A stretch of DNA of 43,502 nucleotides from a virus. A program made the position numbers and the translations under genes. Shown here in pieces: positions 1 through 43,502 of the stretch. Location of the stretch: IMG/VR virus record IMGVR_UViG_3300001750_000002, positions 1-43,502 of that record; one strand, 5' to 3'. Each line of letters starts with the position of its first letter. Positions within the stretch are counted from its first letter, which is position 1. Below the pieces are notes generated by a model. That model worked only from the letters and a program-made list of their open reading frames with translations, was not told the origin of the DNA and did no database searches.

Positions 1-1164
1 GCCGGACCGGCTCGACGCGTCACGACGTCGATAAAAGCGGACACGCCCACACCGGCGACCTGGTATTGACGATCGACGGCAAAGACGTGCTGCCGGGTGA
101 GGATAAGCAGCTTTACGCCAGTTTTTTCCGCAACGCCGCGCCGTTTTTCCCCGGTATCGGCCACTATAAGTGGGGCGTGCACGTCGGTAGCGGCACGACG
201 GCCGCCTGGGGTCCGACCAAATCGAAACGCTCGCTTGATCCGGTATTCGCAGCGGCGATCCGGGACGGACGTACCGGCCGTAAACCCAAAGAGATCGCGC
301 CAGGCCTTGTGGCCGATGCTACGCCGTCCGTGGCGCCAGGGAGTGCTGTTCCGGGGCCGAAACCCAATCCGCGCGGTATTGCGCCGCGCGAAGCTGTAGC
401 GTCGCCGCGCGAAGTTCCTCGGCAAGCCGTGGATGTGCGGCAACTGGTCGCGGATGTCACGAGTGCGTTCAATCTGCCGGAACCTGAGCTTCCATCGAAT
501 GTGACGGGCACGTTCGCGCCGCCACCAGTAGCCTCGTCGGGCGGCACTGCGATCGGAACTGGCGGTTTCGATATCCCGGCGCAAGACACTTTCATCACAC
601 CCGTGGGTGAGGGCGCTGTGCCTGGCCCTGTACCTTCACCTGTAGCGGCTGCCGAGGTCGATCCCCTCAGCGGCCAACCGGATGGTCCGGTGGCGGTCGT
701 TGCGGGTGTTTTCGATCCGACACAGTTTGGAGCCGTATTGATCCAAGAACCTGCTGCCGACACCCCAGCGGCAGTAGTCGGAGACGGTATCGCATCTACC
801 GTCCCCACCCCAGCGCCGGAAACCGCACTTGTACCCCCGGCGCCGGTGCCCGCTGCCGAAACAACCGCCACCCCGGTCGCGGCAGCGGGCACGCCTATCG
901 ATCTCAGTCGGCCGCGTATCGATAACGCGGATGGTTCTTTTTCAACTGAGCGCACGATCACAATTGACGAACAGACATCGGAAGGTCAGCGTTTTTTTAA
1001 CATCCCGACCATTGTGAACGGACAGGAGTTGAGCGAAGAGGACGCTGTCGCGCTGTTCCGTGCCGGGCGAAACCCGGCAGTCGGTACGTTCGGCACGTTG
1101 AACGAAGCGTTACAGGCCGCGCAAGCACGATCAAACCGGATCGGCGAGCTTCGTGGTGCACCCG
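1..1164. repeat. terminal direct repeat, copy 1 (identical to 42339-43502)
   Basis: The window start (gccggaccggctcgacgcgtcacg...) recurs at 42339, an offset of 42338. ORF-track pairs 97-399/42435-42737, 164-961/42502-43299 and 829-1017/43167-43355 give identical translations. The window ends (…gtgcacccg) exactly at the equivalent of base 1164. Confidence 0.95.
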
Positions 1165-2828
1165 CCGATGTGTTTGATCCGACACAGTTCGGCGCCGTTC
1201 CGATCGATGAACCACTTCCGGCACCGGTCGAGGGCAGCGCTGTATCGACTGCCGCGCCGGCTTCTGCGGCGACCGTTTCCGAAGATCCGGGCTTCTTCGA
1301 CCGGATCGGGGAGCGTCTGAGCGTTCGCGGCAAGCAGTTTGAGCAAATCGGCCGCCGTATCGGGGGTCAAACGACCGAAGAGACCTTGCTGCAGAGCGCC
1401 GGCACGACGGTCGGGGGCGCGTTTGACGTGCTCGGCGAAGCGATCGCGACGGCCGGGAGCGGTGTCGCCGATGTGTTTAACTCGCTTGCCCCGGAGACAG
1501 GACAAGCGATTGCGGACGCTTGGGCGGCTGCTGTGGGGTCTGACGTTGCGCAGGCCGGACTTGCGGCACTTCAGGCGGGACAAGAGACGTACGGCGTTTG
1601 GGCGGCGGAAAATCCGCGTGCAGCGGCCAATCTGGAGGCTTTTGTGAATATCGGATTGGCCGCCGCGCCGACACCCAAAGGCTTGCGCGCGCCGGGTACC
1701 GCCAGAAAGACTCCGATCGGCAGGGCCGGCGCGCGTGTCGAGGCGCGCGCAGTGACTCAGGAAGCTGCAACCAAGAAAGCTTTCGTTGATGACCTGATCT
1801 TGCCAAAACAGACACCGACGGTGCTTGCGGAACAGGCGGGGCGGACTGATCCGAAAGGTTTGGTCGGTTTAACGTCGACGCAGGCGGATATGGCGAGCGC
1901 GGTGACCAAAGTACCGACTGTGAAATCGTCCAATACGCTGCGCGAGAACCTGCAGGCGGTCACAACCGAAGTCACCAAGGCGGCGAGCGCGCTCGAGACT
2001 GAGCTCGCTGCCAAAGGTCTTAAGATACCTCGGCGCATCGTGGATGCGGAGTTTGATGATCTGCTTACAGCAGCCAAGGCGACGCCCTCGGTCGGCGCCA
2101 AGCCGGGTAATGCCATGAAAAAGGCGATCGATGTTGCCAAATCTAAGATTGGTAAGAGCCCGACGGCGACCAGCTTACTTGACGCGCGACGATCGTTTGA
2201 TGTCAGCGTGCTGCGTTCCGGTATCAAACTAAAGCCAGGTCCGAAGGCGACGGCGGCGGCTGAGGCGGCGGCCGAAGTGCGCCGAACCATGAATGATCTA
2301 ATCGCACGCTTCGCGCCGGATGTTGACGTACGGGGTAGCCTGCGAAAGCAATCCGATCTGTTGAGCGCGGCTGACAATATCAGCGCTAAGGCAGGTGCCG
2401 AGGCGACGACGCCGATCCGTCGGCTGATACAACGGCTCGAGAAGCGTGCCTCTCTCAAACAATCGATCGCGGGCCTTGCGACTTTGGCGACGGTCGGCAT
2501 CGGATCGAGTATCGTCGATGCCGGTGTGCTGGCCAGCGGAGCATTGATCGCGATCAGCGGCAAGAAAATCCTCATGTCGTCGCAGACGAAACGCGCGCTT
2601 GCCGGGCTCTTGCGCGAGACCGATCTTGCAATCCGAGTTGCTGGTCGTGGGGCTAAACGCGCGCAGGATTTGCGTGCGGATCGTGCAGTGCTTATAGATA
2701 TGCTCAGAGACAGCGAAGTCGTGAACCGTGAGCGTCGTGCGCCGTCAACAACATCCCGGCCTGCACGACCGAGCGGAACATCTTCCTTGGGCGACCGATT
2801 GCGTGAGCAGTTCGGCGCGGCAGGTTGA
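1..2828 (+). CDS. large internal-virion / DNA-ejection protein, 3' part (gene starts at ATG 42182 and crosses the circular junction; 994 aa in total)
   Basis: Same frame as track ORF 66-2828. Hand translation from ATG 42182 shows no in-frame stop up to the repeat. Contains Pro/Ala-rich linkers, a duplicated VFDPTQFGAV(L/P)I(Q/D)EP motif and a C-terminal hydrophobic segment (SIAGLATLATVGIGSSIVDAGVLASGALIAISG). It is the last and largest of the genes following the gp10-like and needle-like genes, as for P22-type ejection proteins. Confidence 0.8.
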   Translation, partial: RTGSTRHDVDKSGHAHTGDLVLTIDGKDVLPGEDKQLYASFFRNAAPFFPGIGHYKWGVHVGSGTTAAWGPTKSKRSLDPVFAAAIRDGRTGRKPKEIAPGLVADATPSVAPGSAVPGPKPNPRGIAPREAVASPREVPRQAVDVRQLVADVTSAFNLPEPELPSNVTGTFAPPPVASSGGTAIGTGGFDIPAQDTFITPVGEGAVPGPVPSPVAAAEVDPLSGQPDGPVAVVAGVFDPTQFGAVLIQEPAADTPAAVVGDGIASTVPTPAPETALVPPAPVPAAETTATPVAAAGTPIDLSRPRIDNADGSFSTERTITIDEQTSEGQRFFNIPTIVNGQELSEEDAVALFRAGRNPAVGTFGTLNEALQAAQARSNRIGELRGAPADVFDPTQFGAVPIDEPLPAPVEGSAVSTAAPASAATVSEDPGFFDRIGERLSVRGKQFEQIGRRIGGQTTEETLLQSAGTTVGGAFDVLGEAIATAGSGVADVFNSLAPETGQAIADAWAAAVGSDVAQAGLAALQAGQETYGVWAAENPRAAANLEAFVNIGLAAAPTPKGLRAPGTARKTPIGRAGARVEARAVTQEAATKKAFVDDLILPKQTPTVLAEQAGRTDPKGLVGLTSTQADMASAVTKVPTVKSSNTLRENLQAVTTEVTKAASALETELAAKGLKIPRRIVDAEFDDLLTAAKATPSVGAKPGNAMKKAIDVAKSKIGKSPTATSLLDARRSFDVSVLRSGIKLKPGPKATAAAEAAAEVRRTMNDLIARFAPDVDVRGSLRKQSDLLSAADNISAKAGAEATTPIRRLIQRLEKRASLKQSIAGLATLATVGIGSSIVDAGVLASGALIAISGKKILMSSQTKRALAGLLRETDLAIRVAGRGAKRAQDLRADRAVLIDMLRDSEVVNRERRAPSTTSRPARPSGTSSLGDRLREQFGAAG

Positions 2829-2840
2829 AAGGCGCGAGAT

Positions 2841-2981
2841 ATGTGGGCATGGATTATACTGGGCGTAGCAGTGGCGGCGCTCTTGTATTGGATGGCCGAT
2901 AAGATCGAGAGACTGGAACGCAAGACCGAGGCGCTTGAGAGCGATCTTGGCGCATTGACCAAAACGAGCGGGACGCGATAA
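2841..2981 (+). CDS. small membrane protein (46 aa)
   Basis: Read by hand because it is below the track cutoff. ATG at 2841; TAA 2979-2981 overlaps the next ATG (TAATG). Sequence MWAWIILGVAVAALLYWMADKIERLERKTEALESDLGALTKTSGTR has one N-terminal TM helix and a short coiled coil. Confidence 0.45.
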   Translation: MWAWIILGVAVAALLYWMADKIERLERKTEALESDLGALTKTSGTR

Positions 2982-4621
2982 TGGCCGCAATACTTGACGA
3001 ACACACTCAGTATGTGGATACCGGCGGTCGACCTCTTGTCAACGGTAAGCTCTACATTGGCGACGATAGCGCGGACCCCGTAGCCAACCCGAAAACGATC
3101 TACTCCGATCGCGCCTTGACGGTAGTCGCCTCTAATCCTCAAACGCTCGATGCCAATGGGCGGACTACTGTCAAGCTCTACATCAGTGGTAAATACTCGC
3201 TTCAGGTCGACGATAGTAACGATGTTCAGGTCTATCAGAACCTCGATGCTGGTGAGGCGGCCTTAGCTGTATCGCTTACCGGACTGACCGGCGTTGTTGG
3301 CGGCGATACGATCACGGCGCAGGCCGTGCCGACCCTTACGGCTTATGAAGACCTATCGCAGTTCATATTCACCGCTACGCAGGTAAACACGGGCGTTGTG
3401 ACGTTGAACATCGACGGCATCGGCGCGAAATCGGTTCTGAAGAACCACGACGAAGCGCTGGTCGGCGGTGAGATCGAGGCCGATCAGGTCGTGATCGTCA
3501 TCTACAACGCTACCGATGACGTGTTCGAGATCACGAACCAGAACGTCGCGCCGCAGATCCAGAACGCCAAGGATCACTCGAACGTCAATTATACGGCCTC
3601 GGCAGGCTCTTACGTCGTAACGGGGACCGATCAGCATCACCTGATCGATTTCACGGCAGGCGGTACTTTGTTTCTGCTTGGTGCGGCGGATCTGGGTGAT
3701 GGCTACGTGCTTCACGCCAAGAACAGCACAGCTGGACGTATTCCGATAAACCCACTCGCGGCCGAGCTAATTGATGGTCTTACCATATACGCGCTCGGAC
3801 CGAATGCGACCGTGACGATGGTAAGTGACGGTGTGGGCTGGCACACTATTTCGCTCTCAGATGATATCGGAGGTCGGATTTCCGGTTTAACCACGTCAAA
3901 CGCTACGGATGCCGCTCATGACATAAGCATTACCCCCGGCAGATGCGATGATGACAGCGCGACACCTGTGTTGATGTCCAGCGGCGGCGTTATCACGAAA
4001 CAGATAGACGCGGTATGGGTGGCTGGTTCCGGCGCGGGCGGTCTCGATGCGGGTGTCGTCGCGGCCGATACGTGGTACCATATTTTCATCATTCAAAACA
4101 CGGTAACAGGCGCTGTAGACGCGCTGTTTTCGACATCGGTTTCGGCTCCGACTTTACCGACCGACTATACTCGGCAACGCCGTATCGGCTCCGTTCTGAC
4201 CGATGGATCGGCCAACATCATACCCTATAATCAAGTTGTCGATGAGTGGCTGTGGGAGACCGCAGTTCAAGAGTTTAACGACACCAATCCGGGCACCTCG
4301 GCGCTCACCAAAACAGTGACGGTGCCGACCGGCCTCAAAGTGGAGTGGCGTGGCGTGGGATCTTACCGGGTTACCAACTCGGCTACGGATGAGGGTGCCT
4401 ATTTTACACCGATCGACGAAGTGCCGGATGTCGCGGCTACCGATCTCAATGGACAGCTTGTGGTGACGGATTCCGGCGGCGATGAAAGAGCTTCGTCGGA
4501 ACTCCGTATTCTCACCAACACTTCTGCGCAGATACGCGTTCGCGTCAGCATCAGTCAGCTTAACGACCGAGTAGCCGGCACCACTTACGGATGGCGCGAC
4601 ACGCGCGGGAGGGTGACTTGA
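2981..4621 (+). CDS. tail fibre / tailspike-type protein
   Basis: The N-terminus (...YVDTGGRPLVNGKLYIGDDSADPVANPKTIYSDRALTVVASNPQTLDANGRTTVKLYISGKYSLQVDDSNDVQVYQN) resembles the conserved N-terminal anchor of podovirus tail fibre/tailspike proteins. It is 546 aa and starts a run of receptor-binding-type genes. Confidence 0.7.
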   Translation: MAAILDEHTQYVDTGGRPLVNGKLYIGDDSADPVANPKTIYSDRALTVVASNPQTLDANGRTTVKLYISGKYSLQVDDSNDVQVYQNLDAGEAALAVSLTGLTGVVGGDTITAQAVPTLTAYEDLSQFIFTATQVNTGVVTLNIDGIGAKSVLKNHDEALVGGEIEADQVVIVIYNATDDVFEITNQNVAPQIQNAKDHSNVNYTASAGSYVVTGTDQHHLIDFTAGGTLFLLGAADLGDGYVLHAKNSTAGRIPINPLAAELIDGLTIYALGPNATVTMVSDGVGWHTISLSDDIGGRISGLTTSNATDAAHDISITPGRCDDDSATPVLMSSGGVITKQIDAVWVAGSGAGGLDAGVVAADTWYHIFIIQNTVTGAVDALFSTSVSAPTLPTDYTRQRRIGSVLTDGSANIIPYNQVVDEWLWETAVQEFNDTNPGTSALTKTVTVPTGLKVEWRGVGSYRVTNSATDEGAYFTPIDEVPDVAATDLNGQLVVTDSGGDERASSELRILTNTSAQIRVRVSISQLNDRVAGTTYGWRDTRGRVT

Positions 4622-5028
4622 TGTTTTATGTTAGGCGTGACGAGCGGGGTGTTGTGCGTGGCTTGAACCGCTGGCCGCCGGTGACCGGTCCGATCGAACG
4701 TTTGAACGTCGACGATCCGGAGGTTATGTCTTACCTGGAGCCGCAATCATCGGCTACGGCCGGACCTGTTTTGCGTGGAGCGCAATTCGAGGCGGCTCTC
4801 GTGTTTTTGAACGTCACATATGATGCTTTGGAAGGCGAGATAGATATCATGTCCGGTCTCACCGACCCGCAGAGAGCCTACCACAGAGCGCGCTGTCGGC
4901 GCGGTGAGCGCTATCGGCGTGACGATCCCGTGATAGTGCCGGCGTTGCGCGCGCTCGGCGCGACCGATGCAGAGCTCGACAAAGCGTGGGCGGCGGCGAA
5001 AGACTTGGCCGGGAGTGAAGCGGTATGA
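4621..5028 (+). CDS. hypothetical protein (possibly fibre-associated)
   Basis: ATG 4621 overlaps the fibre gene stop (TGATG) and is in frame with track ORF 4591-5028. Its stop overlaps the next start (ATGA). No motifs recognised. Confidence 0.55.
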   Translation: MFYVRRDERGVVRGLNRWPPVTGPIERLNVDDPEVMSYLEPQSSATAGPVLRGAQFEAALVFLNVTYDALEGEIDIMSGLTDPQRAYHRARCRRGERYRRDDPVIVPALRALGATDAELDKAWAAAKDLAGSEAV

Positions 5029-5804
5029 CGCTCGGGAAAGGCCGCGCGGAAGCGATTACAGACGACGATTTCGCTGTGCTGGCGGATAGTCTAGGCGCGC
5101 ACCCGGCTGTCCTGGAGGCGATTGCGAACGTCGAGAGTCAGGGTTTTGGCTGGTTCTCAGACGGGCGCATGAAAATCCTTTTTGAAAAACATTGGTTCTT
5201 CAAGCTCGCGTCTGCCGACGTACTCGAACAGGCGCTGCGCGAAGGCCTAGCGCGGGCCAAATGGATATCTCCGGGCAAAGGCGGTTATCGTGAGCAACGG
5301 TCTTCCGGGCAACGCTACGACATTCTCGCCTCAGCTATAGACTTGGATGAGGAAGCGGCTTACCGGTCGATATCCATGGGCCGGTTTCAGATTATGGGCT
5401 TCAATTATACCGCCTGTGGGTATCAAAGCGCGCGGGAAATGTTTGACAGTTTCGTTGACAGCGAAGTCAACCAGCTTGGTGCCTTCGCGGCCTATCTGGA
5501 ACATGCCAAGCTGTTGTCGGCACTGAAATCGCGCGACTTCGCGACGATCGAGAAGCGCTACAACGGCGGCGGTTTGAACGGCGAGTATGCACGACGCATG
5601 AAAGTCGAATACGATAAGCTTCGCGGCGCCAAGTGGCTCGGCTACGTGCCGGGGTCGAACGTGCCGACGACGCGGCTTGACAGACCGCCGACGTCGTCAC
5701 GACCGGAGAAATCGGCGGGCGGTCTGGCCGGACTTATCGCGCGTCTTTTAGGCGTGATTTTTGGTGCTTTCAGCAAGAAATCGAGAGACGGACGCAATGG
5801 CTGA
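5025..5804 (+). CDS. endolysin, N-acetylmuramidase family (PF11860/DUF3380-like) with C-terminal hydrophobic helix
   Basis: The stretch ...LEAIANVESQGFGWFSDGRMKILFEKHWF...YRSISMGRFQIMGFNYTACGY...FVDSEVNQLGAFAAYL...IEKRYNGGGLNGEYARRM matches my memory of the phage N-acetylmuramidase domain. The C-terminus reads GGLAGLIARLLGVIFGAFSKKSRDGRNG. Confidence 0.8.
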   Translation: MTLGKGRAEAITDDDFAVLADSLGAHPAVLEAIANVESQGFGWFSDGRMKILFEKHWFFKLASADVLEQALREGLARAKWISPGKGGYREQRSSGQRYDILASAIDLDEEAAYRSISMGRFQIMGFNYTACGYQSAREMFDSFVDSEVNQLGAFAAYLEHAKLLSALKSRDFATIEKRYNGGGLNGEYARRMKVEYDKLRGAKWLGYVPGSNVPTTRLDRPPTSSRPEKSAGGLAGLIARLLGVIFGAFSKKSRDGRNG

Positions 5805-7101
5805 CATCAATGTTTCGACCTCGGCAGAGTTTCTGAGCGCCCTATCTTCTTCCGCGCCAGGTGATGACATTCTGCTTGCGCCGGGCATCGTTTACGACAC
5901 GGGCGGCGACAAGACCTACGTCAAGACGGGGCGAGTGACCGTCAAGAGTGCTGATCCGGACAATCAAGCAGAGATCGGTGGAGGTTTTCGGCTCGTTGAT
6001 TCCGCATTCCTGAGGCTCGAAAATATTTTCTTCAATGAGCCTTCTTTCGGCGATGCTGCCGTTGCCTTGAGGATCAAGAATTCGGACGACATGCAGGTCT
6101 ACAACTGCCGTATCGAAGGCGGAAAGACCGGCGCACAGTTCTTCGGCGGAAACAATCTTGAGGTCGTCGGTAACTTCTTCGACAACCATCGGGTTGATCA
6201 CGTGAAGTTCGCGGGCGTGACGAACTTCCTGATCGAGAACAACCACGGCGGCGGCCACATGTCGCCCAACCCGGCGCCCGACGATCACATGGATTTCATC
6301 CAATTCCAAGGCGACGGAACGGATGGCGTCATTCGTGGCAACACATTCTTTGTTAAAACGACGCAGTCACCCGTCGACGGCAGCGGCAAAATCCATCAAG
6401 GAATATTTCTCAACGATGGCGACTTCACCCGCATCGTCATTGAGGATAACCTGATATACACCACGGCGAGCAACGCAATTTACGTGCGAAACGCCACTGA
6501 CATTACGATCAGACGCAACACCATTCTCGAGATTCAGGGAGCGACACAGAGCCCGCAGATTCGCTTGGTCGATCCGATCGGCGGCAACGTTGTCGAGCCG
6601 AACAACGTTGGCAGCCACGGTTCGTCGGAACTGGTTTTGCAGCATGACAATCCCGCCGGCGCAAACTACTACAATGATGTCTACCAAAATGCGACGGTTG
6701 GCCTCGCTGCCGTCATCGAAGATTTCCGGCCCGTTCCGGGTGGTCCCGCCGATTTCGGCAGCGGTATGGGAGCCGAGAGACGCATCGCCGAATTGCTAGA
6801 TGAAAATGGAGGTTCGATACCATCTATGAGTTTTACGTATTCAATTGAAACGGCAGTAGACCCGGCTGTTGGAGCGTTGGTCATTGATGACCCGGCGACT
6901 GGGGATATGACATTTACTCCTGTTGCGGATGTAGTTGGCAACACCTCATTCCAGTATCGCAAAGCCAGCGACATTTTCGGCAATCACGCGATTGGCACGA
7001 TTCAGGTCAACGTGGTTCCACCTACGGTGATTGCTCCGGATGGCAACTTGTCAGTCGACGCGAATACGCCGAAGTCGTTCAACGTCGAAAGCGTTTCCTA
7101 G
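5797..7101 (+). CDS. right-handed parallel beta-helix protein (putative polysaccharide depolymerase / tailspike) with C-terminal Ig/cadherin-like segment
   Basis: ATG 5797 (MADINVSTSAEF...) is in frame with track ORF 5761-7101 and overlaps the endolysin stop by 8 nt. Beta-helix-type repeats are present: NSDDMQVYNCRIEGGKTGAQFFGGNNLEVVGNFFDNHRVDHVKFAGVTNFLIENNH and IYVRNATDITIRRNTI. The C-terminus reads ...LVIDDPATGDMTFTPVADVVGNTSFQYRKASDIFGNHAIGTIQVNVV. Confidence 0.7.
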   Translation: MADINVSTSAEFLSALSSSAPGDDILLAPGIVYDTGGDKTYVKTGRVTVKSADPDNQAEIGGGFRLVDSAFLRLENIFFNEPSFGDAAVALRIKNSDDMQVYNCRIEGGKTGAQFFGGNNLEVVGNFFDNHRVDHVKFAGVTNFLIENNHGGGHMSPNPAPDDHMDFIQFQGDGTDGVIRGNTFFVKTTQSPVDGSGKIHQGIFLNDGDFTRIVIEDNLIYTTASNAIYVRNATDITIRRNTILEIQGATQSPQIRLVDPIGGNVVEPNNVGSHGSSELVLQHDNPAGANYYNDVYQNATVGLAAVIEDFRPVPGGPADFGSGMGAERRIAELLDENGGSIPSMSFTYSIETAVDPAVGALVIDDPATGDMTFTPVADVVGNTSFQYRKASDIFGNHAIGTIQVNVVPPTVIAPDGNLSVDANTPKSFNVESVS

Positions 7102-7157
7102 AGACGCGTTCACGGGTCGGTATGCTGCCTTAACGCATTCAAGAAAGGCGAGCCGGA

Positions 7158-8267
7158 ATGCCTAACGTTTATATCGACGCAGATGTTGCGTCTGGTGGAA
7201 CCGGTGAGGAACTCGATCCTTATGGTGGGTGGACCGAGGCTTGGGCGGCTGAAGACGGCAACATTGATCCGGGCGAGACCTGGAATTTCTATTTCCGCGG
7301 TACTACTGCAGACACCATAACAGCGCCAATAGTGCTGAATGGCTGGCCTACGGCTGGCGCCGGCGACGTGATTTTGAATTTCCTGCCCTGGCCGGGCGCC
7401 GACGACGGGCAATACACGGGCGACGCCAACTACAGCACCAGCCACTATCGCCTCGAAGGAGCTCTCGCAAATAACCGCGCCTTAATCGAGATCGAGGGCG
7501 ACGACGAGACGACCGACGTTCGCCAGGTCAACATCGAGAATCTTCAATTCACATCATCTGGTACGGGCAGCGTCGCCATAGGGTTGATGGTCGAAGACGG
7601 GGCGTCAGGTGCGATCAACATCCGCGGAAATCGCATCAAAGTGACCGGCGGCACGAACTTCGCGCGCGCTATCAGAGTGGCGGCTCTGACATCAGCTATT
7701 TCAGGCGAATTCGTGAACAATCTGATTTGCTACGCCAACAATGACAACATGTCGGCATTCAACCTTAATGATGCCGCCATAACCCTCGATATCTACAACA
7801 ATACCGTAGTCTACAGTGATGCGAGTGGTGGAGAAGATGGTGTCGATGATGTGTCAGGCGTCACCACAGATATTCAAGGCAATGTCTTCTATGCCGAAGG
7901 CGGAACTGGCTTCATAGAGCTTGATATCGCCGGGACGGCCACGATCGACTACAACGCTCATGTGGAGGCCGCCGATCGTGGCGCGAACGGAACCGATGTC
8001 GTGCAGGCAGATTTCACGAGCTTCGGCACCGGTGACGCAGATGAGTTGACACCGGCAGCAAGTCAGACGAACAATTGGGCGACGGTTGGCGAAACCAATG
8101 CTGACAATTCCAAGGTCCCGACGGTCGACATTAGGGGTAATGCTCGCAACACTGGCGCGGGTCAAAATACCGCGATAGGCTGTTTTGCTGCCGCAGGCGA
8201 GGGCGGTAGTGGGGGCGGCATCATCCCGCAAGTCTATCACGCGCGACATCACAATAGGGCAATGTAA
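7158..8267 (+). CDS. second beta-helix-type tail protein (putative depolymerase/fibre)
   Basis: Repeats NIENLQFTSSGTGSVAIGLMVEDGASGAINIRGNRIKVTGGTNFARAIRV, NNLICYANNDN and IYNNTVVY are present. The stop overlaps the next ATG (TAATG). Confidence 0.65.
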   Translation: MPNVYIDADVASGGTGEELDPYGGWTEAWAAEDGNIDPGETWNFYFRGTTADTITAPIVLNGWPTAGAGDVILNFLPWPGADDGQYTGDANYSTSHYRLEGALANNRALIEIEGDDETTDVRQVNIENLQFTSSGTGSVAIGLMVEDGASGAINIRGNRIKVTGGTNFARAIRVAALTSAISGEFVNNLICYANNDNMSAFNLNDAAITLDIYNNTVVYSDASGGEDGVDDVSGVTTDIQGNVFYAEGGTGFIELDIAGTATIDYNAHVEAADRGANGTDVVQADFTSFGTGDADELTPAASQTNNWATVGETNADNSKVPTVDIRGNARNTGAGQNTAIGCFAAAGEGGSGGGIIPQVYHARHHNRAM

Positions 8268-10516
8268 TGGCTATGATCCTGAAACAGTCGACGGCGGTGG
8301 ACGTGCTCATTGGTCCCTTTGTCGACATCACGAACGGCGCAACCGCGGAGACCGGTGAGACCCCGACCGTCAAACTGTCCAAGAACGGACAGACCCTTGC
8401 CGCCAAGAACGACGTGACGACGCCCGTTTCTGATGCCGACGGCTATTACAACTGCGAACTCGACGCGACCGATACGAATACGGTTGGCCTGCTGACTTTG
8501 ACGGTCGCCGCTAGCGCAACCGCACTGCCTGTCCGTCATGAGTTCCAGGTTCTCGAAGAGGCTATCTACGATGCACTCTACGGCGCGAGTGCGGCGGCTT
8601 TCGACGGTAATGCGGATGTCACAGTTGGGTCTATCGCGGCCAGCGCGATTACGGCGACCGCAATAGCTACCGACGCGATCACTGCGGCCAAAATAGCTGC
8701 AAATGCCATCGGGGCGAGTGAGCTCGCGACGGATGCAGTAGAGGAAATTGCCGATCAGGTATGGGATGAGGTTTTGACCGGCGCCACGCACAACGTCGTG
8801 AATTCTGCCGGCCGAAGGTTGCGGCAACTTGAAACGGGTATCGTGTTGCACTCAGGTACTCTAGATGCAGCGACATCGAATACAGCGGACCTGGAAACGG
8901 GTGCTGCCTCGACGGTTGATAAGTTCTATGACCATAATCTTCTCGTAACCACCGGCGGCACGGGTGCTGGACAAGCGCGCGTGATAGTTGAGTATGACGG
9001 TACGACAAACCAGCGCGCGACAGTCGCGCCGCCTTGGGCCGTTACACCTGACAACACCACGACTTACGATGTCGTCATCGGATACTGTCATGCGGAGACG
9101 AATTCGAAAACCGTAACGGTCGGACTGGTGGCTGCTGCTACCACGAGCACTGTAACGCTTGCTTCCAATGCATCGGCAGTTGATGATTTCTATAATAACG
9201 ATGTGCTGATAATCGATGCCGGAACGGGTGAGGGTCAAGCACGTATCGTAACGGACTATAACGGAACGACCAAGGTCGCGACGATCGCGCCGAACTGGAT
9301 TACTACGCCCGATACTACTTCCGAATACATCATCGAAGAGGCATTATGTGTCGCCGACGTTTTGAGTATCCAGGCTTCCGCGCTGGCATCGATAAACACC
9401 GAAGTGGACACTGCACTAACCGATATCGGTCTTGATCACTTGGTATCGGCGGCCGTCGTCGGTGCTGACGTCATCGATAATTCGATCATGGCGCGGTTAG
9501 TCTCGTCTTCGGCAACGGCCGATTGGGACAGCTTCGACAATACCAGCGACGCTCTTCAGGCGCTTCGGGACCGCGGCGACGCGGCCTGGACAACCGGTGC
9601 CGGCGGCAGCCCGCCGCATCTCCTTCAGAGCACCACGATCGCCACGCTCGCATCGCAGTCCAGTTTCACTTTGACGGCTGGATCTGCTGACGACAACGCC
9701 TATAACGGGGCGATTGCGGTCATCACCGATCAGGTTACTGCAGTTCAAAAAGCGGTCGGCACAGTCAGCGATTATGTCGGCAGCACTAGAACGATCACGC
9801 TCAGTGCGGATCCGGGCATCTACACGATGGCAGTTGGCGACACGATCGAGATAATGGCGGCGCTCGGGTCGGCCGGCAGCGCGCCAACCGCGGACCAGGT
9901 TGCCGATGCTGTCTGGGAGGAAGCCCAGGTCGACCACACCACCGCGGGCACGTTCGGCGAGATCGCCACGGAGATCGCCGCCGTCAAGATCGTGACCGAC
10001 GCGCTGCCCGATGGTGGTGCCTTGACCACGATCGGTGGCAATGTGGACGCCATCCTTGTCGACACGGGAACGACCATACCGGCGTCCCTGGCCACGATCG
10101 ACGGAAACGTGGACGCCATTCTTGTGGATACAGGCGTGAGCATCCCGGCGGGCATCGCAGCGCTTAACGATCTCTCGGCCGCTCAGGTGAATGCGGAGAT
10201 CGATACCGCGCTGGTGGATTACGATGCGGCGACCGGCGCCGAGGTTGCGGCGCTGAACGATCTTTCCGCAGCACAAGTGAACGCGGAAATGGTCGATGCT
10301 TTGAACGTCGATACCTATGCCGAGCCGACGGGCGTGCCGTCGACTACAGCATCGCTCGTGGACAAACTCGGGCACGTGCAGATGGCGTTGGTAAATCAGG
10401 TGACCGTCACCGCGACCAAGAAACAGTTCTTCGATGCGGGCGGCACAGCTGAGTTCGAGAAGGATCTGAGCGACGACGGTACGACTTATACCGAAACAGC
10501 GGTCAACGCGCCATGA
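8267..10516 (+). CDS. long tail-fibre-like protein with several internal repeat families
   Basis: 749 aa. Heptad-like run AITATAIATDAITAAKIAANAIGASELATDAV. About 55-aa repeats VDKFYDHNLLVTTGGTGAGQARVIVEYDGTTNQRATVAPPWAVTPDNTTTYDVV and VDDFYNNDVLIIDAGTGEGQARIVTDYNGTTKVATIAPNWITTPDTTSEYIIE. Tandem units IGGNVDAILVDTG/IDGNVDAILVDTG and ALNDLSAAQVNAE x2. Confidence 0.7.
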   Translation: MAMILKQSTAVDVLIGPFVDITNGATAETGETPTVKLSKNGQTLAAKNDVTTPVSDADGYYNCELDATDTNTVGLLTLTVAASATALPVRHEFQVLEEAIYDALYGASAAAFDGNADVTVGSIAASAITATAIATDAITAAKIAANAIGASELATDAVEEIADQVWDEVLTGATHNVVNSAGRRLRQLETGIVLHSGTLDAATSNTADLETGAASTVDKFYDHNLLVTTGGTGAGQARVIVEYDGTTNQRATVAPPWAVTPDNTTTYDVVIGYCHAETNSKTVTVGLVAAATTSTVTLASNASAVDDFYNNDVLIIDAGTGEGQARIVTDYNGTTKVATIAPNWITTPDTTSEYIIEEALCVADVLSIQASALASINTEVDTALTDIGLDHLVSAAVVGADVIDNSIMARLVSSSATADWDSFDNTSDALQALRDRGDAAWTTGAGGSPPHLLQSTTIATLASQSSFTLTAGSADDNAYNGAIAVITDQVTAVQKAVGTVSDYVGSTRTITLSADPGIYTMAVGDTIEIMAALGSAGSAPTADQVADAVWEEAQVDHTTAGTFGEIATEIAAVKIVTDALPDGGALTTIGGNVDAILVDTGTTIPASLATIDGNVDAILVDTGVSIPAGIAALNDLSAAQVNAEIDTALVDYDAATGAEVAALNDLSAAQVNAEMVDALNVDTYAEPTGVPSTTASLVDKLGHVQMALVNQVTVTATKKQFFDAGGTAEFEKDLSDDGTTYTETAVNAP

Positions 10517-10785
10517 CGGATACCGCTCTCAAGAGGCGCTCGGCCGCAGGGGTGCCTGCAGTACCGTTGGGGCCGGGCGTTACGCCGGACGCACTCGCAC
10601 CGCAAACATGGCGACAGGCGGCCGCTTGGGGTTATAGCGGTATCTTGAGCGATGCACCGATTATCCCACCGGTTATCACCGCCGCGTACCCGTCGAGCGG
10701 CTCAGGAAGCGGCAGATTGCGCGGTCGTCGCGGTAGCGGGCGCACGAGTGGTCGACGCGGGGGCGGTTCTGCTGGTTACAGCTGA
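10513..10785 (+). CDS. hypothetical protein with Gly/Arg/Ser-rich tail
   Basis: ATGA overlap with the fibre gene stop. 90 aa ending ...SGSGSGRLRGRRGSGRTSGRRGGGSAGYS. Third-position GC is about 62% by hand count. An alternative ORF (10652-10873) overlaps it. Confidence 0.4.
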   Translation: MTDTALKRRSAAGVPAVPLGPGVTPDALAPQTWRQAAAWGYSGILSDAPIIPPVITAAYPSSGSGSGRLRGRRGSGRTSGRRGGGSAGYS

Positions 10786-10955
10786 GGGTCTGGTCAAACT
10801 CCCGACATATGTGGTAGGTGTACCAACAGTAATGCGTAGTAAAAGGGCGACGCTGCGATGTTCCTTGTGCTGAACTCTGCGTTTTCTCCCTGGGCGCCAC
10901 TCAGCGGTACATCATAGCGTCGCCTGCTCTCGCTAATGCTTTATGAGATATATCA

Positions 10956-11294
10956 ATGACCGATACAGGCCGTCTGACACTAAATCTGGGCAATCCTATG
11001 ATCAGGCATCTGGCCTCGGCTATCGGCCTTGTGTCCGTCATTCTTGGCGCTCTCTGGTTCATCGGAGAACCACGCGCGCAACGGTATATCAAGGAGCAGA
11101 TCGTCGCTGAAAACGCCGAGCTGAAAAAGAGCATCGAAGCCGCGAACAAAAATGTCGAGCGGACGCGAAAAGACCTTCGGACGCTTCGACGTAAAAGCGA
11201 CCAGGCTCAGTCCGATTTGACGACAATCAAGGAACTAGGCAAGGAACAGCGGCAGCTCCTGTATCGGCTCCTGCAGCAAAGGACGGCTAACTGA
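10956..11294 (+). CDS. type-II membrane protein with coiled coil (spanin-like / lysis-cassette component)
   Basis: One TM helix (IRHLASAIGLVSVILGALWFIG) followed by a long coiled coil (IVAENAELKKSIEAANKNVERTRKDLRTLRRKSDQAQSDLTTIKEL...). The stop overlaps the next start (TGATG). Confidence 0.5.
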   Translation: MTDTGRLTLNLGNPMIRHLASAIGLVSVILGALWFIGEPRAQRYIKEQIVAENAELKKSIEAANKNVERTRKDLRTLRRKSDQAQSDLTTIKELGKEQRQLLYRLLQQRTAN

Positions 11295-11569
11295 TGTCTA
11301 TGTGGTTTGGAATTGCACTGGCGACGTTGCTGATCGCCTTCGGCGTTGGCTTCTACATGGTCAAGTCAGGTCGGTTGACCTATTACATGTTGGCGCTCGA
11401 CAGCCTCTTGATCAACATGCAATCGCTTTTCGAAAACCTGTCGGCCTACGACTTCACGGCGATCATGTCGCCCGTGCAGCAGGGCTGGTTGATCCTCACG
11501 TGCACCGTGTTGGCGATCATCGCCCGGGCCCGGCGCGCGATCCGTGAACGGACGGGTATGCCCCAATGA
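11294..11569 (+). CDS. holin-like small membrane protein
   Basis: 91 aa. Hydrophobic segments FGIALATLLIAFGVGFYMV and GWLILTCTVLAIIA, followed by a basic tail RARRAIRERTG. Translationally coupled on both sides. Confidence 0.5.
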   Translation: MSMWFGIALATLLIAFGVGFYMVKSGRLTYYMLALDSLLINMQSLFENLSAYDFTAIMSPVQQGWLILTCTVLAIIARARRAIRERTGMPQ

Positions 11570-11976
11570 TCGGCGCGATCCTCGCATTCGCGCCGATGCT
11601 CCTCAAGTTCGTCGGGGAAGGCGTGCTGCAGCGCCATTACGATGCCAAGATCGAGATGGCGAAATCGGCCAATGCCAGCGAGAAGGCCAAACTGGACGCC
11701 GAGGTGAGGCGTCTGGGGCATGAGGTCGAGCGACGCAAGCTGCAGCGCGATCTCCAGCTGAAGGAAATGGAGCAGCCGTGGCTCTATTTCCCCAAAGCTC
11801 TTCTGATGTACGCGGTCGGCATCTACGCCTCAGCGATCATTTTCTCGAGCTTGTTCAGTCTCAAGACGCGGTTCGGTCTCACGATCGAGGATCTGCCGCC
11901 GCGCATGTGGAACGTCGTCATGCTGGTGATCGCGTATTGGTTCCTCGATAAAGCGGCGCGACACTTCCGGAAATAA
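11566..11976 (+). CDS. membrane protein (holin/antiholin- or spanin-like)
   Basis: 136 aa. N-terminal hydrophobic stretch MIGAILAFAPMLL, a central charged coiled coil, and two TM segments (LLMYAVGIYASAIIFSSLF, MWNVVMLVIAYWFL). Last gene of the rightward arm. Confidence 0.5.
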   Translation: MIGAILAFAPMLLKFVGEGVLQRHYDAKIEMAKSANASEKAKLDAEVRRLGHEVERRKLQRDLQLKEMEQPWLYFPKALLMYAVGIYASAIIFSSLFSLKTRFGLTIEDLPPRMWNVVMLVIAYWFLDKAARHFRK

Positions 11977-11987
11977 TGACCTCCGGT

Positions 11988-12455
11988 TTACTTGTCAGCG
12001 TTCATCGCGTTCTCGTAAGCGATTGCGAAATAGGCGCTGCCGTCGACGTAATTGTCGCGGTGCACTACCGGCCCTGTCATGATCCGGCTGAGCTTAGTCA
12101 TGACCATGTCGAGCGCTTCGAGCTCGGCCGGCGATACGTCGCGCGTCGTCAGTTCGCGCATGAGCGCCTTCAGGCGCCCCGCGGCATTCTGGTTGACGCT
12201 CGGCGGCCCGTAGGTCGTATCGCGGTCGCCGTTGGTCAATGCAGCGGCATCCTGCAGCACGCGGACGCGATCGGGTGTGGTCATTCGGTCTGCAGCTGGG
12301 AATAAATCGGGCTGTTCTATCTTGTTGGACCTAACGCGGCGGCAAGCCAATTCGTCAGCTGCAGCTATGCGGTAGGCTAAGCTCCGATCATAGTCTTCGG
12401 CTATCTGTTCCAGCGTCGGACGGTCGAAGCATCGCATCTCATCGGCTACGGTCAT
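11988..12455 (-). CDS. conserved phage protein, DUF6378-like (related to the N-domain of dATP/dGTP diphosphohydrolases)
   Basis: ATG 12455 is preceded by AAGGAA. The stretch ...LTNGDRDTTYGPPSVNQNAAGRLKALM...DVSPAELEALDMVMTKLSRIMTGPVVHRDNYVDGSAYFAIAYE resembles the GDRxxxYG...K(L/I)xR...H.D...D...Y pattern as I recall it. Last gene of the leftward arm. Confidence 0.6.
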   Translation of the reverse strand: MTVADEMRCFDRPTLEQIAEDYDRSLAYRIAAADELACRRVRSNKIEQPDLFPAADRMTTPDRVRVLQDAAALTNGDRDTTYGPPSVNQNAAGRLKALMRELTTRDVSPAELEALDMVMTKLSRIMTGPVVHRDNYVDGSAYFAIAYENAMNADK

Positions 12456-12476
12456 AGTACTGTTCCTTGAAGTTGC

Positions 12477-13856
12477 TCATATATTTTCGAGGTAGGCCAC
12501 GAACGCGTCCTGCATCGACATCTTGTCGTGGACGCGCGAAAACTTGATCTCGTCGACCGTGTTGCGTGCCATGATGTGGTGCACGAACACGCCGTCGGCG
12601 TTCTGCTGGCCCTGTCGGGCGAGCCTACGGATAAGTTGGTCGTAATACTCGGCCGACCACGGCAGCGCGAATAGCGCCAGGTGATGACCGCCGGCCTGCA
12701 TGTTGAGCCCGTGACCGGCGGACGCGGGGTGTACGGCCATGATCGGATAATCGCCTGCGTTCCAGCGTTCGACATGCCGATCGGCTCTACCGTCCGGTAT
12801 TCCGGCGCCTAGATAGGGCAGATCAGGCCAACAGGTGCGCAGGACAGCCAGATCGGCTTTGAATTGGTAGCCGACCAGCAAGCGCTCGCCGCCGCCCAAG
12901 CCCTCTATCAGCTCGTGCAGCGCGTCGATCTTCTCACGGTGAAGTGTCTCGACGACTTCGCCATCCTCATAGATGAACCCTTGCGCGATTTGCTCGAGCT
13001 TGCTGGAGGCGACGGCTTGGTTGGCAGCCAGTACAATGTCGTTCTCACTCAACGGGGCAAATAGATGGCGTTCCATCTTGTCGTAAGCCGCACGCGCGGC
13101 TGCCGGCAGATCGACCCATATTTTGAGCGTTTCGGCATGCACGCTCGGCACTTCGGACGGGTCGACCGTGAACGATATTTTGGCGGCATCAGCGTTGAGA
13201 ATGTCCGCGCGCTCCGAGTGGATCGACCAATTGTAGCCGGCCCAATCGGTTTGCCAGAAATTCCGTGCGCGCCAAGCATAGAAGCTCTTGCCCCACAGTT
13301 CACCGTCGGTGAGCAGTTTCAAGGGCGTGAACTGGTCGAGCAAGCCGTTTGGCGCCGGCGTTCCCGTTAAACCCCATCGGTTCTTGAACCGCCCAATGAG
13401 TTTGAAGAGCGCCTTGGCGCGCTTGCCCGTGGGGTTTTTGAACCGGGATAACTCGTCAATTACGAGTAAGTCGAATATCGTATCGGCGCGCTCGAATTTC
13501 TCTAGCGCGCCACAGAGCCACACGACATTGTCGATCCCGCATACGACGATACCGTGACGTGTCGCGGCTAGATCGTACTCGCGCTTTGTCGGCGCGCCGG
13601 ACAGTACGGTAACAGGCAAACCAGTCAAATGTGCCCACTCGTCGACCTCTTTCGGCCACACGAGATTGCACACCCGTTTCGGGGCGATCACGAGCGCCTG
13701 CCGGATCTCGCCGGCATCGATCAGCTCCTTGATGGCGGTCATAGCGCATACGGTTTTGCCGCTCCCCATGCACATTACGGCCTGTACAACCGAGCTCTCA
13801 TACAAGCGATCGACGGCGCGGTTTTGGTACTCGTGCAGATCGGCGTATCCGCGCAT
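12477..13856 (-). CDS. SNF2-family (SF2) DNA helicase
   Basis: Walker A MCMGSGKT, DExx box LLVIDELS, WGLTGTPAPNG, and a C-terminal lobe with HPASAGHGLNMQ and RRLARQGQ. Confidence 0.85.
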   Translation of the reverse strand: MRGYADLHEYQNRAVDRLYESSVVQAVMCMGSGKTVCAMTAIKELIDAGEIRQALVIAPKRVCNLVWPKEVDEWAHLTGLPVTVLSGAPTKREYDLAATRHGIVVCGIDNVVWLCGALEKFERADTIFDLLVIDELSRFKNPTGKRAKALFKLIGRFKNRWGLTGTPAPNGLLDQFTPLKLLTDGELWGKSFYAWRARNFWQTDWAGYNWSIHSERADILNADAAKISFTVDPSEVPSVHAETLKIWVDLPAAARAAYDKMERHLFAPLSENDIVLAANQAVASSKLEQIAQGFIYEDGEVVETLHREKIDALHELIEGLGGGERLLVGYQFKADLAVLRTCWPDLPYLGAGIPDGRADRHVERWNAGDYPIMAVHPASAGHGLNMQAGGHHLALFALPWSAEYYDQLIRRLARQGQQNADGVFVHHIMARNTVDEIKFSRVHDKMSMQDAFVAYLENI

Positions 13857-14356
13857 TATACGTGCCTCCAGTTCGCGCGATAGATCACGCCGGTGATTGC
13901 ACCGCGGCTCACACCATACTGTTTAGCAAGTCGGGTTTGAGACATAGAGCGCGCGGCCCACAGACGGCGGATAGCGAGCACATCGACCTCAGTCAGCCGC
14001 GCACTCGCGTTCAACTCGCCGCATTGAGGACGTGTGCGCTTCTTATGCGCCATGTCGGCCATGTTTTCAGCATTCGTCGCTGCGAATAAATGAGCCGGCC
14101 GCACACAAGCTCGATTATCGCATCGATGACAGACAAGTTGGCCGTCAGGGATAGGCTCAATTTCAAGTTCATACGCGACACGGTGTGCTCGCACATTACG
14201 TCCGTTAAGCCAAAACTGGCCGTAGCCGGATCCGTCTAATCCGGTCTTCCATCCCCAACAGCCATGTTCAGCCTTGTTGACCTTCGACCAAAACCGTTCT
14301 GCGACCGTTAGCTTAGATGCATCTGTCATATCGGTGGCCTTAGCTGGTGAGCGCAT
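13856..14356 (-). CDS. HNH homing endonuclease (HNH_3-type) with C-terminal HTH
   Basis: Reads GCWGWKTGLDGSGYGQFWLNGRNVRAHRVAYELEIEPIPDGQLVCHRCDNRACVRPAHLFAATNAENM. The C-terminal SQTRLAKQYGVSRGAITGV is HTH-like. Its stop overlaps the SNF2 start (TAATG). Confidence 0.8.
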   Translation of the reverse strand: MRSPAKATDMTDASKLTVAERFWSKVNKAEHGCWGWKTGLDGSGYGQFWLNGRNVRAHRVAYELEIEPIPDGQLVCHRCDNRACVRPAHLFAATNAENMADMAHKKRTRPQCGELNASARLTEVDVLAIRRLWAARSMSQTRLAKQYGVSRGAITGVIYRANWRHV

Positions 14357-14459
14357 GGCGCATGAATTGCGCCGTGAGCTCGTCTTCGAAGACGCCGATC
14401 AGGGCGGCAGCGATAAAGCACGCCGCGGCAACAGACCACCAAATCGTATGAAATATCAT
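14340..14459 (-). CDS. possible 39-aa membrane peptide
   Basis: Hand-read sequence MIFHTIWWSVAAACFIAAALIGVFEDELTAQFMRHALTS. Overlaps the HNH start by 17 nt. Weak support. Confidence 0.25.
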   Translation of the reverse strand: MIFHTIWWSVAAACFIAAALIGVFEDELTAQFMRHALTS

Positions 14460-14543
14460 CGGTTTCTCTTGCCTCTTGAGTTTTGTCCCCGACTTCCGCG
14501 CGGTCGCCGGCACGCCCTGTCGGACGTCGTGTTCTAAATGTTT

Positions 14544-14750
14544 CTAGAGGTTCAGCTCATTGTCTTCGATGACAGCAATAAATGCGTCGACCTCTTCTTC
14601 GATTACCTGGAAATGGAAACGACCATCATCCGTGAGACCGCGGCCCACGCTCGAGCCTTCTGCGGCGACCATTGCGCGCAACTTGCCTTTTGCCTCCTCC
14701 CAGAGCGTCGCTTTAGCGAGACCGATCACATCGTTACACTCTCTAGTCAT
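14544..14750 (-). CDS. hypothetical protein
   Basis: 68-aa ORF co-oriented in the leftward operon. No motifs recognised. Confidence 0.5.
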   Translation of the reverse strand: MTRECNDVIGLAKATLWEEAKGKLRAMVAAEGSSVGRGLTDDGRFHFQVIEEEVDAFIAVIEDNELNL

Positions 14751-14777
14751 AACATTCTCCGTATGCGTTTGAGTACT

Positions 14778-15230
14778 CTAAGCGTCGTTCGCTGCCGTGC
14801 CGGCTGCGAAGCGCGCGATCGCCAGCGGATCGATGATCGGCTCCGGTTCTTTGTCAACCGTCGCCTGCAGACGATCCTGCAGCATGCTGAACACGGTGAA
14901 ACGCTCGGCGTAAGTCATGGCTGTCGATCGGCACAGGAGAGCATAGACGTTGACCATGTCCTCGCGAGCGCGGTTGTTCAGCGGGATCAGGCTTTCCATG
15001 ACGCGCTCGACCGTGTCACGGTCGTTGTGGATCAAGAGCGCGGAGATCAATCCGTCTTCGTTTGCCCGGTAGCAAACGGTCATAGCGCGTTGATCGTGAT
15101 AGCCGCCCGAATAGGCGAACGCAGACGAACCAAAGTTGTCCGCGTCAACCGCCAGGTCGCGGTTGACGCTGTCGCAACACGTGCCGTTGTCGTGAAGCCG
15201 TTTTAGAATGTCGCTGACGATATGGGGCAT
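14778..15230 (-). CDS. hypothetical protein
   Basis: ATG 15230 (MPHIVSDILKRL...) is preceded by ACAGGAGA. In frame with track ORF 14778-15278. 150 aa. Confidence 0.55.
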   Translation of the reverse strand: MPHIVSDILKRLHDNGTCCDSVNRDLAVDADNFGSSAFAYSGGYHDQRAMTVCYRANEDGLISALLIHNDRDTVERVMESLIPLNNRAREDMVNVYALLCRSTAMTYAERFTVFSMLQDRLQATVDKEPEPIIDPLAIARFAAGTAANDA

Positions 15231-15281
15231 GTTCGTGTCTCCTGTTGTGTTACCTTTTATATAGGCTTTACGAGGCACTTG

Positions 15282-15422
15282 TCAAGACCCTTTTGGAGCG
15301 AGTATGCATAACCCTATTGCGACACCGGCCCAGGTAGCGGCCACGGCGATCTCACCTTGGAGCAGACATCCAATAGCGGCTAGATAAAGCATCCCAAGCG
15401 CTAACTGGACAGAAGCGCTCAT
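15282..15422 (-). CDS. possible small membrane protein (46 aa)
   Basis: ATG 15422 overlaps the upstream stop (ATGA). MSASVQLALGMLYLAAIGCLLQGEIAVAATWAGVAIGLCILAPKGS has two hydrophobic helices. Confidence 0.35.
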   Translation of the reverse strand: MSASVQLALGMLYLAAIGCLLQGEIAVAATWAGVAIGLCILAPKGS

Positions 15423-15799
15423 TCGGCGGCCTTTCCGAAATCGGGGTGCTTGTTTTTCATGTGTGCCGCCAGCTGTTTGAAGGTCCGGTTGCAGCACGGA
15501 CACACGCCGGCCTTGCTGCGGTTTCTCAGCTTCGTAACCTGTCCGTGCGCAGCGGCCTTCTCCCGCTTCAAGCGGATTATGTCGTCATCCATCTGTGCCA
15601 TAAGCTGTTTCAGTCGGTCGCGCTCCTGCCGAATGGCGTCGGCGCGCTTCTTCTCTTCACCGGTTCTGAAACCGCGGCTATGGCCGTTCGGACAAGTCCA
15701 ATAGCCGCCCTCTTCGACTGCGTTGTCGTACATCGCTTTAGGGATGGCGTGCTCGACGCCGCACGTACCGCACTGAATACGGGTAAGGGCAATGGACAT
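15419..15799 (-). CDS. zinc-finger protein with central coiled coil
   Basis: N-terminal CGTCG...CPNGH and C-terminal CPCCNRTFKQLAAHMKNKH (C2H2-like). The start overlaps the stop of the polymerase N-fragment (TGATG; an alternative GTG lies at 15802). Confidence 0.6.
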   Translation of the reverse strand: MSIALTRIQCGTCGVEHAIPKAMYDNAVEEGGYWTCPNGHSRGFRTGEEKKRADAIRQERDRLKQLMAQMDDDIIRLKREKAAAHGQVTKLRNRSKAGVCPCCNRTFKQLAAHMKNKHPDFGKAAE

Positions 15800-17004
15800 C
15801 ACGTAACCTCCAATTCATTGATCATCTCGATCGCTTCGGCCTCGTGCTCGCCGAGCGATTTGCGCGGCAGGTTGTGCGTCTGCACGCCTTTCGACGAATA
15901 GCGTCCGGTTTGCATGGCGCCGTTGAACACGTATTGCCCGCACAGCCGGCCGGCCGGATCGACCTGGTCGAGCATCTTGGCGAATTTCTTCGGGCTCGAC
16001 GACGCGCCGAACTGGCGCAGCTCGAGCAAGGTCGCGACCGCGATCTCGTCGTCGGTCAGACCGTCGTTGGTTTCCTCGAGCGCGTCATAGTAGGCGAGCA
16101 GCGCTTCGACCCGGGGCCGTTCGGCCGAGAGCTTGGCCGCAACGACCTCGTTCTCGTCGTCTTCGTCATACCGCGACACGAGCATGTCGCGCGCTTCGGC
16201 CGATCCGACATTATCGTAAAGCCATTCAGCAATCTTGACGTGCTGCATGATCGTCTTGAGCGCACCACCCGTGAGTCCGGGCAACATGGCATTCGTGCGC
16301 GTCCGATCGGCCTCGGCGATTTGCGCGGCGCGGCGCGCGAAGTCGACGTCGACCGCGATACCGCGGTCATTGATCCGTTCCGATGCCCAGTACTCGGCCC
16401 ATTCCGACGCCGGCAACGGCCGTGTGGCCTTCCATATGTCGCGCAAGAGCTCGGTGTCGCGCACGCCGTAGCCGATATATTCCTGCCACTCAGCGGGTGC
16501 CTCATCGGGCTGGGGGCCCTCAGGAGAAGCAAAGAGCTTCATCAGGCCCTTGCCGCGCTTGTCCTTGCCACCGAGCCCCAGGACCGTCCCGGCGTCCTCC
16601 AGACCCCCCGGCAGGTTCGACGCGGCGCCTTGCGCCATGGCATCGAGCGTCATTTCCGGCGTGAGTTCGGGAAAAGTGGGCTGGCTGTTCCAAATCTGCC
16701 GGTCGAAACCCATGTTCCAAGCGACGAACCACGCCTCACCGGCGGCGGCGCGCTTGTGGAATTGGCGCACTCGCGGGTTCAGATGCTTCCATTCGACATC
16801 GTAGTGACCGAACCGTGCGGCATAGGTCGCATCGACCGGTTCATCGCCGATCGTGTAGGTCCATATGACGGCCTCGGCGGTCGGCGCATAGGCATAGGCG
16901 CCGCACTTGGTTACGTCGTCGTAAGGCGGCAGCGTGCCGGGTAGCGGCCGCGTCTCGCTGTCGAGGAAGCAATAATCGTTAATGTCGTCTGAGAGATAGG
17001 TCAT
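15799..17004 (-). CDS. family-A DNA polymerase, N-terminal fragment (3'-5' exonuclease + thumb)
   Basis: ATG 17004 (MTYLSDDINDY...) is preceded by GGAAGG; the track's 17109 start is a GTG. ExoI CFLDSET, ExoII WNMGFD, ExoIII YGVRD, then GAMQTGRYSSKGVQTHNLPR (equivalent to TGRLSS..PNLQNIP of Pol I). Stops after ...AIEMINELEVT, before motif A. Confidence 0.85.
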   Translation of the reverse strand: MTYLSDDINDYCFLDSETRPLPGTLPPYDDVTKCGAYAYAPTAEAVIWTYTIGDEPVDATYAARFGHYDVEWKHLNPRVRQFHKRAAAGEAWFVAWNMGFDRQIWNSQPTFPELTPEMTLDAMAQGAASNLPGGLEDAGTVLGLGGKDKRGKGLMKLFASPEGPQPDEAPAEWQEYIGYGVRDTELLRDIWKATRPLPASEWAEYWASERINDRGIAVDVDFARRAAQIAEADRTRTNAMLPGLTGGALKTIMQHVKIAEWLYDNVGSAEARDMLVSRYDEDDENEVVAAKLSAERPRVEALLAYYDALEETNDGLTDDEIAVATLLELRQFGASSSPKKFAKMLDQVDPAGRLCGQYVFNGAMQTGRYSSKGVQTHNLPRKSLGEHEAEAIEMINELEVT

Positions 17005-17130
17005 GACGCGCGCCTTCCGATGCGAGGAGGCGGGGTCGACACCGCTTTGCCTGCCGAACAGACTGCTGGTATCGACCCCGTCGAAGTCCGGTATCGGCTT
17101 AGGGACCACCGAACTTCTAAGCAGCCGCTC

Positions 17131-17913
17131 CTACGCGGCGGGACGCCGACGATGGCGACGGACCGGGGTGGCGTCACCAGTCGTCGTTTTCTCCGGCGCG
17201 GCCTTCTGAGCGGGACTGGGGGCAGTCTCTTCGCTCTCGGGCTCGACCGGCGGCTTTTCCACCGGCGCAGGCTCGGTCGCCTGTTCCATGGCCTCGCTGG
17301 CATCTTCGGCGAGCGGAGCCCATTTCTTGATCAGAAAGACCGGGTTGTAGGTCTTCCCGTATTTCGGGTGCTGATAGTCGTCGTTCTGCAATGCGACCAA
17401 CGGGATCGGATTGCCCGGATCCTTGTCGAGCTGCGACATGACGGCACCGATCAGGTTCTTGACCGCGGCAGTGCCACCGAAACTGGTCGTGTTGTAGAGC
17501 GTCTGCACGCCGGTGTCCTCACCGCTCATACACTGCAGAGGAAAGCTGTATTGCTCCCGCCAGTCGCACGTATTCCCGTCATCATCGTGATAGACGGGCA
17601 GCGTTGCGCGCTCCGGGAGCGGCTGAGACGATGACACCATGACATCGCCTTTCTTCTCGTTTTTCTTCTTGTCGTAATTGGTCCAACAACAAAAACCGTG
17701 CTGCAGCGACATGATGTTGATCGCCCACAATGAGCCGTCCTGCACGTCGACATTGTCGGCGCCATAGACCCACATGCCATCGGTCTGCATGCGCATGAAT
17801 GGGTCCGTGTTCGACGACGGCATCGTCTTGGTGACGTTCGCCAGGCCTTGCTTGAGGCCTGACAGCGCCGCGACAGCGCCGCCGGCAGCTTGTGTCTGCA
17901 CTTCGTTTGACAT
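17131..17913 (-). CDS. replication-module protein, possibly ssDNA-binding (DUF2815-like position); function uncertain
   Basis: 260 aa with an AGGAAA RBS. Sits between the Cas4-like nuclease and the polymerase, as SSB-like genes do in nuclease/SSB/PolA/primase modules. Has a Pro/Glu-rich C-terminal linker and a basic end (RRHRRRPAA). Confidence 0.55.
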   Translation of the reverse strand: MSNEVQTQAAGGAVAALSGLKQGLANVTKTMPSSNTDPFMRMQTDGMWVYGADNVDVQDGSLWAINIMSLQHGFCCWTNYDKKKNEKKGDVMVSSSQPLPERATLPVYHDDDGNTCDWREQYSFPLQCMSGEDTGVQTLYNTTSFGGTAAVKNLIGAVMSQLDKDPGNPIPLVALQNDDYQHPKYGKTYNPVFLIKKWAPLAEDASEAMEQATEPAPVEKPPVEPESEETAPSPAQKAAPEKTTTGDATPVRRHRRRPAA

Positions 17914-18092
17914 AGTTCGGTTTCCTATTTCGGTTACAGGTTAATGCGGCAGGTTGGACGTTACCCCAACTAGGCCCTACGCTCCCGAACGCATGGGTGA
18001 TGAATTTGGAGTTCACCACTACCCTTTATTTTGCAGCCAGGCTTCCCATTCGGTCCACCTCATGTGTCTACTTTCCACATCGCTGCCGCAGT

Positions 18093-18194
18093 ATGGCGCG
18101 GCTAAGGTCTATCCGCGCCATGAGCCCGAAGGCTTCGCCGGTTCCTCTTAGGGGAGGTTCACCCGGGCCGGCACCCGGGGGCCTTGCAACGGCC
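18093..18194 (-). other. cluster of five consecutive stem-loops in a ~290-bp non-coding gap of the leftward operon
   Basis: ATGGCGCGG-11 nt-CCGCGCCAT (18093-18121; 9 bp perfect). AGCC-CGAA-GGCT (18123-18134; a UUCG loop on the transcribed strand). CCTC-6 nt-GAGG (18144-18157). CCCGGG-CCGGCA-CCCGGG (18162-18179). GGCC-7 nt-GGCC (18180-18194). Confidence 0.4.
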
Positions 18195-18206
18195 GCTAAA
18201 CCGTCG

Positions 18207-18383
18207 CTAAGAGGGTAGTTTTTTCGTCGGTGACGAATGTATCGAGCACAACGTCGACCATGTTTCATGAGTACACAAACTCTCAGGCGTGACCAGAACG
18301 CGTGTCGCTGTTCCGTCCAGGAAACTCTCATAAGAAATGAATTTCCCGCACTCATCGCATTTGTTCCACGTTTGCTGGGTCAT
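18207..18383 (-). CDS. possible small Cys-rich protein (58 aa)
   Basis: Hand-read. ATG 18383 is preceded by GGGAGA. Sequence MTQQTWNKCDECGKFISYESFLDGTATRVLVTPESLCTHETWSTLCSIHSSPTKKLPS, stop TAG. Third-position GC is only about 54%. Confidence 0.35.
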   Translation of the reverse strand: MTQQTWNKCDECGKFISYESFLDGTATRVLVTPESLCTHETWSTLCSIHSSPTKKLPS

Positions 18384-18404
18384 GTCTCTATCTCCCGTAT
18401 CTAT

Positions 18405-18572
18405 CTAGTACCCAAGATGTTCGCGCGCCTGCTCGATCGACCAACCCGTCACGTCGATCATGTCGAACCCGTAAACGCCGTCGAGCATGTAGTCGGCCTT
18501 GGCCCAGACACGGCCGACGCGGACGGTGATTTCAACGGAGTGGTTTTCGAGGTAGGAGATAAGGGCTTTCAT
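18405..18572 (-). CDS. hypothetical protein (55 aa)
   Basis: Hand-read. ATG 18572 is preceded by ACAGGAAACA. Sequence MKALISYLENHSVEITVRVGRVWAKADYMLDGVYGFDMIDVTGWSIEQAREHLGY. Confidence 0.45.
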   Translation of the reverse strand: MKALISYLENHSVEITVRVGRVWAKADYMLDGVYGFDMIDVTGWSIEQAREHLGY

Positions 18573-18655
18573 GATACTGTTTCCTGTTTCCGATCTCTTT
18601 TACTGTACTCTTTATATAGTCCTTATCGAGTTACTTTGCAAGAGGCTTATGCGGT

Positions 18656-19912
18656 TTATTCGGCGGCCGCTTCTGCCAGCTTCTCTGCGAGCTCCTGCAC
18701 TTCCGCACCCGGCGTATAGACCGGCGCCTTAGAACCGTCACGTACGAGCTTAGTGCCGGTCACTCGGCGCTCGACATACTTCTCGGGGATTTCCTTGAGC
18801 CGGCCCTTGCGGGCTTTCAGGATCTTGTCGACAGATGCCGGCGTGATCAACTTGCGCGGCGCCGCGGCGTCGTATTTCATGCGCATGGACGTGCGCAGCC
18901 ATTTCGTGGTCGCTTCCTCGTCGATCCAGGCGCGGTTCGACAGCGACTGCGTGAGATACCAGCCAGGCACCGAACCAGCCTGGTTGTACTCCAGATCGTG
19001 CGCCAGCTTGTGCGCAGCGTTGCTCAGCTCTTTGAGATCGTCCAGCAGATCGATGATCTGAGCCAGTCGCTCACCGCTTAACAGATCGGAGCCATCAGGG
19101 GGTGCCGTGTAAGCGGTTTCTATGTCGTATCGCGCGTCCGGCAAATCATCCAAGAGCGCGCCATAGGCCGGACACAGTGGTTTGCCCTTGCAGTAACGGC
19201 ACGCGGGGCCCTTGGCGAATGTCGGCGCGTCGGAGCCGATCGCCTCGGAATATTTCGCAACCAGCCGCATGCGGAACGCCTCGAGCGCGCCGGCTGTGGT
19301 TGACCAGCGTTTGAGCACCGGATCGGGCTGCGGCTGCACGATAATGATCTCGACCGGCCAGTCGTCGCCCTCGCCGAACATGTCGGGGCGTGTGTGCTGC
19401 GCCGCGCGGCCGTAATAGAGGCCTTGTGCGTTCTCGACCGGATCGACTTCGTTGAAACCGAATTTCCAGTCGAGAATGACGGTGCGCTGATCGGTTCGGC
19501 CGATCAGGTCGGACGTGCCGAAACTGTCGGGGATGCCGGGCATCTCGACCTGTGTCTCAACAAGAAAGCTGAGACCGCCTTCGTGTTCACACAGATCGCA
19601 GAAATTATCGAACGCCTCCAGCGCCGGCGCGATAGTGTCGCGGTAATCATCGTACGATATGACGCGCCCATAGAATTCTTGACCGATCACAACTTCAGGA
19701 TCTTCAGGGTCATAGTTCACGAGCTCGGCCATCGCCTCGTGCAGCGCCGTGCCACGGTCGGCGGCTTCGTTGCTCTCTTCCGGCGCGTTCGGCATGGCGG
19801 CCTTCAGATCGCGCAACAGGTTGTACGATCCCGGGCATTGGATGATCTGTGCGGCGCTTGAGCCGCCAACCGTAGTCGAGTGGGCGGCGGGCGTGGCGGT
19901 GCGTTCGTTCAT
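18656..19912 (-). CDS. PD-(D/E)XK nuclease with Cas4-like four-Cys cluster (DUF2800-like)
   Basis: N-terminal GGSSAAQIIQCPGSYNL, catalytic-type SDLIGRT...VILDWKFG, and C-terminal CRYCKGKPLCPAY (C-x2-C-x5-C, plus the N-terminal Cys). 418 aa. Confidence 0.8.
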   Translation of the reverse strand: MNERTATPAAHSTTVGGSSAAQIIQCPGSYNLLRDLKAAMPNAPEESNEAADRGTALHEAMAELVNYDPEDPEVVIGQEFYGRVISYDDYRDTIAPALEAFDNFCDLCEHEGGLSFLVETQVEMPGIPDSFGTSDLIGRTDQRTVILDWKFGFNEVDPVENAQGLYYGRAAQHTRPDMFGEGDDWPVEIIIVQPQPDPVLKRWSTTAGALEAFRMRLVAKYSEAIGSDAPTFAKGPACRYCKGKPLCPAYGALLDDLPDARYDIETAYTAPPDGSDLLSGERLAQIIDLLDDLKELSNAAHKLAHDLEYNQAGSVPGWYLTQSLSNRAWIDEEATTKWLRTSMRMKYDAAAPRKLITPASVDKILKARKGRLKEIPEKYVERRVTGTKLVRDGSKAPVYTPGAEVQELAEKLAEAAAE

Positions 19913-19940
19913 GTCTAAGTCTCCCTGTTACGATTTAGTT

Positions 19941-20156
19941 TTACGGGTTAAGGTAATAGCCTGTGGCCTGACGACCCGCCGCCTTGTCATCGTCGCTGTC
20001 CTCGTCCACGATTTCAGCGTTTTCGATAATGAAAACGACAAGATTTTCCAGAGCTTCGGCAACCTCATAAACGTCGATCTGGCTGCCCGGTGTATTATCG
20101 TGAAAAGACCGCGTCATCCACGTCAACTCTTCGACCTGTCGCTTTGTGAGTTTCAT
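19941..20156 (-). CDS. hypothetical acidic protein
   Basis: 71 aa with an AGGGAA RBS. Acidic run EIVDEDSDDDK. Confidence 0.55.
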   Translation of the reverse strand: MKLTKRQVEELTWMTRSFHDNTPGSQIDVYEVAEALENLVVFIIENAEIVDEDSDDDKAAGRQATGYYLNP

Positions 20157-20179
20157 GTCTCGGTTTCCCTGTTCGGTTC

Positions 20180-20392
20180 TTAGCTATCGTATCTGTCCGC
20201 CTCCGGCGCACGGTGATCGGGCACGTACGTGTGAATGAGCGTCTCGACCAGCTCCGACATGGTCACGCCGGTGTAGCGCGATGCCGCGCGCAGCTTATCG
20301 TGAGCCTCGGTCGACAAGGCCACGTTGAACCGTTTCGGCTTGTCCGCATGATGCGTTTTCATTTTGTCCAGATCGAGCATGGCCTTCGACAT
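20180..20392 (-). CDS. ribbon-helix-helix (CopG/Arc-like) DNA-binding protein; first gene of the leftward arm
   Basis: KRFNVALSTEAHDKLRAASRYTGVTMSELVETLI fits a beta-strand/helix/helix RHH fold pattern. GAGGA RBS. Lies next to the divergent promoter region. Confidence 0.7.
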   Translation of the reverse strand: MSKAMLDLDKMKTHHADKPKRFNVALSTEAHDKLRAASRYTGVTMSELVETLIHTYVPDHRAPEADRYDS

Positions 20393-20420
20393 TGCGTATC
20401 GTCCTCGCAGTGACTAGAAT
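20392..20420 (+). promoter_or_regulatory. candidate sigma70-type promoter for the rightward arm
   Basis: TTGCGT (20392-20397), 17 nt, TAGAAT (20415-20420). AGGAGA/AAGGG RBS and ATG 20447 lie downstream. Confidence 0.35.
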
Positions 20421-20436
20421 GTGTCGCGTAATAGGA

Positions 20437-20465
20437 GATATAAGGGATGACTCTCGAATTGTCAA
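20437..20465 (-). promoter_or_regulatory. candidate sigma70-type promoter for the leftward arm
   Basis: On the minus strand: TTGACA (20465-20460), exactly 17 nt, TATATC (20442-20437). The -35 lies inside the first codons of the VRR-NUC gene. It crosses the rightward promoter. Confidence 0.4.
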
Positions 20466-20740
20466 TAGAGGACTATCTCATAGCACGCATAAAGACGCTA
20501 GGCGGTACCGCTAAAAAAGTCACTTACAAAGGTTGTAGAGGCGCACCAGACCGCTTAGTTATACTTCCAGGTGGTCGCATCGTATTCGTTGAACTAAAGC
20601 GGCCTAAAGGTGGCCGCTTGAGCGAAGGGCAGCGCGTTGAGATAAGACTACTCAGCGGCTTAGGTGCCGAGGTTCATGTGTTAAGAACTCGAGAGGAGGT
20701 TGACGATGTGTTCGGACTGGATGAAAAAATTCAAGTCTAA
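20447..20740 (+). CDS. VRR-NUC domain nuclease
   Basis: GAPDRLVILPGGRIVFVELKRPKGGRLSEGQRVEIRLLSGLGAEVHV shows a PD...ExK core and matches the VRR-NUC pattern. 97 aa. Confidence 0.8.
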   Translation: MTLELSIEDYLIARIKTLGGTAKKVTYKGCRGAPDRLVILPGGRIVFVELKRPKGGRLSEGQRVEIRLLSGLGAEVHVLRTREEVDDVFGLDEKIQV

Positions 20741-21152
20741 TATCAACTTCGACGGACCGAGTGACTGTTGGCTGTGGACTGGAACCAAAGACCGCGACGG
20801 TTACGGCAAATTCCATGCCCCTAACGGCACAGGAGGCGCGCACCGCGCGGCCTTTGAGTTGTGGGAAGGGCCAATCCCAAAGGGCCTACATATCGACCAT
20901 CTATGCAGAGTGCCTAACTGTGTCAATCCTGCGCATATGGAGCCTGTCACTCCCGCAGAGAACTGTCGGCGCGGGTATCACGCTACTAAAACTCACTGTA
21001 AGCACGGCCATAAGTACACAGCCGATAACCTGCAGCGTAACAAGGCCGGTATACGCATGTGTAAAACTTGTAGCAGAGAACGTGCCAGGGCCTGGCATAA
21101 AAAGGATAAGCTCGAACGACAGCGCAGAGAACAAGAAAAGTACGGGCCATGA
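20706..21152 (+). CDS. HNH homing endonuclease (HNH_3-type)
   Basis: ATG 20706 follows GAGAGGAGG (20691-20699); the track start at 20700 is TTG. Reads SDCWLWTGTKDRDGYGKFHAPNGTGGAHRAAFELWEGPIPKGLHIDHLCRVPNCVNPAHMEPVTPAENCRRG. Its RBS and first 35 nt lie inside the VRR-NUC gene. Confidence 0.8.
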   Translation: MCSDWMKKFKSNINFDGPSDCWLWTGTKDRDGYGKFHAPNGTGGAHRAAFELWEGPIPKGLHIDHLCRVPNCVNPAHMEPVTPAENCRRGYHATKTHCKHGHKYTADNLQRNKAGIRMCKTCSRERARAWHKKDKLERQRREQEKYGP

Positions 21153-21352
21153 CCGGTTGGAAATTCGACGCGCAAAAGCTTGTGGCCGATCTCGAGGCGG
21201 CTGGCCACCGCACGTCCGTCAAGGCCGCCGGCAATACGGTCTATCTTGCCCAAGTCGCGACCGGTCTGCGCACTCTAGGCATGGGTGAGTTCCTGGCAAT
21301 GAGCTGGCTGGCCGGTTGGGCGCCGGCACGATATATCATAGAGGTAAAGTGA
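21149..21352 (+). CDS. hypothetical protein
   Basis: 67 aa. ATGA overlap upstream and TGATG overlap downstream. Confidence 0.5.
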   Translation: MTGWKFDAQKLVADLEAAGHRTSVKAAGNTVYLAQVATGLRTLGMGEFLAMSWLAGWAPARYIIEVK

Positions 21353-21624
21353 TGCAAATATGGAAATTCTTTGTCCAATCGAACTGTGAAATAGATATGC
21401 CTGCGGACGCTGAAATCGTAGAGGTCGGTGCTCAAAATAACGACATATGTATATGGGCGGTCGTCGATCCATGGGCCCATACGGTGACGAGACAGTTTGA
21501 CGTTATCGGTACCGGACACGAGTTTCGCGATGTACCTCAGCACACTCTTAAATACTTAGGGACAGCACATTTAGAAACTGACGGATGGGTGTTCCACGTA
21601 TTCGAAAAGGTAGCATCCGCATAG
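21352..21624 (+). CDS. conserved phage hypothetical protein (DUF7352-like)
   Basis: ATG 21352 is in frame with track ORF 21316-21624. MQIWKFFVQSNCEIDMPADAEIVEVGAQNNDICIWAVVDP...FDVIGTGHEF...YLGTAHLETDGWVFHVFE resembles a widespread small phage family as I recall it. Confidence 0.55.
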   Translation: MQIWKFFVQSNCEIDMPADAEIVEVGAQNNDICIWAVVDPWAHTVTRQFDVIGTGHEFRDVPQHTLKYLGTAHLETDGWVFHVFEKVASA

Positions 21625-21752
21625 AACACGGCCGCCGGATCCGATCAAGGCATCCAGCGACTGTTTCAGTTCAGGCTTGGGGCGCCCCTAAGCATCCTTA
21701 CGGGTAGCTCCAACCCTCACGCAAAGGGCTGTCGAAAAAGACGCCCCAATTC

Positions 21753-22430
21753 CTAAAAACGGAACCGGAAACCGATCTCCGCGTTGTGGCTGTCGACATG
21801 GCCAAGGCTAGCGCCGGCGACCGTCACGTCTTCATACCGTCGAAAACGGTAGCCGACCGACAGCGCCGTGGTCTCAGTCAGATCGATCGTGACACCGGCC
21901 ATGCCCTGCCAAGCGAATGCCGTCTCGCTGATCGGACCAACGGCAATCAAGGTCATGCCGGCGCCGGCGCCGATATAGGGCGTGAGATCGGTCGAGTTCT
22001 CAAGGTCGATGAACGCATTGGCGAACACGCCGGGCGTCCACACGTTGATGTCGGCCCCGCCGATGTCCAGCGCATTGTAGCCGACCGTCGCCTCGATCTC
22101 AGCGCGGAACATGCCGAGGTCGTAGCCAACTTGTGCGGCGCCCAGACCGCCGATCTCGTCTCGAACACCACCGCCGATATCGACATCCGCCAACCACTGC
22201 GCACCGCCACCGACACCGACGTAGAAGCCGCTGTCGCTCTTAGCCGTTTCAAGTCGCGGAACCTCCCAATCAGCCGCGTTAGCGGAATATGACATTGCAG
22301 TGATCGCACCGACGACAAACAGGCCGGTGAGCAAAGTCAGAGCGAAAGTGCCGATCACTGTAAGGCCGGTGACCAGAAATGAGGAGGCGTCACGGGGCCG
22401 AAGGCCCGGTTTTTCGAACATTTTGCGCAT
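21753..22430 (-). CDS. outer-membrane beta-barrel protein (OMP_b-brl / Omp25-OmpX-Lom-like), moron
   Basis: ATG 22430 (MRKMFEK...) follows AGGAG; the track start at 22469 is in frame. Long signal-like N-terminus ending ...AMSYSANA|ADW. Alternating strands FYVGVGGG, AQVGYDL, FRAEIEATVGY, GVFANAFIDL, PYIGAGAGMT, AWQGMAGVTIDL, LSVGYRFRR. C-terminal ...AEIGFRFRF. Opposite strand to all its neighbours. Confidence 0.8.
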   Translation of the reverse strand: MRKMFEKPGLRPRDASSFLVTGLTVIGTFALTLLTGLFVVGAITAMSYSANAADWEVPRLETAKSDSGFYVGVGGGAQWLADVDIGGGVRDEIGGLGAAQVGYDLGMFRAEIEATVGYNALDIGGADINVWTPGVFANAFIDLENSTDLTPYIGAGAGMTLIAVGPISETAFAWQGMAGVTIDLTETTALSVGYRFRRYEDVTVAGASLGHVDSHNAEIGFRFRF

Positions 22431-22477
22431 TGATGATCTCCTGATATTGAAAAACGCATGGTACTTCACATAGCACC

Positions 22478-22506
22478 TTGCCAGACACTTTACATATCAC
22501 TATGTT
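22478..22506 (+). promoter_or_regulatory. candidate promoter for 22535 and downstream genes
   Basis: TTGCCA (22478-22483), 17 nt, TATGTT (22501-22506). Confidence 0.3.
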
Positions 22507-22519
22507 GAGGAGAATGCAA
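22491..22519 (-). promoter_or_regulatory. candidate promoter for the OMP moron
   Basis: On the minus strand: TTGCAT (22519-22514), 17 nt, TATGTA (22496-22491). Interleaved with the plus-strand candidate. Confidence 0.3.
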
Positions 22520-22534
22520 TAAGGGAACTAAACA

Positions 22535-22900
22535 ATGACATGGTCTTTCGACAACCCAGAATTCATTATCACCGGTGACGGCGTCGAACGGCTCACAGCC
22601 ACGATGCAGTTGGTTCCGAACTTTAAGGCTAAGGGGTGGTGCATCAGTAAAAACCGGTTTGTCATGTTTTGGGCGGAGCATCAAGAGATGACGCCGTTTC
22701 CTGTTCTCATGGGGCCAAAGGATTGCGCAGCGATCGTTATCCATTGGTTAAAGGACGCGGACTACGGCTCCATCCCGGACATCGATGGCGATGTGATAGC
22801 GGGTTGGCGCTGTTATACTGAAAGCTGGGGGCACATCGAAAATTTCGGCTACCAAGCGTTTCTGGCAGTCCATCCGTACTACACGCTATACGGTAAATAG
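22535..22900 (+). CDS. hypothetical protein
   Basis: 121 aa, RBS AAGGGA. No motifs recognised. GC is visibly lower than in the structural genes. Confidence 0.55.
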   Translation: MTWSFDNPEFIITGDGVERLTATMQLVPNFKAKGWCISKNRFVMFWAEHQEMTPFPVLMGPKDCAAIVIHWLKDADYGSIPDIDGDVIAGWRCYTESWGHIENFGYQAFLAVHPYYTLYGK

Positions 22901-22922
22901 AAAACAACAAGGGAGCTAGACA

Positions 22923-23369
22923 ATGGCACGCACGACACTGCAACGCTGCAATGAAATCGATAAACGCGTAAAGAAAGCCTCTGACATACTCATAGGCGCT
23001 AGACTGGGCAAGGAATGGAGTGTTCTTTTTGAGCTGTGTAGCGCGTTGCACGAAGTCACGGCCGTTCTACGGTCGGGCGGTGAACCGAAAGCTTACAACA
23101 AAATCGAGCCGCACGAATTTGCCGCTGCTATAGGGCTGGCCAAAGCGTTTGGCGTCTGCTGGAAATGCGGCGAACAAGAGGAGCATCCTCTACACCAGAC
23201 CGTAACGTCGGGCTTCGTGCGCGTCTATACAACCGAGCGCCAGAACACTGTGCTTTTAGTCAACGGAACGGTCCTTGCCGAGGGCGATGCGGCCAAATTC
23301 GGACGTAAGTTTGCCAAGATCGCGACACGGTTGTCCGAGGAACTGGGCCTGGATTTGGTGAGAGGCTGA
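22923..23369 (+). CDS. hypothetical protein
   Basis: 148 aa, RBS AAGGGAG. A CWKCG motif is the only feature. Confidence 0.55.
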   Translation: MARTTLQRCNEIDKRVKKASDILIGARLGKEWSVLFELCSALHEVTAVLRSGGEPKAYNKIEPHEFAAAIGLAKAFGVCWKCGEQEEHPLHQTVTSGFVRVYTTERQNTVLLVNGTVLAEGDAAKFGRKFAKIATRLSEELGLDLVRG

Positions 23370-23372
23370 ACA

Positions 23373-23789
23373 ATGCAGCGACGTAAATTCTTGGCTTTCA
23401 TGGCCGCCGGCCCGGTTGCAGCAAAAGCTGCGGCGGACAAAGTTGCTTTGGGGCATATGGGGATCAGCACCACAGGTCTCGCCGATCCGATCGATCAACC
23501 CTGTACGAGCGGCAGCGAGACAGAAGACGGCATTAAAACGCTGGATTGGCTACGTGCACACGGCATCCCTGAGTGGCGTATGGAGGATATCGAGAAAGAA
23601 GCTAAATTTGTGCGTGCGCTAGATCCTGATCTAGCCTGCAATAAATCGATGTCTCTTGCGGCAAAAATCTACAGCCAGCGCGACCGCCAGCTCGCGCGAC
23701 TGATCGACGAAGAAACCAGTTTGCGCATGCGCAACAGAGCGCGCGACGCTTGGCTTAAGAAAGCTGGCATGAGCTGGTGGTCGTGGTGA
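23373..23789 (+). CDS. hypothetical protein with twin-arginine (Tat) signal peptide
   Basis: MQRRKFLAFMAAGPVAAKAAADK has the RRxFL motif, a short h-region and an AxA-type site (AAA). 138 aa. Confidence 0.6.
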   Translation: MQRRKFLAFMAAGPVAAKAAADKVALGHMGISTTGLADPIDQPCTSGSETEDGIKTLDWLRAHGIPEWRMEDIEKEAKFVRALDPDLACNKSMSLAAKIYSQRDRQLARLIDEETSLRMRNRARDAWLKKAGMSWWSW

Positions 23790-24679
23790 TCTCCTACTAC
23801 AACGAAAATGACCCGTTCGCGGCGCAATGGCTGCGCAATCTCATAGCAGAAAACCTCATTCCGGAAGGTGACGTGGATGACCGATCGATCGAAGACGTGC
23901 AGCCCGGCGATCTCGTCGGATACCGGCAGTGCCATTTCTTCGCCGGCATCGCCGGGTGGCCGCTCGCTCTCGCGCTCGCCGGATGGCCCGAAGATAGAGA
24001 AGTATGGACCGGATCCTGTCCCTGTCAGCCGCTTTCGGGCGCCGGACAAAAACGGGGCGCTCAGGACAAGCGTCACCTTTGGCCAGTGTTTTGCGGTCTC
24101 ATTGCGGAGCGCCGTCCTGCAGCGGTCTTTGGAGAACAGGTTGCGAGCCCGCTTGGACGTGAATGGCTCGCCGGAGTACGTCTTGACCTGGAAGCATTGG
24201 GATATGCCTGCGGGGCGGCCGATCTGTGCGCTGCGGGCGTCGCGGCGCCGCACCTCAGGCAACGGTTGTGGTTTGGAGCTAAAAACATGGCCGACACCAA
24301 TGGCCGGAACGCCAGCTCAGAACGGCTACAACGGAGCAGGCAACACGGACAGCTTACGAAAAACAATTGCGTTGTTAAAGGATTGGGCGACGCCGAGAGC
24401 GAGGGACTGCGAGAACAACGGAGTGAGTATCGCCCGAGCGGCGAAAGGTGTCGCGGACTCGTTGGATTTGCAGCGCAAATTGGTGTGCCTCAATGGAATG
24501 GACCGACCGTCGCCGTTGAGTGCTCGGATGGGTGGCGCCGCGTATCCTCTCAACCCGACGCATTTCCTATGGCTCATGGGGTACAGCAAAGAGGTGGCAA
24601 GTTGCGCGCCTACGGCAACGCGATCTGCCCGCCGCTCGCCAAAGAGTTCATAGAGGCGTTCATGGAGTGTTCAACATGA
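23777..24679 (+). CDS. DNA (cytosine-5) methyltransferase (see finding on the second overlapping frame 23868-24653)
   Basis: FFAGIAGW (motif I-like), GSCPCQPLSGAG (PCQ, motif IV), RHLWP, FGEQV (ENV-like, motif VI), APHLRQRLWF (motif VIII), LRAYGNAICPPLAKEFI (motif X). The start is uncertain: GTG at 23777, 23783 or 23786, the last forming a GTGA overlap with the upstream stop. Confidence 0.75.
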   Translation: MVVVISYYNENDPFAAQWLRNLIAENLIPEGDVDDRSIEDVQPGDLVGYRQCHFFAGIAGWPLALALAGWPEDREVWTGSCPCQPLSGAGQKRGAQDKRHLWPVFCGLIAERRPAAVFGEQVASPLGREWLAGVRLDLEALGYACGAADLCAAGVAAPHLRQRLWFGAKNMADTNGRNASSERLQRSRQHGQLTKNNCVVKGLGDAESEGLREQRSEYRPSGERCRGLVGFAAQIGVPQWNGPTVAVECSDGWRRVSSQPDAFPMAHGVQQRGGKLRAYGNAICPPLAKEFIEAFMECST

Positions 24680-25116
24680 AGACGTGCACGGGTTGCGGCA
24701 CAACAAAAACAGTCGATCAGTACCACGCCGACAAGAGGCGTAAAGACGGTAAACTCGCGCGCTGTAAAGATTGCAGACGTATCGAAACGAACGCATACCG
24801 AAAAAGGGTTGGATACGACCGCATCAGATATCGACGTACCGCGCCGCAAGAACGCGAGCGGCATCTGATCAGAAAATACGGCGTCACTCAAGCCGATTAC
24901 GATCACATGCTCTCAGCCCAAGGGGGCGGCTGCGCCATATGTAGCCGAAAGCAAAATCACGCTCTGGACGTTGACCACTGTCACGCTACCGGTAATGTTC
25001 GAGGGTTGCTGTGCACAAACTGCAACCGTCTTCTAGGGCACGCTCACGATGACATTGCGCGCCTGATCGCCGCAGCGCGCTATCTTATTTCATCTCGTAA
25101 GGAGACGCGAAAATGA
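24676..25116 (+). CDS. endonuclease VII-like (T4 gp49-family) nuclease, probable free-standing homing endonuclease
   Basis: ATG 24676 (ATGA overlap with the MTase stop) is in frame with track ORF 24520-25116. N-terminal Zn ribbon CTGCG...CKDC. Core GGCAICSRKQNHALDVDHCHATGNVRGLLCTNCNRLLG. Confidence 0.8.
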   Translation: MKTCTGCGTTKTVDQYHADKRRKDGKLARCKDCRRIETNAYRKRVGYDRIRYRRTAPQERERHLIRKYGVTQADYDHMLSAQGGGCAICSRKQNHALDVDHCHATGNVRGLLCTNCNRLLGHAHDDIARLIAAARYLISSRKETRK

Positions 25117-26087
25117 CCGCGCTCGACAACGCTTTTCTCGATCGCTTTGCCGAGTTCGGCCCGGTGTCGAGAAACCTCAGCTGGCTGATCCGCCCCGCGC
25201 TGGTCGCGGGGCCCGGAAGAACATTAATTTGGGGGGATTTCAGCTCTATTGAGGCGCGCGTGCTGCCGTGGCTCGCGGCATCACCCGGCGGCGAGAAGGT
25301 GCTGGACGTGTTCCGCACAAACGACGCTGACCCGTCGCTGCCCGATATCTATGAGATCGAAGCCGGCAACATCTACAAATGCGATCCGAAGGAAATCGAC
25401 AAGGGACCGCGCCAGATCGGCAAGGTCGCCGTGCTGTCGCTCGGCTTCGGCGGCTCGGTCGGCGCGCTCGGTGCCATGGCGACCGGGTACGGTATCTATC
25501 TCGAGGACGATCTGAAACACGAGATCGTCGAGACCTGGCGCCAGTCGAACCCGTGGGCCCGGACATTCTGGGATGCCCTGTGGGAAGCCGCTCTGAACGC
25601 CTTGGAGAGCCCTGGAGCAGTCTTCCCAGCTGGGCGCGTCGCGTTCGTCTACGACTCCTCCTACATCCGCGGTACGCTGTTCTGCGCGCTGCCGTGCGGC
25701 CGGGTGCTGTCGTACCCGAAAATCCGGTGGGAGAAACGCGAGATCGAAGACAAGAAGACCGGCAAGACCGAGACGCGCACGCAGTTGGTTTACACCAAGG
25801 GTTACGGCCGCGCGGCGGCGTGGTTTGGCAAGTTCGCCGAGAACGTGACGCAGGCGACCGCCGGCTCGATCCTGCGCCGGACACTCGTACGGTTAAAACG
25901 GTTTGACGATGTCGTGGCGCACACGCATGACGAGATCGTACGCGAGACTGAAGATGATCCGGTCTGGATTGCGGCAGCTAAAAGCGCTCTGCGCGCTGGT
26001 ATGGAAGCAAACGACGATTGGGATGCCGGGCTGCCGCTCAAGGCGGAAGTCCTGGAGAACTGGTACTATACACAAAGCATTAAATAG
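25113..26087 (+). CDS. family-A DNA polymerase, C-terminal fragment (palm/fingers)
   Basis: Own ATG with an ATGA overlap to the endonuclease VII-like gene. Motif A LIWGDFSSIEARVL, motif B RQIGKVAVLSLGFGGSVGAL, motif C VVAHTHDEIVRE. 324 aa. Confidence 0.9.
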   Translation: MTALDNAFLDRFAEFGPVSRNLSWLIRPALVAGPGRTLIWGDFSSIEARVLPWLAASPGGEKVLDVFRTNDADPSLPDIYEIEAGNIYKCDPKEIDKGPRQIGKVAVLSLGFGGSVGALGAMATGYGIYLEDDLKHEIVETWRQSNPWARTFWDALWEAALNALESPGAVFPAGRVAFVYDSSYIRGTLFCALPCGRVLSYPKIRWEKREIEDKKTGKTETRTQLVYTKGYGRAAAWFGKFAENVTQATAGSILRRTLVRLKRFDDVVAHTHDEIVRETEDDPVWIAAAKSALRAGMEANDDWDAGLPLKAEVLENWYYTQSIK

Positions 26088-26101
26088 TTTACCAATTAAG
26101 G

Positions 26102-26581
26102 ATGCCTAGCTTAAAACAAGAATACCGCAGCACGTATGAATGTTGGGCCAACATGAAAACACGCTGCAATAACCCTAACTACGAAGCCTTCGAACGCTAC
26201 GGCGGACGTGGCATACGGGTCTGTGAGCGCTGGAACGCCAGCTTTGCGGCGTTCTTGGGAGACATGGGTCCGAAACCAGACGGTTTAACGATCGAGCGCG
26301 TCGATAACGACGGTAACTACACACCGGACAACTGTGAATGGGCCACACGGATAGCCCAAGCACGTAACCGGCGCTCGACACTGTACGCAACTGTCAACGG
26401 TGAAACGCTGTGTGCAAAAGACTGGATCGCTCGTCTCGACATATCGCCGAACGCTTTTTACACTCGCGCGCGCCGTATCGGCTGTCAGGCAGCGGTTGAG
26501 CACTATCAAGCGAAACCGAAATGGGCGCACTCACCCAGCCCGAACGAAAAAGGGATCGACCCTGGCAGCCGATCCCTTTAA
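26102..26581 (+). CDS. HNH-like endonuclease-family protein
   Basis: GRGIRVCERW...GLTIERVDNDGNYTPDNCEWATRIAQARNRR resembles the (I/V)(D/E)RIDNxxxYxPxNCRWAT..Q..N pattern of phage HNH-like proteins as I recall it. Confidence 0.55.
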   Translation: MPSLKQEYRSTYECWANMKTRCNNPNYEAFERYGGRGIRVCERWNASFAAFLGDMGPKPDGLTIERVDNDGNYTPDNCEWATRIAQARNRRSTLYATVNGETLCAKDWIARLDISPNAFYTRARRIGCQAAVEHYQAKPKWAHSPSPNEKGIDPGSRSL

Positions 26582-26646
26582 CACTGGACATCCTACCGCC
26601 TGAAAGCGGCTACAATTCCGACGGTTCCCACAGAAGGAAATTGCAC

Positions 26647-29049
26647 ATGACAGATAGCGCGCAACGGCTTGAAATGCAAGTCGTCACCGAACTGCGCCTG
26701 AAGCTCCTGGCCAACGGCTACACCCCTCTTCCGAACTACGACAAGCGGAATTTCCTGAAAGGCTGGCCGGCCGTCGAGGTCGACGAAGCCGCGATCGCGG
26801 CATGGGGGCGCAAGCATAAGTCGTTCGCGGCGACCGGCTTGCGCCTACAGGATGGGCTGGCGGTGATCGACATAGATATAGATGACACTATTGCTCAACG
26901 GCTGCTGGATGCATCCGGTAGTGTGCTTTATCGCTACGGGGCTGGCCATAAGGAAGCGCGTTTTATGCGTGCGTCCGAACTCTTCGGCCGGATCCATTCC
27001 CGGCGCTGGGTGCCTCCGAGCGAACCTTTGGACGGGCCGGCGCAAGGGATTGAGATCTTCGGCGGCCAATCGCCCCGACAGTTCGGCGCGTTCGGCGCGC
27101 ACACACGGCTCGACAACGGAGAGATACCGGTTGCCTACAACTGGGAAGCCGGCGATAGCCCGGAAACCGTCCACCTCGACGATCTGCCTCTGTTATCTAA
27201 ACAGGACTTTTTCGCTTTCATAGATAAAGCAGAGGCCATGCTGGAGGCCGAAGGCTGGACGCCAGTCTTGTGCAGCAAGATCGGCGAAAACGCGGCCGAG
27301 CGCGTTCATGACCTCGTCGGCGGCATGCTGTTCGAACTTAATACAGACGAGAACGTCGGGCTCGACGAGCTCCGAGACCGCGCCGGCACATCGGATCTCC
27401 GATGCGCCGCGTCGTTCATCGAGCAAGGTGCTGACAACCGAACGCGGTGCATCGTCGGGCAGACGCATGACGGTCAGCTCACTGTGTGGGATAGCGCGAC
27501 CGATGTGACGCATCTCGAAGTTACGCCGACGATCGAGGACATGATCGCCGAAATCGGCGTGTCGTTCGCCGCTTCGGCGCCGTCCGAGAGAACGCCAGTT
27601 GATGATGGCGACGATCTGCAGAGTGCCGCGACCAAGCTCGTGTGGCTCTATGCCTTCTGTCCCACGGCTGCCACCAAAAACGTGGTGCCGATCGACACGA
27701 CAGATATCGGGGCGGGCATGGCGTTATCGAACATGCGGATCAAATACCGTCCCTGGGGCGAGACCGTGCCGGCGAAGACGCCGCAAGGCAATGACACGAC
27801 CAAATTCCGCACACCGACCGATCTATGGGAGCTGTCGCGCGACCGGCTGTCCGTCGGCGGTCTGCGCATGCGGCCCGATATGCCGACGCCGATATATGAG
27901 GAGGACGGCGTGACGTGGGTGAACACATATCGACCGGTCGCGCATCCGGCCGGTGGCGATGTGTCGATCGGCATCGAGTTCATATCGCAGCTCGTTCCTG
28001 ACGATGTGGAACGGCACTGGTTCATGTCGTGGCTCGCCTGCAAGCTCCGGCGGCCGTGTGAGCCAGGGCCGGGCGTGATCATGGTCGCCGAGCAGTACGG
28101 CACCGGCCGCGCCACGTTCGCCGACCTGCTCGGGCGGCTGTTCGGCCGGCGCTACGTCAAGGCGATCAAGTTCGGCATGCTGACCGGGCAGGTCGGGCAG
28201 TCGCAATATAACGACTGGAGCGCGGACGCGTTGATCGTCGTGGTCAACGAGAGCTCCGAAGATCCGATCGGCGCCGGATCGTTCCGAACCAAATTGAACG
28301 CCTATGAGCATCTGAAAGAGCTGGTCGACCCTCGGCAATCCGAACATTTGATCGTGCGCAAAGGCGAGCCCAACTATATGGCGCCACGATACACGTCCTA
28401 TATCATCGCCACAAACCACCGGGACGCGCTGGTGCTGCCGGCCGACGACCGACGCCTGGCGGTGCTCACGAACGGCTCACAGCGCTCTCCGGCTTACTGG
28501 GAGGGTCTCAACGTCTGGATGGACGATCCAGCCAATGTCGGCGCGTTCGCGCGGTATCTGGACGTCTATGATGTGGGTGAGTACACGCCGCACCGACACG
28601 TGCCGATGTTCAAGGCGAAACACGACATGGCCTATTTGAGCGTGTCGGACATCGATCAGGCTGTGACCGATGCGATCGATGGGATGAAATCGGAACTGAC
28701 GACGCTCGACGCGATCGTGTCGTCGGCGCAGGCTCACTTGGTGCAGGGTGACTACGCCGCGCCGGCAAGCGGCGGGGCTCTCAGGAGAACCGCGCGACGA
28801 CGCCTATACCAGCTCCACCGATCGGAAGTGAAAGACGGGCGTATACGCATGCCGGACGGTCGCGCGCATCACGCTTGTGCAACGTCGCGAACGGCCGCGG
28901 TCAAATGGGCCAAGGCGTCATTTGAGGCTATAAAAACCGAGTTGGAAAAAGGCGCTGACGAGCCGAGATATCTCGCCCCAAAATCGAACGTTATCCCCAT
29001 CCCAAAAAGGGATGGGAATCGGGATGGGAAAAACGACGAGCAAAACTAA
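26647..29049 (+). CDS. bifunctional primase-polymerase / SF3 (D5/VirE-like) helicase
   Basis: ATG 26647 (MTDSAQRLEM...) follows GAAGGA and is in frame with track ORF 26521-29049. Prim-pol N-domain ...LKGWPAVEVD...GLRLQDGLAVIDIDIDD. P-loop region GVIMVAEQYGTGRATFADLLGRLFG. Walker B-like ALIVVVNES. Motif C-like YIIATNH...DDRRLAVL. Confidence 0.8.
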   Translation: MTDSAQRLEMQVVTELRLKLLANGYTPLPNYDKRNFLKGWPAVEVDEAAIAAWGRKHKSFAATGLRLQDGLAVIDIDIDDTIAQRLLDASGSVLYRYGAGHKEARFMRASELFGRIHSRRWVPPSEPLDGPAQGIEIFGGQSPRQFGAFGAHTRLDNGEIPVAYNWEAGDSPETVHLDDLPLLSKQDFFAFIDKAEAMLEAEGWTPVLCSKIGENAAERVHDLVGGMLFELNTDENVGLDELRDRAGTSDLRCAASFIEQGADNRTRCIVGQTHDGQLTVWDSATDVTHLEVTPTIEDMIAEIGVSFAASAPSERTPVDDGDDLQSAATKLVWLYAFCPTAATKNVVPIDTTDIGAGMALSNMRIKYRPWGETVPAKTPQGNDTTKFRTPTDLWELSRDRLSVGGLRMRPDMPTPIYEEDGVTWVNTYRPVAHPAGGDVSIGIEFISQLVPDDVERHWFMSWLACKLRRPCEPGPGVIMVAEQYGTGRATFADLLGRLFGRRYVKAIKFGMLTGQVGQSQYNDWSADALIVVVNESSEDPIGAGSFRTKLNAYEHLKELVDPRQSEHLIVRKGEPNYMAPRYTSYIIATNHRDALVLPADDRRLAVLTNGSQRSPAYWEGLNVWMDDPANVGAFARYLDVYDVGEYTPHRHVPMFKAKHDMAYLSVSDIDQAVTDAIDGMKSELTTLDAIVSSAQAHLVQGDYAAPASGGALRRTARRRLYQLHRSEVKDGRIRMPDGRAHHACATSRTAAVKWAKASFEAIKTELEKGADEPRYLAPKSNVIPIPKRDGNRDGKNDEQN

Positions 29050-29410
29050 ATACGCTTTATCCGTAAAGTAGCTATTTTACAAAACGCTAAGCACTGTATT
29101 TTTGTAAAAACCATCCCACATCCCAAAACCATACCAAAAACAAAAAAAGTGGGATGGGTTTAACCTATTGATTATACTGTGTTTTATATTACTCTATCCC
29201 ATATCCCATAAATATATAATTTTATTAAGGAGATATAAAATATAGGTAATGAGTAGTACTATTTTTTTCCTATAGCCTAAGAGGAATTTGTTGGGATGGG
29301 ATGGGATGGGGTGGGATGGGTAAAAATGATGGCCTTTAGCGGCCCTTTCGGGATGCCCGCGATGGCCGCGATGGCCGCGATTGTACAAGAGTTTGTGATG
29401 GGCTATGTTA
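28995..29410. repeat. AT-rich island with GGGATGG/CCATCCC iteron-like repeats (candidate replication origin and/or late-promoter control region)
   Basis: GGGATGG on the top strand at 29009, 29021, 29151, 29293, 29298, 29303 and 29313. CCATCCC at 28997 and 29111. ATCCCA half-sites at 29120, 29196 and 29203. GATGG cores at 29328, 29361, 29370 and 29397. TTTTACAAAA (29075-29084) / TTTTGTAAAA (29100-29109) inverted repeat. 29041-29280 is about 29% GC by hand count. Confidence 0.75.
29381..29409 (+). promoter_or_regulatory. candidate promoter for the late/structural operon
   Basis: TTGTAC (29381-29386), 17 nt, TATGTT (29404-29409). Same -10 hexamer as the 22501 candidate. Embedded among GATGG repeats. 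The first downstream ATG is at 29478, after AAGGAG. Confidence 0.3.
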
Positions 29411-29477
29411 AACGGGTCGGGAGACGTTTGAGCGTCTTGACCGACCCTAATTGGCAAACCTGTAAGGAGATCCGCCA

Positions 29478-29801
29478 ATGTCTGACGAAACTATCAAAAC
29501 CCCTTTCGGCGTTCAAGCGAGTGAAGCGACAATAGTCGATCTATTTGTGGTTCAGCTGGCCGCTGGTCGAGATCGTATTCTTACTGTGGAAGCCGCAACG
29601 GACATATATCAGGATGCAATGCTGTTGGCTCGTGTCAGAGAGGTGTTGATGTGCGGTCCGGCGAGTGAAAATATTGAATCTTTTGAGCATGTGATGCATT
29701 GGGGGAGGCTTTCGGGTTCACGGCCGGCACGTAGCAACGATACAGGTGACCAAAGCGATATGGATAGCGATTACGATATGGATCGTTACTCTGCGGTGTG
29801 A
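29478..29801 (+). CDS. hypothetical protein with acidic tail
   Basis: AAGGAG RBS. 107 aa. C-terminal DTGDQSDMDSDYDMDRY. Confidence 0.55.
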   Translation: MSDETIKTPFGVQASEATIVDLFVVQLAAGRDRILTVEAATDIYQDAMLLARVREVLMCGPASENIESFEHVMHWGRLSGSRPARSNDTGDQSDMDSDYDMDRYSAV

Positions 29802-29876
29802 CCGATTGTTGCGTCGAGATGCTCGGCTTGCTAGATATGAGATATCGACACGTGTAAATAAGGACATATCGGCGCT

Positions 29877-30182
29877 ATGGGCAATCCGATTACGTTGATC
29901 AAGAAAGGCGAAAGCCTGCCGTTCGTGTTCGACCGCGGCGGCGCGACGATCGCCGGATGGGTATGCACGATAAAGGTGGCCAAATACCCTGACGACACGC
30001 CGGCGGTGGACCGAGTGATCGTGCCGACGGGTGAGGAGTGGGACGGGTTTCTCACGCCCGCCGAGACGGCGGCTCTCGCCGCGACGGGTCTATGGCGGCT
30101 TCTGGGCGTGCTCACCAATGCGTCGACCGGAGAGCGCGAGAGCGTGCCGGTACGGTTCAACTTGGCGGAGGCCTGGGCGTAG
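29877..30182 (+). CDS. hypothetical protein
   Basis: 101 aa. The stop overlaps the GTG of the small terminase gene (TAGTG). Confidence 0.5.
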   Translation: MGNPITLIKKGESLPFVFDRGGATIAGWVCTIKVAKYPDDTPAVDRVIVPTGEEWDGFLTPAETAALAATGLWRLLGVLTNASTGERESVPVRFNLAEAWA

Positions 30183-30631
30183 TGGCCAAACCGTTCATAC
30201 TCACGCCGGCCAAGCGTAAGAAGTTCGAGAAGGTGTGCGAGCGGATCGCAGGCGGCGAGAGCTTGGCCAGCATAGGACAAACGGAGGGCCTGCCTTGTAA
30301 AGAGGCGATACTGTCATGGCTGCGTAGGGCAGACGGTGAAGATCGTACGTGGCTGGTTGGCCTTTACGCGCAAGCGCGAGAAGATCAAGCCGACCATTAT
30401 GCCGATGAAATCGTGACGATTGCCGACGACGATGACCGGGATTACGGGATCGATGACAACGGTAATGAAATCTTCAAGGGCGAGAACGTTCAGAGATCGC
30501 GACTTAGGGTCGACGCTCGGAAATGGGTTGCCGGTAAGCTCAAGCCTCGGAAGTACTCCGACAAGCTGGATTTGAACGTCCAGGGCGAGTTCACCGTCAA
30601 CATCGGGGGTAAGGATGCAGACTGCGCTTAG
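30182..30631 (+). CDS. terS: terminase small subunit
   Basis: GTG 30182 is in frame with track ORF 30038-30631. HTH-like SLASIGQTEGLPCKEAILSWL, then YAQAREDQADHYADEIVTIADD...VQRSRLRVDARKWVAGKLKPRKYSDK, a pattern I recognise from phage small terminases. Lies directly upstream of TerL. Confidence 0.75.
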   Translation: MAKPFILTPAKRKKFEKVCERIAGGESLASIGQTEGLPCKEAILSWLRRADGEDRTWLVGLYAQAREDQADHYADEIVTIADDDDRDYGIDDNGNEIFKGENVQRSRLRVDARKWVAGKLKPRKYSDKLDLNVQGEFTVNIGGKDADCA

Positions 30632-31961
30632 CGAAGAGTTTGCGCTGACCGCCAAACAGGAGGAAGCGCGCGATCTTTTCGCCAGTTCAGCCACGAATAT
30701 CCTGCTTTATGGCGGAGCGCGGTCCGCTAAGACTTTCGCCATCCTACGGAACATCGTGAACCGGGCGCTGATGGCGCCCGGTTCGCGTCACGCCGTGCTC
30801 CGCCATCGGTTCAGCCACGTCAAGTCATCGGTGGTCCTGGACACCTTCCCCAAGATGATGAATCTGTGCTTCCCAGGGTGTCAGTACGTTCTGAACAAAT
30901 CCGATTGGTACGTGACACTGCCGAACAAGAGCGAGGTCTGGTTCGGCGGGCTCGACGACAAGGAGCGGACCGAGAAGATCCTCGGCAATGAGTATGTCAC
31001 GATATTCCTCAACGAGTGTTCGCAGATCAGTCGCGAGGCGTTCTTGATCGTGCAGACCAGGCTTGCGCAGAAGTGTCACTACATGCGCGACGGACAGCGC
31101 CGTGAGATGCGGCTCAAGATGTTGCTCGATGAGAACCCGCCGTTGCGCGGGCATTGGACTTATGTCCTGTTCATCGACAAGAAGGATCCGGAGACCAAGC
31201 GCCCGCTCAAAGAGCCGCACGATTACGCTCACCTGCAGATGAACCCGGCTGATAACGCCGCTAATCTGCCCGCTGCGTATCTCAGAATGCTCGAGGGCAT
31301 GCCGAAGCGACAGCGTGACCGGTTCTACCTTGGCATGTTCGGTTCGGCCGCTGAGGGAGCGCTGTGGACGACTGAGGTCATAGAGAGCTCGAAGGTTGCG
31401 GAGCATCCGACGCTGATCCGGATAGTGATCGCGGTCGATCCGTCCGGCTCGACGGGTGAGCCGGAGACCACGAACGACGACATCGGCATCAAGGTGGTTG
31501 GCTTGGGCGTCGACGGTCTGGCTTATGTGCTCGAAGATCTCACGCTTAACGCGGCGCCGGCGGTATGGGGCAAGGTGGTCGCCGATGCCTATGCTCGGCA
31601 TGAGGCCGATCGGGTGATTGGCGAGGCGAACTACGGCGGCGCGATGGTCGAGTTTGTGATCCGGGCCGCCGATCCGAATATCTCGTACAAGATGGTGCAC
31701 GCGTCGCGTAGCAAGATGCTGCGCGCTGAGCCGGTGAGTGCGTTGCACGAGCAGGGTAAGATCAAGCTCGTTGGTGATTTTCCCGATCTCGAAGACGAGT
31801 TGCTCAACGCGACGACAATGGGCTATACCGGAGCGAGGTCGCCGAACCGGCTCGACGCGTTCGTGTTCGCCGTTACTGAGCTGTTCCCAGGCGTCGTCAA
31901 GCCGAAGCAGGACCAGGCGTCGCTTGTGGTGCCGAACCTGCGTAGGGTCGGAGCAAGATAA
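30615..31961 (+). CDS. terL: terminase large subunit
   Basis: Walker A-like LLYGGARSAKTF, Walker B-like TIFLNECS, and a nuclease-domain aspartate context VIAVDPSGS. 448 aa. Followed by the portal gene. Confidence 0.85.
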   Translation: MQTALSEEFALTAKQEEARDLFASSATNILLYGGARSAKTFAILRNIVNRALMAPGSRHAVLRHRFSHVKSSVVLDTFPKMMNLCFPGCQYVLNKSDWYVTLPNKSEVWFGGLDDKERTEKILGNEYVTIFLNECSQISREAFLIVQTRLAQKCHYMRDGQRREMRLKMLLDENPPLRGHWTYVLFIDKKDPETKRPLKEPHDYAHLQMNPADNAANLPAAYLRMLEGMPKRQRDRFYLGMFGSAAEGALWTTEVIESSKVAEHPTLIRIVIAVDPSGSTGEPETTNDDIGIKVVGLGVDGLAYVLEDLTLNAAPAVWGKVVADAYARHEADRVIGEANYGGAMVEFVIRAADPNISYKMVHASRSKMLRAEPVSALHEQGKIKLVGDFPDLEDELLNATTMGYTGARSPNRLDAFVFAVTELFPGVVKPKQDQASLVVPNLRRVGAR

Positions 31962-31964
31962 AAC

Positions 31965-34070
31965 ATGCCGCGCACCTTCACCGTCGAGACCAGTACACCA
32001 CCGGGCGAACTGCCCATGGAGAAGCTCGAACGCTTCAAGCTGGACATCATAAACGACGGTGAGGTCGTAGACGATCAGCGTGACATGGCCAACGAAGACA
32101 TGCGCTTCGTGAACGTCGGCGGCGGCATGTGGGAGGGTTTTCTGACCGACACGCCGGATGTGCCGGATCGGGTCAAGCTCGAGCTGGACACGATTTCCAA
32201 CCCGCTGCAGCGGTTCATCGGCGAGTGGAACCTGAACCGTGTGGGTGTCGAGTACAAGCCAAATGACGGTGTCGCGACCGACGACGACGCGGAGCTGTTG
32301 AACGGCATCTATCGGGCGAATTTCCGTGATCACTCTGGCGGCGTGGCGACCGACAACGCGGTCAAGGAAGTGGCGACATGCGGCTACGGCGCGTTCAAGC
32401 TTGCGACTGCATTCGACGATGACGGAGACCCGGAGAACGAAGACCAGCACGTCGAATGGCGGCCGATATACAACGCATACAACGCGGTCTATTGGGACCA
32501 GGCAGCGCAGCGGATCGACAAGCGCGACGCACGTCACTGTACGGTGCTGGCAGAGTTCAGTCGCGCCAGTTTCGAGCGTGAATGGCCCGACAACAACCCG
32601 TCGAGCGCTTATACGCCGAACAACCGCATGTTCGAGAACCTCAACACGCGACAGCGTGAAGTGATCTACGTGGCGACGCGCTACGAGATCGTCAAAGTCA
32701 AAGAAACTGTCTTTATTTACAATAACTTGGCGACCGAAACCGTTGAGGTCTACAGCAAGGACGATCACGAGCTGATCAAGGATGAACTGCGCGCCGATGA
32801 CGCTCGGGTGTTCCGCCGTGAGCGCAAGGTCGTGACGCAACGCGTCGAGAAAACCGTGTTCAGCGGGCTCGATATCCTCGAAAATACGCGCCGGATCGCC
32901 GGCAAGTTTATCCCGATCGTGCCGATATACGGCTATCACGCATTCGTCGACGGTACGGAGCGGTATCGGGGCATCGTGCGCAAGCTCAAGGACGCCGCGC
33001 GGCTGTTCAACATGCAGATGTCGCAGCTCGCCGAGAACGCAGCCGGCGCCGGCCAGGAAGTGCCGATATTCCTGCGCGAACAGGTCCAAAGCCCGGACAT
33101 TTCGGCAGCTTGGGCTGACAAGAACAACAAGGCTTATCTGGTTATCGATCCGGCGACCGATCAGGACGGCAATATAATTGCGCCAGGTCCGATCAGTTAC
33201 TCCAAGCCCGCAGCGCTGGACGAGAGCACGACGACGTTGCTCGGTATAGTGCCGAACTACATCAAGGATGTCAGCGGTTTCGAGGTTGGCGAAGCGATCA
33301 AGAAAGAGACCAGCGGTAAGGCCCTGCGCGCGATGATGAAGCGCGAGAACATGAACACGCAGGTGATTAACGACAACATCGCCAACGCGATCGAGTGGTC
33401 GGGCGAGATATTCCAGGGCATGGCCGCTGAGATCTACACCACGCAGCGCCTGGTTAAGACGCTGAAGCGCGACGGCACCGACGGCAGCGCCGACCTGCAG
33501 GAAACCGTGATCGACGAAGAGACCGGCACGCTGGTTCAGACAAACGACCTGCGCGGCAAGCGGTTCAAATCGTATTCCGATGTCGGCCCGCAGTATGACA
33601 GCATGCGTGAGGAGACGGTCGAGGACCTGAAAGGTATGTTGGAGATCCTGCCGACTGTGCAGGGCGGCGAGCGCTATATGCCGGTGCTCTTGTCCGTTCT
33701 CATGAACAACATTCACGGTGTCGGGCTCGATCCGATCAAAGATTTCAACCGGCAGCTCATGCTCGAGCAGGGCTTGGCTGAGCCGGAGACGCCCGAGGAA
33801 GAGAAAATGCTGCGGAACCTGCAACAGCAGGCGCAGCAGCCGAACGCACAGACCAAGCTTGTCGAGGCCGCGACCGCGCAGCAAGAGGCTGAAGCACGCA
33901 ATCTGGATGCGGCCAGCTTGCAGAAGGTCGCTGACGCCAATCTGAAGGACGCTCAGACAGTCGAGACGCTGTCAGATGTCGGCGTCAATAAGGCTAAGGT
34001 GGCAGTGCAGGCTGCGCAGACACGGGCGAAAGCTCGAGAGGGCCTGAACGGCAGCGCAAGGGTCAATTAG
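31965..34070 (+). CDS. portal protein (P22-like, long C-terminal helical region)
   Basis: 701 aa, directly after TerL. The Gln/Ala-rich helical C-terminus (...NLQQQAQQPNAQTKLVEAATAQQEAEARNLDAASLQKVADANLKDAQ...) is reminiscent of the P22 portal barrel. Neighbouring genes are clearly P22-like. Confidence 0.8.
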   Translation: MPRTFTVETSTPPGELPMEKLERFKLDIINDGEVVDDQRDMANEDMRFVNVGGGMWEGFLTDTPDVPDRVKLELDTISNPLQRFIGEWNLNRVGVEYKPNDGVATDDDAELLNGIYRANFRDHSGGVATDNAVKEVATCGYGAFKLATAFDDDGDPENEDQHVEWRPIYNAYNAVYWDQAAQRIDKRDARHCTVLAEFSRASFEREWPDNNPSSAYTPNNRMFENLNTRQREVIYVATRYEIVKVKETVFIYNNLATETVEVYSKDDHELIKDELRADDARVFRRERKVVTQRVEKTVFSGLDILENTRRIAGKFIPIVPIYGYHAFVDGTERYRGIVRKLKDAARLFNMQMSQLAENAAGAGQEVPIFLREQVQSPDISAAWADKNNKAYLVIDPATDQDGNIIAPGPISYSKPAALDESTTTLLGIVPNYIKDVSGFEVGEAIKKETSGKALRAMMKRENMNTQVINDNIANAIEWSGEIFQGMAAEIYTTQRLVKTLKRDGTDGSADLQETVIDEETGTLVQTNDLRGKRFKSYSDVGPQYDSMREETVEDLKGMLEILPTVQGGERYMPVLLSVLMNNIHGVGLDPIKDFNRQLMLEQGLAEPETPEEEKMLRNLQQQAQQPNAQTKLVEAATAQQEAEARNLDAASLQKVADANLKDAQTVETLSDVGVNKAKVAVQAAQTRAKAREGLNGSARVN

Positions 34071-34188
34071 ATGGCCGTTTGCGTTCACGTGCCGACTGTG
34101 TTACCGATTTGACTACGGTTACCGGACCGCAAAACCGGGTTGGCCGAACCGGACATGGCCGCACTCGATACTCATACCGAGGTTAAAC

Positions 34189-35109
34189 ATGAGCGATAAA
34201 GCGAAAGAGCTGAGCGAAGACGACGAGACGAAAACCGAAGCAGAGCTCAAAGACGCCGAGATCGAGCCGTCAGATGACGGCACGGAAGGAGCTGAAGGGG
34301 CCGATGCCGAAGAAGCCGAGATCGTCCTTGCCGGTGACGAGGGCTCGCAACCCGGTAACGAGAACCTTGGAATACGGAGACGCGTAAATAAGCTCAACGC
34401 CAAAGTGGCGGCGGCTCAAGACAGTAAGACAGCGGCCGAGGCTGCGTTGGACGTGGAGAAGGAACGCAACAGGTTGTTGCAGCTCGCTCTCGACCAGCAA
34501 GGTGACGGCACACCGGAAATACCGGATCCGAACGACTTCGACGATGGCGCGGCCGATCCGAAATATATCTCGGCTTTGCAGGCGCACATCACCAAAGGCG
34601 TTCTGGAAAATGTTGAGAAGTCGCAAGCGGCACAGCCGGCACCGCAACGTGCACCGGATCTCGAGGCCAAACAGGTCAAGCACTACAAGAGAGCCGACAC
34701 GTTGAAGGTGCGGGACTATGACGACACGGAGGACAAGGCTATCACCATTTTGGGACAAGATATCTCAAACCAGGTGATCGCATCCACCGAGAAGTCGCCG
34801 GAAATCCTCTACTATCTGGGGAAAAACCCGGGCCGCGCAGAGGAAATCGCAGAGCTTATCAAAACCGATCCGATCAAAGGTGTCTTGGAGATTGGAAAGC
34901 TGGAAGCGCGACTGACCGTCAAGCCGAAAGCGCCGAGCGACCCCGCACCGGACCCGGATGCCGAACTTGAAGGTGGAGTGTCACCAAAAGCCGCGACCGA
35001 CTACGAGCGCAAGCTCGATAAGTTGCGGACGAAAGCGCAAGAAACGGGCGATCTCGCCCCGATCATCGCCTTCAAGAAGGAACATGCGGCCCGGGCCAAC
35101 CAAGGATAG
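34189..35109 (+). CDS. scaffolding protein
   Basis: Lies between the portal and coat genes. Acidic N-terminus (ELSEDDETKTEAELKDAEIEPSDDGTEGAEGADAEEAE), helical and charged throughout. 306 aa. Confidence 0.65.
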   Translation: MSDKAKELSEDDETKTEAELKDAEIEPSDDGTEGAEGADAEEAEIVLAGDEGSQPGNENLGIRRRVNKLNAKVAAAQDSKTAAEAALDVEKERNRLLQLALDQQGDGTPEIPDPNDFDDGAADPKYISALQAHITKGVLENVEKSQAAQPAPQRAPDLEAKQVKHYKRADTLKVRDYDDTEDKAITILGQDISNQVIASTEKSPEILYYLGKNPGRAEEIAELIKTDPIKGVLEIGKLEARLTVKPKAPSDPAPDPDAELEGGVSPKAATDYERKLDKLRTKAQETGDLAPIIAFKKEHAARANQG

Positions 35110-35115
35110 GCTCTC

Positions 35116-36399
35116 ATGGCCAATGCATTTTCAAAGGAAGAGATCGTTTTCTTCGAACGGGTGATCGAAGGTTTCGACCCGAACAACATCACCGCGCGGC
35201 AGGTTCAGAAGTTCAAGCCGCCCTCCACCGATTTCGAGCGTTCCGCGCTTACGGTTCATCGTCCGGCCCCCTACATCCCGGTCGGTGGCGAGGGCCTGAC
35301 GATCTCGACCTTCTCTGACCGCACGCAGCTTTCCGTTCCCTCCACGCTGAACGCGAACGACGCGGCGCCCTCGGACATCAAGAACGTTCCGTTCAAGATG
35401 AACGCAGTCGAGCTCAATGATCCGCTGCAGCGCAACCGGATCGCTGACGGCGCTGTGCAGCAGCTCTCGGCCATCGCTGACAGCACGATCGCCACGGAAG
35501 TCGCCAAGCGCGGTTCGCTGTTCATCAAGAACGGCGGCCCGATCGATACCTACGGCGAGGTCGCACAGGCCGAGGAGCTCATGTCGATCCGTGACGTGCC
35601 GATCATGATGGCGCGCACGATCATCATGAACCCCCGCGACTACAATACTGTCGCCGGTGACCTGGCCAACCGCGATGCGCCTCCGACCGGCGTCTCGTTG
35701 ACCGCTTTCGAACGCTCGCGCATCCCGACTGTCGCCACGTTCGACAGCTTCAAGGCCAATTTCATGCCGACGCAGGCGCTCACTGCGGCTGCCGGCTATC
35801 TGGTCAACGGTGCCAACCAGGATCATGATCCGCTGGCGACCGACGGTAACGGCAACAATGTCGACAACCGGATCCAGGATCTGATCATCGATACCGGCGC
35901 CGGCGTGATCAACGAAGGCGACGCCTTCACGATCGCCGGCGTGTTCGCGGTTTCGCACATCCACAAGAACGTTACGTCGGAGTTGCAGACCTTCCGCGTC
36001 ACGTCGACGGCGGCCGCAGCCGGCGCGCAGACGATCGCGATCACACCTGCGATTGTTGTCTCCGGTGGTGGCGGCGGTGCACAGGCGAATATCGACTACG
36101 CCAACTGCAGCGCCATTCCGGCGGACAATGCGGCACTTACGTTCTTGAACCTGACCGCTGATCAGCCGTCGAACATCTTTTTCGCGAACGACGCGGTCGA
36201 GATCGTCCACGGCTCGCTTGCGACCATGGACCTGGACGGCGCCGGCGTGTCGACCATGCGCATGGCGACCGACAGCGGGATCGAGATCCTGTTCGCCAAG
36301 GGCGCCAGTGTCGCCGACCTGCATACGGACTATCGCCTGACCATGTGGATGGCGGGCAACGTCCTTGTGCCGGAGATGTGCGGCAACCTGATCGTCTGA
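35116..36399 (+). CDS. major capsid (coat) protein, P22 gp5-like
   Basis: 427 aa (P22 coat is 430 aa). GDAFTIAGVFAVSHIHKNVTSELQTFRV, NIFFANDAVEIVHGS and YRLTMWMAGNVLVPE parallel P22 [43 protein letters not shown] and CRIALWYGVNATRPE, recalled from memory. Confidence 0.85.
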   Translation: MANAFSKEEIVFFERVIEGFDPNNITARQVQKFKPPSTDFERSALTVHRPAPYIPVGGEGLTISTFSDRTQLSVPSTLNANDAAPSDIKNVPFKMNAVELNDPLQRNRIADGAVQQLSAIADSTIATEVAKRGSLFIKNGGPIDTYGEVAQAEELMSIRDVPIMMARTIIMNPRDYNTVAGDLANRDAPPTGVSLTAFERSRIPTVATFDSFKANFMPTQALTAAAGYLVNGANQDHDPLATDGNGNNVDNRIQDLIIDTGAGVINEGDAFTIAGVFAVSHIHKNVTSELQTFRVTSTAAAAGAQTIAITPAIVVSGGGGGAQANIDYANCSAIPADNAALTFLNLTADQPSNIFFANDAVEIVHGSLATMDLDGAGVSTMRMATDSGIEILFAKGASVADLHTDYRLTMWMAGNVLVPEMCGNLIV

Positions 36400-36426
36400 T
36401 CGACCTTGCCAGGACGTAACCAGGGG

Positions 36427-36443
36427 GCGGGCGCGCTGCCCGC
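36427..36443 (+). terminator. GC-rich hairpin after the coat gene (possible partial terminator)
   Basis: GCGGGC-GCGCT-GCCCGC (6 bp, extendable by G-U and G-C pairs). No downstream U-run. Confidence 0.25.
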
Positions 36444-36469
36444 TCCGACAAACCAGAGGAAAAAGCTTG

Positions 36470-36727
36470 ATGTCTGTGGAATACGAAGAAGATTGCATCT
36501 GTCTCTACAAAGGCGATGAGGTGCGCACTTTCTCCAAGCATGAGGTCGAGGACGCTCTGGACAACGGGTGGAGAGACAATCCGGCCGACGCGCAGTCTAA
36601 ACCGCCCAAGACCAAAGCCGCGAAGACCGAGATGGCGGCGGAAACCGCCGCTGCTGAGCCGGTGACTGAACCCGATACCGCCGCGGCTCCCCAGACACGG
36701 CGGCGCCGTGCGGCGGTGGCCGAGTAG
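36470..36727 (+). CDS. hypothetical protein
   Basis: ATG 36470 follows AGAGGAAAAAG (the track start at 36467 is TTG). 85 aa with an Ala/Pro/Glu-rich tail. Confidence 0.5.
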   Translation: MSVEYEEDCICLYKGDEVRTFSKHEVEDALDNGWRDNPADAQSKPPKTKAAKTEMAAETAAAEPVTEPDTAAAPQTRRRRAAVAE

Positions 36728-36730
36728 ACC

Positions 36731-37180
36731 ATGTCCGACGGCACGTCCATAATCAAAGACGCGCTCGCGGATATCGGCGTGTCGTCGGTCGTTTCCCCGC
36801 CGTCACCCCAAGCGATCGAGACCGGACGGAAAAAGCTCAATTCCATGATGGAGTTGTGGCTGTCTCGCGATATCCGGCTCGGTACGACACCGCTCGAGGC
36901 CGCAGGTGACGAGCTCAACGAGCCCGATGATGCGCGCGAAGCTATCGTGTCCAATCTGGCGCTTCGGCTCGCACCGGCATTCTCGAACGGCAAGCAGATC
37001 GTGACGGCGGAGCTCAAGAACACCGCGCGCGACGATTTCGCTCAGATCAAGTCGCTCTATGGCGCGCTCATCATTCCTGATAAGGTCGTATCGTCCACGC
37101 TGCCGACCGGCGCGGGCAACAAGATCGGTTTCACCCGCCGCCGTACCTTCTTCCCCAAGGGCTCCACCTTGGACAACTGA
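36731..37180 (+). CDS. head-completion / tail adaptor protein, P22 gp4-like
   Basis: IIKDALADIGVSS..., NSMMELW..., NLALRLAPAF... and ...STLPTGAGNK parallel P22 gp4 LVRAALRKLGVAS, LEAMMAEW, NLACRIAPDY and SRMPTGSGN, recalled from memory. Confidence 0.75.
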   Translation: MSDGTSIIKDALADIGVSSVVSPPSPQAIETGRKKLNSMMELWLSRDIRLGTTPLEAAGDELNEPDDAREAIVSNLALRLAPAFSNGKQIVTAELKNTARDDFAQIKSLYGALIIPDKVVSSTLPTGAGNKIGFTRRRTFFPKGSTLDN

Positions 37181-37189
37181 GGCGCTTGA

Positions 37190-38554
37190 ATGCCCCGTAT
37201 TCCGCTGCCCACGGGTCTGATAGGGAATGAAGGCCTGCCGCGGACTCGGCAGGCGCTCACGAACTGCTTCAACACCGGCGATAACACGATCATCTCGCGG
37301 CCTGGGATCGAGAGCCTGGCGACGACCGGACGTGTTGCGCGCGGACAGTTCGTATGGAATGAGGCGCTGTACCAGGTCGTCAGCGAGGACCTGATCCAGA
37401 TCACCGATCCGGCGACCGGCGCCAACACGAACATCGGCACGGTCCTCGGCAATGCCGTGATCGACACCGCGATCGGCTTCAATGAAGCGGTTATCCTGGT
37501 CAAGGGCGGTGCGATCTATTCGCTCGACAATGCAAACGCGCTCACGCTGATCTCCGGTAACGCAAATTTCGTGCCGTGTGATGCCGTGGCGCATATCGAT
37601 GGCCGGTTCGTCTATATCCCGACGAGCGGCGATCCGGCGTTCTTCTCCGATGTCGGCGACGCTGGTACGGTCCAGCCCGAAAGCTTTTTCGACGCCGAGG
37701 AGCTACCGGACAAGAACACGACCGTTTTCAACCTGCGGAACACGCTCTACATCGGCGGTACGGACAGTTTTGAGCTATTCCGCGACACCGGCGCCTCGCC
37801 CAACCCATTCACCCGCCTGACCGGCGCGCGGATCGACTTCGGTTTCATCAGCGCGCTCGTGGCTTATGCCGATACGTTCTATTTCCTCGGGCGGGAGAAG
37901 GATCAGGACTTCGGCATCTATGCGATCGGGCAGGGGCGCGCCGAGAAGGTATCGAATGAGGCGATCGACGAGATCTTGGCCTCATATCTGCCAGCAGGCC
38001 GCGCGGCGGCCACTGCAGAGCGGTTCAAATGGCGCGGCTACGACATGCTCACGTTCACGCTTGCGGCCGATGCGTTTGGTTTACATAACGGCAACTGGTT
38101 TTTGCTGACCTCACTGAATCAGGGTGTGGTGACAGCATGGAGCGGCGGTTTCATAAATCAGTTCGAGGGCACCTATTACACCGCTTTCGGCGCCAATATC
38201 GGGCGTTTGAGTGATGTGAACACGGATTACGGAGCAGAGATACGCCGGACGATAGATCTCGCCTTCGAACATCCCGACAACGAGTTTTTTGCCTGTCAGA
38301 GCCTCACAATGGGCCTGTCGCAAGGTTTCAACGCCGCGGTCGGCACCGTAGGACTGGCCATAAGCCGGAACAATGTCGAATATGGCGAGTTCATATTTCG
38401 CGATTTGGGCGCTGTAGGCGAATACACGACGCATTTGGAGTGGAACGAACCGGGTGGCCTCGGGGCCTACGACGGATTCATGGGCATGCGCATCTACACG
38501 ACACAAGATGTCATTTTCAGCGCGAACGCGCTGTCGGCATATTTCAGAGGCTAG
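37190..38554 (+). CDS. tail hub protein, P22 gp10-like
   Basis: 454 aa (P22 gp10 is 472 aa). Immediately follows the gp4-like gene. N-terminal MPRIPLPTGLIGNEG...ISRPGIE... has the general shape of the gp10 N-terminus. Similarity was judged by eye only. Confidence 0.65.
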   Translation: MPRIPLPTGLIGNEGLPRTRQALTNCFNTGDNTIISRPGIESLATTGRVARGQFVWNEALYQVVSEDLIQITDPATGANTNIGTVLGNAVIDTAIGFNEAVILVKGGAIYSLDNANALTLISGNANFVPCDAVAHIDGRFVYIPTSGDPAFFSDVGDAGTVQPESFFDAEELPDKNTTVFNLRNTLYIGGTDSFELFRDTGASPNPFTRLTGARIDFGFISALVAYADTFYFLGREKDQDFGIYAIGQGRAEKVSNEAIDEILASYLPAGRAAATAERFKWRGYDMLTFTLAADAFGLHNGNWFLLTSLNQGVVTAWSGGFINQFEGTYYTAFGANIGRLSDVNTDYGAEIRRTIDLAFEHPDNEFFACQSLTMGLSQGFNAAVGTVGLAISRNNVEYGEFIFRDLGAVGEYTTHLEWNEPGGLGAYDGFMGMRIYTTQDVIFSANALSAYFRG

Positions 38555-38560
38555 GACACG

Positions 38561-38842
38561 ATGAAAGTCGTCTCGATACCGGAGCATGGCGATGCACTCA
38601 CCGAGGGGAACGGCGAGGCAACGCGGCTGTTTCAGGCCTTTCTTGATGAAATCGTGCAGCGACTGAACGACAATCTGCTTGGAACGCAGGTGCAGCTCGC
38701 AACTTATACAGTTACGACGCTGCCTTCGGCGACGGCGGCCGGCGGATTGATCTATGTGTTCGATGAAGTGGGGGGAAGTACCCCTGCGTTTAGCGACGGA
38801 ATTGCGTGGCGACGAGTATCAGACCGAGCTATCGTTTCCTGA
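38561..38842 (+). CDS. hypothetical virion-module protein
   Basis: 93 aa. ...YTVTTLPSATAAGGLIYVFDEVGGSTPAFSDGIAWRRV resembles a short motif common in phage tail-associated proteins. Confidence 0.5.
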   Translation: MKVVSIPEHGDALTEGNGEATRLFQAFLDEIVQRLNDNLLGTQVQLATYTVTTLPSATAAGGLIYVFDEVGGSTPAFSDGIAWRRVSDRAIVS

Positions 38843-38859
38843 TAATAAGGCGATTAGCT

Positions 38860-39375
38860 GTGGACATTGAATATTTGAAAGATGTTCTGGAGTATAGGGA
38901 TGGACATCTATTCTGGAAATACGATGAGAATAAGCGTGCTGGATGGAATACTCGATATGCTGGACAGGAAGCAGGGTGCTTCGATAAAGATCTATACATA
39001 ATGATACGTCTTAGACCAAACGACAGGAACGGTCTTAGCAAACAAAAAAGCCTGAAGGCACACCGAATAATCTTTGCGATGCATCACGGTTTTTGGCCAG
39101 ACATGCTCGATCACATAAATGGTGATGCTACTGATAATAGGATAGAGAATTTACGCGAGGCGACAGCATCTCAGAATGCCATAAACGCGAAAACGCGGCG
39201 CGATAGCGTGACAGGGCAAAAAGGTGTGACGCTTAGAAAAAACGGAAAGTATCAAGCCAGAATATCCAGGGAAAGAAAGCAGTACTGGCTTGGCGTATTT
39301 GAGGTTTTTGAGGATGCGGTGGCCGCTTATAAAGCTGCCGAGAAGCGTATTCACGGTGAGTGGGCCTGTTCATGA
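38860..39375 (+). CDS. HNH homing endonuclease with AP2 DNA-binding domain
   Basis: Probable GTG start at 38860 (the track start at 38806 overlaps the upstream gene). HRIIFAMHHGFWPDMLDHINGDATDNRIENLREATASQN (HNH_3), then KGVTLRKNGKYQARISRERKQYWLGVFEVFEDAVAAYKAAE (AP2). The first 60 nt are about 37% GC by hand count. Confidence 0.8.
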   Translation: MDIEYLKDVLEYRDGHLFWKYDENKRAGWNTRYAGQEAGCFDKDLYIMIRLRPNDRNGLSKQKSLKAHRIIFAMHHGFWPDMLDHINGDATDNRIENLREATASQNAINAKTRRDSVTGQKGVTLRKNGKYQARISRERKQYWLGVFEVFEDAVAAYKAAEKRIHGEWACS

Positions 39376-39821
39376 TCGAACGGATTTTCGATTACCGGCG
39401 CGCAAGGAAGTTGGCCGACGACAATCCGGCGGAGGGTTTGGGTAAGTGGCGTCTTGTGATTTCCCGCGATTATTACTACCTGCTCGAGACGTTCCAGCTC
39501 ACTCGGACCGGGCCGCCGCTTGATTTAGGGATGTGGGTATTCGAGCCTGACGACGACGTCGGGCCGACGACCTATCAGATGCACGCAGCCATGGGCCCGC
39601 ATTGTCGCGGCCGACGCGCCATCTACAGCGGCTTGACCGCGATCGAGTGGATGTACGACAATACCGACTGTAACGAGATCCTGGCATCGGTGCCGGTCCA
39701 TCTCCGCCATGCTCAACGAATACCGCGCGCGGCCGGGCTCGAATTCGTTGGTGTGCAAGACGACATAAAGCTATACCGGATGACGAGAGACCGGTTCCGT
39801 AACATGGAAATGAGCGCATAA
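39372..39821 (+). CDS. hypothetical protein
   Basis: ATG 39372 (ATGA overlap with the HNH stop) is in frame with track ORF 39360-39821. 149 aa. No secure motif. Confidence 0.5.
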   Translation: MIERIFDYRRARKLADDNPAEGLGKWRLVISRDYYYLLETFQLTRTGPPLDLGMWVFEPDDDVGPTTYQMHAAMGPHCRGRRAIYSGLTAIEWMYDNTDCNEILASVPVHLRHAQRIPRAAGLEFVGVQDDIKLYRMTRDRFRNMEMSA

Positions 39822-40714
39822 TGGGCAGTAACAAGAATGCGGCGAGCGATGCGGCGGCGGCCTCAAATCGGGGCATAGATCGTCAAATTGCTGAGTTGCG
39901 TAGACAATTTGATATCACGTCGGAAGACCTCGCGCCGTTCATTTCAGCCGGTGAGAGCGCAATTCCGGCGGTGACCGAAGGCGCGACACTGCCCGGCCTG
40001 GCCGACCGACTTAGCCAGATTTTCAACACCGATATTTTCTCGACGCTCGTTGATGAGCGAACACGATCTGCCGAGGGCCAGCTTGCCGCCGGCGGCCTCA
40101 CCCGGTCGGGTGCCGGCGTGTCGGCTATCGCGGACATTCCGACCAATATCGGCCTTGCGATCGAGCAGATGTTGAGCGGCCGCGCGAGCAATCTTTTCAA
40201 TACCGGCGTGGATACGGCGTCGCGGCTCGGCGGGTTTGGCGCGCAAGCGGCTGGCCAGGTAGGACAAGCGTTCGCACAGCAGGGTGAAAACGTCGCTTCC
40301 GGCATCATCGGCGACGCTCAGGCAGGCGCGGCCACGTTTGGCAATATCCTGAACGCTGGTACCGCGATACTGAGTGCGCTGCCGTTCTCCGATCCGCGGC
40401 TAAAGACAAACGCCGTCAAGATCGAGCAGATGGGTCCGCTTGGCGTCTATCAATGGGATTGGATACCGGAGGCCGAAGGTACTGTCGTCGAGAAATGCCC
40501 GACAATCGGGTTTATGGCCGATGAGGTCGCCAAGCATTATCCGGAATTCGCTGGCGAGTTCGGTGGTTTTCAGTATATCGACTATGGCGGCTTGCTCGAC
40601 CATTTGAAAACAGATCTAAAAATCCCTGAAGAGATCATAGAGCACGGTTCGGATGTTGAGCTGAGGCAAGCAATAGCTGAACGCATGGGGTCTCCGTATG
40701 CCGACACTCGCTAA
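39821..40714 (+). CDS. fibre/needle-like protein with C-terminal S74-type intramolecular chaperone domain
   Basis: Gly/Ala-rich N-terminal 190 aa. Then ...LPFSDPRLKTNAVKIEQMGPLGVYQWDW...GFMADEVAKHYPEF...YIDYGGLL, which is the SDxRLKxN autocleavage/chaperone signature. It occupies a position analogous to P22 gp26, after the gp10-like gene. Confidence 0.65.
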   Translation: MGSNKNAASDAAAASNRGIDRQIAELRRQFDITSEDLAPFISAGESAIPAVTEGATLPGLADRLSQIFNTDIFSTLVDERTRSAEGQLAAGGLTRSGAGVSAIADIPTNIGLAIEQMLSGRASNLFNTGVDTASRLGGFGAQAAGQVGQAFAQQGENVASGIIGDAQAGAATFGNILNAGTAILSALPFSDPRLKTNAVKIEQMGPLGVYQWDWIPEAEGTVVEKCPTIGFMADEVAKHYPEFAGEFGGFQYIDYGGLLDHLKTDLKIPEEIIEHGSDVELRQAIAERMGSPYADTR

Positions 40715-42182
40715 TTTTCAAGGCGGTTCGCTTGTCGCCGATATCCGCACCGCGCTGGAGAACATCGGCGGTATTGGCGAGCGTGACCGGGCTGAGACGG
40801 CGGCTCAAGAGGCCGAAGACCTCGCGCTGACCGCGCGAGGGGTGGCCCCGCCGGCGCGCAAAGGGCCGCTCGACTTTTTGAACAAGATCGCGCCGGACCT
40901 GTTTCAGACTGTGCAGGACATCACCACGAAGCGCGCCGACCCAACGACCGAAACCGTGCAGGCGATCGAAGCGACACGAGAACGCGCGAAGAACAACATC
41001 GCGGTCTCCAAGCGTATTCTGGCCGAGCCGGATCCGGTTAAGAAACAGCGTATCGTGCGCGAGGATGCCGAACGTATCCGCGCCCAGGGCGGCGACATCA
41101 CCGGCCACGTCAAAATGTCGAACCTGTCACCGGATGAACTGGACCTGCAGGCTCAGAAGGTCAAGATGGCCGCCGAAGCGACCAATCGTGCCGTGCCGGG
41201 ACCGACAGAGGCCGAGCGCGAAATCGCGCGGATCAAACTCGCCGTGCGCTCGCCGGCCGCAGCGGAGGCTTTGCGCCGACAGGATCTGCAGAACGCGCAG
41301 CTCGCCCAGGCCGAGCGTGACCGGCTAAAAACTGAGGCCGCGCCCAAGACACCATTGGGCCAGGCGGTCGCGGCGATCAGTGCCGACGTGAACAGCGGCA
41401 CGTTGCCGGCATCGGTCGGCCAAGCGCTTGCGCAGCGCGCGGTCACGGCGGCAACGGTGCCGGAAACTCCGAAGTTCCAGACCGATATCGGCAAGCTGAT
41501 CGGCGATCAGGCCACGGTGAACCAGATTTATGGTGCCGGCAGTCCGCAGGCAAAAGCCATCGACGAGATGCTGGCCGGAGAGCTGAAAGGCGAGGCGCCG
41601 AAACTTACGGATGTCGCCGGAGTGCGCAAAGAGCACACGAAACAGTCGAGCGACTTTATCGTGACGCGAGATGCCTTTGAGAAGATCAAACAGGGTGTCG
41701 TAGGTGAACCCTCCGGGCCCAAAGACATCGCGATGATCGTCAATTTCATGAAAATGAACGATCCGGGCAGTGTCGTTCGCGAGAGTGAAGTGGAGACGAT
41801 ACGCCGCGCACAGGGCGCGGGCGGTGTCGCTGCTTCGTTTGCGAATAAGCTCTTAGGCGATGGTGTGGTCAGCGACCAGTTGCGGCAAGAGCTTATCGAA
41901 GCATCGGGTGGCCTCATGTCGGCGGCTGCGACGCAGCAAAAGAAGACTGACCAAGAATTTCGCGCGTTGGCGACGCGGCTTGGTATGGATCCGAATAATG
42001 TTGTGTTGGATTTCACCGCACCGATATCAGCGGAAGGCGATGCGGCTACCGGAGCGAATGCAGCGGCGGCCGGTGCGGGCGTGACAACAGCGTTTCCCGA
42101 AGTTGCGGACAAGGCTGCTTTCGACGCTCTTCCGCCAGGTGCCGAGTTCACATCTGGCGGTAAGAGGTTCAGAAAGCCGTAA
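40698..42182 (+). CDS. internal virion / ejection protein
   Basis: 494 aa, charged and helical. Lies between the needle-like gene and the giant ejection protein. The stop overlaps the next ATG (TAATG). Confidence 0.6.
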   Translation: MPTLANFQGGSLVADIRTALENIGGIGERDRAETAAQEAEDLALTARGVAPPARKGPLDFLNKIAPDLFQTVQDITTKRADPTTETVQAIEATRERAKNNIAVSKRILAEPDPVKKQRIVREDAERIRAQGGDITGHVKMSNLSPDELDLQAQKVKMAAEATNRAVPGPTEAEREIARIKLAVRSPAAAEALRRQDLQNAQLAQAERDRLKTEAAPKTPLGQAVAAISADVNSGTLPASVGQALAQRAVTAATVPETPKFQTDIGKLIGDQATVNQIYGAGSPQAKAIDEMLAGELKGEAPKLTDVAGVRKEHTKQSSDFIVTRDAFEKIKQGVVGEPSGPKDIAMIVNFMKMNDPGSVVRESEVETIRRAQGAGGVAASFANKLLGDGVVSDQLRQELIEASGGLMSAAATQQKKTDQEFRALATRLGMDPNNVVLDFTAPISAEGDAATGANAAAAGAGVTTAFPEVADKAAFDALPPGAEFTSGGKRFRKP

Positions 42183-43502
42183 TGGCTGATATCGTCCTCG
42201 ATTTCGCGACCAAGATCCGGAATAAACCGGTCAGCGACGGGTTTTTGCGGTCGCTCGACACCGCTCTATCGGCAACCGATCCGCGGTTGGGCGCGCGGAT
42301 CATCTCCGGCGGCCAGCCCCCGAAAGGGAAAGGTGGCCGCCGGACCGGCTCGACGCGTCACGACGTCGATAAAAGCGGACACGCCCACACCGGCGACCTG
42401 GTATTGACGATCGACGGCAAAGACGTGCTGCCGGGTGAGGATAAGCAGCTTTACGCCAGTTTTTTCCGCAACGCCGCGCCGTTTTTCCCCGGTATCGGCC
42501 ACTATAAGTGGGGCGTGCACGTCGGTAGCGGCACGACGGCCGCCTGGGGTCCGACCAAATCGAAACGCTCGCTTGATCCGGTATTCGCAGCGGCGATCCG
42601 GGACGGACGTACCGGCCGTAAACCCAAAGAGATCGCGCCAGGCCTTGTGGCCGATGCTACGCCGTCCGTGGCGCCAGGGAGTGCTGTTCCGGGGCCGAAA
42701 CCCAATCCGCGCGGTATTGCGCCGCGCGAAGCTGTAGCGTCGCCGCGCGAAGTTCCTCGGCAAGCCGTGGATGTGCGGCAACTGGTCGCGGATGTCACGA
42801 GTGCGTTCAATCTGCCGGAACCTGAGCTTCCATCGAATGTGACGGGCACGTTCGCGCCGCCACCAGTAGCCTCGTCGGGCGGCACTGCGATCGGAACTGG
42901 CGGTTTCGATATCCCGGCGCAAGACACTTTCATCACACCCGTGGGTGAGGGCGCTGTGCCTGGCCCTGTACCTTCACCTGTAGCGGCTGCCGAGGTCGAT
43001 CCCCTCAGCGGCCAACCGGATGGTCCGGTGGCGGTCGTTGCGGGTGTTTTCGATCCGACACAGTTTGGAGCCGTATTGATCCAAGAACCTGCTGCCGACA
43101 CCCCAGCGGCAGTAGTCGGAGACGGTATCGCATCTACCGTCCCCACCCCAGCGCCGGAAACCGCACTTGTACCCCCGGCGCCGGTGCCCGCTGCCGAAAC
43201 AACCGCCACCCCGGTCGCGGCAGCGGGCACGCCTATCGATCTCAGTCGGCCGCGTATCGATAACGCGGATGGTTCTTTTTCAACTGAGCGCACGATCACA
43301 ATTGACGAACAGACATCGGAAGGTCAGCGTTTTTTTAACATCCCGACCATTGTGAACGGACAGGAGTTGAGCGAAGAGGACGCTGTCGCGCTGTTCCGTG
43401 CCGGGCGAAACCCGGCAGTCGGTACGTTCGGCACGTTGAACGAAGCGTTACAGGCCGCGCAAGCACGATCAAACCGGATCGGCGAGCTTCGTGGTGCACC
43501 CG
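42182..43502 (+). CDS. large internal-virion / ejection protein, 5' part (continues as 1-2828); N-terminal putative LAS/M15-like zinc peptidase motif
   Basis: Hand translation: MADIVLDFATKIRNKPVSDGFLRSLDTALSATDPRLGARIISGGQPPKGKGGRRTGSTRHDVDKSGHAHTGDLVLTIDG...FFPGIGHYKWGVHVGSG. The His/Asp/His spacing is reminiscent of peptidase M15 (SxH..., ...D, GIGxY...H). Open to the window end. Confidence 0.8.
   Translation, partial: MADIVLDFATKIRNKPVSDGFLRSLDTALSATDPRLGARIISGGQPPKGKGGRRTGSTRHDVDKSGHAHTGDLVLTIDGKDVLPGEDKQLYASFFRNAAPFFPGIGHYKWGVHVGSGTTAAWGPTKSKRSLDPVFAAAIRDGRTGRKPKEIAPGLVADATPSVAPGSAVPGPKPNPRGIAPREAVASPREVPRQAVDVRQLVADVTSAFNLPEPELPSNVTGTFAPPPVASSGGTAIGTGGFDIPAQDTFITPVGEGAVPGPVPSPVAAAEVDPLSGQPDGPVAVVAGVFDPTQFGAVLIQEPAADTPAAVVGDGIASTVPTPAPETALVPPAPVPAAETTATPVAAAGTPIDLSRPRIDNADGSFSTERTITIDEQTSEGQRFFNIPTIVNGQELSEEDAVALFRAGRNPAVGTFGTLNEALQAAQARSNRIGELRGAP
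42339..43502. repeat. terminal direct repeat, copy 2 (identical to 1-1164)
   Basis: See copy 1. Confidence 0.95.

Follow-up and report, generated by a model that had tools for sequence, protein, structure and literature searches.

Does a metagenome-derived phage contig of 43,502 nt (hereafter the window, meaning the whole stretch of DNA that was analyzed) encode a working family-A DNA polymerase in two separate genes, or are these genes the broken remains of one? A preliminary description of the sequence had proposed two half-genes on opposite strands, about 8 kb apart. We found both open reading frames (ORFs), here called PolN and PolC, where it had placed them, with start codons 8,109 nt apart, and all of the motifs that it had quoted (CFLDSET, WNMGFD, YGVRD, GAMQTGRYSSKGVQTHNLPR, IWGDFSSIEARVL, RQIGKVAVLSLGFGGS and AHTHDEIV) are present in them. 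The domains of a family-A polymerase are not carried here by a single polypeptide, but by two cistrons on opposite strands, with PolN providing the exonuclease, thumb and motif 2, and PolC providing motifs A, B and C. A Shine-Dalgarno (SD) sequence and an ATG of its own mark the start of each half, and each is coupled to an unrelated neighbouring gene (Table 1). No second polymerase gene was found among the scanned ORFs, which cover part of the window, or among the called genes of an ENA contig identical to it (L129).

The two half-genes

PolN is read from 17004 to 15802, with its stop codon at 15801-15799, and its tail reads ...EMINELEVT. It comprises a 3'-5' exonuclease domain (Exo I-III), the thumb and the first palm strands with motif 2 (QTGRYSS..HNLPR), while its C-terminal part forms the first helix of a family-specific insertion. 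Exo I, II and III (CFLDSET, WNMGFD and YGVRD) conform to the patterns DxE, NxxxFD and YxxxD, and residues D15, E17, F100, D101, Y179 and D183 are invariant among 46 homologues. The longest ORF starts at an alternative GTG at 17109 (436 aa). Since homologues of this ORF align only from about residue 33-36 onward, and a GGAAGG SD sequence lies 8 nt ahead of the ATG at 17004, this ATG, which is the start first given, is likely to be correct. PolN matches phrog_17 ("DNA polymerase"; 1.8e-32) and, in tblastn searches, Octadecabacter phage BD1 (7e-88), with no match in Pfam or to PDB sequences. When PolN was modelled alone (AF2, pLDDT 89), the best Foldseek matches were the family-A polymerases DpoZ (7pbk), Pol I (8oo6), G20c (7r0k) and T7. 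Annotation pipelines leave PolN unnamed.

PolC begins MTALDNAF... and supplies the other helices of the insertion, along with motifs A and C in the palm and motif B in the fingers. Its ATG, which shares an ATGA with the stop of the preceding gene, has an AAGGAG sequence 8 nt ahead of it. The motifs GDFSSIEAR, RQIGKVAVLSLGFGG and HTHDE fit the patterns for A (DxSxxE), B (RxxxKxxxxxxxY/F-G) and C (HDE), with D42, E47, R100, K104, H272, D273 and E274 invariant among 47 homologues. PolC matches Pfam DNA_pol_A (PF00476) at 3.4e-9 (36.6 bits, cut-off 34.3), phrog_10285, a 321-position family of stand-alone C-halves, at 3.2e-44, and Octadecabacter phage BD1 at 1e-94 (tblastn); a profile built from C-halves recovers Klenow, Taq and Bst with E-values of 1e-13 to 1e-7. 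For both halves, the family and BD1 matches lie far above what chance would give. The endonuclease VII-like gene (PF02945) reported earlier as translationally coupled to PolC, and the HNH-like gene (phrog_3377) reported to follow it, are both present.

Table 1. Coordinates in the window of the polymerase half-genes and of the features around them.
Feature	Coordinates	Strand	Size and evidence
PolN	15799..17004	-	401 aa; sequence, phrog_17, structure model, invariant Exo residues
PolC	25113..26087	+	324 aa; PF00476, phrog_10285, own SD and ATG, invariant catalytic residues
SNF2 helicase gene	12477..13856	-	phrog_62 2.4e-113
Zinc-finger-like gene	15419..15802	-	127 aa; phrog_33336 7e-18
Block inverted relative to type A relatives	15799..20740		synteny
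SSB-position (DUF2815-like) gene	17131..17913	-	260 aa; phrog_9528 6.9e-16; synteny
DUF2800 / PD-(D/E)XK nuclease gene, replication module	18656..19912	-	PF10926 5.9e-31; PF12705 1.2e-10
Divergent intergenic region	20393..20446		54 nt; ORF layout
VRR-NUC-type nuclease gene	20447..20740	+	phrog_93 1.3e-23; synteny
Endonuclease VII-like gene	24520..25116	+	PF02945 4.4e-23; phrog_2633 8e-39
HNH endonuclease gene, directly 3' of PolC	26102..26581	+	phrog_3377 1.3e-44
Primase/helicase gene (DUF5906), downstream of PolC	26521..29049	+	PF19263 4.1e-10; phrog_1156

Tiling, fold and selection

The break had been described as falling between motif 2 and motif A with nothing missing or duplicated, and alignment bears this out. 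Together, PolN and PolC span the intact 748-aa PolA of Nostoc phage Nsp-JY18 with nothing lost and no overlap (PolN residues 4-395 correspond to 8-421 and PolC residues 15-318 to 438-743), and the text around the junction aligns to this protein residue for residue. The two ORFs therefore tile an uninterrupted homologue in the manner of genes in pieces, and the full domain set is covered, with no missing segment of the kind that would have meant decaying fragments.

An AlphaFold model of an artificial, single-chain PolN+PolC fusion is Klenow-like (pLDDT 92.1, pTM 0.91), with exonuclease, thumb, palm and fingers, and Foldseek matched it at E~1e-18 to the Pol I structures of Klenow, Bst and G20c (TM up to 0.70), the TM range over Klenow, Bst and M. 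smegmatis Pol1 being 0.67-0.72. In this model, the 401/402 junction falls in a loop (397-406) that connects helix 385-396 to helix 407-416, and the mean pLDDT is 77 for block 401-410 and 89 and 93 for the flanking blocks; the loop belongs to a helical insertion of ~40 residues that separates motif 2 from motif A. The last strands of PolN are part of the modelled palm. The last ~60 residues of PolN have pLDDT values of 49-80 alone and 83-95 in the fusion, the input alignments of the two models being different, and this gain is weakly consistent with folding of the tail against PolC. Values of dN/dS for PolC (0.109-0.165) and PolN (0.146) are comparable to that of the primase (0.169), indicating that both halves are under purifying selection.

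We consider it likely that the phage encodes a two-subunit family-A polymerase from separate cistrons, with halves that would associate non-covalently. The earlier proposal of two polypeptides made from divergent units without an intein is supported by the tiling, fold, selection and recurrent layout, while the association of the subunits and their activity are what we infer from the first three of these.

Alternative explanations

An assembler could potentially have broken and inverted a contiguous polA, given that the window is metagenome-derived and that inverting 15799-25112 would set the halves head to tail. Misassembly had been named as one of two findings that would overturn the proposal, and it now appears next to impossible. 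Three assemblies from different pipelines, ENA k141 (L129), Logan (L130) and JGI (L011), are 100% identical to the window, the ENA contig over positions 15113-36087 with both halves included and the Logan and JGI contigs across each junction, and all three have the same orientation, with no second orientation. Diverged relatives from other samples (64–91% amino acid identity) retain the layout of the window; the halves lie on opposite strands in L006 (64/67%) and in L022/L024/L141 (41/49%), and L005 (PolC 77%) has the same divergent layout around PolC on a contig that stops before PolN. Each half is also a proper cistron with a stop, SD and ATG, so that the re-inverted segment would still not be one ORF. 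It is very unlikely that the halves are decaying pseudogene fragments in a phage dependent on its host's or another polymerase. This could be suggested by the lack of a Pfam match, or of a name from annotation pipelines, for PolN, but dN/dS is low for both halves (0.11-0.15), no catalytic residue varies among 46-47 homologues, the split form has persisted across hundreds of clusters down to ~45% identity, confident complete folds are predicted, and the scanned ORFs hold no other polymerase.

Flipping of exactly 15799-25112 during infection by a Gin/Cin/Hin-like system would place the start of PolC directly behind the end of PolN, making a contiguous gene or an adjacent operon, and synteny indicates that a block of this region has evidently inverted in evolution. 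Such programmed inversion is nevertheless extremely improbable: no inverted repeats were found around 15.8 kb or 25.1 kb, nor a recombinase among the scanned genes of the region, only one orientation occurs in the three assemblies, and the stop codon of PolN means that inversion would not fuse the ORFs. We give hardly more than nominal credence to joining of the halves after expression, through protein trans-splicing by a split intein or trans-splicing of intron halves. Intact relatives do carry classical inteins nearby, with junctions GVQ/CVTGEHEV...VTGN/THNL in P0249, P0260 and P0293 and GRF/CVSAD...HHN/SSRG in P0246, and the halves of cyanobacterial DnaE, which lie on opposite strands, offer a precedent. 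However, the end of PolN and the start of PolC are at most 3 residues apart on the intact homologue, leaving no room for intein fragments, and neither C/S/A at the N-junction nor HN-C/S/T at the C-junction is present. The known intein sites (369/370 and 375/376 in fusion numbering) are 25-31 residues upstream of the split, and the genuine inteins of the relatives differ from the window junction, which upholds the original reading that intein blocks are absent. An Rfam gathering scan of the whole window, covering the introns listed in Rfam, returned 0 matches and hence no group I/II intron, and intron halves do not fit two cistrons that both overlap neighbouring genes. Independent products, with PolN as a separate exonuclease for proofreading or a DNA-binding factor and PolC as a minimal polymerase, would accord with the placement of the halves in different operons, where translational coupling is gone, and with the separate exonuclease and polymerase ORFs of clade B T7-like cyanophages (PMC12695635). 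We regard this as unlikely, since the cut lies inside the polymerase domain and not at the exo/pol boundary, the thumb and motif 2 being on PolN and motifs A-C on PolC, and the fused model places the last strands of PolN in the palm. Moreover, almost all loci with sufficient flank contain both halves; the loci without both (e.g., L012, L018 and L026) have too little flank on at least one side.

Distribution of the split form and origin of the layout

The preliminary description knew of no such arrangement in phages with this replication module. Its impression of uniqueness holds for the placement on opposite strands, which is rare, but not for the split, which is old and common in this polymerase clade as judged by sequence comparison. 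Stand-alone halves amount to hundreds of related metagenomic proteins, and the best 120 database relatives of PolN, like those of PolC, are all stand-alone halves. The polymerase of the cultured Octadecabacter phage BD1 (Octadecabacter Antarctic BD virus 1, MW805363) is also split, into gp32 and gp29. The suggested survey of related genomes recovered both intact homologues and same-strand split forms. In most relatives, the halves are on the same strand, either adjacent or 0.3–2.9 kb apart, and in L017 and L019 they are adjacent, ATGA-coupled pairs with nothing between them. The position of the break in a surface loop, purifying selection on both genes and the commonness of the split in uncultured relatives indicate that the two-gene polymerase is real. 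It is a variant of the split phage polymerases that are already known, with its opposite-strand placement as the rare part.

In same-strand ("type A") relatives, the SNF2 and VRR-NUC genes are read leftward and, beyond a divergence point, DUF2800, the SSB-like gene, PolN and PolC follow rightward. In the window, SNF2, PolN, the SSB-like gene and DUF2800, in this order, are read leftward, while VRR-NUC and, further on, PolC are read rightward. The block that differs holds PolN, the SSB-like gene, the DUF2800 nuclease gene, small genes, the divergent intergenic region and VRR-NUC; SNF2, downstream of PolN on the same strand, marks the outer boundary. One inversion of this block turns the same-strand layout into that of the window, and the opposite-strand layout can thus be attributed to a single inversion with one breakpoint in the existing gap between the halves. 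The direction of this inversion is inferred; our neighbour-joining tree is rough, and the number and direction of splits and inversions are beyond its resolution.

The two-subunit polymerase probably arose as follows. The gene would have been split in an ancestor, at a spot tolerant of chain breakage, in a loop of the ~40-residue insertion carried by this polymerase clade, and most descendants would have kept the cistrons on one strand, translationally coupled or parted by accessory genes. In the lineage of the window, the inversion of VRR-NUC with DUF2800, the SSB-like gene and PolN would have used the inter-half gap as one breakpoint, putting PolN into a leftward and PolC into a rightward operon that both leave the same 54-nt divergent region. 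Each subunit would be translated from its own cistron, the N-subunit contributing the proofreading exonuclease, thumb and motif 2 and the C-subunit motifs A and C together with the fingers and their motif B, and non-covalent association would rebuild a Klenow-like enzyme.

Comparison with known split systems

The closest cases are BD1 (gp32/gp29) and many metagenomic contigs, which have the same polymerase family as the window and a split position within ~2 residues of it; the compared tails end in AIEFINDITLQE before the stop and the heads begin with MSMYAGELKAFEELFGP. These loci share the replication module of the window (DUF2800, SSB-like gene, SNF2, VRR-NUC and primase) and differ in that the halves are on one strand, ATGA-coupled or with 0.3-2.9 kb of cargo between them. 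The BD1 paper does not mention the polymerase (PMC9239159).

The family-B polymerase of phage PhiKZ, a chimallivirus, is encoded by separate genes for DNAP-N (gp82) and DNAP-C (gp50), split in a palm insertion; the two products assemble without splicing into a 1:1 complex that is stable and active (bioRxiv 2026, PMC13648687). Like the window, PhiKZ thus makes a phage replicative polymerase from two genes divided in a lineage-specific palm insertion, although the insertion is hundreds of residues long in PhiKZ and ~40 in the window, and the thumb is on the C-subunit in PhiKZ but on the N-subunit here. Being of family B, the PhiKZ polymerase is an analogue and not a fellow member of the family-A enzyme, and its complex is proven biochemically and structurally, whereas that of the window is predicted from tiling, fold and selection. 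The most likely form of the window enzyme is a non-covalent two-subunit polymerase, similar to that of PhiKZ.

Family-A polymerases in two ORFs are also found in clade B of the T7-like cyanophages, where the exonuclease and polymerase ORFs are separate (PMC12695635, bioRxiv 10.1101/325100), and in the OM43 phages MEP401/402, where PolA is split (PMC10580990). These are other PolA lineages with both ORFs on the same strand, and the cyanophage gene is divided where the exonuclease domain meets the polymerase domain, unlike the split inside the polymerase domain in the window.

The halves of cyanobacterial DnaE and of Nanoarchaeum equitans PolB are at separate, non-adjacent loci, as in the window, but these are cellular enzymes of families C and B, respectively, whose halves are joined by protein trans-splicing, a route excluded for the phage family-A polymerase. 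Methanothermobacter PolB, another cellular enzyme, according to the account of Kelman et al. (1999) in PMC4104785, is split between separate, non-adjacent loci, has no intein, like the window polymerase, and works as two subunits.

Genes in pieces are well represented in T4-like phages, including Aeh1 nrdA split by mobE, T4 topoisomerase 39/60, and the polymerase as gp43A/gp43B in Aeromonas phages 25 and 44RR (PMC2988022; Friedrich et al., 2007, PMC1851037). As in the window, an essential replication gene is in two cistrons, with products that reassemble into an active enzyme, a reassembly that is predicted for PolN and PolC. The T4-like pieces are adjacent on one strand, with a homing endonuclease as the evident cause, whereas those of the window are on opposite strands. 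Nuclease genes occur at the junction in both, the endonuclease VII-like gene adjoining the start of PolC and the HNH gene following PolC in the window. Unlike in the T4-like cases, most of the cargo in the gaps of its relatives is something other than homing endonucleases, with genes of SprT-like, C5 methylase, metallophosphatase, beta-solenoid or unknown type.

Neighbouring genes

The PolN operon departs leftward and the PolC operon rightward from the 54-nt region, which is presumed to be a bidirectional control region. In L005, L006, L008 and L009, p70/DUF2800 and VRR-NUC likewise diverge from a spacer that is just as short. A promoter scan gave a result not above chance, and co-regulation of PolN and PolC is therefore conjecture. 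The 260-aa gene that immediately precedes PolN in its operon is next to PolN in all relatives and is tentatively considered a single-strand-binding (DUF2815-like) protein gene. The stop of PolN overlaps the start of the zinc-finger-like gene (GTGATG), and PolN thus ends as an ordinary cistron within its operon. The rightward operon opens with the VRR-NUC gene and has PolC and the primase at its end. The HNH gene has no Pfam match. The endonuclease VII-like gene, with its likely true start at an ATG at 24676, is missing from the closest relatives (L004 and L005 have unrelated ORFs of 73-76 aa in its place) and is thus variable cargo. Other gene callers place the start of the primase/helicase gene at 26647.

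The two genes and the polymerase they encode

Both open reading frames lie where the preliminary description had placed them, with every motif that it quoted present in the translations: exonuclease, thumb and motif 2 in PolN (the N-half), and motifs A to C in PolC (the C-half). PolN has an alternative longer frame with a GTG start at 17109. Since its homologues align only from around residue 33-36 of that frame, and GGAAGG stands 8 nt ahead of the ATG at 17004, this ATG is the likely start. PolC is preceded by AAGGAG 8 nt upstream of its start. The end of PolN runs into an unrelated zinc-finger-like gene of 127 aa, with stop and start overlapping as GTGATG. On the other strand, an endonuclease VII-like gene (PF02945, 4.4e-23) leads into PolC, its stop sharing ATGA with the PolC ATG, and an HNH endonuclease gene comes next (phrog_3377, 1.3e-44), in agreement with the coupling and neighbour first described. 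Profile matches were far above chance for both PolC (PF00476, 3.4e-9; phrog_10285, 3.2e-44) and PolN (phrog_17, 1.8e-32). PolN had no Pfam match, and PDB sequence searches with the N-half or its profile returned no matches, so that a fold search was required instead.

Coordinates of the features discussed, as positions in the window
Feature	Position	Strand	Size
HNH / endonuclease VII-type gene	13856-14356	minus	
PolN	17004-15802, stop 15801-15799	minus	401 aa
Spacer between divergent operons	20393-20446		54 nt
HNH / endonuclease VII-type gene	20700-21152	plus	
OMP_b-brl gene	21753-22469	minus	
Terminator-like hairpin	21770-21744		
C5 cytosine methylase	23777-24679	plus	300 aa
HNH / endonuclease VII-type gene	24520-25116	plus	
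PolC	25113-26087	plus	324 aa
HNH / endonuclease VII-type gene	26102-26581	plus	
Structural module	29000-36500 and 1-11000		

On the intact polymerase of Nostoc phage Nsp-JY18 (748 aa), the N-half aligns to residues 8-421 and the C-half to residues 438-743. When the unaligned ends are included, the N-half tail (...HNLPRKSLGEHEAEAIEMINELEVT, then the stop) and the C-half head (MTALDNAFLDRFAEFGPVSRNLSWLIRPA...) abut, the Nostoc counterpart being ...HNLTRAVVQTVDPTNLPPEELEIEAIETIAFSEDARATYDALKKRFGPVGRTLSRLIRPS..., so the expectation that nothing was lost or doubled between the halves held to within ~3 residues. The cut sits within a stretch of ~40 extra residues that is found in the clade of the window PolA and is absent from Klenow, in which just 8 residues separate NLQNIPVR from IRQAF.

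An AlphaFold model of the N-half alone (pLDDT 89) had family-A polymerases as its best structural matches (DpoZ 7pbk, Pol I 8oo6, G20c 7r0k and T7). An artificial fusion of the N- and C-halves was modelled with a pLDDT of 92.1 and a pTM of 0.91, and superposed on Klenow, Bst and M. smegmatis Pol1 with TM scores of 0.67-0.72 (E~1e-18). In this model the junction (401/402) falls in a loop, residues 397-406, with helices 385-396 and 407-416 on either side; mean pLDDT is 77 in the 10-residue block 401-410 and 89 and 93 in its flanks. The last ~60 residues of the N-half have a pLDDT of 49-80 alone versus 83-95 in the fusion, a weak hint, from models whose input alignments differ, that they may fold against the C-half.

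Both halves are under purifying selection, with dN/dS values of 0.109 and 0.145 for PolC (window against the relative loci L004 and L005) and 0.146 for PolN (window against L006), compared with 0.169 for the primase. The Exo I-III and motif A, B and C residues are invariant in 46-47 homologues. No second DNA polymerase was found among the scanned open reading frames, which cover part of the window, or among the called genes of an ENA contig of the same phage.

The description that fits best is a two-subunit PolA, created when the gene split within a tolerant loop and afterwards parted by inversion; the association and activity of the subunits are what we infer. We consider it likely that the phage has a natural family-A replicase which is an obligate heterodimer and is cut inside the polymerase domain, between thumb plus motif 2 and motifs A to C, instead of at a domain boundary, with the clade-specific helical insertion as docking element and the subunits made from two divergent operons in the window lineage.

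Gene order and its origin

Misassembly, which the preliminary description had named as a possible source of the layout, was ruled out by identical independent contigs and by diverged relatives from other samples. ENA contig ERZ27237539 (42,479 bp) matches window 15113-36087, with both halves, at 100% identity, while a Logan contig (SRR1313734) and JGI contig Ga0209633_10000563 are identical across 18880-30609 and 5799-17865, respectively. The same layout occurs in L005, a diverged relative from another sample (PolC 77% aa identity), in L006 (PolN 64%, PolC 67%; halves 4.1 kb apart) and, at greater distance, in one phage that was found three times (L022, L024 and L141; 41/49% aa, 2.9 kb apart). 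The local context is also shared by L004 (PolC 91%), the contig of which is too short to reach the N-half.

Gene orders around the polymerase genes in the window and related loci (slash, point of divergence)
Type	Gene order	Loci
A	<-SNF2 <-VRRNUC / DUF2800-> SSB-> PolN-> (cargo) PolC-> primase->	L003, L007-L009, L014, L054
B	<-SNF2 <-PolN <-SSB <-DUF2800 / VRRNUC-> (cargo) PolC-> primase->	window, L006, L022; L005 and probably L018 (PolN off contig)
C	<-SNF2 <-SSB <-DUF2800 / VRRNUC-> PolA(intact)-> primase->	L002 (Nostoc phage), L020

The group of Octadecabacter Antarctic BD virus 1 (BD1), a cultured phage, has the type A core with the primase upstream. By synteny, type A is converted to type B by a single inversion of the segment comprising VRR-NUC, DUF2800, SSB and PolN. 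Its breakpoints lie in the SNF2/VRR-NUC intergenic region and in the PolN/PolC gap, and, as both are outside genes, no gene was harmed. Because the gap already existed, the inversion would have come after the fission: the gene would have split first, and the space between its halves would then have been used by the inversion. The two operons diverge from a short spacer, and comparison of this intergenic region among relatives showed no obvious common sequence. A promoter scan gave no more promoter-like sites than chance would (10 found, 9.0±2.5 expected), and the transcription units, after promoter and terminator scans, are thus drawn from gene orientation only.

Alternative explanations

A split intein that joins the halves can be excluded, in line with the preliminary description, since there is no space for intein fragments between them and the residues at the junction are wrong. 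An intein origin of the split was likewise rejected: the inteins of intact relatives are at other sites, namely fused positions 369/370 and 375/376 (motif 2), with others near motif B (~510) and ~642. These include classical inteins in P0249, P0260 and P0293 (GVQ/CVTGEHEV...VTGN/THNL) and one in P0246 (GRF/CVSAD...HHN/SSRG), and intein-bearing intact PolA proteins reach 900-1450 aa. Nuclease genes lie on either side of PolC in the window, and a homing-endonuclease origin was also considered; it seems less likely, since endonucleases are not over-represented among the genes that separate the halves in relatives. This cargo is SprT-like, C5 methylase, metallophosphatase, beta-solenoid or unassigned, and some pairs have no gap genes. 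An Rfam search found no intron in the window.

The opposite orientations could potentially reflect a programmed inversion switch. This is unlikely, since no long inverted repeats, a sign of recent or programmed inversion, were found at the breakpoints, no invertase was seen among the scanned genes of the region, PolN retains a stop codon, and all assemblies have a single orientation. It is also unlikely that the two proteins act independently, as the cut parts thumb and motif 2 from motifs A to C inside one catalytic domain.

Insertions were also observed within split relatives. The N-half of L008 (6190-8202; P0195, 670 aa) is enlarged by ~250 aa at the intein site of motif 2, a candidate intein, so that this PolN appears to be both split and interrupted. 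The C-half frames of L051 and L054 (685 and 672 aa) contain an in-frame segment resembling the window HNH protein of 26102-26581, which points to either an intein with an HNH or an endonuclease inserted in frame.

Distribution of split polymerases

Surveying relatives, as the preliminary description had suggested, recovered both intact and same-strand split versions. Most surveyed loci with both halves have an intact PolA, among them 72 of the 93 such loci in genome and metagenome scans. Same-strand splits were seen in ~35 loci, with gaps from 6-24 nt up to 2.9 kb. Directly adjacent pairs overlap by ATGA or TGATG with the halves in different frames, which is classical translational coupling. 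Opposite-strand halves are limited, among surveyed loci, to the lineages of the window, L005, L006 and L022/L024/L141. In IMG/VR, single-protein scans yielded almost nothing and an alignment-based scan was required; loci below ~50% identity are intact in most cases.

The split form is nevertheless very common. Searching a database of 5.8 billion proteins with each half gave, among the best 120 relatives, almost exclusively halves that stand alone (317-420 aa and 391-438 aa). A library of 1.84 billion representatives contains 519 clusters with a C-half match at E<=1e-30, the best 150 of which comprise full-length proteins, stand-alone C-halves and intein-sized proteins. In PHROGs, the stand-alone C-half has its counterpart in a "DNA polymerase" family of 321 positions. 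In BD1, the one cultured relative, the break falls at the same residue and two small genes separate the parts, gp32 and gp29; the polymerase is not discussed in its paper. In a rough NJ tree the window falls in an all-split clade and the BD1 group adjoins the intact relative L033, pointing to repeated fission or to a re-fusion. A second split position in the same family, at ~residue 276 of the N-half, was observed in L021, L030, L144, L150, L153 and L183, with N and C frames of ~280-300 and ~470-500 aa.

Relation to known split polymerases

Split phage polymerases are already established in principle, and were recently proven for PhiKZ, in which DNAP-N (gp82) and DNAP-C (gp50), encoded by separate genes and split in a palm insertion, form an active 1:1 complex (PMC13648687). 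T4-like gp43A and gp43B co-purify (PMC2988022), the minimal Pol III alpha of jumbo phages is split into proteins encoded far apart (PMC7824862), T7-like cyanophages have a family-A exonuclease ORF and a polymerase ORF (PMC12695635), OM43 phages have a split family-A polymerase (PMC10580990), and Methanothermobacter has a split PolB without an intein (PMC4104785). In the literature searched, we found no family-A enzyme described as cut at this site within its polymerase domain, no account of the extent of the clade carrying it, and no description of halves of such an enzyme on opposite strands in divergent operons.

The interpretation of the two genes as one PolA holds, with subunit association and activity as inferred properties. 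If it is true, the halves of PolA can be fully uncoupled genetically, and an entire clade of P22-like phages from the environment, so far undescribed, relies on a heterodimeric family-A enzyme for replication. The site would be a naturally validated place to split a Pol I-type enzyme within its polymerase domain, of use in the design of split or complementing polymerases and informative on how palm, thumb and fingers assemble in trans. The pieces of a fissioned phage gene could be moved to different operons without loss, a clear example of genome rearrangement exploiting an earlier gene fission. As the N-half is unnamed and lacks a Pfam match, and the C-half resembles a truncated polymerase, PolA-based viral diversity surveys and automatic annotation would miscount the members of this large clade or drop them; many of its 519 representative clusters are split.

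Genome setting

The other genes of the window are P22-like, and its structural module encodes an Sf6-type small terminase, TerL, P22 portal, scaffold, P22 coat, beta-helix tailspike and muramidase. Since other assemblies of the same phage are 42,465 and 42,479 bp, the window is probably a complete, circularly permuted podovirus genome of ~42.5-43.5 kb. Megablast found no close DNA relatives in cultured phages, the sole match being 54 nt in a methylase. The host is uncertain because matches in genome bins were <=56% only, mostly to Alphaproteobacteria MAG contigs.

Four HNH / endonuclease VII-type genes occur within 13 kb of the replication module, two of them flanking PolC; they appear to be mobile cargo, since the set carried varies among relatives. 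An outer-membrane beta-barrel gene (OMP_b-brl, PF13505) is reversed within the rightward replication operon, has a terminator-like hairpin, and is kept in L004 (76% aa). It resembles a moron and points tentatively to a Gram-negative host, probably an alphaproteobacterium. A frameshift was suspected in the C5 methylase, for which the ENA/Logan gene calls take another frame (258 aa); it was rejected, as the intact L014 homologue aligns throughout the single 300-aa frame; the gene is intact, and the shorter call is probably wrong.

Follow-up and report, generated by a model that had tools for sequence, protein, structure and literature searches.

An old inversion through the spacer of an already split family A DNA polymerase gene as the probable origin of polymerase halves on opposite strands in a viral replication module

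Introduction

In the stretch of DNA analyzed here (the window, 43,502 nucleotides, positions 1 to 43,502 of IMG/VR virus record IMGVR_UViG_3300001750_000002), the N-terminal and the C-terminal half of a DNA polymerase are encoded on opposite strands, which raises the question of how the halves of an essential enzyme came to lie in this way. It was originally predicted from the window that the segment 15799-24675 between the halves is inverted about a divergent promoter region, the break having been tolerated once a homing endonuclease gene had split the polymerase. The gene content of the window was compared with related viral loci. We consider it probable, at roughly 0.72, that an old inversion ran across the central control region and through the spacer of a polymerase gene that had already been split.

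Results

PolN and PolC are two halves of one polymerase

PolN and PolC together make up a single family A polymerase, one half being encoded on each arm of the divergent replication module (Table 1). PolN plus PolC could be aligned over their whole length with an intact PolA, that of Nostoc phage Nsp-JY18, with nothing lost or duplicated and PolN corresponding to its residues 1 to ~460. The exonuclease motifs DxE, NxxFD and YxxxD of PolN were found with D50/E52, F135/D136 and Y214/D218 invariant in 34 homologues including that of the window, nearly all PolN homologues being ~400 aa long, and motif 2 was present as TGRYSSKGVQTHNL. The motifs DFSSIEAR, RQIGKVAVLSLGFGG and HTHDE of PolC aligned to intact PolA, and PolC matched Pfam DNA_pol_A with 36.6 bits (cutoff 34.3, E=3e-9). 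The PolA profile of the intact relatives matched Klenow, Bst and Taq polymerase starting just before motif A.

Both halves were retained in about 35 split relatives. Trans-splicing by a split intein was rejected, since PolN ends 6 aa past a conserved helix and PolC begins 14 aa before FGP, termini so short that there is no room for intein halves (~100 and ~35 aa). Without an intein the two polypeptides would have to associate non-covalently, and judged from the conservation of both halves they would form an active heterodimer.

Table 1. Features of the replication module and its flanks in the window.
Feature	Position	Strand	Evidence and remarks
SNF2-family helicase	12477-13856	-	Pfam SNF2-rel_dom E=3e-19; left flank, outside the inversion, downstream of PolN
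HNH_3 endonuclease	13856-14356	-	Pfam HNH_3 E=1e-11; lineage-specific filler in the SNF2-PolN interval
166-aa ORF	14778-15278	-	Filler; without Pfam or PHROG match
126-aa Cys-rich ORF	15419-15799	-	phrog_33336 E=7e-18; start overlaps PolN stop (TGATG)
PolN, family A DNA polymerase N-terminal half	15799-17109	-	3'-5' exonuclease, thumb, motif 2 (TGRYSS..QTHNL)
Conserved 260-aa protein	17131-17913	-	phrog_9528 E=7e-16; always between Cas4-like gene and PolN
DUF2800 / PD-(D/E)XK Cas4-like nuclease	18656-19912	-	PF10926 (DUF2800) E=6e-31, PDDEXK_1 E=1e-10
Ribbon-helix-helix (RHH) protein, tentative	20180-20392	-	Pfam ParG/RHH_3 E~3e-4; first gene of leftward arm
Divergent intergenic region, 54 bp	20393-20446		Centre of inverted block
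VRR-NUC nuclease	20447-20740	+	Pfam VRR_NUC E=9e-5; first gene of rightward arm
Filler, VRR-NUC to EndoVII	20700-24679	+	One minus-strand gene within
HNH_3 (filler)	20700-21152		
phrog_3848 ORF (filler)	21316-21624		
OMP beta-barrel gene (filler)	21753-22469	-	
Three ORFs (filler)	22535-23789		Without assigned function
C5 methyltransferase (filler)	23777-24679		
EndoVII, Endonuclease VII family	24676-25116	+	Pfam Endonuclease_7 E=2e-23
PolC, family A polymerase C-terminal half	25113-26087	+	Motif A DFSSIEAR, motif B RQIGKVAVLSLGFGG, motif C HTHDE
HNH endonuclease	26102-26581	+	phrog_3377 E=1e-44; directly 3' of PolC
Primase/helicase	26521-29049	+	Pfam DUF5906 E=4e-10; right flank, outside the inversion

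Genes of the module and lineage-specific filler

Gene calls and coordinates were those of the original prediction, in which the module had been likened to the DUF2800-DUF2815-PolA-VirE type. For the Cas4-like nuclease this was borne out by the match to DUF2800. The 260-aa protein, whose gene keeps its place in nearly all relatives, had been taken for an SSB-like protein; it found no Pfam or PDB profile support as SSB-like or DUF2815 (no match to any Pfam family at E<=1 for the window protein and eight homologues, no PDB profile match) and agrees with DUF2815 in position only. The primase carries DUF5906, not VirE, and the primases of relatives showed faint Prim-Pol plus DUF5906. The match of the first leftward gene to RHH proteins stayed just under the gathering cutoffs; homologues occupy the same position in L004, L005 and L010, and the protein is likely a regulator. 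The Pfam match of VRR-NUC was weak (22.9 bits, below the cutoff of 23.8), and the protein was 48-56% identical to that of the gene preceding SNF2 in colinear relatives.

The intervals 13857-15798 and 20741-25112 hold lineage-specific filler without homologues in relatives, the methyltransferase excepted, whose position varies: in L013 and L065 it occupies the PolN/PolC spacer, in L004 it follows PolC, and in L030 and L062 it precedes PolN. The two HNH endonuclease genes of the filler gave weak matches (26-42%) at other positions in relatives, and the one between SNF2 and PolN was absent at the matching position in L004, L098, L103 and L020. No homologue of the 166-aa ORF was found in 103 loci, and none of the Cys-rich ORF or of the remaining filler genes between VRR-NUC and EndoVII in the related loci. 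The HNH endonuclease directly behind PolC was 67% identical to ORF 11119-11529 of L100, which is located after the PolC of L100, and the adjacency is thus kept in this colinear relative.

The orientation of the genes suggests that the 54-bp intergenic region is a divergent control region. Of the outward promoter pair predicted at 20392-20465, promoter-like hexamers could be read by eye (TTGCGT-17-TAGAAT on the plus strand, 20392-20420; TTGACA-17-TATATC on the minus strand, 20465-20437), but they follow the consensus only weakly, and a promoter scan of the intergenic region flagged nothing above threshold.

The central block is inverted relative to colinear relatives

Inverting 15799-24675 in silico yielded the order stated in the original prediction, and the un-inverted configuration that it foresaw was present in about 19 metagenomic relatives with 45-54% PolN identity (including L005/L006, L100, L101, L086, L102, L003, L008, L009, L013, L016 and L065). 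In these, SNF2 and VRR-NUC lie on the minus strand and are followed on the plus strand by the Cas4-like gene, the 260-aa gene, PolN, a spacer, PolC and the primase; the present arrangement is thus not shared by all relatives, whereas its presence in all of them had been named as speaking against an inversion. In a protein-level dot plot, a type of comparison proposed with the prediction, VRR-NUC, RHH, the Cas4-like gene, the 260-aa gene and PolN were reversed in order and strand, and SNF2, PolC, the HNH gene and the primase were not, SNF2 and primase keeping the strand and order seen in L005, L100 and L101. This division into reversed and unreversed genes is the signature of an inversion. It holds demonstrably for 15799-20740; the predicted borders 15799 and 24675 are only outer limits, and the filler at 20700-24679 is not assignable to either side of the ancestral breakpoint.

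The inversion is not specific to this genome: the window's layout was found in its nearest relative L004 (65% PolN identity) and in four other contig lineages (L098/L099, L103, L018 and L020/L021), all independent contigs from different samples. All seven marker genes, taken from both arms, ranked L004 first (48-67% identity), and the arms therefore share one history. Since the layout is shared with other lineages, the inversion is ancient, predating the divergence from relatives at only 65% PolN identity, and its breakpoints are unrecoverable at the nucleotide level. As originally noted, no inverted repeats pair the two proposed borders, and neither flanking inverted repeats nor a leftover piece of VRR-NUC ahead of SNF2 was seen as a scar.

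The arms of the inverted block about its centre measured 4.6 and 4.3 kb in the window and ~0.6 and 3.6-4.6 kb in L004 and L020, so that the near-symmetry in the window is an accident of filler. Four other layouts occurred among the relatives; each can be derived from the colinear order by a single inversion, which in every case spans the same centre. At least five types of arrangement, with 5-8 changes from one to another, were inferred among 63 genomes.

The polymerase was probably split before the inversion

The split falls into a linker, specific to the family, that connects motif 2 (TGRxSS..HNL) with motif A; across the relatives it is always this linker that is cut. PolN and PolC are separate ORFs in about 35 loci and a single ORF in more distant loci. 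In a junction table, the tails and heads at the split (INELEV and stop / M..LDNAFLDRFAEFGP) were alike in colinear and opposite-strand relatives. The split is older than the inversion and widespread (>30 relatives). Colinear splits at this linker also occur in lineages that have no opposite-strand relatives, namely the BD1 group (sister L023 intact) and L060 (sister L072 intact), and splitting thus needs no inversion. In the trees the cut site was used in at least three lineages, possibly not all independent.

The gene EndoVII is coupled by ATGA start/stop overlaps to the methyltransferase and to PolC, which it abuts, the two polymerase halves of the window being non-adjacent. A homing endonuclease gene had been proposed to have split the polymerase. 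No EndoVII homologue was found in any related locus or in the PolN/PolC spacer of any relative, so that EndoVII cannot be named as the splitting element; the split is old and shared by >30 relatives. No endonuclease was recognized among the spacer ORFs examined in L005, L001, L013, L065, L100 and L101, which comprise a Metallophos protein in L005, two small ORFs without match in L001, the methyltransferase in L013 and L065, and a spacer without Pfam annotation in L100 and L101.

Direction of change

In L029, L030 and L035 (intact PolA) as well as in L102 and L101 (colinear split PolA), the last codons of VRR-NUC (GAT GCG) contain the start of SNF2 (ATG CGx, 'MRKKSDL'); in L100 and L086 the two genes also overlap by 8-11 nt, with other codons. 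An overlap common to intact and colinear-split relatives points to a junction inherited unbroken and so speaks for the colinear order as the ancestral one. The argument is somewhat weakened by L020, where the VRR-NUC to PolC junction appears to overlap as well (an estimated 17 nt), so that tight junctions can re-form. In NJ trees, the window and L004 grouped with 100% bootstrap, and their sister was purely colinear-split in 68% of five-gene replicates. These trees leave the relation of the opposite-strand lineages to the colinear-split clade unresolved, and parsimony alone permits the opposite-strand order as ancestral to that clade.

Discussion

In the history that we favor, the ancestral layout would have had VRR-NUC and SNF2 read leftward from the centre and RHH, the Cas4-like gene, the 260-aa gene, PolA and, further on, the primase read rightward. 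PolA would already have been two genes in one large clade, its halves separated by a cargo-collecting spacer. An inversion, presumably intramolecular, with breakpoints at the VRR-NUC/SNF2 junction and in the PolN/PolC spacer would then have flipped the block from VRR-NUC to PolN, after which PolN would belong to the leftward arm and precede SNF2, and PolC would belong to the rightward arm, following VRR-NUC and preceding the primase. All genes still point outward, because the inverted block contains the divergent control region. Both new junctions would later have been filled by homing-type endonuclease genes, the methyltransferase, the outer-membrane-protein gene and other ORFs.

The same gene partners would result if co-infecting relatives with oppositely oriented central blocks had exchanged modules by illegitimate or short-homology recombination, since such an exchange would swap the downstream partners to VRR-NUC before PolC and primase and PolN before SNF2. 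The mosaic nature of the group, with its several arrangement types, and the methyltransferase and HNH genes at different sites in different relatives would fit this; we nevertheless hold it to be unlikely, as no arm looks foreign when all marker genes rank L004 first, and a single inversion with two breakpoints explains the pattern. Even less can be said for an inversion that itself split an intact polA, the colinear-split relatives having arisen by later re-inversion that trapped the spacer genes. In its favor, the concatenated NJ tree places the opposite-strand lineages as a grade at the base of the colinear-split clade, and on that tree parsimony prefers neither direction. Against this stand the colinear splits at the same linker in the BD1 group and L060, the VRR-NUC/SNF2 junction that was apparently never broken, and the need of an intragenic break for a simultaneous new stop, ribosome-binding site and start, which together make it very improbable.

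A programmed, reversible segment of the Mu G / P1 C type might be suspected in a block centred on a divergent control region, yet its borders lack paired inverted repeats and the layout stays constant in relatives at 41-65% identity. No recombinase- or invertase-like gene was noticed among the listed ORFs or found among ~39 ORFs scanned against family libraries, and a switch of this kind is hardly conceivable. A misjoined or chimeric contig can practically be dismissed, for five further contig lineages, obtained from different samples, have the same layout and translationally coupled ORFs occupy both junctions; no evidence for an assembly artefact was found.

A wider reading, which we put forward tentatively, is that the module flips repeatedly about the divergent control region, with the spacer of the split polymerase as a recurrent breakpoint. 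The opposite-strand layout would then have arisen two or three times independently (the window and L004; L098 and L103; L018 and L020), and breaks in the spacer could reflect endonuclease-induced breaks or replication-associated recombination. If this is true, a selfish element that splits an essential gene by its insertion also opens a new site for rearrangement.

As several related phages share the layout, it is a tolerated variant of known parts and no new type of system. It bears on how phage genome mosaics form: the halves of a split essential polymerase can move to different strands and transcription units and persist long in evolution, and the group illustrates clearly how inversions can recur while all genes remain directed outward from a central control region. 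In annotation, polymerase halves that lie on opposite strands should not be taken for pseudogenes. The naturally tolerated family A cut site, which separates motif 2 from motif A, could serve as a guide in designing split polymerases.

In T4-like phages, free-standing homing endonucleases make genes-in-pieces, such as the split gp43 and nrdA of Aeh1. There, as in the window, an essential replication enzyme consists of two polypeptides without splicing, and endonuclease genes lie at or near the split; the T4-like halves, however, are adjacent and on one strand, and the polymerase there is of family B, whereas those of the window are of family A, 8 kb apart, on opposite strands and in different operons. 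The split dnaE of Synechocystis also has its polymerase halves far apart on opposite strands, but is healed by split-intein protein trans-splicing, for whose intein halves the window has no room. Bacterial chromosomes show origin-centred symmetric inversions ('X-alignments'), and the present group resembles them in that inversions recur across one central point without changing how the genes are oriented relative to it. An origin-centred symmetric inversion was rejected for the window, since the breakpoints in L004 and L020 are asymmetric.

The closest isolate is Octadecabacter Antarctic BD virus 1 (MW805363; 44-50% identity), in which gp32 and gp29 are both annotated 'DNA polymerase'. In this virus, too, the cut in PolA falls into the linker described above, and it shares the DUF2800 nuclease, a 260-aa-type protein, a VRR-NUC-like nuclease, SNF2 and primase; unlike in the window, its halves lie on one strand with two small ORFs between them, and the primase belongs to the opposite arm (layout B). 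Split DNA polymerases have also been described for the OM43 phages MEP401 and MEP402 and related metagenomic genomes, where they are common across the group (PMC10580990). By that description they are like the window in having a divided polymerase, but their halves are adjacent and colinear (PMC10580990).

Gene content of the replication module

The window (43.5 kb) looks like the whole genome of a tailed phage. Its late genes (terminase, portal, major head protein, head-closure protein, tail protein and endolysin) are all located on the plus strand and extend from ~29.5 kb through the window end to ~12.3 kb. Between them lies a replication module with two divergent arms, whose genes are listed below. 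Apart from PolN and PolC, the N- and C-terminal halves of a family A DNA polymerase, no large ORF of the window was identified as a polymerase. A DUF2815 identity had been proposed for the conserved 260-aa protein, which was not confirmed by our searches.

Genes and sites of the replication module and its surroundings, arms numbered outward from the centre
Place	Feature	Position	Strand
Leftward 10 (outermost)	DUF6378 protein		
Leftward 9	SNF2 helicase	12477-13856	-
Leftward 8	HNH endonuclease (HNH_3), homing-type	13856-14356	-
Leftward 7	166-aa ORF		
Leftward 6	126-aa Cys-rich ORF		
Leftward 5	PolN	15799-17109	-
Leftward 4	conserved 260-aa protein	17131-17913	-
Leftward 3	DUF2800/Cas4-like nuclease	18656-19912	-
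Leftward 2	71-aa ORF	between RHH and Cas4-like genes	
Leftward 1	ribbon-helix-helix (RHH) protein	20180-20392	-
Centre	intergenic region	20393-20446	
Rightward 1	VRR-NUC	20447-20740	+
Rightward 2	HNH endonuclease (HNH_3), homing-type	20700-21152	
Rightward 3	phrog_3848 ORF		
Rightward 4	outer-membrane beta-barrel (OMP) gene	21753-22469	-
	terminator-like hairpin of OMP gene	21770-21744	
	promoter-like site following OMP gene	22478-22506	+
Rightward 5-7	three ORFs without assigned function		
Rightward 8	C5 methyltransferase	23777-24679	+
Rightward 9	EndoVII, homing-type	24676-25116	+
Rightward 10	PolC	25113-26087	+
Rightward 11	HNH endonuclease (phrog_3377), homing-type	26102-26581	+
Rightward 12	primase/helicase	26521-29049	+
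Between primase and late genes	low-GC stretch	29050-29480	
Inside low-GC stretch	promoter-like site	29239-29211	-

The low-GC stretch has the lowest GC content of the window (0.47 compared to ~0.58) and may represent either an origin or a late control region. The genome (58% GC) also harbors long antisense 'shadow' ORFs opposite real genes, e.g. 15844-16944 on the plus strand; in tblastn they match relatives with scores reaching ~176 bits, and they could pass for genes.

Putative central control region and transcription

The two arms are separated by only 54 bp. In this region a sigma-70 consensus scan detected no promoter, while by eye two weak, overlapping candidates were seen, TTGCGT-17-TAGAAT on the plus strand and TTGACA-17-TATATC on the minus strand. 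Their coordinates agree with those of the promoter pair that had been predicted at 20392-20465. The first leftward gene gave sub-threshold ribbon-helix-helix matches (ParG/RHH_3) and is kept at the same position in the related loci L004, L005 and L010. Judged from sequence, these features fit a putative regulated divergent control region at the centre.

The OMP gene (Pfam OMP_b-brl, E=5e-10; also Surface_Ag_2 and Opacity) is oriented against the rightward replication operon in which it sits. It has the appearance of an accessory gene taken from a host, and may be a sign that the host is Gram-negative, possibly an alphaproteobacterium. Given this gene, its hairpin and the promoter-like site that follows it, PolC may be transcribed from a second rightward start.

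PolN and PolC correspond to one polymerase

Together, PolN and PolC cover the intact 748-aa PolA of Nostoc phage Nsp-JY18 from end to end, with no loss and no repeat. PolN contains the exonuclease motifs and motif 2 (TGRYSS..QTHNL), PolC contains motifs A, B and C. PDB searches with the single PolN or PolC sequences gave no match; with a profile of 14 intact relatives Klenow, Bst and Taq were matched from just before motif A, so that the cut falls into a linker that is specific to this family and connects motif 2 to motif A. Only 6 residues follow the last conserved helix of PolN, and 14 precede the conserved FGP of PolC, leaving no room for split-intein halves. From the sequences we infer that the enzyme would work as two non-covalently associated chains.

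In several relatives the PolC or whole-polymerase ORFs carry ~300 additional aa after PolC residue ~260-275 (L100 9226-11070; L086 11759-13609; L016 12153-14168; L007 2919-4973; L049 9977-13114), with DNA_pol_A as the sole Pfam match of these ORFs. This stretch may be an intein or a fused endonuclease, in which case it would represent a second insertion hotspot within the same polymerase gene.

The split polymerase is old and common among relatives

No relative of the window was found in the phage collection searched at the DNA level, and single-protein scans of viral and metagenome contig collections gave one or two loci only; 103 related loci (L001-L103) were fetched via an alignment query. 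PolN homologues in the protein database are ~400 aa long in nearly all of the best 120, and PolN and PolC are encoded by separate ORFs in ~35 of the 103 loci and by one ORF in more distant ones. When the junctions were compared, the cut was located within the same few residues in all split lineages. In the nearest relatives with both halves on the same strand (colinear) or on opposite strands, PolN ends with ...INELEV and its stop codon, and PolC restarts with M..LDNAFLDRFAEFGP. Cuts at the equivalent place were found in the group of Octadecabacter Antarctic BD virus 1 (BD1, MW805363) and in L060, the sisters of which (L023 and L072, respectively) are intact. These equivalent cuts indicate that the linker is a permissive site that was cut in at least three lineages of the trees, which need not all be independent, since adjacent halves could re-fuse. 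The split is old and common among the relatives.

Across relatives, PolN and PolC are separated by a spacer of 6 nt to 6.3 kb that carries varied cargo (methyltransferase, metallophosphatase and small ORFs without known function). A conserved ORF of ~98 aa without known function (L005 12384-12680) occurs in the spacer of many colinear-split relatives, with homologues in L010, L086, L016, L100, L011, L009, L088, L001, L012 and L015, in some of which it is located elsewhere; it is absent in the window and L004.

Across 13 kb of the replication module there are four homing-type endonuclease genes (two HNH_3, one EndoVII, one phrog_3377 HNH), each of them at a junction of conserved genes. A homing endonuclease gene had been proposed to have split the polymerase gene. 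The EndoVII gene, which abuts PolC, cannot be named as the cause, because no homologue was found in any related locus and the split is far older than the window genome. By analogy, it is plausible that a selfish insertion of some kind first split the gene; genes split in this way are known, which is consistent with such an origin here. Split polymerases reported in OM43 phages (PMC10580990) are likewise consistent with this idea.

Relatives show the predicted un-inverted gene order

At least five gene orders were found among L001-L103, and each of types B to E is one inversion away from type A, always spanning the divergent intergenic region.

Layouts of the replication module in relatives, with relative strands
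Type	One arm	Other arm	Members and polymerase	Segment flipped from type A
A	SNF2-, VRR-NUC-	Cas4-like+, 260-aa+, Pol+, primase+	intact in distant relatives; split in ~19 loci (45-54% PolN identity)	
B	primase-, SNF2-, VRR-NUC-	Cas4-like+, 260-aa+, Pol+	BD1 group	SNF2..Pol
C	primase-, VRR-NUC-	Cas4-like+, 260-aa+, Pol+, SNF2+	26 loci, intact	VRR-NUC..PolC
D	primase-, PolC-, VRR-NUC-	Cas4-like+, 260-aa+, PolN+, SNF2+	window, L004 (65% identity), L098/L099, L103, L018, L020/L021	VRR-NUC..PolN
E	SNF2-, 260-aa-, Cas4-like-	VRR-NUC+, Pol+, primase+	Nostoc phage	VRR-NUC..260-aa gene

The original prediction had been an inversion of 15799-24675, and the un-inverted order it reconstructed matches type A with a split polymerase exactly. 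The comparison with relatives that it had suggested, carried out as a dot plot on proteins, recovered this configuration in L005, L100 and L101: SNF2, PolC, the HNH gene after PolC and primase are unchanged in order and strand in the window, whereas VRR-NUC, RHH, Cas4-like, the 260-aa gene and PolN are flipped in both. The conserved markers are colinear between the window and L021, and also between the window and L004 except for the methyltransferase, which follows PolC in L004. The arrangement described for the window proved real, and relatives support the core of the inversion reading, as an ancient event that is shared with type D relatives and not specific to the window genome. As had been argued, inversions spanning the centre leave every gene directed away from it. 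Fitch counts on bootstrap trees gave 5-8 changes of arrangement among 63 genomes.

Direction of change and breakpoints

NJ bootstrap values grouped the window with L004 (100%), L098 with L103 (100%) and L018 with L020 (94%), while all type D lineages formed one group in 0-17%. The sister group of the window and L004 contained only type A in 68% of five-gene replicates and only type D in 29%, and parsimony on the bootstrap trees gave no direction of change between the two. We favour type A as the earlier arrangement on indirect arguments, since type D requires a split gene, and in the BD1 and L060 lineages the gene was split colinearly without any inversion. In type A genomes SNF2 begins out of frame within the last VRR-NUC codons (GAT GCG; SNF2 start ATG CGx, 'MRKKSDL'), an overlap that is identical in L029, L030 and L035, with an intact polymerase, and in L102 and L101, with a split one; in L100 and L086 the two genes overlap by 8-11 nt with other codons. 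That intact and split relatives have this overlap in common suggests that the junction has always stayed whole, in favour of type A first. The argument is somewhat weakened by the derived VRR-NUC to PolC junction of L020, which also overlaps (start codon estimated), so that tight junctions can re-form.

Only 15799-20740 (PolN to VRR-NUC) is demonstrably inverted, with the left breakpoint within 13857-15798 and the right one within 20741-25112. The predicted borders, 15799 and 24675, are both start/stop overlaps of coupled genes today, and the exact borders of the event are irrecoverable. Except for the methyltransferase and HNH endonuclease genes, the genes of these two stretches had no homologues in related loci, and the HNH genes gave weak matches only, at other positions. 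Spacer ORFs of relatives, sought in the window to place the breakpoints, were not found. In other type D genomes PolN and SNF2 are separated by 6 nt (L020), 177 nt (L004) or one small ORF (L098, L103), and VRR-NUC and PolC are adjacent (L020) or have one ORF between them (L004); the 1.9 kb and 4.4 kb of filler in the window are therefore most likely later insertions. The near-symmetry of 15799-24675 around the centre is most likely incidental.

In line with the earlier observation, no inverted repeat pairing both borders was found. The best inverted repeat of the region (19 nt, one mismatch, 14053-14071/24278-24296; exact 15-mer expected by chance ~0.1 times) was rejected as a scar: its copies, each inside an allowed breakpoint interval, lie within the intact HNH and methyltransferase ORFs, where the sense frame reads A(E/K)NMAD in each case. 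Nor was a VRR-NUC 3'-end remnant found upstream of SNF2 in the opposite-strand genomes, as alignment scores were at shuffle level.

Comparison with known systems

Literature searches returned no report of a phage with polymerase halves on opposite strands. The chief interest of this arrangement lies in the possibility that the module flips repeatedly and that the spacer between the polymerase halves serves as a recurring breakpoint. Rather than a system of a new kind, the window represents a variant of known phenomena, namely split polymerase genes and inversions in phage genomes.

Follow-up and report, generated by a model that had tools for sequence, protein, structure and literature searches.

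A candidate iteron-type replication origin overlapping the 3' end of a primase-helicase gene in an uncultivated phage

The window analysed here, a stretch of viral DNA of 43,502 nt (IMG/VR record IMGVR_UViG_3300001750_000002), carries at 28996-29320 a compact island that we read, with a probability of roughly three in four, as a replication origin made of iterons and a DNA-unwinding element, located 3' of its initiator gene and overlapping it. An earlier note on this DNA had proposed an iteron origin beside an initiator-type primase-helicase, and this proposal is supported by a layout that recurs across the family, by near-equal spacing of its parts and by a variable, modelled winged helix in the initiator. 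The island is a well-supported instance of a familiar kind of element; that the primase-helicase is the binder, that the core melts and that replication starts at the island are steps that we infer. The parts are listed below in the coordinates of the window.

26647-29049, + strand: primase-helicase (replication initiator) gene, product P0001, 800 aa
28639-28965, + strand: coding region of a predicted winged-helix C-terminal domain, the candidate iteron-recognition domain
28996-29028, no strand: iteron group A, CCCATCCC in reverse and GGGATGGG twice forward, in the last primase codons
29075-29109, no strand: A/T-only inverted repeat TTTTACAAAA-N15-TTTTGTAAAA, clade-specific
29110-29158, no strand: iteron group B, two overlapping reverse copies, an A-rich spacer and one forward copy
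29195-29210, - strand: left boundary pair of tandem reverse half-iterons, 2.3 copies of TATCCCA with a 7-bp period
29210-29291, no strand: A/T-rich core, putative DNA-unwinding element, 82 bp, 22% GC
29292-29320, + strand: right array, 5.8 copies of TGGGA
29352-29381, + strand: 9-bp tandem repeat GATGGCCGC, 3.3 copies, adjoining the putative origin
29395-29402, + strand: outlying forward copy with one mismatch, GTGATGGG

Composition and repeats of the island

The genome has a GC content of 58.3%, and the island is its lowest-GC spot (0.285 over 200 bp, against 0.405 for the next lowest). The value of 29% given in the earlier note applies to 29041-29290 (29.2%) and does not hold for the interval to which it had been assigned, 28995-29410, which reaches 39.7%. 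The repeats are concentrated as well: the exact 8-mer GGGATGGG/CCCATCCC occurs eight times on the two strands of the 42.3-kb genome, and all eight copies fall within 325 bp at 28996-29320, from 53 nt before the primase stop to 271 nt after it. The chance expectation for GGGATGGG in 330 bp is 0.018 by genome composition and 0.0025 by local composition, while the repeat-cluster score of the island is 48.1 compared with a maximum of 21.3 among 136 control windows taken from this genome. When all 42,338 bp were scanned for k-mer clusters, this was the single cluster of GGGATGGG or of any comparable repeat. With one mismatch allowed, GGGATGGG has a genome-wide count of 43, which is nothing unusual; the signal lies in the clustering of exact copies. 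The island has at least five degenerate copies besides the eight exact ones, one short word being repeated 9-14 times in both orientations.

The repeat inventory of the earlier note was recovered throughout, with seven copies of GGGATGG on the + strand (29009, 29021, 29151, 29293, 29298, 29303 and 29313), two of CCATCCC (28997 and 29111), three further ATCCCA half-sites (29120, 29196 and 29203), four further GATGG cores (29328, 29361, 29370 and 29397) and tandem copies of CGCGATGGC starting at 29358 and 29367. The hairpin-type pair CCCATCCC-AAAAA-GGGATGGG at 28996-29016 does fall within the final 18 codons of the primase ORF, whose stop is at 29047-29049, and the 10-bp A/T inverted repeat TTTTACAAAA / TTTTGTAAAA at 29075-29084 and 29100-29109 is perfect. 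Measured from the primase stop, the iterons are found at offsets of -53, -40, -28, 62, 69, 102, 147 and 154, followed by the core and by further copies at 244-264. Searches of the region 28000-30600 for DNA similarity to known phages returned nothing, and in the island there was neither an Rfam match near any gathering score nor a tRNA.

Iteron group A encodes a disordered tail of the primase, IPIPKRDGNRDG (pLDDT 51-63), and its equivalents in relatives are placed at or just before the stop codon. The two reverse copies of group B (29110-29117 and 29117-29124) have one mismatch each and face a forward GGGATGGG at 29151-29158, forming an inverted repeat with 16-nt arms that are 88% complementary. 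The right array can be read as five overlapping forward 8-mers or as three sites at a 10-bp phase (29291, 29301 and 29311). The tandem repeat GATGGCCGC, a possible part of the origin, does not covary with the iterons, as the closely related locus L001 holds at least three copies of it though its iteron differs. The inverted repeat TTTTACAAAA/TTTTGTAAAA is kept in L001, and its right half only in L002. A 79-aa ORF has been called at 29296-29535, inside the island.

The initiator protein and the related loci

The longest ORF of the primase-helicase starts at 26521, and the protein matches DUF5906 (E 4e-10). Among 30 homologues, DUF5906 was recognised in 29 and the Prim-Pol family PF09250 in 8, and no Toprim family was matched. 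When a profile of the 30 homologues was compared with all PDB chains, only NrS-1 polymerase was retrieved at E <= 0.01, the helicase domain matching its structures 6K9C/6LRB with an E of 6e-23. These domain matches support the assignment of the protein as a predicted N-terminal archaeo-eukaryotic Prim-Pol followed by an SF3 helicase. The C-terminal domain is confidently modelled by AlphaFold2 as a winged helix (pLDDT 90.5, pTM 0.81, topology H-E-H-H-E-E), and its top Foldseek matches in the PDB are all winged-helix domains, with best E-values of 0.07-0.1 and none reaching 0.001; neither the P4 alpha origin-binding domain (1KA8) nor the SaPI Rep C-terminal domain appears among the 50 best fold matches listed.

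A homologue search of viral and genome contigs with the single sequence as query gave no close relatives, and an alignment query was needed. The two nearest loci, L001 (79% primase identity) and L002 (58%), both possess a homologous island in which the repeats are altered in concert at all positions, GGGATGG becoming GGGTATGG in L001 and a TACCC-type word in L002. Across a wider set, about 25 of 40 loci, each of ~10 kb, have their lowest-GC 200 bp immediately beyond the primase stop. For 20 of 38 related loci, no control window equals the 600-bp segment at the primase stop codon in clustered repeats, and this segment has the strongest repeat cluster of the locus. A strict automatic test, defined as at least four exact copies of a 7-mer in both orientations, was passed by 38 of 72 non-redundant loci, and more than 30 distinct lineage-specific 7-9-mers were collected, for example GGTGACA, GAGGGACG, GAGTACC, GTAGGTACG, GACACAAG, GAGGACA, ACCCGGGT and GACTACA. 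Among more distant homologues, about half have no clear repeat cluster, and in Octadecabacter phage BD1 the primase gene is followed only by a terminator region of 68 bp.

Despite the different words, the order of parts is shared, with copies at or inside the 3' end of the gene, a middle inverted group, a tandem reverse pair, the core and then the forward copies, which number one to five in relatives. In nearly all relatives the tandem reverse pair immediately adjoins the core on its left side, and the initiator's own last codons contain the first repeats in several lineages, the window included. The offsets in L005 (2, 12, 21, 67, 98, 145 and 153, the core, then 248 and 261) are very near those of the window, and the place and orientation of group B agree in particular, at +67 and +98 from the stop in L005 and at +62/+69 and +102 in the window. 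Conservation in related phages, which the earlier note had named as a check, is observed for the layout of the island and not for the repeat word, which differs by lineage. In 21 loci the cores are 69-110 bp long and enriched in TA steps, TATATA being present in 15 of the 21 (2.3 in shuffles) and TATAG in 14 (3.3 in shuffles). A semi-conserved CTATAG...CTNAGRRAA block is located at the right end of the core.

The same layout occurs in Nostoc phage Nsp-JY18, an isolate whose recorded host is the cyanobacterium Nostoc. A minimal form of the element lies beside a primase homologue in a Rhizobiaceae chromosomal island, where its neighbours include an HTH gene and a resolvase; the 6 kb retrieved on each side contain neither virion nor packaging genes. 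The only gene that is always adjacent is the primase-helicase itself; the small genes downstream vary in family from lineage to lineage, and the window lacks them.

Variation in the primase-helicase is greatest in its last ~125 aa, with a mean identity, for pairs of proteins having different repeats, of 0.23 compared with 0.49 in the protein core. For pairs sharing the same repeat, identity in the winged helix is 0.10 above the prediction from core identity; by label permutation this is not significant (160 of 2000 permutations equalled or exceeded the observed value), and the pairs are phylogenetically non-independent. The sequences give a weak indication that the C-terminal domain may covary with the repeat. 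A counter-example is provided by L019 and L022, whose C-terminal regions are 77% identical and differ by one residue in the putative recognition helix, and whose repeats differ nonetheless (GCAACAA and GACACAG).

A proposed mechanism and its competitors

In the mechanism that we propose, the primase-helicase would bind the GGGATGGG repeats through its C-terminal winged helix. As the repeats face outward on both sides of the core, oligomers would form on each flank and probably make up two helicase rings; the core would then melt, the helicase would load itself and the Prim-Pol would lay the first primers for the phage DNA polymerase. The extra repeat groups toward and inside the 3' end of the gene may add cooperative binding. 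In the window the packaging module also adjoins the island, and the position of the island, taken by itself, would be compatible with a role as a pac site or a promoter.

Transcriptional control, in which the repeats would be operators of a regulator at a late promoter held by the core and driving the genes from 29478 onward, is improbable in our assessment. The island does have the replication genes on one side and those for packaging and structure on the other, every one of them on the + strand, and the latter need some promoter; the cores also contain TATA-like strings, and origin firing is often accompanied by transcription, such that both roles could coexist. However, a scan of 28700-29800 for the sigma-70 consensus found no site on the + strand and a single hit on the - strand, compared with 1.7 expected from shuffles, and a terminator consensus scan of the region gave nothing above shuffle expectation. 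The candidate late promoter of the earlier note, TTGTAC-17-TATGTT, is present as a sequence but fails the standard sigma-70 scan, with three of six matches in its -35 hexamer. In at least 11 relatives (L005-L008, L012, L013, L016-L018, L024 and L026) the following gene runs toward the island and has a terminator at its end, and the chromosomal-island copy has no virion or packaging gene within 6 kb on each side. Because the element stays tied to the primase gene even in these settings, a late-gene operator is argued against, and no other gene is constantly adjacent; the late-promoter fallback of the earlier note is not supported.

A very improbable account is that the array serves another protein, as a partition or centromere-like site, a copy-control (handcuffing) site or a host-factor site, without any start of replication. 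The repeats alone are silent on their binder, the repeat changes between L019 and L022 though the primase C-terminus barely does, and small conserved genes of unassigned function adjoin the island in some lineages. Yet neither a partition ATPase nor any other DNA-binding partner accompanies the island consistently, and a partition site does not require a fixed core, TA-rich and ~85 bp long, between pairs that face outward. DnaA boxes (TTATCCACA, at most one mismatch) are not enriched: the islands of 25 loci have 3 in a total of 13 kb, compared with 25 in the 252 kb outside them; a DnaA-dependent origin was rejected on the same count.

Even less credit is due to a packaging signal, that is, a pac site for the Sf6-like small terminase encoded ~0.9 kb downstream. 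A small terminase (PF20901), a large terminase and a P22-type portal are indeed encoded within 1-3 kb downstream, the assembly is circularly redundant, as expected from headful packaging, and DNA that is repeated or bent is what small terminases of headful phages recognise. The pac site of P22- and Sf6-type phages, however, is located within the small terminase gene. Across relatives the cluster is fixed to the primase stop codon. Pfam searches of the 10 ORFs downstream of the island in L005, L007, L010, L011 and L013 (up to 3.7 kb from the stop) found no terminase, the chromosomal-island copy has no packaging gene within 6 kb on each side, and inverted pairs flanking an unwinding core follow the grammar of an origin. 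The least plausible account is structural DNA without sequence-specific repeat recognition: the genome's only two canonical G4 motifs are in the island (29009-29028 and 29293-29320, both on the + strand) and for pRN1 the origin is a 100-nt stem-loop that lies downstream of a comparable gene. G-quadruplexes were rejected as the function, as the repeats of most relatives are not G-rich and cannot form them (GGTGACA, GACTACA, GAGTACC and others). A pRN1-like stem-loop was rejected too, as 29185-29330, folded as a single strand, does not surpass shuffles (z = -1.35, with 18 of 200 shuffles folding as well); all stems would share one word, which points to recognition of sequence rather than shape.

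Taken as an origin, the island offers a concrete, testable candidate for a widespread, uncultivated phage group whose replication is unstudied, and the isolate Nsp-JY18, which shares the layout, is usable for experiments. The more than 30 repeat specificities on one scaffold provide a natural series for studying how winged helices recognise DNA, and are useful in the construction of orthogonal replicons. In annotation work, a lowest-GC repeat cluster right after a Prim-Pol/SF3 gene could be called as an origin, and caution is warranted for ORFs called inside it, such as the 79-aa ORF of the window.

A further and rather doubtful idea is that the origin and the specificity domain of the initiator form one portable cassette, in which the word has been rewritten more than 30 times while the geometry stayed fixed. 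If true, this geometry of outward tandem pairs, a TA-step core of ~85 bp and two upstream groups would be common to phages and chromosomal islands, rewriting of the word could stop co-infecting relatives from firing each other's origins, and the CTATAG...CTNAGRRAA block would be the actual start site of the Prim-Pol.

Comparison with known origins

NrS-1 polymerase (gp28) has a homologous helicase domain and a Prim-Pol N-terminus, and both it and the window primase-helicase are thought to act at a specific origin. The proposed NrS-1 origin consists of two copies of the primase recognition sequence TTTGGTTA, which has no match on either strand of the window, and unlike the island, no iteron array is described in the published NrS-1 accounts compared. 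The origin of pRN1 is located within 166 bp after the gene for a protein with prim/pol, SF3 and winged-helix parts, and the same arrangement has been proposed for Bordetella phage BIP-1 (PMC4234260). The window protein shares with pRN1 ORF904 and BIP-1 the succession of Prim-Pol and SF3 helicase and, as its model predicts, a C-terminal winged helix, and about 100 bp separate the inverted sequences in each case (PMC4234260, PMC2777425). The pRN1 origin, however, is described as a stem-loop of ~100 nt without iterons, whereas the island has iterons and its stem-loop is not unusually stable.

Phage P4, the analogy drawn in the earlier note, needs two separate repeat regions, ori and crr, whereas the window genome has a single repeat cluster, and the P4 primase is of the DnaG/Toprim type, in contrast to the Prim-Pol found here. 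P4 alpha unites in one polypeptide a primase, an SF3 helicase and, at the C-terminus, a winged helix that serves as origin-binding domain and recognises short repeats (PMC4234260, PMC2777425). The analogy is sound in function and fails in the type of primase and in the ori/crr pair, and the origin of SaPI Rep is the closer one.

The origins of staphylococcal pathogenicity islands (SaPIs, from Staphylococcus aureus) comprise 6-12 iterons immediately after the rep ORF with an AT-rich centre, and at least two iterons on each side point in opposite directions (PMC9371898). A self-loading SF3 helicase binds these iterons through its winged helix, with element-specific recognition, the iteron sequence varies between SaPI elements, the SaPI5 initiator is a helicase fused to a primase, and the structures of PriRep5 and Rep1 have been solved (PMC9371898). 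Several features set the phage system apart. Comparison of the 30-homologue profile with every PDB chain found no sequence homology of the initiator with SaPI Rep. The element is carried by tailed phages and, in at least one case, by a chromosomal island, in place of Gram-positive satellites; its repeats have 7-9 bp where those of SaPIs have 5-6 bp, and extra repeat groups extend into the coding sequence of the initiator. The two agree in layout: the island lies immediately downstream of the initiator ORF, has a similar number of iterons, an AT-rich centre and opposed flanks (two reverse TATCCCA on the left and five forward copies on the right), and accompanies an SF3-type initiator, for which a C-terminal winged helix is predicted. 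This layout matches that of the experimentally defined SaPI origins, and we conclude in favour of a probable iteron-plus-unwinding-element origin; if the cassette idea also holds, the pRN1/BIP-1 'stem-loop' and the SaPI iteron origins would be one ancient design.

The repeat island and its genomic setting

The first and last 1,164 bp of the window are identical (1-1164 and 42339-43502); one genome unit therefore measures 42,338 bp, and the assembly is circular or circularly permuted, with this stretch duplicated at the contig ends. This phage is also contained in samples ERZ27237539 and SRR1313734. The A/T-rich repeat cluster (28996-29320, hereafter the island) borders the late genes, and its surroundings are organized as follows:

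25113-26087, + strand, family A DNA polymerase fragment
26102-26581, + strand, HNH endonuclease ORF (PHROG HNH, E 1e-44)
26647-29049, + strand, primase-helicase of 800 aa (longest ORF from 26521)
about 430 bp between the primase-helicase and ORF 29478-29801, non-coding stretch holding the island
29478-29801, + strand, ORF of unknown function
29877-30182, + strand, ORF of unknown function
within 30038-30631, + strand, Sf6-like small terminase (called gene about 30182-30631)
30615-31961, + strand, large terminase
31965-34070, + strand, P22-type portal

The HNH ORF at 26102-26581 separates the polymerase fragment from the primase gene and, because the polymerase gene directly precedes the primase gene in the two nearest relatives (L001 and L002), it looks like a homing-endonuclease insertion. 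The window has two more HNH genes, one on the - strand (13856-14356) and one on the + strand (20700-21152).

The island is the sole deep GC trough of the genome. The earlier note had given it about 29% GC, a value that holds for 29041-29290, with the 28995-29410 interval to which it was applied coming to 40%; the repeat counts and coordinates reported there were all correct on recount. The repeat unit is at least an 8-mer (GGGATGGG), the eight copies of which, over both strands, all fall within 28996-29320, where about 0.02 would be expected, and the clustered-repeat score of the island is 48.1 against a maximum of 21.3 among 136 control windows of the same genome. The observation is real and lies far beyond chance. 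From left to right, the following features were identified:

28996-29028, iteron group A: reverse, forward and forward copies within the last primase codons
29075-29109, A/T-only inverted repeat TTTTACAAAA-N15-TTTTGTAAAA with loop CGCTnAGCAnTGTAT
29110-29158, iteron group B: two overlapping reverse copies (one mismatch each), an A-rich spacer and one forward copy
29195-29210, tandem reverse half-sites (TATCCCA x 2)
29210-29291, core of 82 bp with 22% GC
29292-29320, forward array
29352-29381, 9-bp tandem repeat GATGGCCGC x 3.3, right of the forward array
29395, degenerate iteron copy, right of the forward array

In the forward array, the pentamer TGGGA is repeated 5.8 times in tandem, which creates three sites at a 10-bp phase, while the group A iterons encode the C-terminal tail of the primase (IPIPKRDGNRDG), which is modelled as disordered. 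Iterons overlapping the 3' coding end of the primase gene were also observed in six related loci (L008, L017, L025, L028, L029 and L043), and in other lineages they begin directly past the stop codon. The only canonical G-quadruplex motifs of the genome (four runs of at least three G, loops of 1-7 nt) lie at 29009-29028 and 29293-29320, both on the + strand; they may be a mere by-product of the iteron sequence or, alternatively, could stabilize the opened origin in the window phage.

The 9-bp repeat is present in at least three copies in L001 as well (6489-6518, at the contig end) and does not co-vary with the iterons, because the iteron of L001 differs. It falls within a 79-aa ORF (29296-29535), of which it would encode PAMAAMAA; this ORF begins within the iteron array, overlaps the next gene and is annotated by gene callers in other samples, and it is doubtful as a real gene. 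An imperfect strong hairpin, GGGTCGGGAGACG-TTTGAG-CGTCTTGACCGACCC at 29414-29447, occupies the leader of gene 29478-29801 with no T-run after it; it could act in regulation as an RNA structure or be bound by a protein.

One design with many repeat words

No DNA similarity of the region to known phage records was found, and about a hundred homologues of the primase protein were recovered from metagenomes. The comparison drew on two close contigs, 61 viral and 78 metagenome contigs, two isolate records and one bacterial chromosome. In L001 and L002, with primase proteins 79% and 58% identical to that of the window, the island is recognizably homologous: both have the A/T inverted repeat in common with the window, a reverse half-site pair followed by a TAAATATATAA-like sequence, and a core ending in ...TTTTTT.CTATAG. 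The G-rich word is altered jointly at all positions, to TACCCA / GGGTATGGGG in L001 (repeat GGGTATGG) and to CTACCC / GGGT..GGG in L002. The A/T inverted repeat of L001 (6247-6281) keeps the loop CGCTnAGCAnTGTAT, and L002 keeps the right half, the left arm there lying within coding sequence.

Among distant relatives (about 30-45% identity), the island sequence is unalignable while its design is unchanged. In loci of about 10 kb, the lowest-GC 200 bp lies directly past the primase stop in about 25 of 40, and the post-stop segment is the strongest repeat cluster in 20 of 38, where chance would give about 1.5 loci; a strict automatic criterion was passed by 38 of 72 non-redundant loci. The word differs by lineage (GGTGACA, as in L005, GACTACA, GAGGGACG, GGGGGGAC, GAGTACC, GACACAAG, GTAGGTACG, TGCAACA, GAGGACA, GGGCTCA, ACCCGGGT and others), and the grammar is constant: the first copies lie within the primase gene's 3' end or right at it, and a middle group with opposed copies follows; further right, a tandem pair in reverse orientation precedes the core, which spans 69-110 bp with a median of about 85, and between one and five copies in forward orientation close the series. 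The offsets from the stop codon in L005 and the window are strikingly similar:

Positions of repeat copies relative to the primase stop codon
L005: left copies at 2, 12, 21, 67, 98, 145 and 153; core; right copies at 248 and 261
Window: left copies at -53, -40, -28, 62, 69, 102, 147 and 154; core; right copies at 244-264

Core sequences cannot be aligned between loci but are rich in TA steps, with TATATA in 15 of 21 against 2.3 in shuffles. Their right end often reads CTATAG...CTNAGRRAA (21 loci; for example, window 29268-29287 and L002 about 7576-7600), a semi-conserved block that is kept between lineages with unrelated iterons and at which priming or loading might take place.

In L031, a long CCTGGGC-based tandem array of about 16 copies lies at +633 to +892 past the primase stop, unlike the islands of other loci. 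No repeat island lies directly past the primase/polymerase gene of L066 (the isolate Octadecabacter Antarctic BD virus 1), where a 68-bp terminator region (4985-5052) is followed by a convergent gene; its origin is therefore elsewhere or of another form.

The primase-helicase gene as constant partner and candidate reader

The primase-helicase gene is the only constant partner of the element. In eleven relatives (L005-L008, L012, L013, L016-L018, L024 and L026), the next gene runs towards the island and has a terminator at its end, and the small neighbour genes belong to different families per lineage and are absent from the window. The fallback of the earlier note, in which the repeats are operators of a late promoter, is unlikely and went unsupported: the promoter scan and the convergent neighbours of relatives weigh against it, although such a promoter may coexist with the origin in the window phage. 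An array for another protein or task is very improbable, there being no constant partner gene and no enrichment of DnaA boxes. Pfam detected no terminase in 10 downstream ORFs of five relatives, up to 3.7 kb past the stop, and a pac site is slightly less credible again, since the element is linked to the primase and not the terminase. Least probable is a purely structural element; the only two G-quadruplex motifs of the genome do fall here, but the repeats of most relatives cannot form one, and stem-loop stability is no better than in shuffles.

Two small-gene families were recognized beside the island. The first, a conserved convergent gene (MTIIDTT.Y..G.LRL.RHG.G.GGN..., - strand, ending at the island), occurs in L007, L008, L016, L019, L022 and L024, and the second (M..REARI.MP...) fills the same place in L005, L010 and L011; neither was found in the window.

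The arrangement extends to the isolate Nostoc phage Nsp-JY18 (PP438410), with ACCCGGGT copies and the island at about 13.5-13.75 kb of its record, and to L068, a locus of a 986-kb Rhizobiaceae contig in which the primase homologue is followed by GTGTTGCACTGTTG, 75 bp and GCAACACTGCAACAG. The latter suggests a non-phage integrative element that would use the same replicon. In this MAG contig (JAEPQK010000001.1), the origin-like stretch lies at L068 8482-8615, its minimal putative origin has GCAACA twice in reverse and then twice in forward orientation with 75 bp between the two pairs, and the primase homologue neighbours a methyltransferase, a DUF87 ATPase, an HTH gene and a resolvase.

By Pfam, DUF5906 (a P-loop domain of primase-helicases) was found in 29 of 30 homologues and Prim-Pol in 8 of 30, and a search with the family profile hit the NrS-1 phage polymerase in its helicase domain (E 6e-23). 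Conservation falls over the last ~125 residues, where locus pairs with different repeats average 23% identity versus 49% in the helicase core. The residues coded by 28639-28965 were modelled by AlphaFold2 (pLDDT 90.5) as helix-strand-helix-helix-hairpin, a winged-helix topology; the top hits of a Foldseek search of the PDB with this model were all winged-helix domains, none of them statistically significant (best E 0.07).

A test for tracking of the repeat by this domain had a mixed outcome. Same-repeat pairs exceed the winged-helix identity predicted from core identity by 0.10, and the rank correlation is 0.23 among mid-distance pairs; a label-permutation test over all pairs, which are not independent, was not significant (160/2000). 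As tracking would predict, similar repeats go with a near-identical putative recognition helix in the window and L001, whereas L019 and L022 combine a near-identical putative helix with different repeats, which tracking would not predict. The repeats of the latter two are GCAACAA and GACACAG, though their primase C-termini are 77% identical, and both carry an extra 76-aa ORF between primase gene and island (+1 to +230 past the stop). Because tracking was mixed, the binder's identity is something we infer; that the primase's own C-terminal domain reads the repeats seems reasonably likely.

Proposed origin and comparison with known systems

We consider the element to be the phage replication origin, with a probability of about 0.75. 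The main proposal of the earlier note, an iteron origin served by the primase-helicase, is supported, as the layout recurs at the primase genes of relatives. We infer binding, melting and initiation at the element: the winged helices of the initiator would bind the repeats, the outward-facing pairs flanking the TA-rich core would place two oligomers, and the core would then melt, allowing the SF3 helicase to load itself and the Prim-Pol domain to prime.

An iteron-flanked unwinding element by the gene of a self-loading primase-helicase is a kind of system already known. What the present comparison adds is the family-wide picture of one fixed geometry with more than 30 different recognition words, which makes this family a good model for initiator specificity.

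Phage P4 has two cis regions, which do not apply to the window genome with its single cluster, and the DnaG-type primase of P4 alpha was not found in the window protein; the P4 analogy drawn earlier therefore holds for function only. The helicase domain of the NrS-1 polymerase is homologous to that of the window protein, and the proposed NrS-1 origin signal (TTTGGTTA) is absent from the window. In protein architecture, the closest match is pRN1 ORF904, where the origin lies directly past the ORF904 gene, an arrangement its authors also proposed for phage BIP-1 (PMC4234260); however, the pRN1 origin is described as a stem-loop without iterons (PMC4234260), which is ill-suited to the window element. 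The closest functional match is the origin of the Staphylococcus aureus pathogenicity islands (SaPIs), located directly past the rep ORF, with 6-12 iterons around a central AT-rich region, at least two per side in opposite orientations; its reader is a winged helix belonging to an SF3 helicase that loads itself, without the help of a loader (PMC9371898). A family profile search of the PDB chains detected no protein sequence homology to SaPI Reps; every cis feature of the SaPI origin is found in the window element.
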